A stretch of DNA of 59,990 nucleotides from a virus. Positions within the stretch are counted from its first letter, which is position 1, and every line of letters begins with the position of its first letter. Of this stretch, positions 1 through 59,990 are shown one piece after another. Under the pieces are notes generated by a model. The model was not told where the DNA came from, did no database searches, and was given only the letters and a program-made list of their open reading frames with translations. The position numbers were made by a program, and so were the translations under genes. The stretch lies in the IMG/VR virus record IMGVR_UViG_3300035533_000010, positions 1-59,990 of that record. One strand, written 5' to 3'.

Positions 1-127
1 ATGCAGAACAAGGTAGCACAGCTCAACGATATAGGCTATCAGGGCAAGACATGGGACCTTGACAGTACGCTCGATGCTTTAAAGGAGCATGGTCTGACCC
101 CTCAGCAGCACTATGAGCAATACGGCC
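1..127. repeat. Terminal overlap: nt 1-127 are identical to nt 59864-59990 (circular or terminally redundant molecule, unique length 59,863 bp)
   Basis: Direct comparison of both ends (atgcagaacaaggtagcacagctc...gagcaatacggcc) shows identity over all 127 nt. Identical 127-nt ends are typical of a circular molecule assembled with k=127. Confidence 0.95.
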
Positions 128-963
128 AATACGAAGGAGTGAATCACTACACGCCTTATGGCAACAGCCAGGAGGAGGCCAACCAAGCGCCTGGTCAGTC
201 TGGATCTGGACTAACGTCAACAACCCCCAGCTTGTATCCCACGCCGTTCAATATAGACGCCTATATGCAGAACAAGGTAGCACAGCTCAACGATATAGGC
301 TATCAGGGCAAGACATGGGACCTTGCCAGCACGCTCGATGCTTTCAGGGAGCATGGTCTAACCCCTCAGCAGCACTATGAGAAATACGGCCAATACGAAG
401 GAGTGAATCACTACACGCCTTACACGCCTTATGGCCACATCCAGGATACGGCCAGCCAAGATCCACCAGATGGCCACATCCAGGATACGGCCAGCCAAGC
501 GCCACCAGTAGATATTTTTCAGCCTGACAAATACCAGCAATCCAGATCTGGATTGCCCGAAGAATACCAGCTCCAAATTCTTGAAAGCCTGATTCCGAAA
601 CTTCTTGAATCCGTTGAGGGGTACGAAGGCAACATCGACAAATCCACCCAGGCGGCCCAGGAGCTTTTTGAAACTCAGTCCCGAAGGGGCATGAAAGATC
701 AGCTCCAGGGGATTTTGAACAGCCTGGCGGGAAGAAACATCCTTAACAGTTCCGTTGCCTCTGACGCAATTTCAAAAGGCATGGGTGATATTGTCCAGAC
801 CGGGGCGCAGAAGGGGTACGAATCCCAGATGAACAACGCAGCATTGAAGGCGCAACTCCCGGCAATGCTGGCTAATATTGCACAGTTGGGGCAATCTTCG
901 ACAAGCTCAGACCCGCTGGAACCGTATAAACTTTTATCGCAATATGACTGGAATCTGATGTAA
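1..963 (+). CDS. Repeat-containing virion/tail-associated protein, 3' part of the gene that starts at 59597 and wraps the junction
   Basis: It continues in frame from ATG 59597 (59864 is codon 90). It carries copies 2 and 3 of an ~88-aa repeat (YMQNKVAQLNDIGYQGKTWDL.STLDA..EHGLTPQQHYE.YGQYEG), a 13-aa tandem GHIQDTASQ.PP.x2, and a Q/S/N-rich C-terminal part. Confidence 0.7.
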   Translation: MQNKVAQLNDIGYQGKTWDLDSTLDALKEHGLTPQQHYEQYGQYEGVNHYTPYGNSQEEANQAPGQSGSGLTSTTPSLYPTPFNIDAYMQNKVAQLNDIGYQGKTWDLASTLDAFREHGLTPQQHYEKYGQYEGVNHYTPYTPYGHIQDTASQDPPDGHIQDTASQAPPVDIFQPDKYQQSRSGLPEEYQLQILESLIPKLLESVEGYEGNIDKSTQAAQELFETQSRRGMKDQLQGILNSLAGRNILNSSVASDAISKGMGDIVQTGAQKGYESQMNNAALKAQLPAMLANIAQLGQSSTSSDPLEPYKLLSQYDWNLM

Positions 964-2624
964 TGGCTGAAGACCAGAATATACTTGGTGGCCTTTCTGA
1001 TGTCAAAGGCTTGTTGGACGCAGGCAAGTGGTTGATGAATGCAGGGGGCGGGGCATCTGTTGGAACTGGTGGCCTTTTGCCCGGAGGGATAACTGCGTAT
1101 CAAGGCCCAGGCTCGGGAGCTGCGGTGGCAACTGGAAGCACGCTTGCGGCAGCAGCACCGTTTCTTGGCGTGGCGTCCTTTGTTTTGCCAAAGATACTTG
1201 GAGGTATGTTCGGGGACAAACCCAAAATCGGATTTTCCGGAACCCAACCTCTATATGGATATAACAACGGAAAGTATTATGGCCCACAGCAGGATAAAAA
1301 GACCCAAGCCAGTACAATTAAACCATCATCTGAAAAATATGATTATGTTGTCGGCGTCAGTGAAACAGGCAAAGATGGGGAAATTGAGAAGCAGTTAGTT
1401 GAGGCATTTGACCAATATTTCGACGTACTATCTTCACAAGGTATCCCTGTTAATGATCTACTGGCAAGAAATAAAAATTTTCGTTTTGGTGGGCGCCTTG
1501 ATAAAGGGACTACTCCTGAAAGTGTGCTCAATGATTTTATAGCTCATTCGTTGCCAGATATAGAAGCATATCAAGCTGGAGTGGAGCCACCCGAAAGACA
1601 GATTAGAGTTGAACCGAAGGGAACTGTAAATGGAATGGCTGGGCGCACTGCAGATGAAATGGGGATTAAGAATTCTTCCTATTCAGTGGTAGTGGGACCT
1701 GATGGTGCACAGAGAAACAAAACTGTACGTCTTTCTATAAATGATCCAAGAGTTGCTCTTATAAAGGCAGAGAAAAAAGGTCTTAGTGGCAGAAGCACCG
1801 AAGATTTACGTGGTTCGTTAACTCCTGGGTTTACATACGTTGTAGATGCATCTAAGTTACCAGGAAAAACTGCAGATGATCTAGGGCTATCTGGCGGGCT
1901 ACGTTACACAGTGCCAGACTCTGAGACTAAGGATACATCAAGCAAGGCCGGTGTGTTATCAAACGTCGGTGGTGATCAAAATATCACAGGGGGCATATTA
2001 AGCCAAAATGGAGGCAATATGAATTATTCTTACAATGCAAACGCTCCCACGGTCTGGGAAGACTATGTGAACTCTGTCTATGACCAGATGCTGTCTGAAA
2101 TGCAGAAGCAGAAAACAGGCATGACAGATGCTGTAACCAAAGCGCAGGAAGAAAGAGGATCGCTGTTGAACAATCAACAGGGGCTTCTTGATAATTTGAT
2201 TTCAGAGCTTTCCGGAAACAAAATGTCCCGGATGGTGGGAGGGCAAAAGGTCACCTGGACGCCGAAGCCAAACAGGGACACGGCTTTTGGCTTGTTTGAC
2301 AAGCAGAACACGGCCATAAACACCGGGATGGAAAACGCTAATCAGTCCATGCAGGAAGATGTGGCCTTGGCATCCAATCAGCCTGTTTTGAATTATCTGG
2401 AAAAGCTGAAAGAACTGGCCGATATGGAAACTGTTTTGTCAGCAAAAGACAAAGGGCTTGCGCTAAACCGGGATGAACTTCAGGCGAGAACAGACGCCGC
2501 AGAACCCGGTGTTCTTGATTACATCAAGGGGATCGGTACGGCAGGGGCCGGGATTTCAGATATCGTAGGTCTTGGCAAGGATGCGTGGTCAGGGCTGAAA
2601 AACATTGGCAGCAAACTTTTTTAG
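963..2624 (+). CDS. Hypothetical virion-associated protein (Gly-rich hydrophobic N-terminus, coiled-coil C-terminal half)
   Basis: 553-aa ORF. The ATG overlaps the upstream TAA by 1 nt (TAATG). It lies in the structural operon just upstream of the giant gene. No recognisable catalytic motif. Confidence 0.75.
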   Translation: MAEDQNILGGLSDVKGLLDAGKWLMNAGGGASVGTGGLLPGGITAYQGPGSGAAVATGSTLAAAAPFLGVASFVLPKILGGMFGDKPKIGFSGTQPLYGYNNGKYYGPQQDKKTQASTIKPSSEKYDYVVGVSETGKDGEIEKQLVEAFDQYFDVLSSQGIPVNDLLARNKNFRFGGRLDKGTTPESVLNDFIAHSLPDIEAYQAGVEPPERQIRVEPKGTVNGMAGRTADEMGIKNSSYSVVVGPDGAQRNKTVRLSINDPRVALIKAEKKGLSGRSTEDLRGSLTPGFTYVVDASKLPGKTADDLGLSGGLRYTVPDSETKDTSSKAGVLSNVGGDQNITGGILSQNGGNMNYSYNANAPTVWEDYVNSVYDQMLSEMQKQKTGMTDAVTKAQEERGSLLNNQQGLLDNLISELSGNKMSRMVGGQKVTWTPKPNRDTAFGLFDKQNTAINTGMENANQSMQEDVALASNQPVLNYLEKLKELADMETVLSAKDKGLALNRDELQARTDAAEPGVLDYIKGIGTAGAGISDIVGLGKDAWSGLKNIGSKLF

Positions 2625-2632
2625 GAGAAACT

Positions 2633-3928
2633 ATGGATTTCATGACACCCGCATCAGTACAAAACCTTCCCCGGTATATGGCAGAAGACCGGCAAAGGTC
2701 TTTGCTCCAAAGAGAGGAAGAGCGGTACGCCAAAGACCAGCAGGAAAGGAAAATGGTTGCTCAGTTCGGCATGGAGCTGATGTCTGTCCTTGATTCCGGC
2801 GGAGACGTCAAGGCGGGGCTGGATGGCTTGAAACAGAAATATGCCGGCAAGATGACACCTGACATGATGCAGCTTACGTCCAATATGGTGCAGCGGTTTA
2901 AGCAGGATCAGATTGCGCAGGAAGACCGGCAAAAACAGAACGTGCTTGAAACCACAGGCCTTGCTGATGCCGATGCAGCCAGTAGGATATTGGGGCAAAA
3001 GGCGGGGCTTATGGGTCCAGATTCCGCAGGCGGCACCGAATATTCGGTGCCGGTATCTCAGCAGGATCTTTTATTGAGCATGTCTCCACGGGGGCGGCTG
3101 GGTATGACTGAATCGCTTTTGGGGCGTCAGGACAAAGAGGCGGAGAGGGCACAACAAGCCAAAATGGACCAATCCCTTTTGGACTATAGAGCGGCGCAGA
3201 CTGAACAACTTGGCAAGCCCAAACGAACAGAAGCGCCAACTTCTTTTAGGGAATGGCAGCTTGCTGTCCAGAATGGGCACAAAGGCACCTACGAACAATG
3301 GGTCAAGGGCGATAAAGGCAGCATCACTCCAGGATCTTCAGAATACAACCTCAAAAAGCTCGAACATATTGCGGACGCGGAGAAAAACAACCTTACCGGC
3401 GAAGACCCTGCCAAGCTGAAGGCTATGGCTGCAACAGAGTTTGACGCCATGATGCAGGGTTGGCAAAAAGTTCACGACCCAGAGACGGGTCGGATGGGAT
3501 ATTTAACGCCCCAGGGCATCGTTGATGTTTATGGGAACCCGGTTGAGGCTGCGCCGGATGCCCCACCCCCCGGGCCAGACTCGGATAAGGGCGGTGGCAA
3601 AGCCGAAGGTCAGGGCCTTAATTTTGGTGGCGACCTTCCGTCTATTACCGACAATGACCAATTCCGGGGCAACATGGGCAGCCTTCTTGGCAAATATGGT
3701 GTCAACGAGTCAAAAGCCGTAAAGGATGCCTTAAAAATCACAAAGGGAGGCTTTAACCCCGAAAATGGCACAATTATTTTTAAGCCTCAAAATGAAAGCC
3801 ACATGAAGAAGGTTTTTATCGAACTGAGCAACAGTGGTATCAAGTTTGACGCAAAACAAAACGAGGACGGTACAATTTCCGTCTCTGTGGTAGATGAAGG
3901 CGAACCCCTTGTAAAGGTTGGGAAATAA
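2633..3928 (+). CDS. Hypothetical virion-associated protein, Q/E/K-rich
   Basis: I prefer ATG 2633 over the track start 2585. AGGAGA at 2623-2628 sits 4 nt upstream and this start removes the overlap with the previous gene (stop at 2624). 431 aa. Confidence 0.75.
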   Translation: MDFMTPASVQNLPRYMAEDRQRSLLQREEERYAKDQQERKMVAQFGMELMSVLDSGGDVKAGLDGLKQKYAGKMTPDMMQLTSNMVQRFKQDQIAQEDRQKQNVLETTGLADADAASRILGQKAGLMGPDSAGGTEYSVPVSQQDLLLSMSPRGRLGMTESLLGRQDKEAERAQQAKMDQSLLDYRAAQTEQLGKPKRTEAPTSFREWQLAVQNGHKGTYEQWVKGDKGSITPGSSEYNLKKLEHIADAEKNNLTGEDPAKLKAMAATEFDAMMQGWQKVHDPETGRMGYLTPQGIVDVYGNPVEAAPDAPPPGPDSDKGGGKAEGQGLNFGGDLPSITDNDQFRGNMGSLLGKYGVNESKAVKDALKITKGGFNPENGTIIFKPQNESHMKKVFIELSNSGIKFDAKQNEDGTISVSVVDEGEPLVKVGK

Positions 3929-6900
3929 ATGGCATCATGGCAAACGGGATGGCCCGGAGACAAGCAAAAGCCGGCCGCTTCAAATTGGAAATTGGGGTGG
4001 CCGACAGACCAGTCAGAAATAGACCAGGGGCCGGATCTGAAAATAATTGATCCGCTCCAAGAAGGCGCAAAGGATGTTGTGCGGTCCGGGCTTGGTGCGG
4101 CTAAGATGCTGGCCGATACAGCCCAGGGGTCTATGGCGGGTAATTTGAAAAAGGCCGTTTATGGTGCGGCAGACGCTGATATTTTAAAGCCGGACCCAGA
4201 CTATAAAAGGTCTGAGGGGTGGCGGGGATACGTTGAAGATGTCGTAAGGATGTCCCCCCAGGTAGGCGCACAATTAGGGGTTGCGTTGACACCTGGAGGT
4301 CTGGTTGGCAGCACCGCCTTTATGGGTTCGCAGATCGCTGGTGGAACATACGAAACCCTAAGAGAGCAAGACGTTCCAGTTGTCAGAGCAATTCAGGCCA
4401 GCCTTGCCAACGCTGCCATGCAAGCCCCGCTCGAAGCCCTTTCTTTGAACAGGGCGCTGAAGCTTTGGAAACCAACCAAAAAAGGCATGGGTGCGGCACG
4501 GGATATTGTTGGGGCAATGGGAACTGAATTTGTCACAGAATGGGCCCAGAAATACCCTGAATTGGCGACAGAGATATGGGCAAAAACAGAAGGTGCGCCA
4601 GCAGAAGACCGGGTGAACCAGTTTGTTGAACGATTTGCAGAGACGACGAAAGGCGGAATGTATGAAGGTGCGGTAGCTGCACCGTTTGGCGGTCTTGTTC
4701 GTGGTGCGTCTCTTGTTACGCAAAGAGGCGCAGAAGGACCACAGGTAGCCGGGAAAAAAGACCCCGCCCAAACCGCCATCGACTCCATCAACGGAGATCC
4801 CGAAGCAACCGCAGACGTTGACCGGAAATTGGAACAGATAATCGCCGGGGATACCCTGACCAAAGAAACTACCGATACCAGGGAAAGACCCTTTGATCCA
4901 TCCACCTACCAGGAAGCAGGCCTTGAGGATTGGGCCATGGCAACCCGGATGAACCAACCGCCCTTGACCCAGGCGCAGCAAAACGATGCCCGTATGCGCC
5001 AAATAGAAGCCGCTGACGAAGCGACCGGCAGGCAAATGGAGCAATGGCAGGGCCGGACAGTGGAAGTCCCTGAAACCGACCAGACAGAGTTTGGCAGACA
5101 GCAGGAAGAAGAATCCTATTGGGGCCAGCAACGCCGGGAGATTGAAAAACAGCAGGATGTCCGCAGGGTCCAGAACCAGTTAAATCTTATCAATAAGAAA
5201 AAACGCCCGTCCCAGGATGATCGGAAGAAAATCCAGGCCCTTGAATCCAGACTTATCGAATTGGCCGGACCAAAGGATAGGGTGAGACTGGAAGCGGCAA
5301 AACGACAGCGACAGATCGACCGTGAAGGCCAACCCAAACCCGCTCCGCCATCAAGCGAAACGGCTTACGCATTGCAGCAAATGAAAGCCGAAGCCCTTGG
5401 CAGCGAAACCAAAGGCGTTACTCAGGCCAATATGTTTCAGGATGAAACCATTGGTTTTTCTGCAAGTTCCCCCAAATGGATGCGGGATCTTAACGCCAAT
5501 ATGCCCAAAGGTCAGCTTTTTTCCAGAAAAGAAATAGCCGGGCTGATTGACAAATACACCAGCGGCCAGAAGATGACATCGAAACAGTTCGACCGCTTTC
5601 AACTTCTCAAAAATGCCGCAGACACATACCGCAAGACTGAAGGCGGCTATGTGTCCCAGGACATGGCAAACGACCTTGAGAGAAAAGGGTATGAAGTTTA
5701 CGCCGGCGCAGAATTTGAAGCCGGGGAACTGAAGCCAGGTGATAAGTTTGTGGGAGAGGTTGAAGGTGTCCGGGATGAATGGACAGTGGGAGACACCAAC
5801 GCAGATGGCGTGTTGATGAAAGACGGTGTTTCTAAACGTGTGGTGCCGTTTGATACTGTGAAAGTGGATGGGTATAAGCCGTTTGCCGGACTGGATCAGC
5901 AGATGGATGAGGCGGTTAAGGTTGACAATAATCTTGAAAAAGTAACGGATGATTCTGTTAAGGTTGACAATAAATCAACTGACAAGGAATCCTTAGATGT
6001 TCCGAAACAGCTTTTCCATGGCACGGCAGCCAAGGATTTTGAAACGTTTGAAGGAATACCGTATCTCACCGATAACCAGGAAGAAGCCCGTGCATTTTCT
6101 GAGGGCGTACATTTAGGCGGGGGTACCGGTGGAGCAAAAAGAGTTTTGCCGGTATCTCATAAACTCAACAAGGTTAAAGACATTGCCGGCAAGGTAGACG
6201 AGGCATTGTTTTTGGGGGAAGATATAGACGATGTTATTGGTTCTGAACTGAAGCAGGCCAAAAAAAATGGATATGATGCGGTTACATTCATGCACCCGCC
6301 AAGTGTCGGGGACAATGATTTCAGGGTGTACGTTCCAACCAGCAACGAGCTTGTAAGTATTGAAAAGACCACCCCGCCCACTGAGGTTCAAAAGGACACT
6401 GAGCAGCAGACCCCCGGTGCATCTGCTGACGGGGTGGCAACAAATAGATTGACCGATTTTTTAAAACAAGAAATAGGGTTAAAGTATGAAAAACAGGGCG
6501 CGACATGGCAAGATGTTGCGGCTTCTTTTTCAAAATCAAAAGACCCGTTCCGCTTTTATGAAGAAAGCAAAGATGAATTTCACCCTGATTCACACAAGGC
6601 AATATTCAAAAGGGTGGTCAAACAAGCCCTTACCGACAATAAACCCGTACCGCCCGAAGTGCTGAAGGATTACCCGGATCTTGCCCCCGCCACCTCTGCC
6701 GCAAGCGCAACGACAGGGGGCGTTTCTTCTAAAGCACAACCCGACATCCTCCCCAAATCCGGCAAACCCTTCCCCAACAAAGGCACTGCAAAGATGGCCC
6801 TTATCCGTGCCAAGGCAAAGGATACCCATGAGGTTGTGGAAGTTGATGGGGGGTTTGTGGGGAGGGCGAAGGGTGATCTGAAATTTCAGACCAGTGCTAA

Positions 6901-9900
6901 CAACAAAAACCTTGCCATCGTTCATAATCTGACTGGTGCAAATCTGAACCATGCCCTAAAGATGGGTGGCCTGCCTGTCCCGAGTACCGCAGTTATCGAC
7001 GTTGAAAAGTCAGAGTTCGATTCTTTTGGTGATATCACCCTGATTGCAGACAAAGATCAACTTGGCCCAGGGAAGGCCGGGAATAAATATTTCAATGCCG
7101 ATGTTTATTCTCCAAGGTATCCATCTGTTCAATATAAGCTGACGGCAAAAGATGAAAGAAATCTGGTTGATTTCCTGAATGACGCCTACAAGACTATTCC
7201 GAAACCGGAAACCGGCAGGATTGAAATTGACCACCCCATGAGCGTCGTCGGCAGCATGGACGGCAAAAGCGTTCTGGACCGGTTCACATTAAAAACATCC
7301 CCACTGGTTGAATATGCCTTCCTTAAAGAAAAGGGCAGGCTGCCGAAGAATGTAGATTATTCCGTGTGGGAATCCCGGCAGGCCATGAGAAAAGCCGTTG
7401 ATAAATTCGGCAGGGATAAGTTTGACGCATGGGTTGATCAGAAAATCGATACCCTTGGTATCCAGGAAGAAGAAAAGATATTCGACGGGTTCACGTATTC
7501 TGGCAACAGAAAATACCTAAAGCATGATCTTGATACGGTTGTCCGTATTCTGAAAAGAGAGTTGCAGGATGGAGAGGGGTTCAATTACGGGGTTCCCTCC
7601 ATTCGCTCAAAAGTGGCCAGGCAGTTCAGGACTGTCAAGCAGATTCAGGATAGCAGGGATGACATCATTTCCAAACAGGACATGGAAAAGGTCAAGGATG
7701 AGGTCAATAAAGAGTTTGATGAATTGTTCAATGAAGTTCAGCCATATCTGAAACATGCCCCCAGGTTTGGCGCACAGGATAATTTTTCTGAACACATTAA
7801 AGAGGCCATAGACGACCGGAATTTTGATGGCGTGTTTGGAGAGAACAGCGATTACTATGAACCAGGTGTTGATGTTGACGCGATCCGTGAGTTTGTTGGC
7901 AAACTTCAAAACCTTCCCACCGAATACTTTGAAGGGAAAATTCAAAGGGCAGTTGGCCTTGATGAGTTCGCTTATGCTATTGTTCCTGCCGGCACACCGA
8001 TAGCCACAAGAAGGAAACTTAACCAGCAAGGCATTAAGGTTCTGACCTATAAAAAGGGGGACCAGGCAGACCGGGCAGAGAAAATCAGGCAGGCGACAAA
8101 GACGGGTGGGTTAAGATTCCAAACCACCTACCACGGCACCCCCCACATTTGGCCCCCGGAACCCGGCTTCCCCCATGGCCGGCCCAGGCTGGATAAGATA
8201 GGGACCGGGGAAGGGGCTGCGGCTTATGGGTGGGGATTTTATACTGCCGAGGCGGCAGAAATCGGAGTGTACTACCACGAAGGTTTGTCAAAATCTCCTA
8301 TCCTGGAAACTGACAAATTCGACGGCGATTTCGTTATCCGTAATGGGCAAGAATATCCAATATATGAAACAGGAAAAAGCGAGCCGTATATCCTAACAGG
8401 CGGCACCTACAAACTTGATATCCCGGACCAAGTGATTCCAAAATTGCTTGATTGGGATGCGCCGCTGAGTGAGCAGAGTGAGTATGTCAAAAAGAAGATT
8501 GAACCAACCGTCAAACGCTTTGAAAAAGATATGGAGGCCAGGAACCCGGTTAACAGGAAAATAGCGAATGGTCAAGACTTATATAATTGGGTTCGGGCAG
8601 AAGAAAGCGATAAGATAGGGTGGGCGTCTTCACAACAGGCCGCCTCCGAATATCTCGCCTCCATCGGCATTCCCGGCAACCGCTATCTGGACGGCATGAG
8701 CCGTAATAGACCAACACAAATAAAGCGAGAGATCGGAGAAATAAAAGATACAATCCAAAAGCTAAAAAAAGAAGCTAAAGGAATAAAGCAAGAGATTAAT
8801 AACAACAGAGCGAACAAGGGATTGACGAAAAGATTCTTCACATCTCGTCAAACGAAAATCGAAGAAATAGAATCTGAAATAAAATATCGAGAATCAAAGG
8901 TTAAAGATTTAAAATCCGAGACTGGTAATTCAAACTATGTGATATGGGACCAGAAAGTACTCGACCAAATAGCCCTGCTTGAGCGCAACGGCGAAAAACT
9001 GGATGCAATCAGGAAGTTTCAGACTGGACAAACCCACGCCCAGTCTGGCAAACTAACCAAAAAGGAGAATACAAATGGCAGGACTCTGGCTGGAAAACGG
9101 GCTGCACCTTCAGATAAGCAACAGCGAAGCGAAAAGATTAGCTTCTCGGATGCAGAAAGACGGTTCAGCAACCTATTCGGATACCAAGATCCGGATGGTA
9201 CTACCCAACTCGTCAGAAGCATTACCAAAACCAATAGACAGGTCCAAAAGGTTGCGGAAGCATTAGGGCTTCAGGTCTTTTTCTTCAAGTCTGATCATCC
9301 CAAACTTTCCACAGCCAACGGGTTCACCAACAAGGGCGAGCGTGTTGTTTATATCAACGTCAAGGCCGATGATCCCCTGTTACCGATTGTCGGGCATGAG
9401 TTTATCCATCAGCTTGAGCGCAATCATCCGGATCTGTACGACTTCCTCCTGAACACTCTCAGGGTATCCGACAAAAACTTTGAAAGGTATGTTGCAACCC
9501 TTGTCAAATCCAGAGAAGGTCTGGACTTCGGGGAGTTGTCAGAAGCCAAGAAAGAAGAATTTTACGAAGAGTTTATTGGCGATTTTACCTTTGATCAGTT
9601 CCACAAAACTGAGTTTTGGCAGAAGCTTGTAAACCAGAACCGGACCATGACAGAGCGCATCATTGATGTTCTGCAATCCATCCTTGATAAAATCAGAAGC
9701 ATCTACCCCCGGGCAGAGATGTTTGTATCCAACCTGAGAGAATCGCAAGATGCTTTGGTTTCTGTTTTGGATGAGGTGATGGAGAGGGAGTTTGCGCCGG
9801 CACCGGGGATAAACAGCAAGGCATTCCGTGACTGGTTCGGTGACAGCAAGGTGGTGAATGAAGATGGTAAGCCGTTGGTGGTTTATCACGGCCGCTCCGA

Positions 9901-17716: not shown

Positions 17717-18153
17717 TTATTAAATATCAGAAATACACAGATGAGTACACCACGTACAGGCTGGCTGAACCTGACTATCGGGAAGGTGATGACAGGTGCA
17801 CAGAATTGGCGACATTGGACGGCTTTACCTATGTCCATGTACCTGACTCAATTACCCTGCCTGCCCAACCGGAACAGATCACGGTTGAGGAAGTCACACT
17901 GACCCCGGAACTGCGGGAGGAAATAAAAGCCGCGTCTCCGCACGTCCGGCTGTCTTATAAACGGCTGCAAGATCGGATCAGGTCCAGGTACAGCTTGGAG
18001 GATGAGCAATATCTGACTCGGATCAGCGTGGGGGCATTGTCCGGCGCATACACCTTGCAGGATGGTGAGCCGGAGCTAATCGCCGCATATCAGGCGTGGG
18101 TGGAAAAGTGCCGAGAGATCGCCAGGCTGGAACGGGCTGTGTGGGGGCTGTAA
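17713..18153 (+). CDS. Hypothetical protein
   Basis: 146-aa ORF with ATGA overlap to the upstream gene. Confidence 0.7.
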   Translation: MIIKYQKYTDEYTTYRLAEPDYREGDDRCTELATLDGFTYVHVPDSITLPAQPEQITVEEVTLTPELREEIKAASPHVRLSYKRLQDRIRSRYSLEDEQYLTRISVGALSGAYTLQDGEPELIAAYQAWVEKCREIARLERAVWGL

Positions 18154-18332
18154 TGTTACGAGCATCAATCATTTGTTTCATAGTCGCAGCCCTGACGCTT
18201 TGGCTGATGGGTTGCACAGAACAAACCTATCAACCTTTCCCTGAAGGAGGCCAGGAAGTTCAGTCTCCCATCGGTTACGAGATCCACTGCCAGGAATTTC
18301 CAGATAGCGTTTTCTGTGAGGAGTCTGAATGA
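18153..18332 (+). CDS. Small lipoprotein (lipobox LWLMG-C), Pro/Glu-rich mature part, o-spanin-like
   Basis: I prefer the internal ATG 18153 (TAATG overlap). MLRASIICFIVAALTLWLMGCTEQ... is a signal peptide plus lipobox. The 40-aa mature part has 3 Cys. Confidence 0.6.
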   Translation: MLRASIICFIVAALTLWLMGCTEQTYQPFPEGGQEVQSPIGYEIHCQEFPDSVFCEESE

Positions 18333-18706
18333 AAAACCTGGCAAAAAATATCCATTGGGAAGTCTTAACGCATTTTGTCTATACACCAGATAAAGAACAG
18401 TTTCCTGAGTTCTTTGAACACTGGATGAGTCATGCTGATGAGGTAGAGGCAGGCCAGACTTTCCGAGATGATTGTGATGGGTTCGCGCTCACTTGTGCAG
18501 AGTTGCTTGTCAGGGGTGGCGCAGACGAAGGCAAGGTCAGTTTGGTCCGTTGTCTCACTGAAACAGGCGGCGGGCATCTTGTCTGTATGGCAGATGGCTG
18601 GCTACTTGATAACAGGCAGCGAACAGCGGTCAGGTGGGAAGACATCCCATATACTTGGCAGAAAAGTATGAAAATGGGTGAGGTGGGTATATGGCGGAAA
18701 ATATGA
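18329..18706 (+). CDS. Transglutaminase-like cysteine peptidase (BTLCP-like) candidate
   Basis: FRDDCDGFALTCAELLVRGGADEGKVSLVRC...GGGHLVCMADGWLLDNRQ matches the C...H...D layout of the bacterial transglutaminase-like cysteine proteinases (GDCEDYA / H / LDN). ATGA overlap with the upstream gene. Confidence 0.55.
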   Translation: MKNLAKNIHWEVLTHFVYTPDKEQFPEFFEHWMSHADEVEAGQTFRDDCDGFALTCAELLVRGGADEGKVSLVRCLTETGGGHLVCMADGWLLDNRQRTAVRWEDIPYTWQKSMKMGEVGIWRKI

Positions 18707-18879
18707 TTGAACCACAGACTGGTACACCAAAATCAAACGAGTACCGAAAACAGCTGGTTGATCAAGCAATTGAGAACCTGAAACAAAAGCTGATCAAAGA
18801 AGCTAAACCATTGCCGCCGGAGTTCAGCCGGACGGTGAATAAACATTTTTGGGAGTTGATGTCAACCACCTCGGCCTAA
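18691..18879 (+). CDS. Hypothetical protein
   Basis: 62-aa ORF with a 16-nt overlap to the upstream gene. Its stop codon lies in the loop of a small hairpin (18871-18886). Confidence 0.5.
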   Translation: MAENMIEPQTGTPKSNEYRKQLVDQAIENLKQKLIKEAKPLPPEFSRTVNKHFWELMSTTSA

Positions 18880-19148
18880 AGGCCGGAGCTTGTAAAAGGC
18901 TCCATGGTTGACCAGGGAAATGTTCAACGTTTTATGGCAAAGACAAAAAAGGAGAACATTAAAAGTTGCATAGAGAGCTAAAGACCAACGGCGGGATGCT
19001 TCCTCAGTCCCGCCCTCTTGAAGCCCGGGTTGCAGAAAACCTACAGGGGTATGGACGAAACGGGTCCGGGCAGAATGCCGCTGTGCAACAATCCCGAGGG
19101 GAGAGTTCAACCGATGCCAGGGTTGAACCGTCACCCGCCGTGTGCCCT
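18880..19148 (+). ncRNA. Omega-RNA (HEARO-like) candidate for IscB
   Basis: Hairpins seen: GGAGC/GCTCC at 18885-18903, GGCGGGA/TCCCGCC at 18990-19014, GGAC/GTCC at 19053-19067, and GTTCAACC/GGTTGAAC at 19105-19128. A second CCCGCC at 19134-19139 could form a pseudoknot. IscB guide RNAs are encoded directly upstream of the ORF. Confidence 0.55.
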
Positions 19149-20543
19149 ATGGGTGCTGTAAATGCGGAGAACGGCGTAAGCCGTGTTTTTGTACTCGACA
19201 AGAACGGTGATCCGTTGATGCCGTGCCATCCGGCCAGGGCAAGAAAGTTTCTGGCACGGGGCCGGGCCCGGGTTCACCAGATGTTTCCATTTACCATTAG
19301 ACTCGTTGACCGGATCCGGGAGAACAGTGTTGTGCAGCCGGTTAATGTTAAAATTGATCCCGGAGCCAAAACAACCGGCATGGCCGTGGTGAGACAGGAT
19401 AGTGGACATGTCCATATCATCCATCTGTCAGAATTAACCCATCGGGGCGCTGCCATCCGGAAGAAACTGGATCAAAGATCCAATTATCGGAGAAGGCGAA
19501 GGACCGCAAACCTCTGGCACAGAAAGCCCCGGTTCGATAACAGAACCCGGCCCAAAGGGTGGCTTCCGCCAAGTCTCAAATCACGGGTGGATAACACTTT
19601 ATCCTGGGTGAAAAAGTATCAAAGGATCTGCCCGGTTACAGGCATTGTCCTGGAACGGGTCCGGTTCGATACTCAGAAGCTGCAGAACCCGGATATTTCA
19701 GGGATCGAGTATCAGCAAGGCACACTGTTCGGGTATGAGGTAAAAGAATACCTGTTGGAACGATATGGCAGAAAATGTGCCTACTGCAATGGCTTGAGCA
19801 AGGATCCGGTTTTGGAGATTGAGCATTTTATCCCACGCAATCCCTCAAAAGGGGATAAGGGATCAAACCGGATCAGTAACCTGGCCATTGCCTGTAAAAC
19901 CTGTAATCAGGAATCAAAAAAGAACCTGCAGCCGGCAGATTGGATCCGCCTTTTATCCAGGTCACAAAAAAAGATAGATCAGGTCCGGGCCCAAAATGCT
20001 ACCCGATTTCTGGAAGGGAAAAGGCCCTCCCTTGCATCAACCGCAGCGGTAAACGCCACCAGGAACGCTATCTTTTTTGAACTCAGGGACCTGGGCCTGC
20101 CGGTAGAATGCTCAACCGGTGGCAGGACCAAATACAACCGGTCCCGGCTGGATATACCCAAAACCCATTGTCTGGATGCTGCCTGCACCGGCTATGTGGA
20201 TTCGGTATCCGGCTGGAAACAAAACGTGTTCCTGATAAAGGCCATGGGCCGAGGCAGTTATCAAAGAACCCGTGTGGACAAATACGGTTTTCCCCGGGGA
20301 TACCTGATGGATCAGAAAACGGTAAAGGGTTTTGCCACCGGGGATATGGTTAAAGCGATCGTTCCTACTGGTAAGAAGAAAGGAACGTATATTGGCAGAG
20401 TGGCTGTCCGGAAAACCGGCAGCTTTAATATTCAAACCAGGGAAGCTGTGGTCCAGGGTGTATCCTGGAAACATTGCAAACTCATATCCCGTCAGAACGG
20501 GTATAGTTTTCAGTGTGCAAGCCAAGTTTCCTCCCCGGCCTGA
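19149..20543 (+). CDS. iscB: IscB RNA-guided endonuclease (PLMP, split RuvC, HNH, C-terminal TAM-interaction-like domain)
   Basis: Motifs in order: VFVLDKNGDPLMPCHPARARKFL; VKIDPGAKTTGMAVV; NYRRRRRTANLWHRKPRF; IVLERVRFDTQ; CAYCNG..LEIEHFIPRN..NLAIACKTCNQ; THCLDAACTG; GFATGDMVKAIVP..GRVAVRKTGSFNI. I prefer ATG 19149 because the track start 18966 would translate the structured leader. Confidence 0.85.
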   Translation: MGAVNAENGVSRVFVLDKNGDPLMPCHPARARKFLARGRARVHQMFPFTIRLVDRIRENSVVQPVNVKIDPGAKTTGMAVVRQDSGHVHIIHLSELTHRGAAIRKKLDQRSNYRRRRRTANLWHRKPRFDNRTRPKGWLPPSLKSRVDNTLSWVKKYQRICPVTGIVLERVRFDTQKLQNPDISGIEYQQGTLFGYEVKEYLLERYGRKCAYCNGLSKDPVLEIEHFIPRNPSKGDKGSNRISNLAIACKTCNQESKKNLQPADWIRLLSRSQKKIDQVRAQNATRFLEGKRPSLASTAAVNATRNAIFFELRDLGLPVECSTGGRTKYNRSRLDIPKTHCLDAACTGYVDSVSGWKQNVFLIKAMGRGSYQRTRVDKYGFPRGYLMDQKTVKGFATGDMVKAIVPTGKKKGTYIGRVAVRKTGSFNIQTREAVVQGVSWKHCKLISRQNGYSFQCASQVSSPA

Positions 20544-20555
20544 AGACCGGGGTTT
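20533..20555 (+). terminator. Hairpin CCCCGG-N8-CCGGGG with the IscB stop codon in its loop, followed by TTT
   Basis: CCCCGG at 20533-20538 pairs with CCGGGG at 20547-20552. The loop is cctgaaga. The same hairpin family occurs at 42471-42492 and 43560-43581. Confidence 0.45.
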
Positions 20556-20571
20556 CCACTTGGAGAACTGG

Positions 20572-20955
20572 ATGAAAAAGTTACTCACAACACTGGCAAT
20601 CATTTGTTTTCTTGGAATTGGGTGTGTTCAATCTGGCGGCCCCGTCAATGAAAATAAAATCCTGGAAACGACTCAAGCAATTTATCTGGATGTCAGGACC
20701 GTGGTCACAGACCCGGAGGTGATGCCGCTTTTTACCGCTGAAGAACTTGAGCGCCTGGCGGATTTGGAACGAAAGTATCTAGAGGCTGCCAAACGGATGA
20801 AAGCCTTTCCCGAAGACGCCGAGGCCATCGAGCAGATTTCTTGGATTGCTACTGAAATTCTGACGATCATTGGCGATGTTGAGTCTATTGAAAAGTATCG
20901 GCCTTACGTTGCCGCAATCAGAATTAGTATTCAGGTTTTGAGAAATCATTTATGA
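20572..20955 (+). CDS. Lipoprotein (lipobox FLGIG-C)
   Basis: Internal ATG 20572: MKKLLTTLAIICFLGIGCVQSGG..., then a helical 105-aa mature part. The upstream part of the track ORF 20332 overlaps the iscB 3' end in another frame. Confidence 0.65.
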   Translation: MKKLLTTLAIICFLGIGCVQSGGPVNENKILETTQAIYLDVRTVVTDPEVMPLFTAEELERLADLERKYLEAAKRMKAFPEDAEAIEQISWIATEILTIIGDVESIEKYRPYVAAIRISIQVLRNHL

Positions 20956-20963
20956 GGTGATTC

Positions 20964-21332
20964 ATGACACACACCAGCACAATAATCCACATGAGGAACG
21001 TTCCCGGGAGTCCAAGGAACCGGGCCCTGGACTTGCCGTTGCCATACAAGAAAATGGACGGCACCATGGGTCTGATCCCGGCTGATTTTGAATGGGATGG
21101 GTCATCCGTGCCGTGGATCTTTCAAGGGTTCTTTCCCAGACATCGGCACCCTATTGCAAGCTGCCGGCATGACTGGCGATGCAGGAACGCCAGGACGAAA
21201 GCAGAACGGTTGTTTGCTGATCAGGAATTTGAAAAAGACGTAGGGACTACAAGCTGGTGGATCACACAGAAAGCAGGATATATCGGGGTTAGAATCGGAG
21301 CATTTTTTGGAATCGGAGTTTACAAAGACTGA
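20964..21332 (+). CDS. DUF1353-like phage protein
   Basis: GLIPADFEWDGSSVPWIF..FFPRHRHPIASCRHDWRC...AERLFADQEFEKDV resembles the DUF1353 signature (F.TDG.S.P ... HD ... AD..F). GAGGTG SD. Confidence 0.55.
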   Translation: MTHTSTIIHMRNVPGSPRNRALDLPLPYKKMDGTMGLIPADFEWDGSSVPWIFQGFFPRHRHPIASCRHDWRCRNARTKAERLFADQEFEKDVGTTSWWITQKAGYIGVRIGAFFGIGVYKD

Positions 21333-21347
21333 AAAGGTGGTTTTGAC

Positions 21348-21626
21348 ATGACAAACGGATTGAGTTCTCAACAAGCGAAAATTCTCTCAATGGTTTTAAA
21401 TTTTGCGGTTTTGATTCTGATTGGCTGCGTGTCATACCTTTTTGTCAATCAATCACAAATTGCCGTAAAACAAGCCGAGATGGCCGAAAAGTATGTTTTG
21501 GTTGATCAGTATCGGGTAGATGCTCAGCGGTCAGAGGCAACCGTTTGTAGACTTGCGGCTAAATTTGAAGCGTTTGCAAACCGGATGGATACCAAGTTGG
21601 ACAAAATAATAATGAGGCAAGATTGA
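21348..21626 (+). CDS. Membrane protein with one N-terminal TM helix and coiled-coil tail (holin or i-spanin-like)
   Basis: AKILSMVLNFAVLILIGCVSYLFV is followed by a helical charged region. It lies immediately upstream of the endolysin. AAGGTGG SD. Confidence 0.6.
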   Translation: MTNGLSSQQAKILSMVLNFAVLILIGCVSYLFVNQSQIAVKQAEMAEKYVLVDQYRVDAQRSEATVCRLAAKFEAFANRMDTKLDKIIMRQD

Positions 21627-21634
21627 GGTGATTT

Positions 21635-22027
21635 ATGAAAAAATTCCACTATTCCACCAGATCCATCGAAAACCTTTACCGGGTCCATCCGGATCTTGTG
21701 GCCTGTGTGACTCTTGCGCTTTACAAATACACTCCGATTGATTTTATGGTGCTTGAAGGGCTGCGGTCTGAAAAAGACCAGCAAATTTATTTTGATGAAG
21801 GCGTCAGCCAAACGCTGAAATCAAAACACCTGATGCAAAAAGATGGGACCGCCCACGCTGTGGATTTGGCGCCGATTATCGATGGGGCGATACCATGGGA
21901 CAAATGGGAATACTTTGAACAGATCAACGAGGCGATGGTTAAGGCCGCTGAAGACTTGAACATATTTATCACCTGGGGCGGGAACTGGAAGATGAAAGAC
22001 GGTCCGCACTTTCAGTTGATGAGGTGA
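21635..22027 (+). CDS. Endolysin, M15-family zinc peptidase (VanY / L-Ala-D-Glu peptidase-like)
   Basis: SKHLMQKDGTAHAVDLAP and WGGNWKMKDGPHFQL match the H..D and D..H metal and catalytic motifs of M15 peptidases. GAGGTG SD. Confidence 0.8.
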   Translation: MKKFHYSTRSIENLYRVHPDLVACVTLALYKYTPIDFMVLEGLRSEKDQQIYFDEGVSQTLKSKHLMQKDGTAHAVDLAPIIDGAIPWDKWEYFEQINEAMVKAAEDLNIFITWGGNWKMKDGPHFQLMR

Positions 22028-22058
22028 TGTGTGGAGCGAATAATCACAATCATAACCG

Positions 22059-22286
22059 ATGAGGGCGTTGTCACCGAAGCCGGTCAAGACGCGGATGAGG
22101 TTTTACGGGATCTTAGACTGGTTATGGAAAAGTCGCATTGTCCGGGCAAAACAGATGATACAAGCTGCCTGCCCGGACTCGCTGATGGAAGTTGAGTGCC
22201 TCACGACTGACCGGGAGACGGGCCGAGTGTTTGTTGTTCTCAAATGTTTTGACATTAAAAAAACGCAGGCCGAAGACCGTTCATAA
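22059..22286 (+). CDS. Uncertain small ORF(s) at the end of the late block
   Basis: The N-terminus of the track ORF looks non-protein-like. An alternative is a GTG-started 54-aa acidic ORF at 22031-22195 plus a 33-aa ORF at 22185-22286. I cannot resolve this by eye. Confidence 0.3.
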   Translation: MRALSPKPVKTRMRFYGILDWLWKSRIVRAKQMIQAACPDSLMEVECLTTDRETGRVFVVLKCFDIKKTQAEDRS

Positions 22287-22487
22287 TTTCTTGTCTCCTG
22301 TGGCATGGCTAATGTGCCATTTCTTGCTCACGCTTTTAAATTGATACGTATCAACTTTAATCGGGCATTCTTCCTTTTGGCAATATTTTGGCCCGTCTTC
22401 ATGCGTACAGTATCTGTATCCATCGTCAAAAAACATCATCGGGCAATCATGGCATTTTACGACAATGTCCCATAAATCGCCCATCAT
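22281..22487 (-). CDS. Small Cys/His-rich protein
   Basis: 68 aa, KCHDCP...YCTHEDGPKYCQKEEC. It is the last gene of the leftward block. Confidence 0.55.
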   Translation of the reverse strand: MMGDLWDIVVKCHDCPMMFFDDGYRYCTHEDGPKYCQKEECPIKVDTYQFKSVSKKWHISHATGDKKL

Positions 22488-22625
22488 TCACCCCCTCTGC
22501 CCGAAGCCCACAACCTGGACCCCGGACCTGTAAAAGTTCCATCGTTCTTCAATCGTATCAAACCAAACCGTCTTTTCCGTCATCCGCAATCCGGTCCAGA
22601 CTCGATATGTCAGCCAGTATTTCAT
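22488..22625 (-). CDS. Small hypothetical protein (45 aa, below the track threshold)
   Basis: MKYWLTYRVWTGLRMTEKTVWFDTIEERWNFYRSGVQVVGFGQRG. The ATG overlaps the upstream TAA by 1 nt, and the stop abuts the next ATG. Confidence 0.4.
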   Translation of the reverse strand: MKYWLTYRVWTGLRMTEKTVWFDTIEERWNFYRSGVQVVGFGQRG

Positions 22626-23197
22626 TACTCCGCCTCCCACGCCTTGTAAGATTCTCTATCTCCGTTTGCAACCAGAAGCACCATGACGTTTTTCCCGCCC
22701 TGTCTTCTGATTCCTACGCTGGCACCATGCTTTATGCCAGGAAAGGTTATTTCACATTCCGGCGTGTACCATGGGAACCCCTTTGGAGGTCCGACAACAT
22801 CCCACTTACACCATCCGTTGACCAAGGATACATAAAATTCCCACGCCTCCCGATTGACCTTTTCAATCCTTGCCTCCCTAATATCCTTGCATTCCTGACA
22901 GCAGTAAACTCCATGTTTGCCGGAAAAAACAACCTTATCAAAATCGTCCATGTCTTTTTCAACAATGGTTTCGCATTCCCAGCACGGAAACATCCAGCCG
23001 TTTTCTACCAGCACTTTCGGCGGGACATGGCTTGTGTCCGCGTATTTATCGCAATATTCTGCCCTGATGCACTCTACGTCCTCAAAATCAAGACCAAAGC
23101 TATTGGCGCCGATTCTGCGGGCCGCCGCATTGGACTCATGGAAAACAATCGCGTCTCCCAATTCTTCATCATTCGTTTTGATGCACCACGCTTTCAT
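22625..23197 (-). CDS. Cys-rich hypothetical protein
   Basis: I prefer ATG 23197 (GGAGG 6 nt upstream), giving 190 aa. Contains PCWECE and CCQECK pairs. Confidence 0.65.
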   Translation of the reverse strand: MKAWCIKTNDEELGDAIVFHESNAAARRIGANSFGLDFEDVECIRAEYCDKYADTSHVPPKVLVENGWMFPCWECETIVEKDMDDFDKVVFSGKHGVYCCQECKDIREARIEKVNREAWEFYVSLVNGWCKWDVVGPPKGFPWYTPECEITFPGIKHGASVGIRRQGGKNVMVLLVANGDRESYKAWEAE

Positions 23198-23297
23198 CGT
23201 TTTCCTCCCTTTCCCGGCACTCCGGGCAATAAAATTCCATGTTCGCATCCAAAAATATTATCGGCCTGCCGCACTCTGGGCAAATTGGTTGAGTCAT
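23169..23297 (-). CDS. Zinc-ribbon miniprotein (42 aa, below the track threshold)
   Basis: MTQPICPECGRPIIFLDANMEFYCPECRERE.... The ATG is coupled to the upstream TGA. Confidence 0.4.
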   Translation of the reverse strand: MTQPICPECGRPIIFLDANMEFYCPECREREENDESVVHQNE

Positions 23298-23953
23298 ACC
23301 GCCTCCCCCAATGCCCAAACTCCAGGATCATACTTTGATATCTGTACCGGAGTCACTGTTTCAGGAACATACTTTTTGCATTCGGCGCAGGGCAGAAAAT
23401 CATCATCCATGTGCTGACAAAGGCATTCGGACCGATACGCACAATCGTACCGGCTGATCGAAGCGGCAGCATCAGCTTTGATCTCAATCGGCATGATCTC
23501 CGGCCTATCAATGCAATCCTGACACAAAAGCTGGACCTTTCCAGTCATACAAGGAACCTTAAATTCTTCTCCGCATTGAACGCATGTGCTGACCCGGTGA
23601 CTGAGGCGTCCCTGGTGTTTCGGGCATAATCGGTGGCCCCGTCCCGGGAACTTGTTGGCCCGGATTCGGCATCCGCACTCAAAAACGAGGGTGACTTTTT
23701 GCTGATACCGGCGCTTGACCTTTTTCGATGCGTTTGTTTTTCTGGTATTTTCTTGATTCTTGATTTCTCGGCAGGCTGGACACCTCTTGTGGCCTCCGCC
23801 TAAGACCGGGATAGAAAATTCCTGCTTGCAGTCACAACAAATGATCGACCTTTCGACAACGACTGCTCCGGGATGATCCGGGCATGTTTTTTTGTTTGTC
23901 CGGGTCCGGGCTGGTTTTTCGATTACGCATCCGCAGGACATATGATATTTCAT
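23294..23953 (-). CDS. Protein with two tandem 8-Cys zinc-binding modules
   Basis: The start is at the ATGA overlap (23953). SCGCVIEK..CPDHPG..CCDCKQEF..CPAC is repeated as ECGCRIRA..CPKHQG..CVQCGEEF..CQDC. Confidence 0.7.
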   Translation of the reverse strand: MKYHMSCGCVIEKPARTRTNKKTCPDHPGAVVVERSIICCDCKQEFSIPVLGGGHKRCPACREIKNQENTRKTNASKKVKRRYQQKVTLVFECGCRIRANKFPGRGHRLCPKHQGRLSHRVSTCVQCGEEFKVPCMTGKVQLLCQDCIDRPEIMPIEIKADAAASISRYDCAYRSECLCQHMDDDFLPCAECKKYVPETVTPVQISKYDPGVWALGEAV

Positions 23954-24453
23954 TTCAACACCGCCGTAATGATGGCGTTTTTCCACCAGTTGGCCCATGC
24001 CTGGGCACGGTCTTCTTTAAGGTGGACACACCCTTTTTCAAGGGCAATTTGCTCGCTTCCATACCCTTGCCAAACAGACTCAGTATATCCGTCAGGATGA
24101 AATGGTGTAATAATCCATACCGTGGCTCCATGCCTGGGGGCCTCAACTTCCGGCATTGGCAGCTTCCATCCCACGGCAATGGTAATTGTAGGATGAACGT
24201 AGGTTACGGGACAGGTTTTACAGTAGATTCGCCAACGCCCGCAAGAGTCCTTGAATTTAGATACCAGATCACCATTTATTGCTGTTAAATTATATGGGCC
24301 TTCCCAATCTTCAGCATCATCAGAAAAAAGCATTGGCCTTCCGATGCTCTCTCTCCTACTCATCAAATCCCTCCAGTTCAGTCCGGAAAAGTACTCGGGC
24401 CGAAACTTGGCCTTTGTCCTGCTTCCACAGTGGTCGTATCCTTCGTGTGTCAT
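23950..24453 (-). CDS. Hypothetical protein
   Basis: 167-aa ORF, tightly coupled on both sides. Confidence 0.65.
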   Translation of the reverse strand: MTHEGYDHCGSRTKAKFRPEYFSGLNWRDLMSRRESIGRPMLFSDDAEDWEGPYNLTAINGDLVSKFKDSCGRWRIYCKTCPVTYVHPTITIAVGWKLPMPEVEAPRHGATVWIITPFHPDGYTESVWQGYGSEQIALEKGCVHLKEDRAQAWANWWKNAIITAVLK

Positions 24454-24650
24454 TACCCATTCTCCTTTGTTTTTAAGCCAACGGCTGGCAGTTTCCTGTC
24501 CGGCTGAGGCAGGTTTTTATCAATGTGACATTCTTTGTACCCTGCTGACCATGCAGCATCTATATCGGCCTCACAGCGCCCCGTAGCGATGGAATATGTG
24601 ATCCATGCTGATAGGATTGCTAATATGGTGGCTGTTATTAGGTGTTTCAT
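24453..24650 (-). CDS. Small secreted/membrane protein
   Basis: I prefer ATG 24650 (ATGA overlap, GGAGG 5 nt upstream). MKHLITATILAILSAWITYSIATG is signal-peptide-like. Confidence 0.6.
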   Translation of the reverse strand: MKHLITATILAILSAWITYSIATGRCEADIDAAWSAGYKECHIDKNLPQPDRKLPAVGLKTKENG

Positions 24651-25000
24651 TTTTGCCTCCTTGCCCATTCCAAAAGAAGGTCCTCATTCAAAAATACCGG
24701 GATGTCCAGCTCATATGCCCGGTCTATTTCTGCCCTTGTGCCGGTTGATTCCTTCCAGCCGGGCAAAACCAGAATACAATCCGAAACTTCCAGCCAGGCC
24801 ATTGAATAATCATAGAATTGCTGGACGGTAAAATCATCGTCCGGGCGGTCTGTGATAAAAGATTTGTCATGCCAGGGGCAGAACGGAGCAAGGCCGGCAG
24901 CGAATAGACGGGCACATGCCTGCTGGCCTCTTCCGATATTCTTGAGGACATCCAGGACGTTGTCGGCGCTGTATGGGCCGCAGACATAGACGCGGATCAT
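24647..25000 (-). CDS. Nucleoside 2-deoxyribosyltransferase-like (DUF4406-type) protein
   Basis: I prefer ATG 25000 (ATGA overlap). MIRVYVCGPYSADN...GLAPFCPWHD...DCILVLPGWKESTGTRAEI matches the Y.SGP...P...S.G...E layout of this fold. Confidence 0.55.
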   Translation of the reverse strand: MIRVYVCGPYSADNVLDVLKNIGRGQQACARLFAAGLAPFCPWHDKSFITDRPDDDFTVQQFYDYSMAWLEVSDCILVLPGWKESTGTRAEIDRAYELDIPVFLNEDLLLEWARRQK

Positions 25001-25926
25001 GGTGCCTCCATTGCAAACAGGCTTAACTGCTCGGCTTTCGTTTCCGCCTTGATCATATTTTTCACAGCGCAATTAAAATATGATTCTTTTAACTCTATTC
25101 CGATAAATTTTCTACCTGCTTTAACAGATTGATACCCCTCTGACCCTATCCCTGCGAACGGGCTTAAAACAATGTCACCAGGCTTGCTCCACAAAACCAA
25201 ACAGCGATCAATAACATCCAGAGCTAAAGGGCAGATATGACGTTCGTCTTTTTCTTCCCTGGCCCCGGCTTTGTTCAAAGTATGAGTCTGCCGAATATCC
25301 ATCCACACAGGGCTTGCATACTTGCGCCAAACCTCATGGGAGAAAGTGCCTTTCTTGACTTCATCTGCCCCGGCATATGCTGTCAACCCTTCCGGGTGTG
25401 AAATAAGATCCGGGTTTTCTCCGGGCTTGCGCATTGTCACCACGTAATCCGGCAACCCTTGCCGGCACATGGATGAATCTTTGCAAAGCTGTTTGTGCAT
25501 GAGACCCAGGGCTTTTGTCCTGGTCGCTTCAACAAGAGGGTCTTTCCAGATCGTGACCTCTCCATGGAATATGAACCCCACATCCTGAAACAACCGGATG
25601 ATGTCACCCCTGAAATCCTTCAGGCCGATATACCCATCCCGCTCCTTCATGGCAGGGATCAACATACAATGGATGGAAACCAACCGGCCAGGCTTTGTGA
25701 GCCTGTAAAGCTGCTCTGCAACGAACCGGAAATGGGTCAGAAATTCATCATCTGTTTTGCAGTTGCCAAGGTCACGCTCACTGTTTGAATACGTGTATAG
25801 CGAGGCGAAAGGCGGCGAGAATATAGTATATCCTATGCTTTCATCGGGCAGCCCTTCCATAGCCTCTACACAATCGCCGTTATATATCATCCAGTTTTCG
25901 CCAGATTCTTGTCTGATAATATCCAT
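24997..25926 (-). CDS. DNA methyltransferase, beta-class (motif IV SPPF before motif I FAGIGS); N4-cytosine or N6-adenine
   Basis: TIFSPPFASLYTYS (motif IV) and IVLSPFAGIGSEG (motif I). GGAGG lies 7 nt upstream of ATG 25926. Confidence 0.85.
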   Translation of the reverse strand: MDIIRQESGENWMIYNGDCVEAMEGLPDESIGYTIFSPPFASLYTYSNSERDLGNCKTDDEFLTHFRFVAEQLYRLTKPGRLVSIHCMLIPAMKERDGYIGLKDFRGDIIRLFQDVGFIFHGEVTIWKDPLVEATRTKALGLMHKQLCKDSSMCRQGLPDYVVTMRKPGENPDLISHPEGLTAYAGADEVKKGTFSHEVWRKYASPVWMDIRQTHTLNKAGAREEKDERHICPLALDVIDRCLVLWSKPGDIVLSPFAGIGSEGYQSVKAGRKFIGIELKESYFNCAVKNMIKAETKAEQLSLFAMEAP

Positions 25927-27266
25927 TCTGGAACCTCCATTTTTTTCTTGGGTTTATATTGAATCGTCTGCTTGGTGGTATTGTTGGTTTCTTTTCTGGA
26001 AATATCGGCCATGCACTCGATCATCTTTTTTTGCATCTGCTCCGCCCTGGCTTCCTTGGCCTTGATATTCTCTATAACATTGCCCTCTTTTTCAGATATA
26101 ACGATATGAACATTGACCGGCTTTTTCTGACCGAACCGCCAACACCGCCGGACCGCCTGATAAAACGCCTCAAACGAATCAGACAGACCAACAAAGACCA
26201 TGTTATTACAGTGCTGCCAGTTCATGCCGAATTGGGCCATCTTGGGCTTAATAACCAGCTTATTGAAATCACCATTTGAAAAACCGATCATGCGAGACTC
26301 TTTCATTTCAGGTTTCATGGACCCGGTGACTTCGACGGCACCGTTTATCTGTCCTGCCAGTTCTGTGCTTTCCGCGTTCAAGTCACACCAATACAGCCAT
26401 GGCTCATCGGACCCGGCGCTTAATGCGGCGGCAAGTTTGCACCTTTCGCTAAGACTTTCTTTCCTAGCCTGCCTGCGCTCGTTCAGCGTGGATGCAAGCT
26501 GGTGGAATAGGTATCCATCGGATATTTTTGACTTGACGGTGTGTTGGTAAAAATTGATCTCAGGCAGGATAAAACCATCATCGTTGTATCCCAGGTCCGA
26601 CGGTTTATTAATCATCACCGCCCATGTGGATAGCCATTTGAAAAATTCTTTTTCCGCATGTCCTTTCAGCCGCCATTTTTGGGTTTCGCCGGAGTCATGG
26701 ACGAAGTAAGTTGACAGCATTTCTGACCGGGAGCAAATATTTAAAAACTCCGCATGATTTCCGATCTCTGTAAAATCGTTTGGTGATGGTGTGGCAGAAC
26801 AGCATAGTTTATATGGTGTGTTTGCAAACGATTCTATGATTTGGTTTTTGAATTTACCGGCAAAGTTTTTCAGGATACTTGATTCGTCCAGGACCACCCC
26901 GGCGAATTGCGACCAGTCAACTTTATGAAGCTGCTCATAATTGGTGATCTGTAAAACACCGGACCCGTACCGACAAACAGACATGGATATTTTTTCGCCC
27001 TCTTTCTGTGTCTGTGTGGATACTGCCAGTGGTGCAAGAATCAATACCGGCTGCCCCGTGTGCCTTGACACCTGATCTGCCCATGAAAGCTGCATGAGCG
27101 TCTTACCAAGGCCGCACCCAGCCCATATCGCAGATTTGCCTTTTCTGATAGCCCATTTTGTCAAATCTCTCTGGAACGGGAAAAGTAACTCCGGGACCGC
27201 ACCTGGTTCAAACCCTTGAGTTCGGATTGTGTGGGCTTTTCTGGATAGGAAGTCCTGATACTTCAT
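25887..27266 (-). CDS. SNF2/SF2 helicase
   Basis: I prefer ATG 27266 (AGGAGGGAG upstream, coupled to the upstream stop). WAGCGLGKTLMQL (motif I), VVLDESSILKN (motif II), CSATPSPND (motif III), YQAVRRCWRFGQ (motif VI). Confidence 0.85.
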   Translation of the reverse strand: MKYQDFLSRKAHTIRTQGFEPGAVPELLFPFQRDLTKWAIRKGKSAIWAGCGLGKTLMQLSWADQVSRHTGQPVLILAPLAVSTQTQKEGEKISMSVCRYGSGVLQITNYEQLHKVDWSQFAGVVLDESSILKNFAGKFKNQIIESFANTPYKLCCSATPSPNDFTEIGNHAEFLNICSRSEMLSTYFVHDSGETQKWRLKGHAEKEFFKWLSTWAVMINKPSDLGYNDDGFILPEINFYQHTVKSKISDGYLFHQLASTLNERRQARKESLSERCKLAAALSAGSDEPWLYWCDLNAESTELAGQINGAVEVTGSMKPEMKESRMIGFSNGDFNKLVIKPKMAQFGMNWQHCNNMVFVGLSDSFEAFYQAVRRCWRFGQKKPVNVHIVISEKEGNVIENIKAKEARAEQMQKKMIECMADISRKETNNTTKQTIQYKPKKKMEVPEWILSDKNLAKTG

Positions 27267-27457
27267 CACACTCCCTCCTTTCTCACATTCCCGCACGGCA
27301 CCACGACCGGCACGCCCAGCACGGAAATCAAATGGTTTCTTGGTTTGCCCTTGCCTGCCATTAAAACGTATCCGTGTTTTCCGTGATACGGCATATGGCT
27401 GTTTGATTTTCGATACCATATCTGGATACGCTGGCCGGGGGTTGGGTTGAAGATCAC
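27266..27457 (-). CDS. Hypothetical small protein
   Basis: 63-aa ORF coupled on both sides. Confidence 0.6.
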   Translation of the reverse strand: MIFNPTPGQRIQIWYRKSNSHMPYHGKHGYVLMAGKGKPRNHLISVLGVPVVVPCGNVRKEGV

Positions 27458-27747
27458 GGCGTCACCTCCCGGCCAGTCGCCTTGGCAATCAAACCAACAA
27501 CCTCGTCTGGATCAAAAGACGCAGATATCCACGGCATGCAGCCATCTTCATGCACCATAGACAAGATGTCTTCGAGCATTGCCAGCATTTCCGGGGCAGC
27601 GGCAATCAACCTGGCGTCTGCTGGTTCATGCACAAACTCAGCAATGCATTCCCCATCATTACCATACTGAACTTCCCACCGGTCTGCTATATATTGTGTT
27701 TTTGCCAAGTAGACAGCCTTCCATGGTCCGGGTGTGTGATTAGTCAT
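27454..27747 (-). CDS. Ead/Ea22-like phage protein
   Basis: TPGPWKAV...ADARLIAAAPEMLAML is a motif common in small early phage proteins. Confidence 0.65.
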   Translation of the reverse strand: MTNHTPGPWKAVYLAKTQYIADRWEVQYGNDGECIAEFVHEPADARLIAAAPEMLAMLEDILSMVHEDGCMPWISASFDPDEVVGLIAKATGREVTP

Positions 27748-27965
27748 GGGTCACCTCCCTCCGTTTTTTTAACACAGGCAACCCCGGCGCAGTGATCAAA
27801 TATGTCTCCGGAGCTTGTCGTCTGGTACCCACACCCACAAGCATAATGGATTGATGTGCCAAGGATCTTGCAGGGATAGTCTGGCGTGTAAGGGTGCAGG
27901 CCATAATCTGCCCGCGCCCTGTTTATGGCCTCTTGCCGGATAAATCCGGCTCTGGTCTCAACCAC
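27744..27965 (-). CDS. Hypothetical small Cys-containing protein
   Basis: 73-aa ORF with ATGA overlap to the downstream gene. Confidence 0.6.
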   Translation of the reverse strand: MVETRAGFIRQEAINRARADYGLHPYTPDYPCKILGTSIHYACGCGYQTTSSGDIFDHCAGVACVKKTEGGDP

Positions 27966-28027
27966 GAGACACCTCCCCGGCCAAATCCCTGCCGCAAAGA
28001 TACGGCCACCAGCAAAGATAGATTAGT

Positions 28028-28954
28028 TCATTGGGTATTGTCATTTAACACCTCCTTTGTGTTCGATAATAGATCGAACCGGTTTTTAAACTTTGAGTAT
28101 TTGTGCTTTTTTTGTTTTTTTGGGATGTATAAGTACCATGCTTTAAGCTCACCCTTTTTTTTGTTCGGCACAATGTAAAACGAGTCTTCTTCAAAGACAT
28201 AGCATGCAAAAAAGTCACAGACTTCTGTTTGTTTCTTTGAAGCACAAAAGCTATGATATGGACCTTTTCTTTGCTTTGAGGATTTAACATCAACTGTTTT
28301 ACCATTTACCTGGATGTCAATTAATTTGTCCTTAAAAAGAGTTACGTTGTGTCCTAAAAGATCGCACCTACACATAAACAACTTTTCCGCTATAGCCCCT
28401 ATGTGCACGCTCGACCCTCGTTTAAAATCAGCGACTTTGTGTCTTGGGTCATTTTGACACGATGTCTTTATCTTTAAGGCCCTTTCTTTTTTTTTCCTTG
28501 CCACTGTGTATTTTTCACCAAATGTGTTTTTATATATTTGGCGCGCATATTCTCTAGAAAACCCGTATTTGTCTGCCACATATTGTAGTGTAAAAAGCGG
28601 CACTGCTTTGACTTTTTTTAAATCGTCTATAATTTCCTTGCCGTACCTTTCTATTAGCCTTCCCCTTTTCCATGCTAACGAATGGCTACCGGGTTTTTTG
28701 TGGCTTTTGTGCAAGCTGTTGCTTTTTATATAATCCAAAGGTATGACTCCTGCGAAATACTCCTTAAAGTCTTTCCCTTTGGTCTTTTTCCATTCAACAA
28801 TGTCTTTGTCCTTAAACACTTTGCTAAACTCATGCGCCTTATTAAAGGACATTTCTTTGCCACGGGCAATATAGTGTATGGCTGGCTGAGAGATAGGAAC
28901 GCCAGCTTCATTTATAAATTTTGTTATTACAGATACTTTAATTTTCTTTTTCAT
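28028..28954 (-). CDS. HTH plus PD-(D/E)xK-like nuclease (first gene of the leftward block, AT-rich)
   Basis: I prefer ATG 28954 (AAAAGGAGAAAG upstream). The N-terminal part has HTH-like segments. The C-terminal GAIAEKLFMCRCDLLGHNV...DIQVNGKTVDVKSSK...CDFFACYVFEEDSFYIVP fits the E...D...(D/E)xK layout of intron-type PD-(D/E)xK endonucleases. Confidence 0.6.
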   Translation of the reverse strand: MKKKIKVSVITKFINEAGVPISQPAIHYIARGKEMSFNKAHEFSKVFKDKDIVEWKKTKGKDFKEYFAGVIPLDYIKSNSLHKSHKKPGSHSLAWKRGRLIERYGKEIIDDLKKVKAVPLFTLQYVADKYGFSREYARQIYKNTFGEKYTVARKKKERALKIKTSCQNDPRHKVADFKRGSSVHIGAIAEKLFMCRCDLLGHNVTLFKDKLIDIQVNGKTVDVKSSKQRKGPYHSFCASKKQTEVCDFFACYVFEEDSFYIVPNKKKGELKAWYLYIPKKQKKHKYSKFKNRFDLLSNTKEVLNDNTQ

Positions 28955-28976
28955 TTCTTTCTCCTTTTCATGCGCT

Positions 28977-29005
28977 ATTAAAGCAGGTATTTTGTTTTGT
29001 GTCAA
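28977..29005 (-). promoter_or_regulatory. Sigma70-like promoter for the leftward early block (TTGACA-17-TTTAAT)
   Basis: On the minus strand, TTGACA at 29005-29000, a 17-nt spacer, TTTAAT at 28982-28977. It lies about 25 nt upstream of ATG 28954. Confidence 0.45.
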
Positions 29006-29032
29006 TAAAAAAAATAAATTAAAAAAAAATTG

Positions 29033-29061
29033 TTGACATGCCCCAAAAATTAAAATAGATT
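29033..29061 (+). promoter_or_regulatory. Sigma70-like promoter for the rightward early block (TTGACA-17-TAGATT)
   Basis: TTGACA at 29033-29038, a 17-nt spacer, TAGATT at 29056-29061. It sits back to back with the leftward promoter in an A/T-rich 360-nt gap. Confidence 0.45.
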
Positions 29062-29318
29062 GAACCATAAGCCTGAGCCGAATCCGGGTAGACAACATCA
29101 CCGACACTTTAAAGGACGGGTGAATAACAATGGACGGACCGGGCACCTTGAAAGTTTTGAGTCTTTGAAAGCATTAATTTTATTTGAAACCAGGAGGTGC
29201 CAAATGTGATTTCCAAACCAGCCGGGCAGGTGTCCGGCAAAAACACAGTGTGACCGACAGTAAAGATTATTCGCCGGTCTCGGATAGGCCGGGGCCGGCA
29301 ACAAACAAAGGAGGCAGC

Positions 29319-29621
29319 ATGGGTCAGTACACAACATACAAATGTGATAAGTGTGGAAAAGAATGGCTATCGACAGACAAAAAGGAGCAACCGGTGTCGG
29401 TTGCGATCGTGTTCGATTTCGGTAATCCTACCGGCACGCCACAGCCTGACCGGTACCGTCACCCGGCAAGTTCTGCCATGTGGTGCAGGTCTTGCGTTAT
29501 GGAAACAGGCATTCACCAGCCCATGACGCAAGAAGAAAAATTCACGGCACCCCCTGAAATGTCATTTGAAGACAAGGTGATAATGTTGTTGGAAGAACTT
29601 GGCTTTGAAAGGGGGCTGTAA
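29319..29621 (+). CDS. Zinc-ribbon protein
   Basis: I prefer ATG 29319 (AAAGGAGG 6 nt upstream). YKCDKCGKEW...WCRSC. Confidence 0.65.
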   Translation: MGQYTTYKCDKCGKEWLSTDKKEQPVSVAIVFDFGNPTGTPQPDRYRHPASSAMWCRSCVMETGIHQPMTQEEKFTAPPEMSFEDKVIMLLEELGFERGL

Positions 29622-29767
29622 TGATGTGGGCCGGGTTGACATTTGTGGCCGGATTAATTCTGGCAATGTCAGATGGGGCGTATTTTCCCTGGCTTAACCT
29701 AGCCGGGGTCGCAATTTTTTGTTTAACGCCCGTGCTTGCGTGGCGGGCGGATAGGAGGAGGATATGA
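29621..29767 (+). CDS. Small membrane protein (48 aa, below the track threshold)
   Basis: MMWAGLTFVAGLILAMSDGAYFPWLNLAGVAIFCLTPVLAWRADRRRI. TAATG and ATGA coupling on the two sides. Confidence 0.45.
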   Translation: MMWAGLTFVAGLILAMSDGAYFPWLNLAGVAIFCLTPVLAWRADRRRI

Positions 29768-29943
29768 AAACAACAATTACCGGGCCACTTCCGAACACAA
29801 TACCGGAAGTCATACAAGCCGTGGTGCGTGCAATCAAAGACGAATCTATGACAGAGTATGAAAAGCGTGGCGACATTCTCTATCTCATGGGGGTGTTGCA
29901 GGCAATTCATAATGAAATAGAGATGGACGGGGGCATAGCATGA
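29764..29943 (+). CDS. Small hypothetical protein (59 aa, below the track threshold)
   Basis: MKTTITGPLPNTIPEVIQAVVRAIKDESMTEYEKRGDILYLMGVLQAIHNEIEMDGGIA. AGGAGGAGG upstream; ATGA overlaps on both sides. Confidence 0.45.
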   Translation: MKTTITGPLPNTIPEVIQAVVRAIKDESMTEYEKRGDILYLMGVLQAIHNEIEMDGGIA

Positions 29944-30218
29944 AAACTGAAATCGAAGTCACGATAATGGTTCCGGTGGATATCGAATACGAACCTGCCG
30001 AAGAGCAGACTTTCCACAATCCCGGCTGGCCGGCTTCGGCCGAGTGGATTGATTTTGACCATGACGAAGTGCTGAAGCGGATCGAAACCGAGCTGGACAA
30101 GTCTGAGCAGGTGTTTCTTGATATCGTCGAACAGGAGATCCGGGATCAGGCAGGGGAGGCGGCTTATGAAAGATGGCTGGATAAACAGGCGGCAGCAGAA
30201 TGTTTGGACAGGAGGTAA
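29940..30218 (+). CDS. Strongly acidic early protein
   Basis: 92 aa with many D/E residues (EIEVTIMVPVDIEYEPAEEQ...DFDHDEVLKRIETELDKSEQVFLDIVEQEIRDQ). Confidence 0.65.
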   Translation: MKTEIEVTIMVPVDIEYEPAEEQTFHNPGWPASAEWIDFDHDEVLKRIETELDKSEQVFLDIVEQEIRDQAGEAAYERWLDKQAAAECLDRR

Positions 30219-30224
30219 TCAAAG

Positions 30225-30842
30225 ATGAACCTATACATAAAGCTGGTTGACATCCGCAAATCAGTAGAATATTTGCAGAAAACCGAGCGAGGCAACCAGG
30301 GAGCAATGTACGTTGACCCGGCTGTTTTGGTCCAAAAGATTCGGGCTAAGATGGACGATGCTGGAATCCTTCTTGTGCCGTCACTGTCTGACACCACGGT
30401 TGACAGCATGCCTGACCCGACAAAGAACAATCCAAACGCCACGAGTTTTTTGTTTAGGTCCAAAATGCTTTATACTTTTATAGACGCAGAATCCGGGGAC
30501 AAGCTGGACGTGCCCTGGTTCATGACCGGGAAGCATTTGCAGGACCCGGCGATGGCTGGTGGCGCTGCTTTGACGTATTTTGAACGGTACTTTCTTCTGA
30601 AGTTCTTCCAGATCCCGACATCGAAAGATGACCCTGAACATTTTCAGGCGAAAACAGCTACGGCGATATCCGGGGATCAGGTCAAAGAAATGGCAGGGCT
30701 TATCGAGCGCACAGGTAGCGATTTAAAAGCGTTTCTGGCGTATGCGAAGGTAGATGCCTTAGAAAACATCCATCCGCTCAATTATGGTGCCTTAAAGTCC
30801 AAGCTGCTGGCAAAGGAACAGGCCATGAAGGGAGGATCATAA
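30225..30842 (+). CDS. erf: ERF-family single-strand annealing protein
   Basis: LYIKLVDIRKSVEYLQK...MYVDPAVLVQKIRAKMDDAGILLVP...AMAGGAALTYFERYFLLKFFQIPTSKDDPE matches the ERF core (A.G.A.TY..RY.L). Confidence 0.7.
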   Translation: MNLYIKLVDIRKSVEYLQKTERGNQGAMYVDPAVLVQKIRAKMDDAGILLVPSLSDTTVDSMPDPTKNNPNATSFLFRSKMLYTFIDAESGDKLDVPWFMTGKHLQDPAMAGGAALTYFERYFLLKFFQIPTSKDDPEHFQAKTATAISGDQVKEMAGLIERTGSDLKAFLAYAKVDALENIHPLNYGALKSKLLAKEQAMKGGS

Positions 30843-31381
30843 TGAACGAGACGATTACTCAAGAATTTATTAAGTCGATACTCAAGTATGATCCGCAAAC
30901 AGGCGTTTTCTCGTGGCGTAAAGACAGAGGCAGCGCAAAAAAGGGAGATGTGGCTGGAACAAAGCACCACCCGCACGGGTATGTTTATATCAAGATAAAT
31001 AAAAAAAACTACAAGGCGGCAAGGTTGGCATGGCTGTATATGGAGGGGTATTTCCCTGAACACTGTGTGGACCATATAGATAGGGATAAATCCAACGACA
31101 AGTGGATTAACTTAAGGCACGTTACTCAATCCTGTAATCTTAAAAACACTTCAAAAAGATCAAGCAACATATCAGGCATTGTTGGTGTTAACTGGGACAA
31201 GGCCAAAAGAAAGTGGCACGCGCAAATTACAGTTGATTATAAAAACCTCTGGATCGGGCGGTTTTCGCAAAAAATTGATGCCGCCCGTGCTCGCTGGGAA
31301 GCAGAAAAAAAATATAACTTTCCAGAGTGCTGTTCGAAATCAAGCGCATACTTATATCTCAAAGAGGTAGGTGCGTTATGA
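30842..31381 (+). CDS. HNH-AP2 homing endonuclease, paralog 1
   Basis: LAWLYMEGYFPEHCVDHIDRDKSNDKWINLRHVTQSCNLKN (HNH_3) plus SGIVGVNWDKAKRKWHAQITVDYKNLWIGRF..AARARWEAEKKY (AP2). It is wedged between erf and exo with 1-nt and 4-nt overlaps. Confidence 0.8.
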   Translation: MNETITQEFIKSILKYDPQTGVFSWRKDRGSAKKGDVAGTKHHPHGYVYIKINKKNYKAARLAWLYMEGYFPEHCVDHIDRDKSNDKWINLRHVTQSCNLKNTSKRSSNISGIVGVNWDKAKRKWHAQITVDYKNLWIGRFSQKIDAARARWEAEKKYNFPECCSKSSAYLYLKEVGAL

Positions 31382-31980
31382 TTATAGTTAACGGAAAACA
31401 AGGCAATGATGTCTGGCACGCACTTAGATGCGGAAATCCTGGTGCGTCAAGTATGGATAAAATCATAACATCACAAGGCAAACCCTCAACCCAACGGCAA
31501 AAATACCTTTATCAACTGGCCGGAGAAATTATCACCGACTCAAAAACAGAAACATACCAAAATGCGCATATGTCTCGTGGTATTGAGTTGGAGTCAGAAG
31601 CCAGGGAAGTGTTTGAGTTCGTCCACGGGCCGGTTGAGCAATGTGCCCTCATTTATCAGGATGAGCGCAGGCTATGGCATGTCAGCCCGGACGGAATTAT
31701 GCCGGATAAAAAAGCAGGACTTGAGATAAAAGCACCGTCTCTGCCGGTCCATGTCGAGTATCTTGACAAAGGTAAACTGCCCACGGCATACAAGATCCAG
31801 GTGCAGTCAAGCATGATGGTCACAGGCTGGCCGGCGTGGTTTTTTGTAAGTTATTATCCAGGTATGAAGCCGCTGATCCTGAAGATTGTGCGGGACGAAG
31901 CGCTGATAAAACAGATTCAGGATGCTGTGGAAAAGTTTTGTGAGGATCTGCAAAAGCTGGTCAATAAACTAAAAGGATAA
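31378..31980 (+). CDS. YqaJ / lambda-Exo-like recombination exonuclease
   Basis: I prefer ATG 31378 (ATGA overlap). WHALRCGNPGASSMDKI...MSRGIELESEAREVFE...VSPDGIM...GLEIKAPS...YKIQVQSSMMVTG is a PD-(D/E)xK YqaJ pattern. Confidence 0.8.
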   Translation: MIIVNGKQGNDVWHALRCGNPGASSMDKIITSQGKPSTQRQKYLYQLAGEIITDSKTETYQNAHMSRGIELESEAREVFEFVHGPVEQCALIYQDERRLWHVSPDGIMPDKKAGLEIKAPSLPVHVEYLDKGKLPTAYKIQVQSSMMVTGWPAWFFVSYYPGMKPLILKIVRDEALIKQIQDAVEKFCEDLQKLVNKLKG

Positions 31981-31984
31981 TGTC

Positions 31985-32013
31985 TTGCATTGTTCTAACA
32001 AACATGATAGGTT
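31985..32013 (+). promoter_or_regulatory. Weak promoter candidate (TTGCAT-17-TAGGTT) in front of the RHH gene
   Basis: The hexamers are at 31985-31990 and 32008-32013. It would give a nearly leaderless mRNA for ATG 32020. Confidence 0.25.
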
Positions 32014-32019
32014 ATTGCT

Positions 32020-32187
32020 ATGAAAAATAACAATAGATTTACGCTCCGGTTGTCCGATGAGCAGATTACAATTCTAAAAGAGGCGGCGCTTGCTGAAAAG
32101 CGTACGGCAGCCGCTATTGTAAGGAATTTAATCGATGAGATTAAAGAAAAAAAAGTTCAACGCAAAGTTCGCAAAACTGGAAATTAA
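32020..32187 (+). CDS. Ribbon-helix-helix (CopG/Arc-like) DNA-binding protein (55 aa, below the track threshold)
   Basis: MKNNNRFTLRLSDEQITILKEAALAEKRTAAAIVRNLIDEIKEKK... is the classic RHH beta-strand plus two helices. Confidence 0.55.
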   Translation: MKNNNRFTLRLSDEQITILKEAALAEKRTAAAIVRNLIDEIKEKKVQRKVRKTGN

Positions 32188-32188
32188 A

Positions 32189-32569
32189 ATGATTTACTCC
32201 GAGGCTTATCAAGACCTTAATCTTTCTGCAAAAAGAATATTTGAATATTTTTTATTGCAACAAAGATGGGAAAACATAAGCCCTGTAAATCGACCCGCTA
32301 AATGGGAATTGTCCCATGGGCAAAACATTCAGCTAAAATATAGCACATTCAATAAACCCCCCTTCAGGATGCACAACCAAAGCATTGCAAGGGGGATTGA
32401 TTGTTTACTCAGCCACGGCTTTATTGAGGTATCAAAACAGGGCGGGCTGTGCAAGGGCAGCGTCTCAGAGTTCAAGCCGTCCAATTTGTGGGAAAAGTGG
32501 AAAAAAGGAGATTGTTTTTTCAAAAGGCATCCGTTCACGGGCCGGGGGTTCACAAAGCATAATACATGA
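32189..32569 (+). CDS. Winged-helix DNA-binding protein (Rep/initiator-like?)
   Basis: I prefer the internal ATG 32189, 2 nt after the RHH stop. SIARGIDCLLSHGFIEVSKQGG is wHTH-like. Iterons follow directly downstream. The segment is AT-rich. Confidence 0.5.
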   Translation: MIYSEAYQDLNLSAKRIFEYFLLQQRWENISPVNRPAKWELSHGQNIQLKYSTFNKPPFRMHNQSIARGIDCLLSHGFIEVSKQGGLCKGSVSEFKPSNLWEKWKKGDCFFKRHPFTGRGFTKHNT

Positions 32570-32599
32570 TAGTGGCTTAATATATACTCGCACACAAAA

Positions 32600-32716
32600 T
32601 GTGACACTAAAAAAGCCGGCTTTATGTCACAAAAACGACTTGCTTTTTATGTTTTGTACTACAAGGTAGTAGTTTAACGTCACAAAAACGTAATGGAAGT
32701 TGTCACAAAAACGACT
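32600..32716 (+). repeat. Iteron array: 3 direct GTCACAAAAACG repeats (two extended to TGTCACAAAAACGACTT) plus one inverted TGTGAC
   Basis: Direct copies at 32626-32637, 32679-32690 and 32702-32713. The 17-mers are at 32625-32641 and 32701-32717. The inverted half-site is at 32600-32605. All lie in a 172-nt gap. Confidence 0.8.
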
Positions 32717-32741
32717 TTAAAAAAATAGTGGAGCGGTTGAG

Positions 32742-33251
32742 ATGAAATCATTTATCCTAAAAAACGAACAGCGCCGGACCTTTGTATCAAACCTGATCAT
32801 AGAACAGCCTGTGGACGGGTCCGTTACTGTCGAAATCAAAAAGACTGATATGTCCAGCACAGCCAAACAGCGCCGTTTGCAGTGGCGCTGGAACGGAGAA
32901 GTAGCGGCTTCCGGCCTGGGCCGTGACGACACAAAGGATGGAGTTCATATCACAGCAAAGTGGATGTTTGCCCGCCCTATCCTGCTCAGGGACAGCGAAG
33001 TTTTCGGCGGCATCTATGCCGGGTTCTCGCTTATGATCCAAGAGGTTCATGAGCAAAGCCGGGCCGATCTTTGGCGGGAATTTACCCGGAACTATATCAG
33101 CACTGAGCAGATGACCCGGCGGCAACGTGCTGAGTATCTGCGGGAGTTTGAAATGTATTGGCGGGGAAAGGGTGTGGATCTTTCAATACCATCCATGCAA
33201 GGGCTGGATGAAAATCTTGGCTGGAAGCCAAAGGGTGCAAGCGATGATTGA
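32742..33251 (+). CDS. NinB/Orf-like recombination mediator (tentative)
   Basis: VTVEIKKTDMSSTAKQRRLQWRWNGEVAAS parallels lambda NinB VVTIQERNRSLDQNRKLWACLGDVSRQ, and the length is similar. The comparison is from memory. Confidence 0.5.
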   Translation: MKSFILKNEQRRTFVSNLIIEQPVDGSVTVEIKKTDMSSTAKQRRLQWRWNGEVAASGLGRDDTKDGVHITAKWMFARPILLRDSEVFGGIYAGFSLMIQEVHEQSRADLWREFTRNYISTEQMTRRQRAEYLREFEMYWRGKGVDLSIPSMQGLDENLGWKPKGASDD

Positions 33252-33366
33252 TTTTTTGTTAAACCATGCCGGCTTTCTATGGTCTGTAAACGAACTGAAC
33301 GCAGAAACAGGAAGTTACGCCTATGCAGTATTTGTCTTGTTTGTGGTGTGGGCTGTATGCAAATAA
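33244..33366 (+). CDS. Possible 40-aa membrane miniprotein
   Basis: MIDFLLNHAGFLWSVNELNAETGSYAYAVFVLFVVWAVCK. It has an 8-nt overlap with the upstream gene. The first 17 nt are repeated at 34284. Confidence 0.35.
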   Translation: MIDFLLNHAGFLWSVNELNAETGSYAYAVFVLFVVWAVCK

Positions 33367-33383
33367 CAAAAAAAGGAGGCAGT

Positions 33384-33527
33384 ATGAAAGAAGCAGTTGT
33401 GTACAAATCAACGTCTGGATATTGGGTAGCAGAATGTGTCAAGACTGGATTGAAGATAGGTGGCTATCATGATTCTGAGCTGGATGCGTATAAGGCGGCT
33501 AACAGAAGCGGATATCTCGTAAGATGA
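33384..33527 (+). CDS. Small hypothetical protein (47 aa)
   Basis: AAAGGAGG lies 6 nt upstream of ATG 33384. MKEAVVYKSTSGYWVAECVKTGLKIGGYHDSELDAYKAANRSGYLVR. Confidence 0.5.
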   Translation: MKEAVVYKSTSGYWVAECVKTGLKIGGYHDSELDAYKAANRSGYLVR

Positions 33528-33841
33528 TCCCAAAAACCAAACCCATCCGCGATCCCGGATACCTTGCCTGGCTGCGCACCCTGCCATGTGCCTTGTGCGG
33601 ACACACTCCGTGTGATGCAGCACACCAACGGCTTTTAGGCGGTGGCGTCGGATCAAAACCAGGCGATGACCTGGCGATACCGCTGTGCTGGAAGTGCCAC
33701 GATTCTGAGCATAGGCGGGGCGTTTTGACGACATGGAACGAGAAACAACCAAAGGAGTGCGGGTGGACCCGGGAAGACCTGCGGGAGCATTTGCGGGGGT
33801 TGTGCAAGGGGTTGAGGGGGCGGTATATGAGGGGCAAATAA
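33524..33841 (+). CDS. DUF968 / P1 Ref-like HNH-family zinc protein (tentative)
   Basis: YLAWLRTLPCALCGHTPCDAAHQR...KPGDDLAIPLCWKCHDSEHRRG follows the C..C...H...PLC..CH...H pattern. Confidence 0.55.
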   Translation: MIPKTKPIRDPGYLAWLRTLPCALCGHTPCDAAHQRLLGGGVGSKPGDDLAIPLCWKCHDSEHRRGVLTTWNEKQPKECGWTREDLREHLRGLCKGLRGRYMRGK

Positions 33842-33857
33842 CAGGGAGGTCAAAAAA

Positions 33858-34028
33858 ATGGCAAAAGTTTTTGAAATCTGCAACGCGTATGAAAGTGGAT
33901 TCGGACATGGATACGACAATGACGACAGATACGGTGATTTTTATGCTGATCCGGATCTAAATGAGGCGTATAAAATCGGGTATCAGGAGGGCATGTCTCG
34001 GTGTGTATCTGACGCTGAAGGTGATTGA
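33858..34028 (+). CDS. Small acidic hypothetical protein (56 aa, below the track threshold)
   Basis: GGGAGG lies 8 nt upstream. MAKVFEICNAYESGFGHGYDNDDRYGDFYADPDLNEAYKIGYQEGMSRCVSDAEGD. Confidence 0.5.
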   Translation: MAKVFEICNAYESGFGHGYDNDDRYGDFYADPDLNEAYKIGYQEGMSRCVSDAEGD

Positions 34029-34051
34029 GGGGCAAATAACAAGGAGGTAAT

Positions 34052-34282
34052 ATGATTGAACCAACAAACGACTTTACACATCTTTGGAATGACCTTCCGA
34101 TAGAGGATCGAGAATGGCTTATCCCGCATATTATTGAATCTCAAAAGTTGCACATTTGGCAGTGCAAGCAAAAAGCCATTACCGCACACAAGCGGCACAT
34201 GAAAGAGATGGATGACTGGATGAAAAGGCTGGACGATAAGTTGAAAAAAATTAAAGCGCAACAAAGAAGCAACCCCGAATGA
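34052..34282 (+). CDS. Hypothetical protein
   Basis: 76-aa ORF with AAGGAGG 6 nt upstream. Confidence 0.6.
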   Translation: MIEPTNDFTHLWNDLPIEDREWLIPHIIESQKLHIWQCKQKAITAHKRHMKEMDDWMKRLDDKLKKIKAQQRSNPE

Positions 34283-34298
34283 CATGATTGATTTTTTG

Positions 34299-34327
34299 TT
34301 GACAGGGGTTTTTGGGTTTGGTATGGT
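34299..34327 (+). promoter_or_regulatory. Promoter candidate TTGACA-17-TATGGT
   Basis: TTGACA at 34299-34304 and TATGGT at 34322-34327, directly upstream of the structured region. Confidence 0.4.
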
Positions 34328-34333
34328 GATTAT

Positions 34334-34529
34334 ACACAGGATCAGGCGTCGGTTGGCACCCGGCACAAAACCAACCTGTGTGAAAGGGGAGATTAAGTAT
34401 GGTGGAAAGACCTTTTAAAAACAAAATAAACCCGGTTTTTACCTGGGCGCACCCTCTCCCATTGGGGTGCTGCCAAACACTCGTTTTCACCATACGGGGT
34501 GCGTCCAGGTATTTGCCGGGTTTTTTGTT
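34334..34529 (+). ncRNA. Structured RNA candidate (sRNA or attenuator leader) upstream of an HNH gene
   Basis: The 5' hairpin is 34334-34381. A long helix pairs AAACCCGG/CCGGGTTT (34428-35 with 34516-23) and 14 bp of 34441-54 with 34497-510, including one G.U, then a T-run. A pseudoknot candidate pairs GTATGGTG (34397-404) with CACCATAC (34488-95). An alternative pairing uses GGGTGC at 34465-70. Confidence 0.4.
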
Positions 34530-34535
34530 TGAAAG

Positions 34536-35096
34536 GTGCCTGCCGTGACAAAGAGAAAATCACTATCCAAAAAAATTCGGTTTAACGTATTCAAAAGAGA
34601 CAACTTCAGATGCGCTTATTGCGGAGAATCTCCGCCTAAAGTGGTGCTTGAGGTTGACCATATCACACCTGTATCAAAAGGCGGAGACAACGGTATAAAC
34701 AACCTTTTGACGGCTTGTTTTGACTGCAACAGGGGTAAAACAAACGAAAAGCTTGACACCATACCGCAAAACCTTACAAAGAAGCTTGAGGTTTTAAGAG
34801 AAAAAGAAACGCAGCTATCCGAATATAATAAGTTTTTATCAAAAGAAAAAACCAGGATTAACAGACAAATCAAATCATTGGAAAATATATTCAGATCAAA
34901 GTTTCCAGAAGAGTCTTTTTATGAAGGGTTTAAGCAAAACACCATAAAGGTTTACTTAAAATATCTTACAATTCACGATTTAAAAGATGCGATGTTAATG
35001 GCAACAGACAGGACAACTGTGCCTGGACAATGCCTTAATTACTTTCGGAGCGTTTATGGATCTAAAATATATAGGCCACCACGTGTGGGGTCATAA
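34536..35096 (+). CDS. HNH endonuclease (McrA-like core) with C-terminal extension
   Basis: FRCAYCGESPPKVVLEVDHITPVSKGGDNGINNLLTACFDCNRGK. It starts with GTG (34536 or 34545). AT-rich. Confidence 0.75.
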   Translation: MPAVTKRKSLSKKIRFNVFKRDNFRCAYCGESPPKVVLEVDHITPVSKGGDNGINNLLTACFDCNRGKTNEKLDTIPQNLTKKLEVLREKETQLSEYNKFLSKEKTRINRQIKSLENIFRSKFPEESFYEGFKQNTIKVYLKYLTIHDLKDAMLMATDRTTVPGQCLNYFRSVYGSKIYRPPRVGS

Positions 35097-35101
35097 CAAA
35101 G

Positions 35102-35581
35102 ATGGTGATACCAAACGGCTTCATTCTGCTTGCAAAGAAAACGCTGACATCGAAAACTTACAGGATGGCACCATTTTATCGGGAAATCTGGATACACCTG
35201 CTCATGTCTGTCGGGTATAAAGACCAGGGAAAAGCCACTGGGAGGGGGCAAATTTATACCACATATGACAAAATAGCAGAAGGATTGCATTGGTTTGAAA
35301 ACCGAAAAAAATGTCAATATTCACACCGCCAGATTAAAAAGGCACTTGAGTTTTTCAGGTCAGAGGGAATGGTGATCACGGAAAAGCAGCCGAGGGGCGT
35401 TATTATAACTATCTGTAAATACAATGAATACCAGGATTGGAGAAATTACTTGAAGAACTTGGGCCAACACAATGGGCAAGAAAATGCAATAATACCGGAC
35501 GGTTATAAGAACAAAAATCAGAACTTGGGCCAACAACCCTTGAACTTGGGCCAACAAAAATTCTTGCAAGGGCTTGAATAA
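35102..35581 (+). CDS. Winged-helix protein, replication-initiator-like, with iterons in its own 3' end
   Basis: YTTYDKIAEGLHWFENRKKCQYSHRQIKKALEFFRSEGMVITEKQPRG is wHTH-like. The C-terminal NLGQ repeats are encoded by the iterons. Confidence 0.55.
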   Translation: MVIPNGFILLAKKTLTSKTYRMAPFYREIWIHLLMSVGYKDQGKATGRGQIYTTYDKIAEGLHWFENRKKCQYSHRQIKKALEFFRSEGMVITEKQPRGVIITICKYNEYQDWRNYLKNLGQHNGQENAIIPDGYKNKNQNLGQQPLNLGQQKFLQGLE

Positions 35582-35619
35582 ATGGGCTTTTTTATCGTTT
35601 CATTTTCTAACTTGGGCCA
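35455..35619 (+). repeat. Iteron array: 3x GAACTTGGGCCAACA plus 1x AACTTGGGCCA
   Basis: Copies at 35455-35469, 35521-35535 and 35542-35556, with a partial copy at 35609-35619. A very AT-rich 170-nt stretch follows. Confidence 0.8.
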
Positions 35620-35729
35620 TTCATTCTTTAATATTACACCAGTGTATATAGGTACTATATAGTTAATAGGGACTTTGCCATGACTAACTTTGAAAATCAC
35701 CGCAAACAATTTTTAGAATCATTCCCTGG

Positions 35730-35758
35730 TTGCAAAGTGATGTTGGTATATATAAAAT
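35730..35758 (+). promoter_or_regulatory. Promoter candidate TTGCAA-17-TAAAAT
   Basis: Hexamers at 35730-35735 and 35753-35758. A second candidate, TTGACA-17-CATATT, is at 35761-35789. Confidence 0.4.
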
Positions 35759-35794
35759 GCTTGACAATGTAAAACAAAAAAGGCATATTAAATT

Positions 35795-35977
35795 ATGGAA
35801 AAAAAGCTTAATAAGCAATTTGGTATCAGGATTTGTGAAAACCAAATTAAAAACCTCGAAGAGATAGCTTGCGCTGAACAAAGAAGCGTAGCAGCTGTCA
35901 TAAGGATGATGATTGATGAAGGAATCGAAAAGAAAAAAGCTGACTCAGGGAAGGTTAAAAGAACTTCTGAATTATGA
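35795..35977 (+). CDS. Ribbon-helix-helix DNA-binding protein
   Basis: QFGIRICENQIKNLEEIACAEQRSVAAVIRMMIDEG has the same layout as the RHH at 32020. Confidence 0.55.
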   Translation: MEKKLNKQFGIRICENQIKNLEEIACAEQRSVAAVIRMMIDEGIEKKKADSGKVKRTSEL

Positions 35978-36467
35978 TCCTGAGACTGGTGTTTTTACAT
36001 GGTTGGAATCAAGGAAGGCCTGTAAAAAAGGAGAAAGAGCCGGAAATATTGGGCCGATAGGGTACGAAAGGATACAAGTATTTAGAAAGCAATACTTATC
36101 GCATAGATTGGCTTGGTTTTATATGGAAGGTTTTTTGCCAACCGGGATAGAAATAGATCATATAAATAAAAATAGGGCGGATAATAGATGGAAAAATCTA
36201 AGGCTTGTTTCAAGACAATGCAATGCTAAAAATTGTAATGTATCAAAATGGAATAAGAGCGGCATAACTGGTGTAAGTTTTGATTCATCAAGAAAAAAAT
36301 GGATGGTTCAAGCCATGGTAAATGGAGTAAAAATATCTGGTGGTAGGTTTGATGAAAAGGTTGATGCCGCATTAAAACGATTTGAAATAGAAAAAGAATA
36401 TAATTTCCCAGACTGCCAAACAACATCTTCAGCTTATTTATATTTAAAAGATAAAGGGAAGATATAA
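35913..36467 (+). CDS. HNH-AP2 homing endonuclease, paralog 2
   Basis: LAWFYMEGFLPTGIEIDHINKNRADNRWKNLRLVSRQCNAKN plus SGITGVSFDSSRKKWMVQAMVNG. The N-terminal LNYDPETGVFTW and C-terminal SSAYLYLK match paralog 1. It overlaps the RHH 3' end by 65 nt. Confidence 0.8.
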   Translation: MMKESKRKKLTQGRLKELLNYDPETGVFTWLESRKACKKGERAGNIGPIGYERIQVFRKQYLSHRLAWFYMEGFLPTGIEIDHINKNRADNRWKNLRLVSRQCNAKNCNVSKWNKSGITGVSFDSSRKKWMVQAMVNGVKISGGRFDEKVDAALKRFEIEKEYNFPDCQTTSSAYLYLKDKGKI

Positions 36468-36468
36468 C

Positions 36469-37338
36469 ATGCCACAATTCGAGCATGACAGAAAAATATT
36501 TCTTGAGTCATTCCATTCTTGGAAAACTTTTCAGACATTCCCTGATGAAAAAGAAAGGTTTTCTGAAAAACAACGAAAGTTTTTAACCCGGCAAGTATCT
36601 GTGAAAGAAAATCAATATCCATATGGTGATTTCGATTTTACGCAGCCGTTTATCAAGCCTGAAATAATCAGGGGGCTGGAAAAGCTGAATGAAATGGGTG
36701 CTGGTGTTTACATGACAATCAGCGAAACAAACGGTAAGAGCAGGAGAACCGAAGACATTACCAGGGTGCGGGCCGTATTCGCCGATTTTGACGGCGCTCC
36801 ATTGCCCGATACGTTTGACGAGGCACCATCCATGATTGTTGAATCATCGCCTGATCGTTACCACGTTTACTGGCTGGTGGAAGACTTTCCGAAAGAATCT
36901 TTCAAAATAATTCAAGAAGCCATTGCCAAAAAATTCAATTCAGATCCGGTGGTGAAGGATTTGCCAAGGGTTATGAGGGTCCCGGGATTCTATCATAACA
37001 AAAAAGAGCCGTTTTTGACACGGATACTGGAATACTCTGGTGCAATATACGATTACGGCACTATCGTTGAAATTTTCCCGCCGATTGAGGTGAAGCAATG
37101 GAGCGCACCGAAATACCAGACACCGAAGCAATATACATCCGAGTTTCGTGGATCATATGGCGCGTCTGAAGGCGACAGAAACCATCACATGACTAGGAGA
37201 ATCGGAGGCATGCTTAAAAAGGGTATGCCTTGGAGCGAAATTGAGCAGGAGGCATGGAAAGAGGCGCAGGCATGTAATCCGCCGCTGTCTGAGTCTGAAA
37301 CCAGAGCGGTTTTGAAAAGTATGAGGCGATATGCTTAA
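36469..37338 (+). CDS. AEP-family primase-polymerase (RepB-primase-like) with PriCT-1-like C-terminus
   Basis: VRAVFADFDG (DxD), SPDRYHVYWLV (sxH) and LPRVMRVPGFYHNK (motif III). The C-terminal GDRNHHMTRRIGGMLKKGMPWSEIE...NPPLSESETRAVLKSMRRY is PriCT-like. Confidence 0.75.
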   Translation: MPQFEHDRKIFLESFHSWKTFQTFPDEKERFSEKQRKFLTRQVSVKENQYPYGDFDFTQPFIKPEIIRGLEKLNEMGAGVYMTISETNGKSRRTEDITRVRAVFADFDGAPLPDTFDEAPSMIVESSPDRYHVYWLVEDFPKESFKIIQEAIAKKFNSDPVVKDLPRVMRVPGFYHNKKEPFLTRILEYSGAIYDYGTIVEIFPPIEVKQWSAPKYQTPKQYTSEFRGSYGASEGDRNHHMTRRIGGMLKKGMPWSEIEQEAWKEAQACNPPLSESETRAVLKSMRRYA

Positions 37339-38974
37339 TCGAGACGTTGAACTATATCCTATCCAGAACAGAATTGTGGACGCTGCAAGAGACGCTTTTC
37401 GGTATCATAAACGGGTCGTTCTCATGGCGGCAACCGGACTTGGGAAAACCGTCATCGCAACCTGGATGATCAAGCAGGCCATAAAAAAAGATAAGCGGGT
37501 CTTGTTTGTATGTGACCGGATCGGACTGATCAATCAAACATCTGATGTGTTCCATCAATATGGCATCAACCATGGAATATTCCAGGCAGACAATCCACAG
37601 TATTGGCCTGAGTTGCCGGTCCAGATCGGGTCCATCCAAACATTGGCAAGAAGAAAACAGCGGGAATATGACATGATTATCTTCGATGAGTGTCATACAT
37701 GGCATAAAGCACATACAAAAATAATTGAGCATAACCCGGACACTTTTTTTCTTGGACTATCTGCAACACCGTTCACAAAAGGTCTTGGAAAATACTTTGA
37801 GACGCATATTCAGCCGGTCCCAATGAAAGAACTTATTGAGTTGGGGTATTTGAGCAAGTTTGAAATATACGGACCCGCGACCATTGACTTAACCGGCGTG
37901 AGAACCGTTGCCGGGGAGTACAAGGAAGACGATCTTGCTGATGCGGCAGACAAACCGAAACTTGTAGCCGATGTGGTGGGTACATGGAAGAAACTGGCAC
38001 GGAATAAAAAGACAATCGTTTTTTGTGTCAATGTTGCGCATGGAAGAAACCTGGAAAAAGAGTTCAGAAAATCAGGAGTTAATGCCAAAGAAATCAACGG
38101 GTATATGCCAAAAGATGGGGATGAAGGTGCAAACCAAATCATTGAAGATTTCCGTCATAATAAAATTAAAGTTCTTATCAGTTGTGAAATGCTGGTAAAG
38201 GGTTTCGATGTTCCAGACGTTCAGTGTGTCCAGTTTGCAACCGCTACAAAATCGCCTACAAAATGGATTCAGGCGTGTGGGAGAGGATTGAGAACGGCAG
38301 ACGGAAAGGATTTTTGTCGGATACTGGACCACGGGTCGAACACTGAACGGTTGGGGTTCCCAGACGATTATGAGTTTTTGGGGCTGGATGACGGTAAAAA
38401 GCACGATAAAAAGAACAAGAAAAAAGACCGGGACGAACCGGAGCCGAAACGCTGCCCGTCTTGTGACTTTATAAAACCTGCCGGTGTCCGTAAGTGTCCG
38501 GCTTGTCAGTTTGAGCCGCAGTATTTACAGGACATCGAGACTGAGAACGGGGATCTGGAAAAACTCAAACGGAAAGCAAGGTCCGAATATACCTTGATCG
38601 AAAAACAATCCTTCCTGGCACAGCTCAATCAATTTGCATTTGAGAGGGAGTTCAGAGAGGGTAAAAACGGTTGTTATGGTTGGAGCCTGCACCAGTACAA
38701 GGACAAGTTTGGTTCTGAGCCGTCAAGCCGGCTGGATTGGGGCAAAAAAGAACCCGTTGGCGATGAGGTCAAGAAGTGGATCAAGCACTGTTTCATTAAA
38801 AAAGCCAAATCCAAAGCCCCGGAGAAGTGCTTTGCGTGCCGAAGTGAACAATTCAAAATAGAAAAGGCAGGTCCACACAGAAAACTGTCTTGTGCGAAGT
38901 GTGGGAAATATATCAAATTTGTCAACACGGACCAGGAAGCCGGGTTGAGAAAGAAAGGACAGGTGATATCATGA
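37331..38974 (+). CDS. SF2 DEAD/DEAH-box DNA helicase with C-terminal zinc ribbons
   Basis: MAATGLGKTV (motif I), IIFDECH (motif II), LSATP (motif III), QACGRGLR (motif VI). Ribbons are CPSCDF..CPACQF and CFACRS..CAKCGK. Confidence 0.85.
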   Translation: MLNRDVELYPIQNRIVDAARDAFRYHKRVVLMAATGLGKTVIATWMIKQAIKKDKRVLFVCDRIGLINQTSDVFHQYGINHGIFQADNPQYWPELPVQIGSIQTLARRKQREYDMIIFDECHTWHKAHTKIIEHNPDTFFLGLSATPFTKGLGKYFETHIQPVPMKELIELGYLSKFEIYGPATIDLTGVRTVAGEYKEDDLADAADKPKLVADVVGTWKKLARNKKTIVFCVNVAHGRNLEKEFRKSGVNAKEINGYMPKDGDEGANQIIEDFRHNKIKVLISCEMLVKGFDVPDVQCVQFATATKSPTKWIQACGRGLRTADGKDFCRILDHGSNTERLGFPDDYEFLGLDDGKKHDKKNKKKDRDEPEPKRCPSCDFIKPAGVRKCPACQFEPQYLQDIETENGDLEKLKRKARSEYTLIEKQSFLAQLNQFAFEREFREGKNGCYGWSLHQYKDKFGSEPSSRLDWGKKEPVGDEVKKWIKHCFIKKAKSKAPEKCFACRSEQFKIEKAGPHRKLSCAKCGKYIKFVNTDQEAGLRKKGQVIS

Positions 38975-39081
38975 ACCAAGATCAGAAAATATCCAAACTC
39001 GAAGCCGAGGTCCGGCAACTCCGAGAGATTGTCCGGCAGTTGAAATTGCTGGTCAGGTATGCGGAAAAGGCGGGGAAATGA
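38971..39081 (+). CDS. Possible 36-aa coiled-coil miniprotein
   Basis: MNQDQKISKLEAEVRQLREIVRQLKLLVRYAEKAGK, with ATGA overlap to the helicase stop. Confidence 0.4.
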   Translation: MNQDQKISKLEAEVRQLREIVRQLKLLVRYAEKAGK

Positions 39082-39116
39082 CATCCAGACTTAACACAGG
39101 ATGGGGATACTAAATA

Positions 39117-39359
39117 ATGGACAAGCCAGAAAAATGTTGCGGTTTTGGTGAGTATCTATGTCAAATTCCTATGCCCGTAATGGGCAGGAGGGTTGATATT
39201 GATTTTTGTATTGCGGATATTGTTGCTGCCCTAAACGCGGCAAACATCAGAACGGTTGCCTCTTGCTGTGGTCACGGGATAATGGAGGGGATCGTTTCTT
39301 TAGAAGATGGTAGGCAATTAGAAATAAAAAAAGAGGCAAGCAATGAGGGTGAAGGTTGA
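39117..39359 (+). CDS. Cys-rich hypothetical protein
   Basis: 80 aa: KCCGFGEYLC...DFCIADIVAALNAANIRTVASCCGHG. Confidence 0.6.
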   Translation: MDKPEKCCGFGEYLCQIPMPVMGRRVDIDFCIADIVAALNAANIRTVASCCGHGIMEGIVSLEDGRQLEIKKEASNEGEG

Positions 39360-39651
39360 AAAAGAAATAGGCAACAATGGCGGCAAGATTAAGTGTAAAC
39401 TTGATATATATACAACATCGGCTGGTGGACCTCAACCATCGTTGGGATCTGCCACTCAAGGACAAATTGCCGCTGTTTTGTGGGATCTTTATAATGACAT
39501 TGCAGACAGCCTTTGCCTAAAGCCGCTTGAAAAAGACTACGCACACATGCAAGATACGCTGAGGCTTTTGGTTGCTACCGGTAAAACAGCGAGGGAGATT
39601 ATGGGGTGCAATGATATAGCACGGGAAAGTGACATACAGGATGGGGTATAG
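39343..39651 (+). CDS. Hypothetical protein
   Basis: 102-aa ORF with a 17-nt overlap to the upstream gene. Confidence 0.6.
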   Translation: MRVKVEKEIGNNGGKIKCKLDIYTTSAGGPQPSLGSATQGQIAAVLWDLYNDIADSLCLKPLEKDYAHMQDTLRLLVATGKTAREIMGCNDIARESDIQDGV

Positions 39652-40013
39652 TGGTACACCTCCCCAAGGCATACAAAAACCTATATTCGGCTGAAAAGAA
39701 AAACAAATACGGCGCTGTCAAGATCACAGTTGACGGCATCAAGTTTGATTCAAAAAAAGAAGCGGCCAGGTATCAAAGTTTGAAACTGGCTGAACGATGC
39801 GGCGCAATATCAGATTTGGAAACACAGCCAAGATTTGACATTAGGGTAAACGGAAAATACATAGCTTTTTACAAAGCTGATTTCAGGTATATGAAAAACG
39901 GATCTGAAGTGGTAGAAGATGTAAAATCAGCCATAACGGCAAAGAATCCTGTCTACCGGCTTAAAAAAAAGCTGGTAGAGGCGCTTCACAATGTCAAAAT
40001 AAATGAATTGTGA
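39651..40013 (+). CDS. DUF1064-family protein (putative resolvase-type nuclease)
   Basis: NKYGAVKITVDGIKFDSKKEAARYQSLKL...ISDLETQPRFDI is the DUF1064 signature. GTG start overlaps the upstream TAG. Confidence 0.7.
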   Translation: MVHLPKAYKNLYSAEKKNKYGAVKITVDGIKFDSKKEAARYQSLKLAERCGAISDLETQPRFDIRVNGKYIAFYKADFRYMKNGSEVVEDVKSAITAKNPVYRLKKKLVEALHNVKINEL

Positions 40014-40272
40014 GCGCGCTGAATAGGCCAAATTTTAACGAATAGACTTGGGTCTATACGGTAGCATGGGCCAGGGGTTGAAACTGAAAGGAACAAAAGA
40101 TGAACGGCAAACAGGCAAAACGAATCGCAACGGCGGCAATGACCGCTTGAAACACGGGATCGCTCCTTACCTCCTTGAGCCGCTGGGCCGTGGCAGCGAT
40201 AGCTGATATCCCGACAGGTTTTCATGCCCGATAAAATATCAGCAACCACGGCAACCAAAAACCAGAAAGGAG

Positions 40273-40313
40273 TTGACATCCTCCCCTCCCTGAAGAGAAG
40301 GGGAGGATGTCAA
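40273..40313. promoter_or_regulatory. Perfect 15-bp inverted repeat with 11-nt spacer (TTGACATCCTCCCCT / AGGGGAGGATGTCAA)
   Basis: Arms at 40273-40287 and 40299-40313. It lies in a 356-nt gap with no convincing ORF. On either strand the 3' arm reads AGGGGAGGATG (SD plus ATG). Confidence 0.8.
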
Positions 40314-40369
40314 CAAGGAATACCGGTGGTGATGGAGGTCAAGGACTGTAAAATTTTTTTGGAGGCAGA

Positions 40370-40567
40370 ATGACATACAAAAAAGCCGATTTTAACACAG
40401 AAATAAAATCCGTCGTTTTGTCAGGCCATGCAGGCGTGATCTGGATGATTTCAAATCCAGCAACAGGTAACACGAGCTACCGGATGGAGGTCGACGACGG
40501 AGAGTTTGTTGAAAGCACGTCGTTTGATCATATTTTAAATGCGTACAACATGCGGGAGAAAAAATGA
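40370..40567 (+). CDS. Hypothetical protein, paralog A
   Basis: 65 aa with GGAGG upstream. It shares the W..NPA.G...E..S....NAYN pattern with the next gene. Confidence 0.6.
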   Translation: MTYKKADFNTEIKSVVLSGHAGVIWMISNPATGNTSYRMEVDDGEFVESTSFDHILNAYNMREKK

Positions 40568-40782
40568 TACGTGACGAATTGCAAAAATCAGTTTTGAATT
40601 GTGATATGCCTCAAGTCTTGGCAAGTGGGAAAAATGGCAAGCGCCTTTGGATGAAGTGCAACCCCGCTTTGGGTACGATGATTTTTGTCGTGATGGTATC
40701 CGGGCGGGCAGTGTACGAAACATTGAGTCTGGAAAAGGCGATCAATGCCTATAATGCGATAGGAAAGGAGAAGGTGGCATGA
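40564..40782 (+). CDS. Hypothetical protein, paralog B
   Basis: 72 aa with ATGA overlap. LWMKCNPALGT...ETLSLEKAINAYNA. Confidence 0.6.
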   Translation: MIRDELQKSVLNCDMPQVLASGKNGKRLWMKCNPALGTMIFVVMVSGRAVYETLSLEKAINAYNAIGKEKVA

Positions 40783-41666
40783 CTGAAACTCAAGCAACGT
40801 ATGAAGCAAGGCGGCATTGCAAAAACTGCGGCCTACGGGTAGATGGAATCTGTACACTCACAAAGGCAGAACACATCGAATGCCTGGCTGGTGATGAAAG
40901 AACTCACTGGCGGCTGAAGATCAAACACGACTGTCATGACTGTGGCAACACGGTGGTAAACACTATGGTTTGCAGGCTGCCGTCTGAAAAAACAGACGAA
41001 TGTCTGCGAGACCCTACAAGGCCGCACTGGAAGCTGAAAGAATTTATTAATTCAGAAACGCTACATGCCAGAACCTGCCGGTGTGACGAGTGTATTGAAT
41101 ATTGGAAGATACAGGATGGACTACAGGAAGCAGGGAGGGAAGAGGACCAGAATATTGATGGCGATACGATCAGGAAAAACAATTACCCGGTGCAGGACTT
41201 GGAGATGGAAAAAGCCCGGATGTTTACCAACCAGCGCAACCCGGACCGGAATATCCATGACCCGAACGCCCCGATCAAGGGCGCGGATGAGTATATCAGG
41301 TCGGCAAGGATAATTGAGCGGGAGCAAAAACAGGAGCCCGGCAAAAAAAATGACCATGGCAAACCCCGGTATGATCTTCTGCCCTGCGATGTGCTGGAGG
41401 AAATCACGATCATTTTCACCCATGGGGCTGAAAAGTACGGGGAATATAACTGGACGAAGGGTATGTCTTGGTCGAGGCTTTTTGCTGCAGCACAAAGGCA
41501 CCAATGGTCTTTTTGGTCTGGGGATGACGTCGATGAAGAAAGCGGTCGGCCGCACTTAACACACGCTATCGTGAACTTAATGTTTTTGCTGGCGTATTAT
41601 AAGCGAGGAATCGGGACGAAGGACAGATATTCCGATCGCGCGGAAGCGAGGTGCAACGATGAGTGA
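40779..41666 (+). CDS. Protein with duplicated Cys-rich N-terminal module and dATP/dGTP-diphosphohydrolase-N-like (DUF5664-type) C-terminal domain
   Basis: N-terminus: CKNCG..C..ECLAGDERTHWRLK and CHDCG..C..ECLRDPTRPHWKLK. C-terminus: NDHGKPRYDLLPCDVLEEITIIFTHGAEKYGEYNWTKG...AAAQRHQWSFWSGDDVDEESGRPHLTHAIVNLMFL. Confidence 0.6.
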   Translation: MTETQATYEARRHCKNCGLRVDGICTLTKAEHIECLAGDERTHWRLKIKHDCHDCGNTVVNTMVCRLPSEKTDECLRDPTRPHWKLKEFINSETLHARTCRCDECIEYWKIQDGLQEAGREEDQNIDGDTIRKNNYPVQDLEMEKARMFTNQRNPDRNIHDPNAPIKGADEYIRSARIIEREQKQEPGKKNDHGKPRYDLLPCDVLEEITIIFTHGAEKYGEYNWTKGMSWSRLFAAAQRHQWSFWSGDDVDEESGRPHLTHAIVNLMFLLAYYKRGIGTKDRYSDRAEARCNDE

Positions 41667-42192
41667 AGTTACTGAGTGGAGACCAGTGCCAGGCGCACAG
41701 CAATATCAGGTTAGCAGTCGAGGAGAAATACGGAGAAGGAATAAAAAATTAAAGCCTTTTCCAAACAAGTGGGGGTATCTACAGATCGACTTATCAGTAA
41801 AGGGAAAAAAAACGAGGTACTCCATGCACAGGTTGGTAATGCTTGTGTTTTGTGGAAAAAGCGATTTGTGTGTCCACCATAAAGATGGGGATAAGACCAA
41901 TAACCGCATGGAAAACCTATCGTATGTGACATATTCGGAGAATGAACAGCACTCTTGGGCAGGTGGGAAAAGACCCGCTTATTCTGGGGCCAAAATAACA
42001 GAGACCGATGCGTTTATTATAAGAAACAGGAGGGCCGCAGGCGAGCGCGCCGTTGATTTGGCGAAAGAGTTTGGGCTCTCCCCTCAAACCATTTGCGATA
42101 TACATAAGCGCCGTATATGGACTGACCACATCCGGGGGGTTGGAATCGATGACAGGGAGAAAGGCGGGGAGAAAGGCGGGACAGATGAGTAA
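41659..42192 (+). CDS. NUMOD4-HNH homing endonuclease with C-terminal HTH
   Basis: EWRPVPGAQQYQVSSRGEIRR (NUMOD4-like), HRLVMLVFCG...VHHKDGDKTNNRMENLSYVTYSENEQH (HNH_3), and ERAVDLAKEFGLSPQTICDIHKRRIW (HTH). Confidence 0.8.
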   Translation: MSEVTEWRPVPGAQQYQVSSRGEIRRRNKKLKPFPNKWGYLQIDLSVKGKKTRYSMHRLVMLVFCGKSDLCVHHKDGDKTNNRMENLSYVTYSENEQHSWAGGKRPAYSGAKITETDAFIIRNRRAAGERAVDLAKEFGLSPQTICDIHKRRIWTDHIRGVGIDDREKGGEKGGTDE

Positions 42193-42484
42193 GCTATGCC
42201 CATATTGCGGAACCAGTAACGGTAAAGAGGCTATTGTGGATCAATCACACCTGTCTTTAAAAAAAATGTCCAGCCCTGCAAATACCAGGAATGTTTATCA
42301 ATGCGCGGAGTGCGGCGAGGAATACGAGTCCTGCGCCAGAAGGGAGGATTACACCAAGCCGGTTGATAGGTTTTTTGAGCGCCCGGGACAGTATGGGAGG
42401 GAGCGGTTTTATGACGCGTATTATTGGTGGGAGCCCGGGGCTTTTGGTAGGCGGAGGAAGAGAATAGAAGCCCCGGCCAAGTGA
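42185..42484 (+). CDS. Zinc-ribbon protein
   Basis: I prefer the internal ATG 42185 (8-nt overlap). CPYCGTSNG...YQCAECGEEY. Confidence 0.6.
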   Translation: MSKLCPYCGTSNGKEAIVDQSHLSLKKMSSPANTRNVYQCAECGEEYESCARREDYTKPVDRFFERPGQYGRERFYDAYYWWEPGAFGRRRKRIEAPAK

Positions 42485-42492
42485 CCGGGGCG
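42471..42492. terminator. Bidirectional hairpin GCCCCGG-N8-CCGGGGC between convergent blocks
   Basis: The 7-bp GC stem has the plus-strand stop TGA (42482-42484) in its loop. T-rich sequence follows on both strands. Confidence 0.55.
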
Positions 42493-42496
42493 GTTA

Positions 42497-42628
42497 TTAT
42501 TGCAAGTAGCTTTTTAAGGCCTGCAGGAGCAACTCCCGCAGGCTGATTCCTTCATCCACGGCCCGGTGCTTAGCTCGGTCCCACAGGGCGGTGGGGATGT
42601 TTCTGAGTAGGTAGGTGATGGTCTTCAT
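42497..42628 (-). CDS. Arc/CopG-type RHH protein (43 aa, antitoxin- or repressor-like; below the track threshold)
   Basis: MKTITYLLRNIPTALWDRAKHRAVDEGISLRELLLQALKSYLQ, with AAAGGAA upstream. Confidence 0.5.
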   Translation of the reverse strand: MKTITYLLRNIPTALWDRAKHRAVDEGISLRELLLQALKSYLQ

Positions 42629-42715
42629 GGTTGTTCCTTTCGGTTGTGTGTAAAAATAAAAAACCGGCACCACTCCCGTAGGAACGATGCCTGCTTTTCC
42701 GGCGGCCTGTCTGAT

Positions 42716-42934
42716 TTAAAGAAAGGGTTGTGGTTCGCACCAGGTACACGGCCTGTCTTCGAACCACCACTGCCCTCTGCAAACTGGGCAGGTTGGAACG
42801 TTTGCCTTCCGTGCCAGCCTTTCGGCCGGAAACGGAGAGGCGGTGAGCCGGGAATCTTCCCAGCTCAAGTCGCACCAGTGTCCGAACTGGTGTTGTTCAA
42901 CTGAAAACTGCCCATCGGCGGGAAATTGTCTCAT
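42716..42934 (-). CDS. Small Cys/Trp-rich hypothetical protein
   Basis: I prefer ATG 42934 (GGAGG 6 nt upstream). CPVCRGQWWFEDRPCTWC. Confidence 0.5.
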   Translation of the reverse strand: MRQFPADGQFSVEQHQFGHWCDLSWEDSRLTASPFPAERLARKANVPTCPVCRGQWWFEDRPCTWCEPQPFL

Positions 42935-43014
42935 AATAACCTCCAAATGCCTGGCTTAGGCGGTTTGTGATCTCCGGTTCAGCGTTCCCCTTGACCGGGT
43001 CTATGTGCTGGCTG

Positions 43015-43218
43015 TTATGTCAATTCCTCTGTCCAAAAAACAAAATTCTCCGGCAGAGGGTTCCAATTTGAGACAACTGCGCCGCCATCAACGACACCGT
43101 TGTCTAAATGAAATGCAACAGTTGTGGCAGCTCGTGCTGCCGCTGACTCCTGTGCCGCGTGTTCACGCCACAGGCGGGATTCTAATTGTGCAAGGGGTTC
43201 ATTCTGTAATCTATCCAT
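43015..43218 (-). CDS. Hypothetical protein
   Basis: 67 aa, with GGGGCAAATAAGGAGGAAAT directly upstream of the ATG. Confidence 0.55.
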   Translation of the reverse strand: MDRLQNEPLAQLESRLWREHAAQESAAARAATTVAFHLDNGVVDGGAVVSNWNPLPENFVFWTEELT

Positions 43219-43282
43219 ATTTCCTCCTTATTTGCCCCAGCTCAATTCCCGGCTGGCGCGGGTGTGTTGGTTGCGTTAGCGG

Positions 43283-43543
43283 CTACTTATAAGCCGCAAA
43301 TTCTTTTGTAGTGCGAATCTCTTTTCTGCCGCATTCGCAGCAAGAATAAACAGAGCCGCCATTCCACCGAATTCTGCCTGTCAGGCAGCTCTTGCACTGC
43401 CCATAATCACCCGGGTCATTACGGATGAATTCGGCTTCCGCATTTTTATTATCCCTGTAAATTTTGTTCTCATGGTAATCGTCAGGATCACCATGAAGAA
43501 CGATTCCGTTCCCCATGTTAATAATTTTACTAATTTTTTTCAT
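43283..43543 (-). CDS. Zinc-ribbon hypothetical protein
   Basis: I prefer ATG 43543 (GGGGCAAACAAGGAGAATGAC upstream). CKSCLTG...CCECGRK. Confidence 0.6.
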   Translation of the reverse strand: MKKISKIINMGNGIVLHGDPDDYHENKIYRDNKNAEAEFIRNDPGDYGQCKSCLTGRIRWNGGSVYSCCECGRKEIRTTKEFAAYK

Positions 43544-43676
43544 GTCATTCTCCTTGTTTGCCCCGGCTGTTACACCGGGGCTGGGTTGGGTTAACTTGCG
43601 ATTTCTTCCGGAGACCCGGAAAAATCTTCTTCGCCTGGTCCGAATCACCGCCTCGATTAGAGAGGATTGAGACAAA

Positions 43677-43925
43677 TCACACCTCTTGGCAATATTTTGC
43701 AATGGCGTCGGATTTGTTGATACATTTTTCCGGGAGCTGTGCCGTGGTCACTCCCATCCGCCATCCATGCAAATGCCGTGGAGCTGGTGCCCACCCATTT
43801 TCAATAACATCATCAATATCATTTACGTGATGGTACGTGGTGGTATATTTGGACCTCACCACGGATGTCATGTACTTGTATCCATCTTTTTTGGCTTTTT
43901 TTGCGGCCATTATAATTTTTTTCAT
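43677..43925 (-). CDS. Hypothetical basic protein
   Basis: 82 aa with CAAACAAGGAGAAAAATC upstream. It is the first gene of the small leftward cluster. Confidence 0.6.
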   Translation of the reverse strand: MKKIIMAAKKAKKDGYKYMTSVVRSKYTTTYHHVNDIDDVIENGWAPAPRHLHGWRMGVTTAQLPEKCINKSDAIAKYCQEV

Positions 43926-44132
43926 GATTTTTCTCCTTGTTTGGGTTTGGGCTGATTGCCCGTTGTTTGATAATAGGGTATATCAGGCTTATCAGTCTGT
44001 CAAGCGGAAAATGCAAACAATTTAAAAAAAATGCAAAAAAGTTTCAACTCCCTGAAAATACAGAAAATAAAAACGAAACTTTTTTAAGGGTACAAAAAAT
44101 GTATGAGCGTGAGCATTAAATGTATTTTCCGG

Positions 44133-44160
44133 TTGACAATGGCCGAAAACATGGTATAAT
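44133..44160 (+). promoter_or_regulatory. Consensus sigma70 promoter TTGACA-16-TATAAT
   Basis: TTGACA at 44133-44138 and TATAAT at 44155-44160. It lies in the 270-nt A/T-rich divergent gap and is the best promoter match in the window. Confidence 0.65.
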
Positions 44161-44195
44161 CCAGATAGTTATAATCCACAAAAAGATTATTTTTT

Positions 44196-44384
44196 ATGCC
44201 GCAGCGGACCCGAAAATCATTGAAACCCACACCTGGCAAGGAGATCACGCCGGAGATGATTACAATTATTCCCACCCCTGAGCCGAAATATCAGATGCCG
44301 GAGAACTACGTCAGGCCGAAGGGCCGGCGGATGTTTAATCAGGCTCCGGGGTGCTTGAGGGTGCCGAGGCACTCAGGTGGATGA
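44196..44384 (+). CDS. Doubtful 62-aa Pro/Lys/Arg-rich ORF in the short transcript
   Basis: No good SD at ATG 44196. An internal ATG follows AAGGAG by 12 nt. The composition faintly recalls the N-termini of P27-type small terminases. Confidence 0.3.
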   Translation: MPQRTRKSLKPTPGKEITPEMITIIPTPEPKYQMPENYVRPKGRRMFNQAPGCLRVPRHSGG

Positions 44385-44421
44385 TGAATAACACAACCCA
44401 CAATAGGTTAGCTACCGAACA

Positions 44422-44457
44422 GCCAAAGCCTTATGGCCTTTGTGGGTTTTCTTTTTT
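44422..44457 (+). terminator. Rho-independent terminator candidate
   Basis: An imperfect hairpin CCAAAGCC-ttat-GGCCTTTGTGG is followed by GTTTTCTTTTTT. Confidence 0.45.
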
Positions 44458-44482
44458 AAGGCAAGCACTAAAGGCGGTGTTT

Positions 44483-45031
44483 ATGAAAGAAGAATTAACA
44501 CAGGATAGGTTAAAATCTATTTTGGATTACAACCCCAAGACAGGCGTGTTCCTTTGGAAAAAAACAGGGAACAATCAGTTTGTGAAAAAAGGCAGGACAG
44601 CAGGATGGGACATGGGCGATGGATACCGCCGCGTCACTGTACTTGGTGGCACCTATTACGCGCACAGGTTGGCTTGGCTTTACATGCACGGTTATTTCCC
44701 AGAACACGGGATAGATCATATTAATAGAGACAAGAAAGACAACAGAATTAAAAATCTGCGTGTTGTCTCACAACAATGCAATGTAAGAAATACAGGGGTT
44801 AGATGTAATAATAGATCTGGGATAACCGGAGTGTTATGGGCCAAGCAACAAAAAAAATGGCAGGCCAAAATAGCGGTATCCGGGAAAACCATACACCTTG
44901 GATATCATAAAGATAAGATAGAAGCGGCCAAAGCGAGACACCTCGGCGAAATAAAATATGGGTTCAAAAACTGTTACACAAGCAGCCCTGCATTTAAGTA
45001 TTTGCAAGCCCAGGGCTACGCAGGGGGATGA
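44483..45031 (+). CDS. HNH-AP2 homing endonuclease, paralog 3
   Basis: I prefer ATG 44483. LDYNPKTGVFLW; LAWLYMHGYFPEHGIDHINRDKKDNRIKNLRVVSQQCNVRN; SGITGVLWAKQQKKWQAKIAVSGKTIHLGY..EAAKAR. Confidence 0.8.
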   Translation: MKEELTQDRLKSILDYNPKTGVFLWKKTGNNQFVKKGRTAGWDMGDGYRRVTVLGGTYYAHRLAWLYMHGYFPEHGIDHINRDKKDNRIKNLRVVSQQCNVRNTGVRCNNRSGITGVLWAKQQKKWQAKIAVSGKTIHLGYHKDKIEAAKARHLGEIKYGFKNCYTSSPAFKYLQAQGYAGG

Positions 45032-45318
45032 TGAAAATACCAGCTAATATAAAACTTGCCGGGCACACAATCAAAATTAAATTTGCAGACACAGCGCATT
45101 CGTCCAGCTCCGGCAGGTACAACAACTATCACAATCTGATCGCGCTCGAAAGCGAAAAAGACACACCGGAGGATAACATATCGGAGGCTTTTTTGCATGA
45201 AATTATAGAGGCGATAAAAGCTAAAAACAACTTAGACCTGGATCATGTCGCACTTACTGTTTTGTCAGAAAGCCTATTCCAAGTGATCCGGGACAACAAT
45301 TTGGATTTCAGGCCATGA
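45028..45318 (+). CDS. Hypothetical protein with degenerate HExxH-like helix (HEIIE)
   Basis: 96 aa with ATGA overlap. EAFLHEIIEAIKAK. Confidence 0.55.
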   Translation: MMKIPANIKLAGHTIKIKFADTAHSSSSGRYNNYHNLIALESEKDTPEDNISEAFLHEIIEAIKAKNNLDLDHVALTVLSESLFQVIRDNNLDFRP

Positions 45319-45525
45319 CAAAGGAACAAAACCATATCTTTGTGGGAACCTGCAAAAAGTCCCCCGCCCGGCTTTCCGTCGGTTCAAAGGGTGGGGGCAA
45401 CCCAAAATCAAAGAAACTGCCTGAAAACGCCAAAACACCCAAAAACCGGCCTCCAAAACATGGCCAAATTTTGCGTTTCAGGGATGGGTTGGTACTCAGA
45501 TATTCAGGAAAAACAAGGGGTTAGA

Positions 45526-45702
45526 ATGGAAGACACGGTAAAAAGCAAATCAGGGAAAACGATTCGGCTCACAGACGGGACGCACAACAGCGCAAACCCC
45601 GAGAAGTCCCGCAAGAACCGGTTTCGGCAGTTCTCAAGCAGCAAGGAATACCGGGAGTCGCCGTTGTGGGAGAGTATGGGGCCGGAGGCAAAAAATGGAT
45701 GA
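45526..45702 (+). CDS. Possible 58-aa basic protein
   Basis: It starts at an internal ATG of the track ORF 45340. The upstream part of that ORF is low-complexity CA-rich sequence. Confidence 0.35.
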   Translation: MEDTVKSKSGKTIRLTDGTHNSANPEKSRKNRFRQFSSSKEYRESPLWESMGPEAKNG

Positions 45703-45832
45703 GGGTAGAAAATTAGAGGGGTGGGAGATTGATCTGTGGCTGTATTACTGGGACTGCGTATGTAAGCGGCGCAAAGCAGAGGCGCTGGACCAGATGATCA
45801 GTTGGACGCATGCAGACTTGAGGATGTTTTAG
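45695..45832 (+). CDS. Possible 45-aa Trp/Cys-containing protein (below the track threshold)
   Basis: MDEGRKLEGWEIDLWLYYWDCVCKRRKAEALDQMISWTHADLRMF, with an 8-nt overlap to the previous ORF. Confidence 0.3.
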   Translation: MDEGRKLEGWEIDLWLYYWDCVCKRRKAEALDQMISWTHADLRMF

Positions 45833-45945
45833 GTGGTTAACACTATGTTAATACTTACCCCCTATAGAATTGAGACTTTTTGTTTTAAAATCAGTATGTT
45901 GCAAAAACGAAAGCACTGGTAAAAATGTTGATGGAAACCTGACAG

Positions 45946-46323
45946 ATGACGGCAAAAGAGCGACATCGGCGCAAGATACTTGAATTCTTGAGCGATCCGG
46001 AGAACGATTTCCCCCCTCGCCAGGAATACGCCAAGCTTTGCCGCATCACAATCCAGACCATGTATCAGCACTTCACGCCGGCTGAACTGCAAACCATCGA
46101 GAACGAAGCTTACGAAGTTAGAAAGAAAAATTCAACTAAACAGCGGGCCGAGTTGCTGGCCATGCTTTACACTGAAGGTATGGCCGGCAAGGTCCGGGCG
46201 ATCCGGGAATATCTTGATAGAACAGAAGGCAAGGTGCCGGATAAACAGGAAAGATCAGGCCCGGGTGGCGGGGCAATAGAACACAAGTGGCGGATTGAGG
46301 TTGTGGAGGCCCAAAAATGCTAA
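45946..46323 (+). CDS. terS: Small terminase subunit candidate (HTH-like N-terminus)
   Basis: 125 aa immediately upstream of and overlapping terL. EYAKLCRITIQTMYQHF is HTH-like. The call rests mainly on position. Confidence 0.55.
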   Translation: MTAKERHRRKILEFLSDPENDFPPRQEYAKLCRITIQTMYQHFTPAELQTIENEAYEVRKKNSTKQRAELLAMLYTEGMAGKVRAIREYLDRTEGKVPDKQERSGPGGGAIEHKWRIEVVEAQKC

Positions 46324-47780
46324 AGATGCAGATCCCTAAAAAGCTGCTTCCGATTCTCCAAAAGCCAAAGCGCATCAAGATCGCTATCGGGGGCCGGGGT
46401 TCTGCCAAGTCTACCACGTTTGCAGATGTCCTGGCGATGAAGGCCCAGACCGAGGGCGCAAAGGTGGGATGCTTCCGGGAATATCAAAACAGCATCGAAG
46501 ATTCGGTGCATGCGCTCCTGGCCGCCGAAATAGAGCGGATTAAAATTCCAGGTTTCTCAATAGGCAAGGCCACGATTGATCACCAGTCCGGAGGCAAGTT
46601 CCGGTTCAAGGGTCTGGCCCGGTCCATCGATGCTGTAAAGTCCATGCACGGTTTCAAATATTTCTGGGTCGAAGAGGCGCAATTTCTTTCCAAAGACTCC
46701 ATCAAAATTCTGACCCCCACGGTCCGGGAGGAAGATTCAGAAATATGGTTTTCCGGCAACCCGATGTCATCAGCCGATCCCTTTTCCCAGCGGTTCATTG
46801 TCCCCTATCTCACGGAATTGAAGCGGGACGGATACTATGAAGATGACATGCACCTGATTATATTCGTCAATTACAACGATAATCCATGGTTCCCGGATGT
46901 CCTGGAACAAGAACGCAGGCACGATTTCAAGACCCTGGATCGCGCGCTGTATGATCATGTTTGGGAAGGTGCATTTAATGACAGCGTGGAAAACAGCATC
47001 ATCCTGGCTGAATGGTTTGATGCCTGCGTTGACGCCCATGAAAAACTGGGATTCAAACCCCTGGGAGCAAAAATCGTTTCACACGATCCTTCAGACCTGG
47101 GGCCGGATGATAAGGGTTTGTGCCTGCGCCATGGTTCCGTGATCCTGGATGCCATGGCCGAAAAATACGGGGACGTCAACGAGGGGTGCGATTGGGCCAC
47201 GGGCTACGCAGCGGACAATAACGCAGACTGGTTCACATGGGATGGCGATGGCCTTGGCGTTTCATTGCGTCGGCAAATCCAGGAGGCTTTTGAGGGCACG
47301 AAAACTGAAGTTGAGATGTTCCGGGGGTCGAACAGTACGGAGAACCCCGACTCTGTGTACCAGGAGCCGGGGAAGGTTCTCCCGGATGATGCGAAACGCA
47401 GGACAAACAGAGAGACATTCAGAAACCTGAGATCCCAAAGATACTGGATGCTTCGGGACCGGGTGTTCAATACATACCAGGCCGTGACAAAGAATCAATA
47501 CATCGATCCGGATCAAATGATTTCCTTTTCTTCCAAAATCCAGGATATCCAAAAGCTTCGCTCTGAATTGTGCCGTATCCCCCGCAAACCAAACAGCAGG
47601 GGGCTGATCCAGATTATGACGAAAGATGAAATGAAACGCCTGCTGAAAATCGAATCCCCCAATATCGCGGACGCAGTGATGATGTCTTTGATGACACCGA
47701 AAAATCCGGTTGAGATGCAGGCGGACGTGAACAGATATATATCCCGAAACAAACACATTAGAAGGGGCTTACGAGTATGA
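46317..47780 (+). CDS. terL: Large terminase subunit (PBSX/Terminase_3-like)
   Basis: Walker A is IAIGGRGSAKST and Walker B is KYFWVEEAQ. The C-terminal nuclease half contains VSHDPSDLGPDDKG. Confidence 0.9.
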   Translation: MLKMQIPKKLLPILQKPKRIKIAIGGRGSAKSTTFADVLAMKAQTEGAKVGCFREYQNSIEDSVHALLAAEIERIKIPGFSIGKATIDHQSGGKFRFKGLARSIDAVKSMHGFKYFWVEEAQFLSKDSIKILTPTVREEDSEIWFSGNPMSSADPFSQRFIVPYLTELKRDGYYEDDMHLIIFVNYNDNPWFPDVLEQERRHDFKTLDRALYDHVWEGAFNDSVENSIILAEWFDACVDAHEKLGFKPLGAKIVSHDPSDLGPDDKGLCLRHGSVILDAMAEKYGDVNEGCDWATGYAADNNADWFTWDGDGLGVSLRRQIQEAFEGTKTEVEMFRGSNSTENPDSVYQEPGKVLPDDAKRRTNRETFRNLRSQRYWMLRDRVFNTYQAVTKNQYIDPDQMISFSSKIQDIQKLRSELCRIPRKPNSRGLIQIMTKDEMKRLLKIESPNIADAVMMSLMTPKNPVEMQADVNRYISRNKHIRRGLRV

Positions 47781-47986
47781 GCAAAGAACCAACAAAGGAA
47801 CCGACACCCGGCATTTTGATGAGCAATTCTGACGTGATCAATATCACGGAGAGCGATTTCCGCCGGCTGCACCAGCGCATGAACATGGGCGGCATCCTGG
47901 AAGGCGCGTACGGCCTGGATAACGGCATGGTCATCAGTCTTGCACAGATTATCGCCATGTCCCCCGACGGGAAAATGTTTGGTTAA
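47777..47986 (+). CDS. Hypothetical protein between terL and portal
   Basis: 69 aa, coupled on both sides. Confidence 0.6.
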   Translation: MSKEPTKEPTPGILMSNSDVINITESDFRRLHQRMNMGGILEGAYGLDNGMVISLAQIIAMSPDGKMFG

Positions 47987-50115
47987 TGGACCTCCTGACG
48001 CCCATATCCAAGCTCAAGGATGACTTTGATAAGCTGTCCCGGGTCCGCGAGATGCGGTCAAACGCTCACTATGCGTCGATTGACTGGTTGCAAGAAGCCC
48101 AGAAGTGTGCCGCTTTCAAGGCCGGGGATCAGTGGACAAGTGCTGAGAAAGAGGCGCTTGACGCCCTGGGCCGCGAGCCGATGGTATGGAACTACGTTCA
48201 CAGCATGGTTGAGTTGATAGTAGGGATACGGGCGCAGAACGAAATCAATATCACCTTGCAACCAGTGGAATCTTCCGACGGATTCCTGTGCGAGGTGGTT
48301 CAGAATTTGATCGACTGGATCGAGGAAAACCAGACCGATGCCCGGATTCTCGACGCTGAGGCGTTTGAGGATGCGGTTGTCACAGGCAGGGGGTTTAGGA
48401 CGGTTGATGTTCAGCCCAGGCCGGATAATCCGACTGAGGTCCAGTTCGTAGAAGAAAACGCCCCGTTCTGGCAGGTGAAGCTTGATCCCGGAAGCCGGAA
48501 ACAAGACCTGTCCGACGCCCGGTATGTAATTGTCGAAAAGTGGGTCAGCCTGGAAGATTTCAAAGTCCGATATCCTGATCACGCCGACAAGGTGGCGGAT
48601 ATCTTTTATGCACACGCGCAAGGCAGCCTTCACCAGCACACCAACTATGAATTTCTTGAGCCGTCCCACACGCTCGATGATGATTACACAGATTCTTTGA
48701 TTGACCATTACGACTTTGAAAATCTCCGGGTGTTGGTTTGTCAGGTAGAATACTTTGAAAACTACACACGCCACTACTGGATCGACGAAACCAACCCGGG
48801 CCGGTCACAGGAAATTGATTTAGAAGCGGCTCAGGCCATGCCGCCCAATCAGGTTCTGAAAGTTCCCGGAAAAAAAGTCCGGTGGCTGCACTACACCGGG
48901 GACTATATTCTGTACGACGACGATAGCCCGATCCACAGCGATCATTTTTCCGTCATCCCGATGTACGCATACCCGGACAAATCAAAGCGGACGTTGCAGC
49001 ATTATGGCATTGTCAAGCTGCTGATCGACCCACAACGAGAGTGCAACCGTCGCTGGCTTCAGTCAATCCGCCTGATGGCGAATCAGGGCGTGGGCTTGAT
49101 GGGGGAGGTTGACGCATTTCTCGACCTAGACCAGGCCCAAGAGTCATGGACCAACCCGGATGAGATCACCCTTTTGAAAGAGGGTGGCCTTGGCAAGATC
49201 AAAGAAAAGACCGCCATAGACTTTCCTGCCGCGTCGGTCCAGATGCAGGAAGTTTCCCGGGAATCCATGAAACAGATCTCCGGGATCAATTCGGACCTCA
49301 TGGGGTTCAGAGACAAGCAGGAACCGGGCATCGTACTCCAGTTGCGACAGCAGCAGGGCATGACCATCCTGGCGAGGATGTTTGAGAATTATCGGCGCAT
49401 GAGGGAACTGCTGGCCAGGTTAAAAGCGCACTTGGTCGTTCGGTATATCCCGGACTGGCAAATCCAGAAAATTCTGGGAGAAAATGACCGATACTTGATC
49501 CAGGAAGGCCACATCATCGACAAGGAGTATAACCTTGTTGCTCCGCTCCGGGCGATCCGGGATCTGAAGTACAATGTGAAATATGAATACTCAGAAGCCA
49601 ATATGACCAAAACCATGTCCGAGCTTGCAATATTTATGGACATGATTTCAAAAGGCTTTCCCGTTAACCCTGAAATCGTCATTGATAAGCTGGACCTGCC
49701 GGAGACCGAAAAGACGAAGTGGAAAGAGTACGTCAAGCGGGGTCAGGAACAGCAACAGCAAATGGCCCAGATGCAACAGCAAATGGCACAACAGCAAATG
49801 GGCGCTGAAATGCAAGAGAAACAACACAAGCTGGCCTTGGAAAACGAGAAAATGCGGGGCACGCTGGCTCTGAAAGACAAGGAAATCGAATACCGCAAGA
49901 TAATGAAAGATTCTGAGCTTGCAATGAAACAGCAGACCACCGCCGCTGAATTGACCATGGAAAAGACCATCGCCGATGAAGACCGCCGGGTGGATATTGC
50001 CGAGCTTGAAATCAAACGGGAAGGGCAGAGGGAAAAGACAAGGATTGATAAGGCAAAGGCCGTGACGGAGATTGGATCAAAAAATATGGTAACTTCCAAC
50101 CAGGGGGCAGAGTGA
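47986..50115 (+). CDS. Portal protein with Gln-rich C-terminal coiled coil
   Basis: 709 aa downstream of terL. The C-terminal QEQQQQMAQMQQQMAQQQMGAEMQEKQ helix resembles the barrel of P22-type portals. Confidence 0.8.
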   Translation: MDLLTPISKLKDDFDKLSRVREMRSNAHYASIDWLQEAQKCAAFKAGDQWTSAEKEALDALGREPMVWNYVHSMVELIVGIRAQNEINITLQPVESSDGFLCEVVQNLIDWIEENQTDARILDAEAFEDAVVTGRGFRTVDVQPRPDNPTEVQFVEENAPFWQVKLDPGSRKQDLSDARYVIVEKWVSLEDFKVRYPDHADKVADIFYAHAQGSLHQHTNYEFLEPSHTLDDDYTDSLIDHYDFENLRVLVCQVEYFENYTRHYWIDETNPGRSQEIDLEAAQAMPPNQVLKVPGKKVRWLHYTGDYILYDDDSPIHSDHFSVIPMYAYPDKSKRTLQHYGIVKLLIDPQRECNRRWLQSIRLMANQGVGLMGEVDAFLDLDQAQESWTNPDEITLLKEGGLGKIKEKTAIDFPAASVQMQEVSRESMKQISGINSDLMGFRDKQEPGIVLQLRQQQGMTILARMFENYRRMRELLARLKAHLVVRYIPDWQIQKILGENDRYLIQEGHIIDKEYNLVAPLRAIRDLKYNVKYEYSEANMTKTMSELAIFMDMISKGFPVNPEIVIDKLDLPETEKTKWKEYVKRGQEQQQQMAQMQQQMAQQQMGAEMQEKQHKLALENEKMRGTLALKDKEIEYRKIMKDSELAMKQQTTAAELTMEKTIADEDRRVDIAELEIKREGQREKTRIDKAKAVTEIGSKNMVTSNQGAE

Positions 50116-50306
50116 TTTGTAAATATGACGATAAAGTAACGTTGCCCGCTACCTGCCGGCACAAGTTTTTTCAGGACAAAGAATGGCAGGAAGAGTGGCA
50201 GGGAAAAATGGACGACGAAATTATGAAATATTTGGCGGACTCAAGCAACGGCGCAATCCCAGCCGACCATATGGGGGACTATATGAAATTGGATGAGAAT
50301 AAATGA
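50112..50306 (+). CDS. Hypothetical protein
   Basis: 64 aa. The GTG start overlaps the portal stop. Confidence 0.5.
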   Translation: MICKYDDKVTLPATCRHKFFQDKEWQEEWQGKMDDEIMKYLADSSNGAIPADHMGDYMKLDENK

Positions 50307-50455
50307 CCCAGGCCCAGGCATTACAAATCAAAAATGAGCTGATAGAATTTGCCAAGAAGTATGGCTTGTGGGTTGAGGAAAAAATGATCCGCAAGCCGGA
50401 TTTGAAGGACATAATTTTAACCATATCATTAAGGATCACAAAGAATGACCAATGA
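50303..50455 (+). CDS. Possible 50-aa protein (below the track threshold)
   Basis: MTQAQALQIKNELIEFAKKYGLWVEEKMIRKPDLKDIILTISLRITKNDQ, with ATGA overlap. Confidence 0.4.
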   Translation: MTQAQALQIKNELIEFAKKYGLWVEEKMIRKPDLKDIILTISLRITKNDQ

Positions 50456-50774
50456 CGAAGCACAAAAAGAAATGACGGAAAAAGAAAAGAATTGCCTGAA
50501 AGCCGTTGCCGGGTTGCGCGGGCAAATTGAAATTCTCAATGAGGTTTGGGAAAGTGTTGCTGACCAGCTTTTATCCGATCTCGGCTTTCTTGATGAAAAA
50601 GACAATTCTGAAATCTATGACGATATTTCCCGGCTTGAAAGTCATGCCAAGGGCCTTTATTGGGACCTGTTCGGAAACATCATGTATGGTGTTGAGGGTA
50701 GGCTAAAAAGAAAAGACACAGAATGGGAAAAGAAAAACCCAAACTGGAAAGATAGGATAGATAACGGAAAATAG
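50445..50774 (+). CDS. Hypothetical protein
   Basis: 109-aa ORF in the head module. Confidence 0.6.
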   Translation: MTNDEAQKEMTEKEKNCLKAVAGLRGQIEILNEVWESVADQLLSDLGFLDEKDNSEIYDDISRLESHAKGLYWDLFGNIMYGVEGRLKRKDTEWEKKNPNWKDRIDNGK

Positions 50775-50817
50775 CATAACAACATAGCCGCAAGGCACAA
50801 CCAGAGCATCATTAGAG

Positions 50818-50855
50818 CCGGTTGAATCCCACACAGGGGTTTACCGGTTTTTTTT
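50818..50855 (+). terminator. Rho-independent terminator
   Basis: CCGGT/ACCGG (50818-22 with 50843-47) and AATCCC/GGGGTT (50825-30 with 50836-41), followed by T8 (50848-50855). Confidence 0.65.
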
Positions 50856-50859
50856 ATTT

Positions 50860-50909
50860 ATGCCGCCTCCGGGCCATCGGGAGATGCCGCCTCCGGGCAG
50901 AATCGGGAG
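50860..50909 (+). repeat. Tandem direct repeat (24 + 26 nt): ATGCCGCCTCCGGGC..CGGGAG x2
   Basis: Copies at 50860-50883 and 50884-50909. They lie between the terminator and the scaffold SD (AAGGAGA at 50912). Confidence 0.85.
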
Positions 50910-50923
50910 CTAAGGAGATAGAA

Positions 50924-51982
50924 ATGGTCACAGAACAGGACATTGACAACATGCTGGGTGAGGACGAAGCCGAGGGCCAGGAAGTTGAGGTCAAAGAGGT
51001 CAAAGATCAGGAAGAGGGCGAAGTCCAAGAGCAAGAAGTCAAAAACGATGAGCAGGAAGAAACCGAAACGGGAGACGAGAAGGCGACTCCGGCCTCGGAA
51101 CTGACACCTGAACAAATCATCGAGCAGCAGAACGAACGGCTGAAAGAACTGGAAAAGGCGAACAACGGCATTTTGCAGGCCAAGACATCTGCAGCGGCTC
51201 GGGCAAGACAGGCACAAGAGGAATCCAAGGCGCTCAAGGAAAGACTGGCAGCTTTAGAAAAACAAATAGAGCTGACCAAGGCCGCAAAGGCAGACACGGA
51301 AACGGTGGATGGAGATCAGAAGATTGACCGGATACAAGTTGATTTTGACGATGACGGAAACGCGTTTGTCCCTATCGACAGAATCCCGGCGAACAACGAT
51401 CTGGTGAAAAAACTTCAAGCTCTTGAGTCTGAACTGAACCAAACCAAGCACACACTGACAGAAACACAGCGGCAGCGTGAATTACAGGAAAGCATGAACG
51501 ATTTTCTCAGCCAGAAGGAAGGCTGGAAAGAGGCGTTCCCCGTGTTGCAGGAGCAAAGCCAATACCTGTCAGCAATGTTTGATCAGTTTGTCAATCAGAA
51601 CCAGATCGACATGCCACCCGACCGCCAGGCTGCCAAAGATATTGCGTATGAGATCGCGTCACACCCAAGTTTTCAATCTCAGTTTCGGGCCAAATACCCG
51701 GACGGCGATCCTGAACGGGTGATGCAGGCGTATTTAAACGGAGGGAAGTATTACACCGCAAAAGCCCTTGACGCAATCGCCGCAGCAAAAAATCCAGTCT
51801 CAGCACACAAGCCGTTACCCAAAAACAAACCCGCTGCCCTGGGCACTGTGATCGGATCAGGCACCGGCAAAGAAACAGAATCACTGGAAAAATACGCCGA
51901 CATGGACCTTGAAGATTTTCTCCGGTTAAGCCCGGACGAAGAAAGGCGCATGGAACGGCTGCTTAAAGAAAAAGGAAGGTAA
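50924..51982 (+). CDS. Scaffolding protein candidate
   Basis: I prefer ATG 50924 (AAGGAGA upstream). It has an acidic N-terminus and long coiled coils, and sits immediately upstream of the capsid gene. Confidence 0.7.
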   Translation: MVTEQDIDNMLGEDEAEGQEVEVKEVKDQEEGEVQEQEVKNDEQEETETGDEKATPASELTPEQIIEQQNERLKELEKANNGILQAKTSAAARARQAQEESKALKERLAALEKQIELTKAAKADTETVDGDQKIDRIQVDFDDDGNAFVPIDRIPANNDLVKKLQALESELNQTKHTLTETQRQRELQESMNDFLSQKEGWKEAFPVLQEQSQYLSAMFDQFVNQNQIDMPPDRQAAKDIAYEIASHPSFQSQFRAKYPDGDPERVMQAYLNGGKYYTAKALDAIAAAKNPVSAHKPLPKNKPAALGTVIGSGTGKETESLEKYADMDLEDFLRLSPDEERRMERLLKEKGR

Positions 51983-51985
51983 CAG

Positions 51986-53077
51986 ATGGCTGAATTAGAT
52001 TTTGGTACTAACGACTCCCAGACCGTAAAGATTTGGGGAAAGAAACTGATGAAGGTAGCCCTGGGTCAGACTTTGTTTTTTAAGAAGTTCCTGGGCACGG
52101 GCGAAGATGCCCTTATTTACTGGCACAAAGACCTGGAGAAAGCCAACGGCGACCAGATCAAGTACGATCTTTTGGTCGAATTGGGGCAGGATGGTGTGAC
52201 CGGTTCTAACGAACTGGAAGGCAACGAGGAGAATCTGGACTTCCAGCAGGACACGATCAACATCGAACAACTGAGACACGCAACCGGCTGGACCCTGATG
52301 AGTTCTCAGAGAACCGTTCACGACCTGAGAGATTCCGCAACCTGGGCGCTGGGTAGATGGTGGGCAAGAAAGTTTGAATCCTACATGTTCCGGTATCTGT
52401 GCGGCGACATCACCATCAACCACGCGCAGGCGGGCGGGACAGTAGCAGGGACCACAGCATACGACAGCAATCACGTCGTTTATGCTGGGTCCGCAACGTC
52501 CGAGGCAACCCTGACCACCAACGACCGATTTACCCTGCCTCTGATCGATTACTGTATCGAGAATGCAAAGACCCAGGATAACCGGATGGTACCCGTTATG
52601 ATCGACGGGAAACAGCACTGGGTTATGGTACTGCACCCGTTTTCCGTGACCGACCTGAAGCTGAACGTCGGCGGGTCCACATCCAGCAAATGGATGGAAA
52701 TCCAGAGAGAAGCAAACAACAGGGGCAAAGACAACCCGATCTTTACCGGCGCCCTGGGTGTTTACAACAACACCATCCTGTTTGAATCCCAGGACATTTT
52801 CAAATCCAGGGCCGCCGCTGACGCATCCGGCGAAGTGCGCCGGAACCTGTTCCTTGCTGCCCGGGCTGGCTGTTTTGCCATGGGTAACGCCTACGACAAG
52901 ATGGAGCAGAAAAAAATGGGCGGGAACAACCTGCTGAACTGGTTCGAGTATTTCCGTGACGCAAATGACAAACGGTTTGTCAAGGCAGGATGCGTGTTCG
53001 GTATCAAAAAATCCGTGTTTGACGGTGAGGACTATGGAACGATTACGGTCCCCTGTTACGCAAAAGCCGCATTCTAA
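51986..53077 (+). CDS. Major capsid protein, N4-gp56-like (DUF4043-type HK97 fold)
   Basis: VKIWGKKLMKVALGQTLFFKKFLG...DLEKANGDQIKYDLLVELGQDGVTGSNELEGNEENLDFQQDTINIEQLRHA matches the conserved N-terminal pattern of N4-type capsid proteins. Confidence 0.8.
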   Translation: MAELDFGTNDSQTVKIWGKKLMKVALGQTLFFKKFLGTGEDALIYWHKDLEKANGDQIKYDLLVELGQDGVTGSNELEGNEENLDFQQDTINIEQLRHATGWTLMSSQRTVHDLRDSATWALGRWWARKFESYMFRYLCGDITINHAQAGGTVAGTTAYDSNHVVYAGSATSEATLTTNDRFTLPLIDYCIENAKTQDNRMVPVMIDGKQHWVMVLHPFSVTDLKLNVGGSTSSKWMEIQREANNRGKDNPIFTGALGVYNNTILFESQDIFKSRAAADASGEVRRNLFLAARAGCFAMGNAYDKMEQKKMGGNNLLNWFEYFRDANDKRFVKAGCVFGIKKSVFDGEDYGTITVPCYAKAAF

Positions 53078-53088
53078 GGAGGTGACAC

Positions 53089-53535
53089 ATGGCTACTACT
53101 TATAACTTTACCAATGGATCTATTTCCGGGGCTATGTACCCGGCAGAGACGACCCTGCACGAAAACGAAATCGTTGTCCGCAGAAACATTGTGGATTTTT
53201 CCATCCAAAGCTTAGATGCCGGTGAGGCGGATGTGGCTCAGGTCCTTAAGATTCCTGCAAAAACAACTGTTCTCCGAGCAGGTATCAGAGTGATTACCGC
53301 GGAAACCGCAAACGGTACTGTGGATCTGGGTTACGGGGGCGATGTGGACGAGTGGGGAGATGGCGTATCCCTGGCCACGGCAGATGCTGTTGTGGGTATG
53401 CTGGATTCACCGGTGTATTTTGCATCCGCAGACACTATCGATATCGTTGCAACCACCGATGGGGCAGATGTGGATATCGACGGCGCAAAGATTGAGGTGT
53501 TCGCACTGATGTACAAGCACGTTGACAGCAATTAA
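53089..53535 (+). CDS. Capsid decoration-like protein, short paralog
   Basis: 148 aa. The TAAGGAGGTGACACATGGC start region is identical to that of the next gene. The protein aligns to both ends of the 316-aa paralog. Confidence 0.6.
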   Translation: MATTYNFTNGSISGAMYPAETTLHENEIVVRRNIVDFSIQSLDAGEADVAQVLKIPAKTTVLRAGIRVITAETANGTVDLGYGGDVDEWGDGVSLATADAVVGMLDSPVYFASADTIDIVATTDGADVDIDGAKIEVFALMYKHVDSN

Positions 53536-53546
53536 GGAGGTGACAC

Positions 53547-54497
53547 ATGGCAACATTGAACTTCCTTAACGCTTCTGTGCAGGGCACCAGATCTGTGCAG
53601 CAGCCGGTCCTTGAACCCGGTCAGATTACCGTTGTCCGAAATTATATCGACTGCACCCAACAGACGATTGATGCCGGTGATGGGGATGTGGCCCAGGTTG
53701 TTCAGGTGCCGGCGGAAACGCTGGTTCTGGATTGCTTTTTACAGGCGTCCACGGCAGAGACGGCAGACGCGACGTGCGACCTGGGATATGGATCTGACGC
53801 TGATTACTGGGGTGCGAATCTCAACCTGGATGTGACCGGGGCCGTCCCGACGATTCTGACCGGATCGGATACCTGGGATGCGTCTTCGATTCCTGCGGCC
53901 CCCGCTATGTTAAGCGGTACCGCCACATGGGACGCGGCCAGCATTGCCGACGGCGACGAAGAAGCGCAGGAAATCACGGTAACTGGTGCGGCCCTGGGCG
54001 ACCGGGTGATTGTCACGGCCAGCATTGACCTGGCAGACTTGATTCTTTCCGGGTCTGTGACGGCAGCGGACACCGTGACGGCGGTTCTTGCCAACAACAC
54101 CGGCGGGGCCATTGATCTGGCGTCCATGACAGTCACGGCTTATGTAATTTCCGGCACCTCTATCGAGGCCAAGGATATCACTGTGGCCGGGGCGTCTCTG
54201 GGCGACAAGGTGACAGCTATCCCGAGCATCGACGTGACGGATTTGATGATCAGTGCCAGCGTAACGGCGGAAGACACAGTGACAGTGGTCCTTTCAAATA
54301 CCACCGGGACCGCCGTGAACCTTGCATCCATGACCATGAGCGTTGTGGTGGACAAGGGCAACAAGCGCGGCCAGCCGCTGTATTTCTCATCTGCTGACAC
54401 CATCGACATCACCGCGAAGACGACCAACGGGGATGTTGATATCGACGGGTTTCAGGGCTATGTTATCGCAACCATGCTGAGTTTCAAACAACGATAA
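53547..54497 (+). CDS. Capsid decoration-like protein, long paralog with two inserted ~62-aa repeats
   Basis: The insert carries EAQEITVTGAALGDRVIVTASIDLADLILSGSVTAADTVTAVLANNTGGAIDLASMTVTAYV and EAKDITVAGASLGDKVTAIPSIDVTDLMISASVTAEDTVTVVLSNTTGTAVNLASMTMSVVV. Confidence 0.6.
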   Translation: MATLNFLNASVQGTRSVQQPVLEPGQITVVRNYIDCTQQTIDAGDGDVAQVVQVPAETLVLDCFLQASTAETADATCDLGYGSDADYWGANLNLDVTGAVPTILTGSDTWDASSIPAAPAMLSGTATWDAASIADGDEEAQEITVTGAALGDRVIVTASIDLADLILSGSVTAADTVTAVLANNTGGAIDLASMTVTAYVISGTSIEAKDITVAGASLGDKVTAIPSIDVTDLMISASVTAEDTVTVVLSNTTGTAVNLASMTMSVVVDKGNKRGQPLYFSSADTIDITAKTTNGDVDIDGFQGYVIATMLSFKQR

Positions 54498-54504
54498 ACG
54501 GAGG

Positions 54505-54529
54505 CGGGGGGAGAAATCCCCCCGTTTAT
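54505..54529 (+). terminator. Terminator-like hairpin CGGGGGG-agaaat-CCCCCCG followed by TTTAT
   Basis: The 7-bp G/C stem is at 54505-54511 and 54518-54524, after the highly expressed head genes. Confidence 0.55.
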
Positions 54530-54531
54530 AA

Positions 54532-55137
54532 ATGGCCACAATCACAACTGAAATAGCTGCAATCCGGTATGATCTGAGGGATGAAAGCGAGACTCAATAC
54601 ACGGATGCAATGCTGGTTGATTTTTATAACCGGTGCGTCCGGGCCTTAAACTCCGCCCTTGCTTCTGTCAAAAGTGACCGGGTGTTTGCTGACGACACTC
54701 TGACGATTTTATCCGGCAATAATTATGTGGCCTTGCCTTCTGATTTTTCTTCACCCATTTCGGTTGAGATCGACGATGATCCTTTGACCAAAAAGGATTT
54801 GCGAGTGGTAAAAAGATGGCAGCAGGAAACATCCTCCGGGACCCCGGCTTATTACGCCATCCACAAAACCAACCTGGTTTTTGAAAGGGCAGCTGGATCG
54901 GACACAAGCTGTTACCTCCAATATCACGAAAAGGCAACAGAACTGGCTCTTGGAGATTCCATGCCCTATGCCGACGAGTTCAACGACGCTCTGAAAACAG
55001 CCGTCATTATGGTGGCAAAGAACAGGGTTGAAAGAGATATTTCCGGGGATTACGCATTGCAGACGTTTTTCACCAATGCTGCTATGGGTAACGTGGTCAG
55101 GAGATCGTTCAGCCAAAAACGCAACCTGGGGTACTGA
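54532..55137 (+). CDS. Head-tail connector/adaptor candidate
   Basis: 201 aa and the first gene after the head module. The call rests on position only. Confidence 0.45.
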   Translation: MATITTEIAAIRYDLRDESETQYTDAMLVDFYNRCVRALNSALASVKSDRVFADDTLTILSGNNYVALPSDFSSPISVEIDDDPLTKKDLRVVKRWQQETSSGTPAYYAIHKTNLVFERAAGSDTSCYLQYHEKATELALGDSMPYADEFNDALKTAVIMVAKNRVERDISGDYALQTFFTNAAMGNVVRRSFSQKRNLGY

Positions 55138-57128
55138 TGTTAAGATTCCCGCCTTATATAGCCAGGCCACGGGCCAGAAAACAAGAAGGAAACATTGCCT
55201 ACCAGGGCTTCCCCTTGGGAGAGAATACCTCTGTGCCCCCCTTGCTTCTCAAGCCCCAGGAACTGGAAGAATGCATCGATTTCAAAATGAACCCAGGGGG
55301 CAGACTGGAAACCAGGCCGCCCGTGGTAAAGCTGATCACCACCGATCTGAAAAATGTGGTGGACATTCGGGACTGTATCATCGCCGGCACCACCCGAACC
55401 ATTATTACAGCGGGCACCGTTGCAGATGGGTACAAATGCTACTACAAAAACGGCACCGTTGCGACTCTGATCGGAACCATCGATGGAGCGGCCAAAATAG
55501 CCCCATACAATAACGTTGCCCTTATATGTGATGGGTCGTACCTGAAATACCTGGACGGCGTAACAGCGGTTAAGATGGCTTATGATGACGGGGATGAAAC
55601 CAATACTGCCGGCGGGGCCATGTATAACAATTATTCAGGGGATCAGGACGGCACCACGGCGATTTCTGCAAGTGGAACCGGGTGTACCTTTACAACGCCG
55701 GATTGGGGCAATTCCCTGACCATACCCCCAACAAGGGTATGGGTCCACTGTCAGGAATCAGTGGACCCTGCCTCTATCACGGCAGAGATTGTCGATCCTT
55801 CCGATTCAACTGTCATGGCAACCGTGGCCTATACCGGCACCGTTCCGTCAGCTTCAGCGGATTACATCGAGATCAATTTCGGAACAATCGCAAACGAACT
55901 GGAAGCGGACACCACTTATTATTGTTTGATAAAAGGGTCAAACCTTAACATCTCTCATACCACAGTTGCATCGGGTGGGGCGCTTATTACAACCGGATCC
56001 ACCCCGGATACGACCAAAGATCCGGTAATGAGGGTCAACCCCGGCCTCCCCCCAAAAGCAGGTTGGGCGATTGTGTCTAATACCCGCGTGTTTGTTTACG
56101 ATCCAGACTATCCCGGGTCTTTGAGTTTCGGGAATCTGTCACACCTGGATTGGTCCACAATCGACGGCGGCGGTTATGTCACGACGATTGACAACAGCCG
56201 GACCTCTTTCAAAATCGGTGCAGCCCAAGACCTTTACGGTGAGCTTTATGTTTACGGCACACAAGATCAGCCGTTCCTTTGCAAACTCACAGGTTCAAGC
56301 CCATCTGACTATTCCCTTCCGCTTTTGTTCCAAAGGATATGGGCCACATCCGACACCATCCAAAATACCGGATCGGATATCTGGACCGCTCCTTCGGACG
56401 GAGTGGATGCCTTGTCCGGTGTTCAGGAGTACGGAGATCTGAGAACGTTTTCGGCTTCGGACCCAATAAAAGACCAGCTTGCCTCTTACTGGTCATCTTC
56501 TGCTATCACAGGATACCACCCCGCGGATGGTCAGTTTTGGCTTTATATGCCCGGTTCGGACTATGTCAATATCTGCCACACCAAACAGGCCATAAGAGAC
56601 CAGAGCGGACAGGTACGGTATCCCTGGACCAGATATGACTTACCTGTTACACCAACCTGTTTTTCACCCACGGTTGACGGCTTCTTAATCGGTTCAAGTG
56701 ATGGGTACGTTTACAATCTTGACACTTCCGAATACAAAGACCTGACCACAACTCAAATCTATCCATCTTTTAAAACCGCCCGGATAGACATGCCTGCCAG
56801 ACAGTTCAATCTGATCATGGTTCAGTTTGCCGGGCATTCAAAAGCAGGGGCAACTTTCAACTTCGATATTTACAAAGACGGAAACACCCTGGAATCGGTG
56901 AATACTTATTCCGTCACATTCCCGATGTCAGACGCCTTGACCGTTGACGAGCTGACCATGGATATTGACGATATGCTGTTTACCATATCACCGGAGCAAA
57001 CACCTTTATTTTTTGACATAAACCTCAATGTAGTATCGGCACAGCTTGAAGTTTCAGACGTTTTCATTTCAGGCTATCCGGTCTTTTTCGATGGAATCTT
57101 TATAACATACAGAGCGTTGGAGCAATAA
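55137..57128 (+). CDS. Tail structural protein (663 aa)
   Basis: Large beta-rich ORF, translationally coupled to its neighbours. No motif recognised. Confidence 0.55.
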   Translation: MLRFPPYIARPRARKQEGNIAYQGFPLGENTSVPPLLLKPQELEECIDFKMNPGGRLETRPPVVKLITTDLKNVVDIRDCIIAGTTRTIITAGTVADGYKCYYKNGTVATLIGTIDGAAKIAPYNNVALICDGSYLKYLDGVTAVKMAYDDGDETNTAGGAMYNNYSGDQDGTTAISASGTGCTFTTPDWGNSLTIPPTRVWVHCQESVDPASITAEIVDPSDSTVMATVAYTGTVPSASADYIEINFGTIANELEADTTYYCLIKGSNLNISHTTVASGGALITTGSTPDTTKDPVMRVNPGLPPKAGWAIVSNTRVFVYDPDYPGSLSFGNLSHLDWSTIDGGGYVTTIDNSRTSFKIGAAQDLYGELYVYGTQDQPFLCKLTGSSPSDYSLPLLFQRIWATSDTIQNTGSDIWTAPSDGVDALSGVQEYGDLRTFSASDPIKDQLASYWSSSAITGYHPADGQFWLYMPGSDYVNICHTKQAIRDQSGQVRYPWTRYDLPVTPTCFSPTVDGFLIGSSDGYVYNLDTSEYKDLTTTQIYPSFKTARIDMPARQFNLIMVQFAGHSKAGATFNFDIYKDGNTLESVNTYSVTFPMSDALTVDELTMDIDDMLFTISPEQTPLFFDINLNVVSAQLEVSDVFISGYPVFFDGIFITYRALEQ

Positions 57129-59990: not shown

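Follow-up and report, generated by a model that had tools for sequence, protein, structure and literature searches.

The locus described here raises the question of what an RNA-guided nuclease does in the genome of a phage. IscB and TnpB are understood to preserve their own transposon after its excision in a bacterial chromosome. That they can also spread horizontally, by cutting other replicons where the site is empty, has been demonstrated only with TnpB and laboratory plasmids, and the spread of OMEGA nucleases among phages has so far been proposed on paper only. Our overall reading of the window (the whole stretch of viral DNA that was analysed, 59,990 nucleotides), which we hold with a probability of about 0.75, is that it contains an ISC-type insertion whose nuclease would cut the empty allele of its own site under RNA guidance, the break then being repaired from the filled allele.

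The IscB protein and its omega RNA

The iscB gene (19149..20543, + strand) encodes a protein of 464 amino acids that is identified by NCBIfam NF040563, by Pfam RRXRR and HNH models, and by matches to PDB structures. The NF040563 equivalog (‘RNA-guided endonuclease IscB’) scores 394.8 bits against a cut-off of 175, RRXRR (PF14239) is matched over the full model by residues 13-191 (E 4.2e-72), and PF01844 and PF14279, both HNH models, match residues 210-262. The domains follow in the order PLMP (residue 22), RuvC-I (IDPGA at 69, with D70), an Arg-rich bridge helix (NYRRRRR at 112), RuvC-II (VLERV at 167, with E169), HNH (CAYC at 210, IEHF at 224 and CKTC at 249, with C210xxC213, H226, N244 and C249xxC252), RuvC-III (THCLDA at 339, with H340 and D343), and a C-terminal TAM-interaction region. 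All of the IscB landmarks that the original prediction had placed in this reading frame are present, and the curated models agree with that assignment.

Matches to the solved structures of TbaIscB (9K30) and OgeuIscB (7UTN/7XHT) have E-values of 1e-27 to 1e-43; domain order is shared and the catalytic residues align, with moderate sequence similarity. RuvC residues D70, E169, H340 and D343 fall on the IDPG, LE and H..D motifs of both proteins, and H226 falls on the catalytic histidine of the OgeuIscB HNH domain. In what we take to be the OgeuIscB numbering, the counterparts of D70/E169/H226/H340/D343 are D61/E193/H247/H340/D343. None of the catalytic residues is substituted in these alignments, a loss that had been named as a possible weakness of the original prediction. 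The HNH zinc site has four cysteines, as in TbaIscB, whereas the pattern in OgeuIscB is Cys/His.

The omega-RNA (HEARO) scaffold spans 18861..19148 (+ strand), directly upstream of iscB and in the same orientation, and consists of a region matched by Rfam RF02033 (18861-19109) and a 3' extension. The match is full length (model positions 1-211 of 211) and scores 105.2 bits, well above the gathering score of 83 bits (E 1e-20, for the whole window), so that the omega-RNA-like leader anticipated upstream of the reading frame is borne out by the HEARO covariance model that had been suggested as a check. The extension contains an 8-bp hairpin (19105-19128) and reaches the iscB start codon at 19149. 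A consensus fold of seven copies has 81 predicted pairs, of which four show compensatory double changes and several show G-U substitutions, among scaffolds whose variation is small (85.5-97.6% identity between copies). Both stems picked out earlier, at 18990-19014 and 19105-19128, occur in this fold, and the latter keeps its pairing through one C-G to U-A double change. For 19134-39, which the original prediction had placed in a possible pseudoknot with 18990-95 and where the seven copies vary little, the consensus fold pairs positions 19134-36 with a GGG that lies in the 5' strand of a helix enclosing the 19105-19128 hairpin. Between copies, the scaffold has changed less than the synonymous sites of the adjacent reading frame (synonymous divergence 0.18-1.2). 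With its start at 18861, the structured RNA shares 19 nt with the 3' end of the upstream ORF 18691-18879. A scan of 18300-20800 for promoters and terminators, the left end included, gave nothing above shuffle expectation.

Between copies of the element, dN/dS for iscB is 0.06-0.23. As judged by these comparisons, purifying selection has acted on nuclease, RNA and ends, all of which are intact, and the locus is confirmed as an intact IscB with its predicted omega RNA.

Ends, guide and target motif of the element

The whole mobile element occupies 18861..20571 (+ strand; 1,711 bp), with boundaries fixed from eleven other copies and one relative that has an empty site. The extent of 18880-20556 proposed earlier was too short, as the structured RNA starts at 18861 and the element ends at 20571. 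On the left, DNA similarity begins at 18861 in the seven copies that have this end, and blastn matches begin at 18859-18861 in six other copies (L003, L001/L019, L015, L016, L017 and L021). On the right, blastn matches to ten copies stop at 20565-20581. Similarity among copies thus sets in at 18861, and each copy with a left end has its own, unrelated 16 nt just ahead of that position; the predicted guide is therefore 18845..18860 (+ strand; ATTTTTGGGAGTTGAT), 16 nt of phage flank that lie inside ORF 18691-18879. Its length of 16 nt is taken from OgeuIscB by analogy. Beyond 18845-18860, the window contains no second match to the guide with three or fewer mismatches.

Both ends of the element have subterminal imperfect hairpins, and terminal inverted repeats are absent. 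The hairpin at the omega-RNA end, read from the sequence as CGGCC-TAAA-GGCCG (18872..18885, + strand), shows a compensatory change in copy L001. That at the other end, CCCCGGCC-TGAA-GACCGGGG (20533..20552, + strand), holds the iscB stop codon (20541-43) in its loop, forms in 11 of 11 copies despite substitutions in the stem, and lies 19 nt from the element end.

The target motif is ATGAA (reverse complement TTCAT; 20572..20576, + strand), which directly follows the element at 11 of 11 different insertion sites, whereas the opposite flanks are unrelated. The next base is A at eight sites, C at two and G at one. At the present site, the lipoprotein gene downstream takes its ATG start codon from this ATGAA. 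The TAM of OgeuIscB is given as NWRRNA (PMC12660989); ATGAAA conforms to that motif, and the ATGAAC and ATGAAG of other copies fall outside it.

GstIscB, from the Geobacillus stearothermophilus IS200/IS605 element ISGst5 (Meers et al. 2023), resembles the present system in architecture, guide source and TAM/TEM relation, and on these the likeness rests. Its omega RNA is likewise encoded 5' of IscB, its guide comes from the flank, and it is predicted to target the donor joint or empty site. Its TAM was experimentally determined as TTCAT, and single-base changes in it abolish cleavage (PMC10055086); on the IscB-sense strand this is the ATGAA of the window. Read in reverse complement, the terminal hexamer GTCAAC (18861-66) becomes GTTGAC, which gives the transposon-end motif TTGAC. 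This differs from TTCAT at positions 3 and 5, as the corresponding motif does in ISGst5, in keeping with the TAM/TEM relation described for ISGst elements (PMC10055086). The two differ in setting: ISGst5 was studied in the chromosome of a bacterium whose genome also encodes its cognate TnpA, and the present element is in a phage, in a window without tnpA.

The original prediction had called the locus a solo module, and this stands for the reading frames of the window: a Y1 (HUH) TnpA (PF01797) is found neither among 77 of the 78 called ORFs nor among 46 further six-frame ORFs (100-400 aa). This makes the element non-autonomous, like most ISC elements (review PMC13565253). By its sequence features, it is a canonical non-autonomous insertion sequence of the IS200/IS605 family (ISC type), comprising an omega-RNA gene, an intact iscB and two hairpin ends.

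Members of the family are found at ten other sites (eleven with the present one), every one directly 5' of ATGAA. They lie in Desulfotignum/Desulfobacterium genome bins, in two unassigned metagenome contigs and in two other viral contigs, are 77-94% identical in DNA, and have unrelated contexts. Those in the two viral contigs, the Desulfotignum bins and the two unassigned contigs are 86-93% identical to the present element in DNA, and their presence at different sites means that the element is mobile. The closest copies are in host-like Desulfotignum bins, and through the element the phage is tied to Desulfotignum, which is probably its host. The 56-kb contig of P0004 was considered as a related phage and rejected, as it is a segment of bacterial chromosome with Hdr-like and fatty-acid genes.

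The empty allele and a second target site

A related viral contig in IMG/VR (L004) has an uninterrupted site, with a 16/16 match to the guide followed by ATGAAA. It joins window position 18860 directly to 20572, with no base duplicated or missing and no ambiguity, and so the insertion has no target-site duplication. The original prediction had called for such an allele among relatives, and its presence here means that the iscB gene is not fixed at the locus. The point of insertion, between ...GGGAGTTGAT and ATGAAAAAG..., is the start/stop overlap of two phage late genes. In the empty allele (L004 ORF 3773-3988), the upstream frame ends in ...HFWELI, and its TGA stop shares the sequence ATGA with the start codon of the following gene. 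In the window, the same frame (18691..18879, + strand) has an altered C terminus, ...HFWELMSTTSA. The downstream lipoprotein gene (20572..20955, + strand), formerly ATGA-coupled to this frame, is now preceded by the element-terminal GGAG (20564-67). Ten of 11 copies have this SD-like GGAG, which may serve in translation of the lipoprotein gene.

L004 and the window share an island of ∼0.9 kb at the site that is 90-100% identical; elsewhere they are 50-70% identical, so that co-infection and recombination of the two phages is not assured. L004 is the only empty allele found for this site. The filled allele is seen in three further assemblies that essentially represent one phage lineage, and direct signs of spread between backgrounds are thus absent. 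A second filled variant, L118, was set aside as independent evidence of spread or co-conversion, being essentially the same phage in the neighbourhood of the site, with two mismatches in the last 1 kb. Searches for relatives by way of the lipoprotein protein in metagenome contigs, and of the BTLCP-like protein in viral contigs, gave none. A degenerate guide pattern matched 71 metagenome stretches, which we attribute to chance as none is similar to the window by blastn.

A second IscB target site, empty in the window, is located at 40084..40104 (+ strand), where ...CTGAAAGGAACAAAAG is followed by ATGAA. Its insertion point would be 40099/40100, as a related viral contig (L014) has an IscB element (91% nucleotide identity) that adjoins the same ATGAACGGCAAACAGGCAAAA. 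The left junction of that insertion is lost at the contig end, and a search for it (AAGGAACAAAAG joined to GTCAACYACC) gave no match. The site is also empty in four more relatives (L121-L124). In all, the family is inserted in three different viral contigs at three sites.

The surroundings of the element are those of a tailed phage, with terminase, portal and major head protein genes in the window and with BTLCP, DUF1353 and M15 endolysin genes around the insertion site, in agreement with the late/lysis context described before. An Erf annealing protein (30225-30842, + strand; Pfam ERF 8e-13) and a YqaJ exonuclease (31327-31980, + strand; Pfam YqaJ 1e-22) are also encoded, and the two proteins could use a filled template to mend a break made by IscB. 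Also encoded are a DNA methylase (24997-25926) and a MazZ-like domain, related to dATP/dGTP diphosphohydrolases, and modification of the phage DNA could affect IscB cleavage. The count of at least six homing-type HNH genes was slightly too high: five free-standing genes are confirmed by Pfam, and the sixth (17117-17716) is HNH-like in appearance.

Proposed cutting of empty alleles in phages

From these features, we propose that the phage acquired the element while infecting a Desulfotignum-like host, whose own IS200/IS605 TnpA, specific for TTCAT, acted on it in trans. Late read-through transcription would then yield an omega RNA whose 5' 16 nt are the left flank (18845-18860), and IscB with this RNA would recognise the 16-mer solely where ATGAA follows, that is, at the empty site, which the HNH and RuvC domains would cut. 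In the filled allele the guide match is followed by GTCAA, which would protect it. The break would be mended from a filled genome by homologous recombination, possibly through the phage's own Erf/YqaJ. After excision, such repair would restore the element; in a mixed infection, a relative without the element would be converted or eliminated. IscB and TnpB are known to cleave donor joints and drive restoration (PMC10055086). With no TnpA, this restorative role would be idle inside the phage, and RNA-guided homing or competition between co-infecting phages is a plausible role for the module.

The predicted outcome is that of intronless homing and marker exclusion in T4, where SegF, SegB and Mob cut the empty allele of a co-infecting relative and are copied in by recombinational repair (review PMC13565253). 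Phage homing endonucleases, five Pfam-confirmed examples of which are free-standing HNH genes of the present phage, recognise their sites by protein, whereas IscB would use a 16-nt RNA guide and a 5-nt motif. Self and non-self would be separated by the insertion itself, and not by sequence polymorphism as with T4-type homing endonucleases. [quoted passage not shown] A literature search for IscB-mediated homing in phages yielded no study; it turned up Staphylococcus phages annotated with HEARO and, in a 2026 review, a theoretical mention.

A broader proposal, which we put forward tentatively and at less than even odds, is that IscB elements are natural RNA-guided homing drives or competition weapons between co-infecting phages, independent of TnpA, using Erf/YqaJ, and placed at different sites in each phage (18860/20572 here; 40099/40100 in L014). 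If true, each phage would be programmed against those relatives that lack the element at its own site, which it would cut and either convert or exclude, and the island of high identity at the first site would be a co-conversion tract.

The alternative that survives best, though we consider it unlikely, is that the element is a passive passenger, left by an accidental recent TnpA-mediated insertion from the host at a harmless intergenic junction; IscB would then have no useful or measurable effect while the phage multiplies, and drift or loss would be the fate of the insertion. The Desulfotignum location of the nearest copies, the confinement of the filled allele to one lineage, the missing tnpA and the GC content of the element (51.7%, vs 47.8% for the phage) are all consistent with such an origin, and the rarity of IscB in phages (31 of 50,697 sequenced phage records) would fit occasional dead-end insertions. 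Against it, three viral contigs carry the family at three sites, and one Ralstonia-phage IscB element occurs in two unrelated genera at 99% identity, which together make more than one accident; the intact nuclease, RNA and ends under apparent purifying selection also argue against idleness, and the RNP, if expressed, would by construction be programmed against the empty allele. A domesticated module that represses the late/lysis genes beside it under RNA guidance (like TldR/TnpB derivatives), or serves as a weapon against host DNA, is highly improbable: the guide does overlap the ribosome-binding/start region of a lysis-cluster gene in the ancestral arrangement, and TnpB-derived regulators are known (bioRxiv 10.1101/2023.11.30.569447), but catalytic residues are intact where nuclease-dead regulators differ, both transposon ends and the TAM/TEM logic are kept, the guide is mere flank with no other match in the window, its cognate guide-plus-TAM site is gone from the filled genome, a relative has the empty allele, and the wide retention of the module at one locus among diverged relatives, which such a role would require, is not seen.

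For the preferred reading, cutting of the empty allele and repair from the filled one, the locus is a complete natural test case, with exact ends, a 16-nt guide, recombination genes, a TAM that is supported by eleven sites and is the same as one established by experiment, a related phage with a perfect uncut target, and a second site that is filled in one relative. It also supplies a compact IscB with an ATGAA TAM, together with close natural variants and their omega RNAs.

IscB in phages is rare and not new. Among cultured Ralstonia phages, IscB elements are present in Adzire, Elie, Simangalove, Sarlave, Alix, Claudette, Heva and Dimitile, and HEARO is annotated in Staphylococcus Silviavirus phages (PMC13346280). 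Like the present element, those of cultured phages consist of HEARO and IscB in a discrete insertion of ∼1.7 kb in a virulent-type phage genome. The Ralstonia phage IscB is 52% identical in protein to that of the window, with different hosts; the 3' flank of the element there is ATGAG. GenBank labels the IscB genes of cultured phages ‘hypothetical protein’ or ‘HNH endonuclease’, and our literature search found no paper that treats them as OMEGA elements. The Ralstonia phages show the same filled/empty polymorphism as the window and L004: the element is present in Adzire (L009 3002-4729) and absent from Bakoly and Jenny, the flanking sequences being 98-99.5% identical. This may matter more in practice, since a polymorphism in cultured phages makes homing testable with existing isolates.

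The IscB protein and its omega RNA

The element is a canonical, intact and non-autonomous IscB insertion sequence in an uncommon host replicon. Its iscB ORF (19149-20543, 464 aa) contains all of the motifs listed in the original prediction, and matches Pfam RRXRR (PF14239; E 4e-72, full model), HNH, and the NCBIfam equivalog NF040563 ‘RNA-guided endonuclease IscB’ (394.8 bits; curated cut-off, 175 bits). The earlier identification is correct, apart from small corrections to coordinates. The best solved-structure relatives are TbaIscB (9K30, E 1e-43) and OgeuIscB (7XHT/7UTN, E 3e-27), and in alignments to these the catalytic residues are intact: the RuvC positions D70, E169, H340 and D343 are all occupied, and the HNH domain has H226, N244 and two CxxC pairs (210 and 249). 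Between seven copies of iscB, dN/dS is 0.06-0.23.

An omega RNA had been proposed directly upstream of iscB, and there 18861-19109 matches the Rfam HEARO model (RF02033, IscB omega RNA) over its full length (positions 1-211), with 105.2 bits where the gathering score is 83 (E 1e-20 over the whole 60-kb window); this is the sole HEARO match in the window. Between copies with a synonymous divergence of 0.18-1.2, the non-coding scaffold retains 85.5-97.6% identity. Of the 81 pairs in the consensus fold of seven copies, four show compensatory double changes, and one of these changes falls in the hairpin at 19105-19128, a stem that was also part of the prediction. This hairpin lies past the end of the Rfam model, whose lack of downstream elements has also been remarked by Meers et al. 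(PMC10055086). No promoter-like site stands out in a promoter scan around the element, and so we assume that the omega RNA and iscB are transcribed by read-through of the phage late operon.

Element ends, guide and target-adjacent motif

The closest protein relatives of the window IscB (95%, 88% and 78% identity) occur in unrelated contexts, i.e., a metagenome contig with IcmW and SLT genes, a metagenome contig with ManC, and a Desulfobacterium genome bin in which the copy adjoins Hdr-like genes. DNA similarity to the closest relatives starts at 18861, which is HEARO model position 1, where the left end is present (compared sequences L003 and L001), and its right limit is at 20565-20580. An exact empty site is found in the related IMG/VR contig L004, in which the counterpart of window 18720-18860 (97.9% identical) directly abuts that of 20572-21337 (87%), the uninterrupted junction reading CATTTTTGGGAGTTGAT followed by ATGAAAAAGTTACTC. 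Because L004 joins 18860 to 20572 with nothing between, the element is 18861-20571 (1,711 bp), with no target duplication; of the predicted span, 18880-20556, the element itself stands, but its ends shift to 18861 and 20571. Subterminal hairpins are located at 18872-18885 (left end) and 20533-20552 (right end, with the iscB stop codon in the loop). The upstream ORF of the empty allele has HFWELI as its C-terminus, and its TGA stop codon and the ATG that starts the lipoprotein gene overlap. Insertion turned this C-terminus into WELMSTTSA, and in the window the element’s terminal GGAG now precedes the lipoprotein start codon.

The target-adjacent motif (TAM) was derived by aligning 11 copies, each from a different site (that of the window; viral contigs L014 and L015; L001, L002 and L003; and Desulfotignum bins L016, L017, L018, L020 and L030). 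In all 11, ATGAA directly follows the element; the next base is A in eight copies, C in two and G in the remaining one, with no relatedness beyond, and the 16 nt 5' of the element are likewise unrelated from copy to copy. On the opposite strand ATGAA reads TTCAT, and is thus equal to the TAM of GstIscB (ISGst5), which was determined by ChIP-seq and library depletion, and in which single-base changes abolish cleavage (PMC10055086). The element starts with GTCAAC, which gives a transposon-end motif, TTGAC; this departs from the TAM in its third and fifth bases, as described for the motifs of ISGst elements (PMC10055086).

Given the predicted flanking guide and this TAM, the window RNP should recognise ATTTTTGGGAGTTGAT (18845-18860) followed by ATGAA. 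The predicted target is present in L004 (16/16 guide match, then ATGAAA) and absent from the filled genome, where GTCAAC rather than ATGAA follows the guide match; there are no other guide matches in the window at up to 3 mismatches. Two further relatives, L011 (IMGVR_UViG_3300035541_000052) and L012 (3300035039_000023), keep the 16-mer where this upstream ORF ends. In these, ATAAGT and then a different gene come next, so that the TAM is absent, and under a strict TAM both would be natural non-targets and remain uncut.

Filled and empty alleles among phages

Two Logan assemblies contain the filled allele (100% identity), as does a JGI contig with 2 differences in its last 1 kb; as is to be expected of a repeat, the Logan and JGI contigs end within the element. 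The same element family is present at another site in L015, a 127-kb viral contig (91-93% DNA identity), where its neighbours, judged by eye, are ThyX-like and apparently nucleotide-reductase-like ORFs. It is also carried, in that identity range, by the viral contig L014, whose right flank, ATGAACGGCAAACAGGCAAAA, equals window 40100-40120. Because this flank is uninterrupted in the window, which reads GAAACTGAAAGGAACAAAAG followed by ATGAACGGC across 40099/40100, the window phage is empty at the site filled in L014, and four more relatives (L121-L124) are empty there as well. A small ORF starting at the TAM of this second site has 16 codons in the window (MNGKQAKRIATAAMTA; 40100-40160) and 53 in L014 (1396-1560); the shorter form seems to have lost ~110 nt between two AAAAGAATC-like repeats.

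Around the first site (18860/20572), the window with the element removed and L004 are 98-100% identical from -140 to +50 and mostly about 88-100% identical out to +500 (one 50-nt bin is at 56%), with identity down to 50-70% leftward of about -150 and rightward of about +750. This island of identity resembles a co-conversion tract, but would be accounted for just as well by ordinary phage mosaicism.

Few sequenced phages carry an IscB homologue (31 of 50,697 records by tblastn). Ralstonia phage Adzire (L009, MT740725.1) has an element of 1,728 bp (3002-4729) in which a HEARO RNA (120 bits) precedes a 471-aa ORF, and whose 3' flank is ATGAG. Phages Bakoly and Jenny, which are 98-99.5% identical to Adzire, lack the element, and the empty site is exact (1716/1717 in Bakoly; L120, MT740729.1). 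As in the window lineage, then, HEARO plus IscB is polymorphic between filled and empty alleles, here in cultured isolates. The Adzire element is 99% identical in the unrelated ~57-kb Ralstonia phages Alix, Claudette, Heva and Dimitile, and the IscB genes of these Ralstonia phages are labelled in GenBank only as hypothetical protein or HNH endonuclease. In Staphylococcus Silviavirus phages, HEARO has been listed among non-coding RNAs, without comment (PMC13346280).

IscB, its omega RNA and a role in donor-joint cleavage are already established (PMC10055086; PMC13565253), and the element itself is ordinary; its value for further work lies in the natural occurrence of filled and empty alleles at two sites, and in a culturable analogue in Ralstonia. 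RNA-guided homing or competition between phages, as originally proposed, is a plausible inference that fits everything found and is sharply testable; the main rival is a harmless hitch-hiking insertion. A 2026 review proposes homing of OMEGA elements into “coinfected phages/plasmids” (PMC13565253), and homing has been shown for TnpB on plasmids in a preprint that mentions neither phages nor IscB (bioRxiv 10.1101/2025.02.20.638934). Our literature search found no study of OMEGA-element homing in phages.

Phage context and mobility

The window is a tailed phage, with genes for a large terminase (46317-47780), a portal (47986-50115), a major head protein (51986-53077) and a tail-related protein (15296-17044), and a single ORF of 3,695 aa in the structural region (3929-15016, + strand). 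The neighbours of the insertion include a BTLCP-like peptidase, DUF1353 and an M15 endolysin (Pfam), in agreement with the late/lysis setting described previously. No Y1 transposase family was found among 77/78 called ORFs and 46 additional six-frame ORFs of 100-400 aa, which bears out the view of a solo module without TnpA; the element is non-autonomous. The nearest copies are in Desulfotignum genome bins (88-91% protein and 86-90% DNA identity), which points to Desulfotignum as the probable host lineage, and the element may have been moved by a host TnpA acting in trans.

Of the six or more homing-type HNH genes originally counted, five free-standing ones are confirmed by Pfam (30842-31381, 34536-35096, 35913-36467, 41659-42192 and 44351-45031), while the ORF at 17117-17716 (199 aa) is HNH-like only by eye, with no Pfam or NCBIfam match. 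The first of the five, an HNH_3-AP2 homing-type endonuclease gene, lies exactly between the genes for an Erf annealing protein (30225-30842) and a YqaJ exonuclease (31327-31980). An Rfam int-alpA RNA match (RF02996; 44396-44461, + strand; 49.6 bits, gathering score 35.8) falls inside the 5' part of the HNH_3 ORF 44351-45031, and does not precede an integrase or AlpA gene. ORF 17117-17716 is absent from the relative L006 (otherwise 81-98% identical), which has 245 bp (10365-10610) in place of the window’s 691 bp (17022-17713), a further case of a free-standing endonuclease-like gene that is present in one relative and absent from another; the lipoprotein gene of L006 is upstream of this block, not downstream. 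At roughly the corresponding place, between tail-fibre-like and BTLCP-like genes, L004 has a 359-aa ORF (1741-2820) that is reverse-transcriptase-like by its FRYMDDIVIF motif. The DNA of the window phage may be modified. One window ORF matches Pfam dGTP_diPhyd_N (dATP/dGTP diphosphohydrolase, MazZ-like; E 5e-32), another encodes an N6/N4 DNA methylase (24997-25926, - strand), and Adzire has a dATP/dGTP pyrophosphohydrolase near its IscB.

Follow-up and report, generated by a model that had tools for sequence, protein, structure and literature searches.

The window analysed here, a 59,990-nt stretch of viral DNA (IMG/VR record IMGVR_UViG_3300035533_000010), carries a leader-like element followed by a gene for a 183-aa HNH endonuclease, a gene for a DnaD-like replisome organizer and a set of four iterons (Table 1). 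A RepB-type primase is among the products of the neighbouring replication genes. The upstream gene ends just 16 nt before the −35 box of the element; a 76-aa protein encoded upstream had no match in Pfam or PHROGs. Elsewhere in the window, at 19113–20540, lies a true IscB gene (RRXRR and HNH domains) accompanied by a HEARO RNA. The iterons and the AT-rich spacer that follows them (35456–35900) form the region of lowest G+C content in the window and are likely to be the replication origin; the leader promoter lies about 1.1 kb before them.

Table 1. Features of the leader element and of the genes and repeats downstream (window coordinates).
Feature	Position	Strand	Description and basis
Sigma-70-type promoter	34299–34327	+	−35 TTGACA 34299–34304, 17-nt spacer, −10 TATGGT 34322–34327, TG-extended
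5′-terminal hairpin	34333–34382	+	Closing stem UACACAGG with CCUGUGUG; MFE and centroid folds
Shine-Dalgarno-like AAAGGGGAG	34383–34391	+	7 nt before ATG 34399; sequence reading
Helix A, 5′ strand GTATGGTGGAAA	34397–34408	+	Includes upstream-ORF start ATG 34399–34401
Upstream ORF, 49 codons	34399–34548	+	Starts in helix A, traverses terminator hairpin
A-rich linker L1, single-stranded	34409–34427	+	Unpaired in folds
Bipartite hairpin B/B′	34428–34523	+	24 bp; −51.4 kcal/mol for the hairpin alone
Outer stem of B/B′	34428–34435 with 34516–34523		AAACCCGG with CCGGGTTT
Inner stem of B/B′	34440–34455 with 34496–34511		16 bp including G.U
Apical region of B/B′	34456–34495		Loop of 40–41 nt
Helix A, 3′ strand A′ UUUUCACCAUAC	34484–34495	+	In the loop, abuts B′ (34496)
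U-run TTTTTTGTTT	34521–34530	+	Gives the hairpin intrinsic-terminator form
HNH endonuclease	34545–35096	+	Cas9/IscB-type HNH_4 core and helical C-terminal domain; Pfam, PHROGs, family alignment
DnaD-like replisome organizer	35102–35581	+	PHROG 2514
Four iterons AACTTGGGCCA	35456–35619	+	Spacings 66, 21, 66; AT-rich spacer follows

The HNH gene, the first after the leader, had originally been read from GTG 34536; GTG 34545 is now the most likely start, because a 183-aa database protein is 99% identical to that form and homologues align from there. An exact-protein look-up of the 186-aa reading returned nothing. The near-identical protein (P0001) comes from a 1077-nt contig with identical upstream sequence, which is hence uninformative about the element. 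Matches to PDB sequences and folds were confined to the HNH domain, whose core is closest to the HNH domains of IscB and Cas9; a fold search with a model of the HNH protein gave no significant match for its helical C-terminal domain. Our impression is that its motif YFCGICW may resemble the DnaD C-terminal motif.

The original prediction described a discrete structured RNA running from a promoter to a terminator; our analysis supports this, and every element it named is present at the coordinates given. The promoter lies where it had been placed, agrees with the consensus at 10 of 12 positions and is the sole + strand site of that quality between 33500 and 35500 in a promoter scan; transcription would start at about 34334. 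The 5′ hairpin proposed at 34334–34381 reappears in the folds, with ACACAGG (34334–34340) paired to CCTGTGT (34375–34381), and is a peculiarity of the window, missing from the related contig L049 and from other loci, where helix A forms the 5′ end. The long bipartite helix is present at the predicted position and ends in a T-run (34521–34530), its outer and inner stems having a joint duplex energy of −48.6 kcal/mol. Folded as the + strand, positions 34330–34530 reach −75.4 kcal/mol (z = −3.5), a stability matched by none of 200 shuffles.

A pairing between the loop and an upstream segment (CACCATAC at 34488 with GTATGGTG at 34397) had been put forward as a pseudoknot or anti-terminator. The pairing exists and extends to 12 bp (GTATGGTGGAAA with TTTTCACCATAC, 34397–34408 with 34484–34495, −14.4 kcal/mol); it was equalled in 26 of 2000 loop shuffles, and the comparative evidence set out below backs it. 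By a score for interleaved helices, the region of the element ranks first among all 243-nt windows of the 60 kb (67, against 50 for the next). A classical antiterminator does not fit, since helix A pairs with the loop and not with the terminator strand. For the further suggestion that GGGTGC (34465) competes for CGCACCC (34448), both motifs are present, but the competing pairing found no comparative support. In hairpin B/B′ a G+C-rich stem passes directly into a U-run, as in an intrinsic terminator, but the loop of 40–41 nt is not the short one (3–8 nt) of such terminators, and a simple terminator scan missed the hairpin because of its 41-nt loop.

That the element belongs to no described RNA family, as originally supposed, is borne out by our searches. 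Rfam 15 covariance models, applied to the window with E-values up to 10, produced a single match, a chance mir-1289 hairpin (19 bits against a threshold of 66); at gathering thresholds they matched nothing upstream of the genes at 20 related loci, and the element is not a member of the HEARO, riboswitch, put-like or c4-type phage RNA families in Rfam 15. The literature that we searched does not describe any RNA of this kind. The element and 10 kb around it showed no DNA similarity to GenBank phages, a search of IMG/VR through the flanking 76-aa and DnaD-like proteins yielded no close relatives, and nhmmer found neither a match of the element among 47 loci nor similarity among their upstream regions. 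Cultured phages with a homologous HNH gene (the lambdoid E. coli phage Louie, Vibrio D65 and Synechococcus Ssp-JY42) have no gap and no element at this position, so there is no applicable experimental literature. The riboswitch reading of the original prediction finds no support: a riboswitch has conserved ligand-binding core nucleotides, and no nucleotide is conserved between instances, even where the HNH proteins are 62–80% identical, as judged by nhmmer and by comparison of the window with L049 and of locus L059 with L065. What is conserved within these two pairs is the promoter and the helices, not the nucleotides of loops and junctions.

The layout nonetheless recurs in many unrelated phages, without any sequence similarity: promoter, 5′ segment A, A-rich linker, stem B, A′-bearing loop, B′, U-run and gene start. 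Equivalent A/A′ pairings and B hairpins occur at many loci, with A′ adjoining B′ as the recurrent geometry; at L053 and L074 the geometry suggests that the two helices exclude each other, and elsewhere they are able to coexist. Among gaps of at least 120 nt upstream of homologous HNH genes (n = 40), 55% had an interleaved-helix score of at least 45, or 70% if an A′–B′ distance of up to 12 nt was allowed, compared with 5–6% of other intergenic regions from the same loci (n = 99, 120–300 nt; Mann–Whitney p = 2e-10 and 5e-14) and 3–4% of random windows (n = 294). In another test the MFE fold defined hairpin B, and RNAduplex was run on the loop against 130 nt upstream; only 4 of 53 loci came out at p ≤ 0.05, but long, sloppy duplexes and wrong hairpin boundaries made the result uninformative and it was disregarded. 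At many loci near-consensus sigma-70 promoters or Bacteroidota-type TAnnTTTG motifs end 3–15 nt before helix A, which is therefore the 5′ end of the transcript. A T-rich run precedes the gene start at 31 of 41 curated loci; roughly one instance in four has no clear U-run, the closest relative, L049, among them. The gene always starts 10–35 nt after the element, with no space for another promoter. When the window is compared with L049, promoter and spacer form the most conserved stretch and both flanks diverge.

These results bear on another explanation of the locus, an ordinary junction at which the hairpin terminates an upstream early operon and a paired 5′ end stabilises the mRNA, with nothing sensed and A:A′ a by-product of selection for stability. 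Stabilisation of mRNAs by 5′ stem-loops is well established, and with the upstream gene ending 16 nt before the −35 box the hairpin is the first terminator that upstream transcription meets. Yet promoter followed by terminator, as found in the window and at most loci, is the reverse of the normal order; the interleaved geometry with A′ abutting B′ is enriched 10-fold over intergenic regions that also hold terminators and promoters; and compensatory changes maintain it. We regard an ordinary junction as rather unlikely.

The compensatory changes emerged from the comparison of homologous loci that the original prediction had called for, in which one pair, L059 and L065, could be aligned and supplies the covariation evidence. 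Over its 33 base pairs, 97% are paired, with five compensatory double changes distributed over helices A and B and an inner hairpin, and zero in slid controls. Recurrence and compensatory change together indicate that the interleaved order A, B, A′, B′ of an H-type pseudoknot has been maintained in evolution. An IMG/VR scan for a conserved 15-mer downstream of the L059/L065 hairpin found only those two phages. In ten contigs with an identical L059 HNH protein the RNA is invariant, which adds no further covariation. The counterparts of linker L1 at other loci are A-rich without being conserved in sequence, and the linker is hypervariable even between close relatives.

Pairs of the G.U type outnumber A.C by 77:26 (p = 2.5e-7), and the selected molecule is therefore the sense-strand RNA. 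The same excess is expected of RNA and not of DNA repeats, and thus counts against a DNA-level element, in which the interleaved inverted repeats would be where replication starts, where initiation on a single strand occurs or what a nuclease recognises. Long inverted repeats able to extrude as cruciforms, next to replication genes that include a RepB-type primase, would suit such a role, but the placement of the promoter makes helix A a transcript 5′ end, a typical origin with iterons and AT-rich sequence lies elsewhere (35456–35900), and the repeat sequences are wholly different between phages with similar proteins. We give a DNA-level role very little credence.

The original prediction saw in the element a leader that serves the HNH gene and the replication genes after it, a view that we find supported in part: what the leader accompanies is the head of the replication module and not the HNH gene as such. 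The gene after HNH belongs to one homologous organizer family at 84 of 91 loci, and the leader stands directly before organizer genes that lack an HNH gene, clearly so at L198, L207 and L218 and plausibly at L258 and L241. We accordingly assign it to the start of that module and not to the nuclease, a position that is fixed across phyla. Between L116 and L117/L120 sequence identity starts at the 5′ edge of the promoter; between L109 and L110 it starts some 40 nt before the promoter motif. On this reading the neighbouring Cas9-like HNH gene is a passenger, not a partner, of the RNA.

An RNA that acts as cofactor or guide of the downstream Cas9/IscB-type HNH nuclease, in the manner of omega-RNA with IscB or IshB, is accordingly close to refuted, although the HNH core is nearest to those of IscB and Cas9, the family has about 180 aa, like IshB (PMC11610941), and a structured RNA immediately upstream is what omega-RNA would lead one to expect. 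Fewer than 60 nt lie upstream of 36 of the 84 family members, most of them without the element, and the RNA architecture also occurs before organizer genes without any HNH. The 5′ end is base-paired, with no free guide. The protein has neither a PLMP nor an RRXRR domain, the locus lacks a transposon context, HEARO and other models do not match, and a search of the window and of 1 Mb of related loci gave no target complementarity.

In the window an upstream ORF with a good Shine-Dalgarno sequence and an ATG start crosses the whole hairpin, and its stop codon TGA (34546–34548) overlaps the HNH start GTG (34545–34547) as GTGA. This arrangement recurs at L049, L046, L059, L065, L073, L074, L086, L098 and L103. 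Structure-spanning ORFs of at least 34 codons were found at 22 of 43 loci, compared with 16–18% in shuffles (p ~1e-7), and stop/start overlaps at 10 of 43, compared with 4%. The frequency of upstream ORFs did not differ from that of small ORFs in other phage gaps, which lowers our confidence in a leader peptide; nor was the upstream ORF associated with presence of the U-run (p = 0.47), and regulatory codon runs are absent from the peptides. The leader-peptide mechanism raised in the original prediction stays plausible through this ORF, but not through the 44-aa ORF (34284–34418) first named, whose start lies ahead of the −35 box and which lacks a ribosome-binding site. The upstream-ORF peptides resemble translated terminator sequence, with GFF motifs that derive from GGGUUUUUU.

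That the conserved feature is instead a small protein gene (49 aa, 34399–34548), translationally coupled to HNH, with the RNA structure secondary, seems very unlikely. The enrichment of ORFs over shuffles would agree with it, as would the ribosome-binding site, the stop/start overlap and the annotation of such ORFs by gene callers in related contigs (a 48-aa ORF in 9 of 10 contigs of the L059 type). Against it, no peptide conservation is shared between loci: even L059 and L065, whose HNH proteins are 80% identical, have unrelated peptides, part of the homologous DNA being read in different frames. The ORF is present at about half of the loci and absent from several clear structured instances, and a neighbouring ORF of the region, when tested, had no Pfam or PHROG match.

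The results show the anatomy of the element, the conservation of its structure, the strand of its RNA and its linkage to the replication module. We propose, with moderate confidence, that it is a cis-acting leader or attenuator cassette heading a phage operon for DNA replication, with genes for HNH nuclease, DnaD-like replisome organizer, primase and helicase, and that it most likely controls the amount of transcription entering the replication genes. Termination, control of read-through and a role for the upstream ORF are what we infer for its operation. The strong host-type promoter would fire at about 34334, and the nascent RNA would fold into an end-protected pseudoknot, helix A pairing with A′ in the 3′ part of the B/B′ loop, while hairpin B/B′ and the U-run would act in the form of an intrinsic terminator. 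Since there is no room for a promoter between hairpin and HNH start, a transcript that expresses HNH has to read through the hairpin whether it comes from the leader promoter or from the upstream operon. The hairpin could in this way set the level of transcription into the replication genes and towards the iteron origin about 1 kb downstream, and termination would leave a stable RNA of about 190 nt. Translation of the 49-codon upstream ORF would probably aid read-through in the window: a ribosome that loads early would open both A:A′ and B:B′ and pass on to the HNH start; if none loads, the start codon of the truncated, stop-less transcript would stay concealed in the pseudoknot. Intrinsic terminators in or just after ORFs are suppressed by ribosomes, and the pyrBI attenuator sits within its 135-bp leader ORF (PMC4824070; PMC5021804).

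The terminated RNA might also be the product in its own right, an independent trans-acting small RNA of about 190 nt, whose place ahead of the replication genes would be incidental or a matter of co-regulation alone, and which would reach host or phage targets through the single-stranded A-rich linker or the loops. We think this unlikely. Stable small RNAs typically have what is seen here, namely a strong promoter, a 3′ end in terminator form and a paired 5′ end, and the linker is hypervariable in close relatives, as a specificity segment might be; but when the window and 1 Mb of related loci were searched for targets complementary to the linker or to the entire RNA, only chance-level matches came up. 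About a quarter of instances, without a U-run, would release no discrete RNA; with the gene start within 10–35 nt and no room for a promoter, an effect in cis is unavoidable; and from phylum to phylum the element keeps its place at the start of the replication module.

Returning to a cis-acting leader, a bolder form of this reading, which we advance tentatively and would not expect to hold, makes it a widespread, uncatalogued RNA switch whose choice between termination and read-through decides when phage DNA replication may begin. If so, what the 5′ segment senses would be either the early loading of a ribosome or a factor from phage or host; termination would yield a stable, translationally silent RNA of about 190 nt, and read-through would yield organizer, primase and helicase together with transcription towards the iteron origin, with the same logic in phages of Bacteroidota and Proteobacteria hosts. 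To our knowledge, the timing and dosing of replication genes in tailed phages have been detailed only for a few model phages, and a leader recurring in dozens of uncultivated phage lineages would represent a general control point. As the leader is defined by architecture and not by sequence, homology searches are blind to it. It would provide a clean natural example of a terminator loop tied to the 5′ end of its transcript, and a candidate family to add to catalogues of structured RNAs.

Several known systems share parts of this design. Like the element, the HEARO or omega-RNA of IscB (RF02033) is a structured RNA directly before an HNH-containing nuclease gene; membership of that family was rejected on the lack of a covariance-model match and of RuvC and PLMP domains and on the occurrence of the RNA without HNH, and the element also departs from the OMEGA systems of IshB and IscB in that the 183-aa protein has only HNH domains and the 5′ end of the RNA is paired. 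Canonical Rho-independent terminators have the same G+C-rich stem leading directly into a U-run, but not the two-part 24-bp stem, the 40-nt loop paired with an upstream segment or the instances without a U-run. A trp-type attenuator would have runs of regulatory codons and an antiterminator paired with the 5′ strand of the terminator, whereas here codon runs are absent and helix A pairs with the loop and not with B or B′.

Phage lambda likewise places terminators before gene blocks whose expression needs read-through, at nutR–tR1 before cII–O–P and at PR′–6S RNA–tR′ with Q. The terminated RNA from PR′ is short, at 194 nt. In cultured lambdoid relatives the homologous HNH gene sits exactly at the cII/O junction, and in one subfamily a CII-like gene precedes the leader; no homologue of N, Q, nut or qut was detected with Pfam or PHROGs. 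Unlike the lambda leaders, the pseudoknot of the element includes the terminator itself, and unlike the Q-dependent PR′–tR′ late leader, it stands before replication genes and not late genes.

The rep attenuators of plasmids pT181, pIP501 and pAMbeta1 differ in having the 5′ segment pair with the 5′ strand of the terminator (the pre-emptor/terminator scheme), where that of the element pairs with the loop, and in their antisense promoter, of which a promoter scan found none at the element. In common with it they place a terminator-bearing structured leader directly before a replication-initiator gene, with rapid sequence drift and the structure kept.

The pyrBI leader (pyrL) of Escherichia coli departs from the element in its UTP-sensitive pause logic, which is not evident here, in the genes controlled, which here are phage replication genes, and in its leader ORF, which the element has in about half of instances; we know of no pyrBI counterpart to the pseudoknot between 5′ segment and loop. 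In both, a promoter-proximal leader of about 150–190 nt has an ORF of about 45–50 codons that contains an intrinsic terminator and ends at the structural gene, and in the window this leader ORF has its own ribosome-binding site, the terminator inside it and its end at the HNH gene. In pyrBI, a ribosome trailing the polymerase suppresses the terminator (PMC4824070).

Directly upstream of the HNH gene lies a conserved, sense-strand, pseudoknotted RNA of terminator form, which starts at a strong promoter and ends immediately upstream of the gene that opens the replication module; its structure is well supported and, judged from sequence, a function as a cis-acting leader is plausible. In this RNA a 5′ segment (A) pairs with a segment (A′) in the loop of a long hairpin (B/B′). 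Inspection of 34299–34530 recovered every part that the original prediction had placed there (see table); the HNH start was replaced, most likely by GTG 34545, because a 99%-identical database protein is 183 aa long, and the 44-aa ORF named earlier (34284–34418) opens 5′ of the −35 box. The + strand folds at −75.4 kcal/mol (z = −3.5, equalled in 0/200 shuffles) and the minus strand more weakly (−68.3 kcal/mol, z = −2.7). The loop pairing alone was equalled in 26/2000 shuffles, and on an interleaved-helix score the element was the top interval of the entire 60 kb. We also observed GTATGGTG twice, in the promoter −10 region (34321–34328) and in the core of helix A (34397–34404), so that the loop segment CACCATAC is complementary to both; this may be coincidence, helix A of the window's closest relative, locus L049, being unrelated to the promoter.

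Features of the element and its downstream neighbourhood in the window
Feature	Position	Strand	Details
Promoter		+	TTGACA-17-TATGGT with TG extension; best + site within 2 kb
5′ hairpin	34333–34382		
Loop pairing (A/A′)	34484–34495 with 34397–34408		12 bp
Bipartite hairpin (B/B′)	34428–34435 with 34516–34523; 34440–34455 with 34496–34511		
T-run	34521–34530		
HNH nuclease	34545–35096	+	First gene 3′ of element
DnaD-like replisome organizer	35102–35581		Second gene 3′ of element
HNH_3/AP2 protein			Third gene 3′ of element
RepB-type primase with PriCT			Fourth gene 3′ of element
SF2 helicase			Fifth gene 3′ of element
Four iterons AACTTGGGCCA	35456–35619		Spacings 66, 21, 66; 3′ end of DnaD-like organizer gene
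AT-rich spacer	35582–35912		After iterons; within lowest-G+C region of window

The window represents a phage-like genome of ~59.6 kb; besides a replication block it encodes structural proteins and a large terminase. The genes 5′ of the element are NinB-like, DUF968 and small ones. Its ends (1–508 and 59539–59990) repeat one another (183–391 versus 59782–59990, 94% identical), with further internal repeats of 264 nt and 39 nt. Either the contig (~59.6 kb) is circularly permuted or terminally redundant, or a repeat-rich gene crosses its ends. A single ORF of 3695 codons (3929–15016, +) is unusually large for a 60-kb phage genome, which is also rich in putative nucleases of homing or accessory type: at least six HNH-type genes (30842–31381, 33524–33841, 34545–35096, 35913–36467, 44351–45031 and 19113–20540) span different families (HNH_3/AP2, DUF968, HNH_4-like, IscB).

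A scan of the window against Rfam returned only a HEARO RNA (18861–19109) and an int-alpA RNA (44396–44461), with nothing relevant in the element interval up to E = 10 and no match ahead of the homologous genes when 20 related loci were scanned, in keeping with the original view that no described family sits at such a locus. Comparison with GenBank phages returned no similar DNA. The HEARO/omega-RNA (Rfam RF02033) is full-length (105 bits) and precedes a 476-aa ORF whose product carries RRXRR and HNH domains (18861–20543, +), forming an IscB-type OMEGA nuclease with its guide RNA inside a phage genome. The int-alpA match (+, 49.6 bits), ~1.3 kb upstream of the large terminase gene (46317–47780), overlaps the 5′ part of ORF 44351–45031, which encodes an HNH_3 product and whose true start may lie after the RNA.

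The HNH family is large and well conserved (1649 database proteins at E ≤ 1e−10, alignment A2), and 129 loci encoding it were retrieved; L-numbers denote loci encoding this protein or the replisome organizer. Upstream of the gene these loci have no sequence in common with the window, L049 being its only relative in this comparison, yet many of them fold, just 5′ of the start codon, into a long, large-looped hairpin with a U-run. Stem enumeration identified a recurring order of A, A-rich linker, B, loop, A′ and, within a few nucleotides, B′ in the window and in L049, L001, L005, L009, L015, L021, L022, L023, L053, L062, L065, L073, L074, L075, L076, L089, L091, L095, L098, L103, L115 and others. 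An automated geometry score reached ≥45 in 32% of 84 non-redundant upstream regions versus 3–4% of 294 random windows. For the 40 upstream regions with a gap ≥120 nt the figure was 55%, or 70% with ≤12 nt permitted between A′ and B′, compared with 5–6% of 99 other intergenic regions (120–300 nt) taken from these loci and the window (p = 2e−10 and 5e−14, respectively). Gaps were <60 nt in 36/84 loci, most of them without the element, and cluster at 120–200 nt in the remainder.

Between the window and L049 (HNH 62% identical), promoter and spacer are almost perfectly kept and nothing is alignable in the RNA body, where L049 has a 9-bp A:A′ helix (GGCTGACCC with GGGTCAGCC) abutting a 25-bp hairpin. 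As a separate observation on the protein, the window copy (35040–35096) has LNYFRSVYGSKIY in place of the nearly invariant C-terminal family motif A.KYFCGICWNKIK and so lacks the conserved Cys, Gly, Cys and Trp. The motif is retained in the 62%-identical relative, and the HNH protein of the window may have diverged in function or be decaying.

Among the helices, G·U outnumbered A·C oppositions, which were equally permitted, by 77 to 26 (p = 2.5e−7), fitting sense-strand RNA and not DNA repeats. The homologous loci L059 and L065 (HNH proteins 80% identical) were the only alignable pair showing differences; on a hand-specified pseudoknot of 33 pairs, 97% of cells pair. Compensatory double changes affect five pairs, two each in A and B and one in an inner GNRA hairpin, and were absent from every slid control. 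The A–B linker is entirely different between the two loci.

A near-consensus sigma-70 promoter ends 5–15 nt before helix A in several loci (TTGACA-17-TATAAT in L074, TTGACA-17-TAAAAT in L053, and also L065, L073, L089 and L124), and a Bacteroidota-type TAnnTTTG motif ends 3–20 nt before it in L001, L009, L021, L023, L075, L098 and L103; helix A therefore forms the transcript 5′ end, except in the window, where the extra 5′ hairpin occupies it. A T-rich run (≥6/8) precedes the gene start in 31/41 curated loci, and the 10–35 nt between hairpin and start codon leave no space for a further promoter. The iterons and AT-rich spacer are the probable replication origin, so the element is not; an origin or other DNA site is contradicted by the G·U bias, the promoter placement and this separate iteron origin.

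Identity between L116 and L117/L120 starts at the promoter 5′ edge (about 2375–2500), and between L109 and L110 some 40 nt 5′ of the promoter motif. The promoter, the RNA and the HNH gene therefore move as a single module. The HNH genes of L116 and L117/L120 are nearly identical and the sequence upstream of their leader promoters is unrelated; both sets of boundaries mark mosaic recombination near the module start. The gene 3′ of HNH belongs to one homologous replisome-organizer family in 84/91 loci. When 80 loci were retrieved by organizer alone (66 non-redundant), 62/66 had no HNH upstream, and among those with a gap ≥100 nt the promoter-A-B-A′-B′-U-run architecture directly precedes the organizer clearly in L198 (18-bp helix A), L207 and L218 and plausibly in L258 and L241. 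It is thus the head of the replication module to which the RNA belongs; the HNH gene, lying between leader and organizer, is an optional passenger. In cultured relatives the homologous HNH sits at the lambda cII/O junction with no gap, and the leader of the L059 subfamily is preceded by a CII-like gene (Phage_CP76). One reading makes the RNA a guide or cofactor of the nuclease: the HNH core most resembles the HNH domains of IscB and Cas9, and IshB-like proteins of ~180 aa exist (PMC11610941). We reject this reading: nearly half of the HNH family lacks the RNA, the RNA also occurs without HNH, the protein has no PLMP domain and the RNA no free guide, and a target search of the window and 1 Mb of related loci found none.

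The window has AAAGGGGAG 7 nt ahead of ATG 34399; this start codon, inside helix A, opens a 49-codon ORF crossing the whole hairpin and U-run, its TGA overlapping the HNH GTG (GTGA). ORFs of 34–49 codons overlap the gene start in the same layout in L049, L046, L059, L065, L073, L074, L086, L098 and L103. Structure-spanning ORFs of ≥34 codons occur in 22/43 loci versus 16–18% in dinucleotide or block shuffles (p ~1e−7), and stop/start overlaps in 10/43 versus 4%; in 18/33 curated loci an ORF reaching the gene start begins at an ATG located −25 to +30 nt from helix A, and gene callers annotate the ORF in 9/10 L059-type contigs. The ORF does not define the motif, because its peptides are unrelated across loci (L059 versus L065 included), about half of the clear instances lack it, its frequency is the same in other phage gaps, which hide real small genes, and it shows no association with the U-run. 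A small protein gene is contradicted by the absence of any peptide conservation. On sequence grounds, the ORF is likely a regulatory feature of the window and a subset of loci; the leader-peptide mechanism once attached to the 44-aa ORF is plausible in the window through the 49-codon ORF instead. The otherwise unrelated leaders of L021 (321–334) and L073 (2377–2390) have the 14-mer AAATGAAACAAGAA in common, immediately 3′ of helix A and at the ORF start, both peptides beginning MKQE; it may be a preferred unstructured initiation region or chance (E about 0.04–0.07).

All transcription into the replication module would have to pass the hairpin, so the element would be a cis-acting attenuator or insulator; transcripts that terminate there would yield a stable RNA whose ends are paired. 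The short loops of L053 and L074 cannot accommodate both helices together; elsewhere helices A and B can stack. The riboswitch originally entertained was rejected for lack of conserved nucleotides, and a classical antiterminator because helix A pairs with the loop, not a terminator strand. For the window we propose a pyrBI-type, translation-coupled read-through. Terminated transcripts have no stop codon, and A′, paired with the region around the start codon, would also prevent ribosomes from loading on them. Read-through would also send transcription toward the iteron origin 1.1 kb downstream; lambda PR likewise directs transcription toward ori-lambda.

Structured leaders that carry a terminator ahead of an operon are a known kind of element; Rfam 15 contains neither this architecture nor its fixed place heading phage replication modules across host phyla, and a literature search found no paper describing such an RNA. 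In pyrBI, the terminator lies inside a 135-bp leader ORF (PMC4824070), and ribosomes suppress terminators translated through or adjoining their stop site (PMC4824070; PMC5021804); the window's terminator-form hairpin also lies inside its leader ORF.
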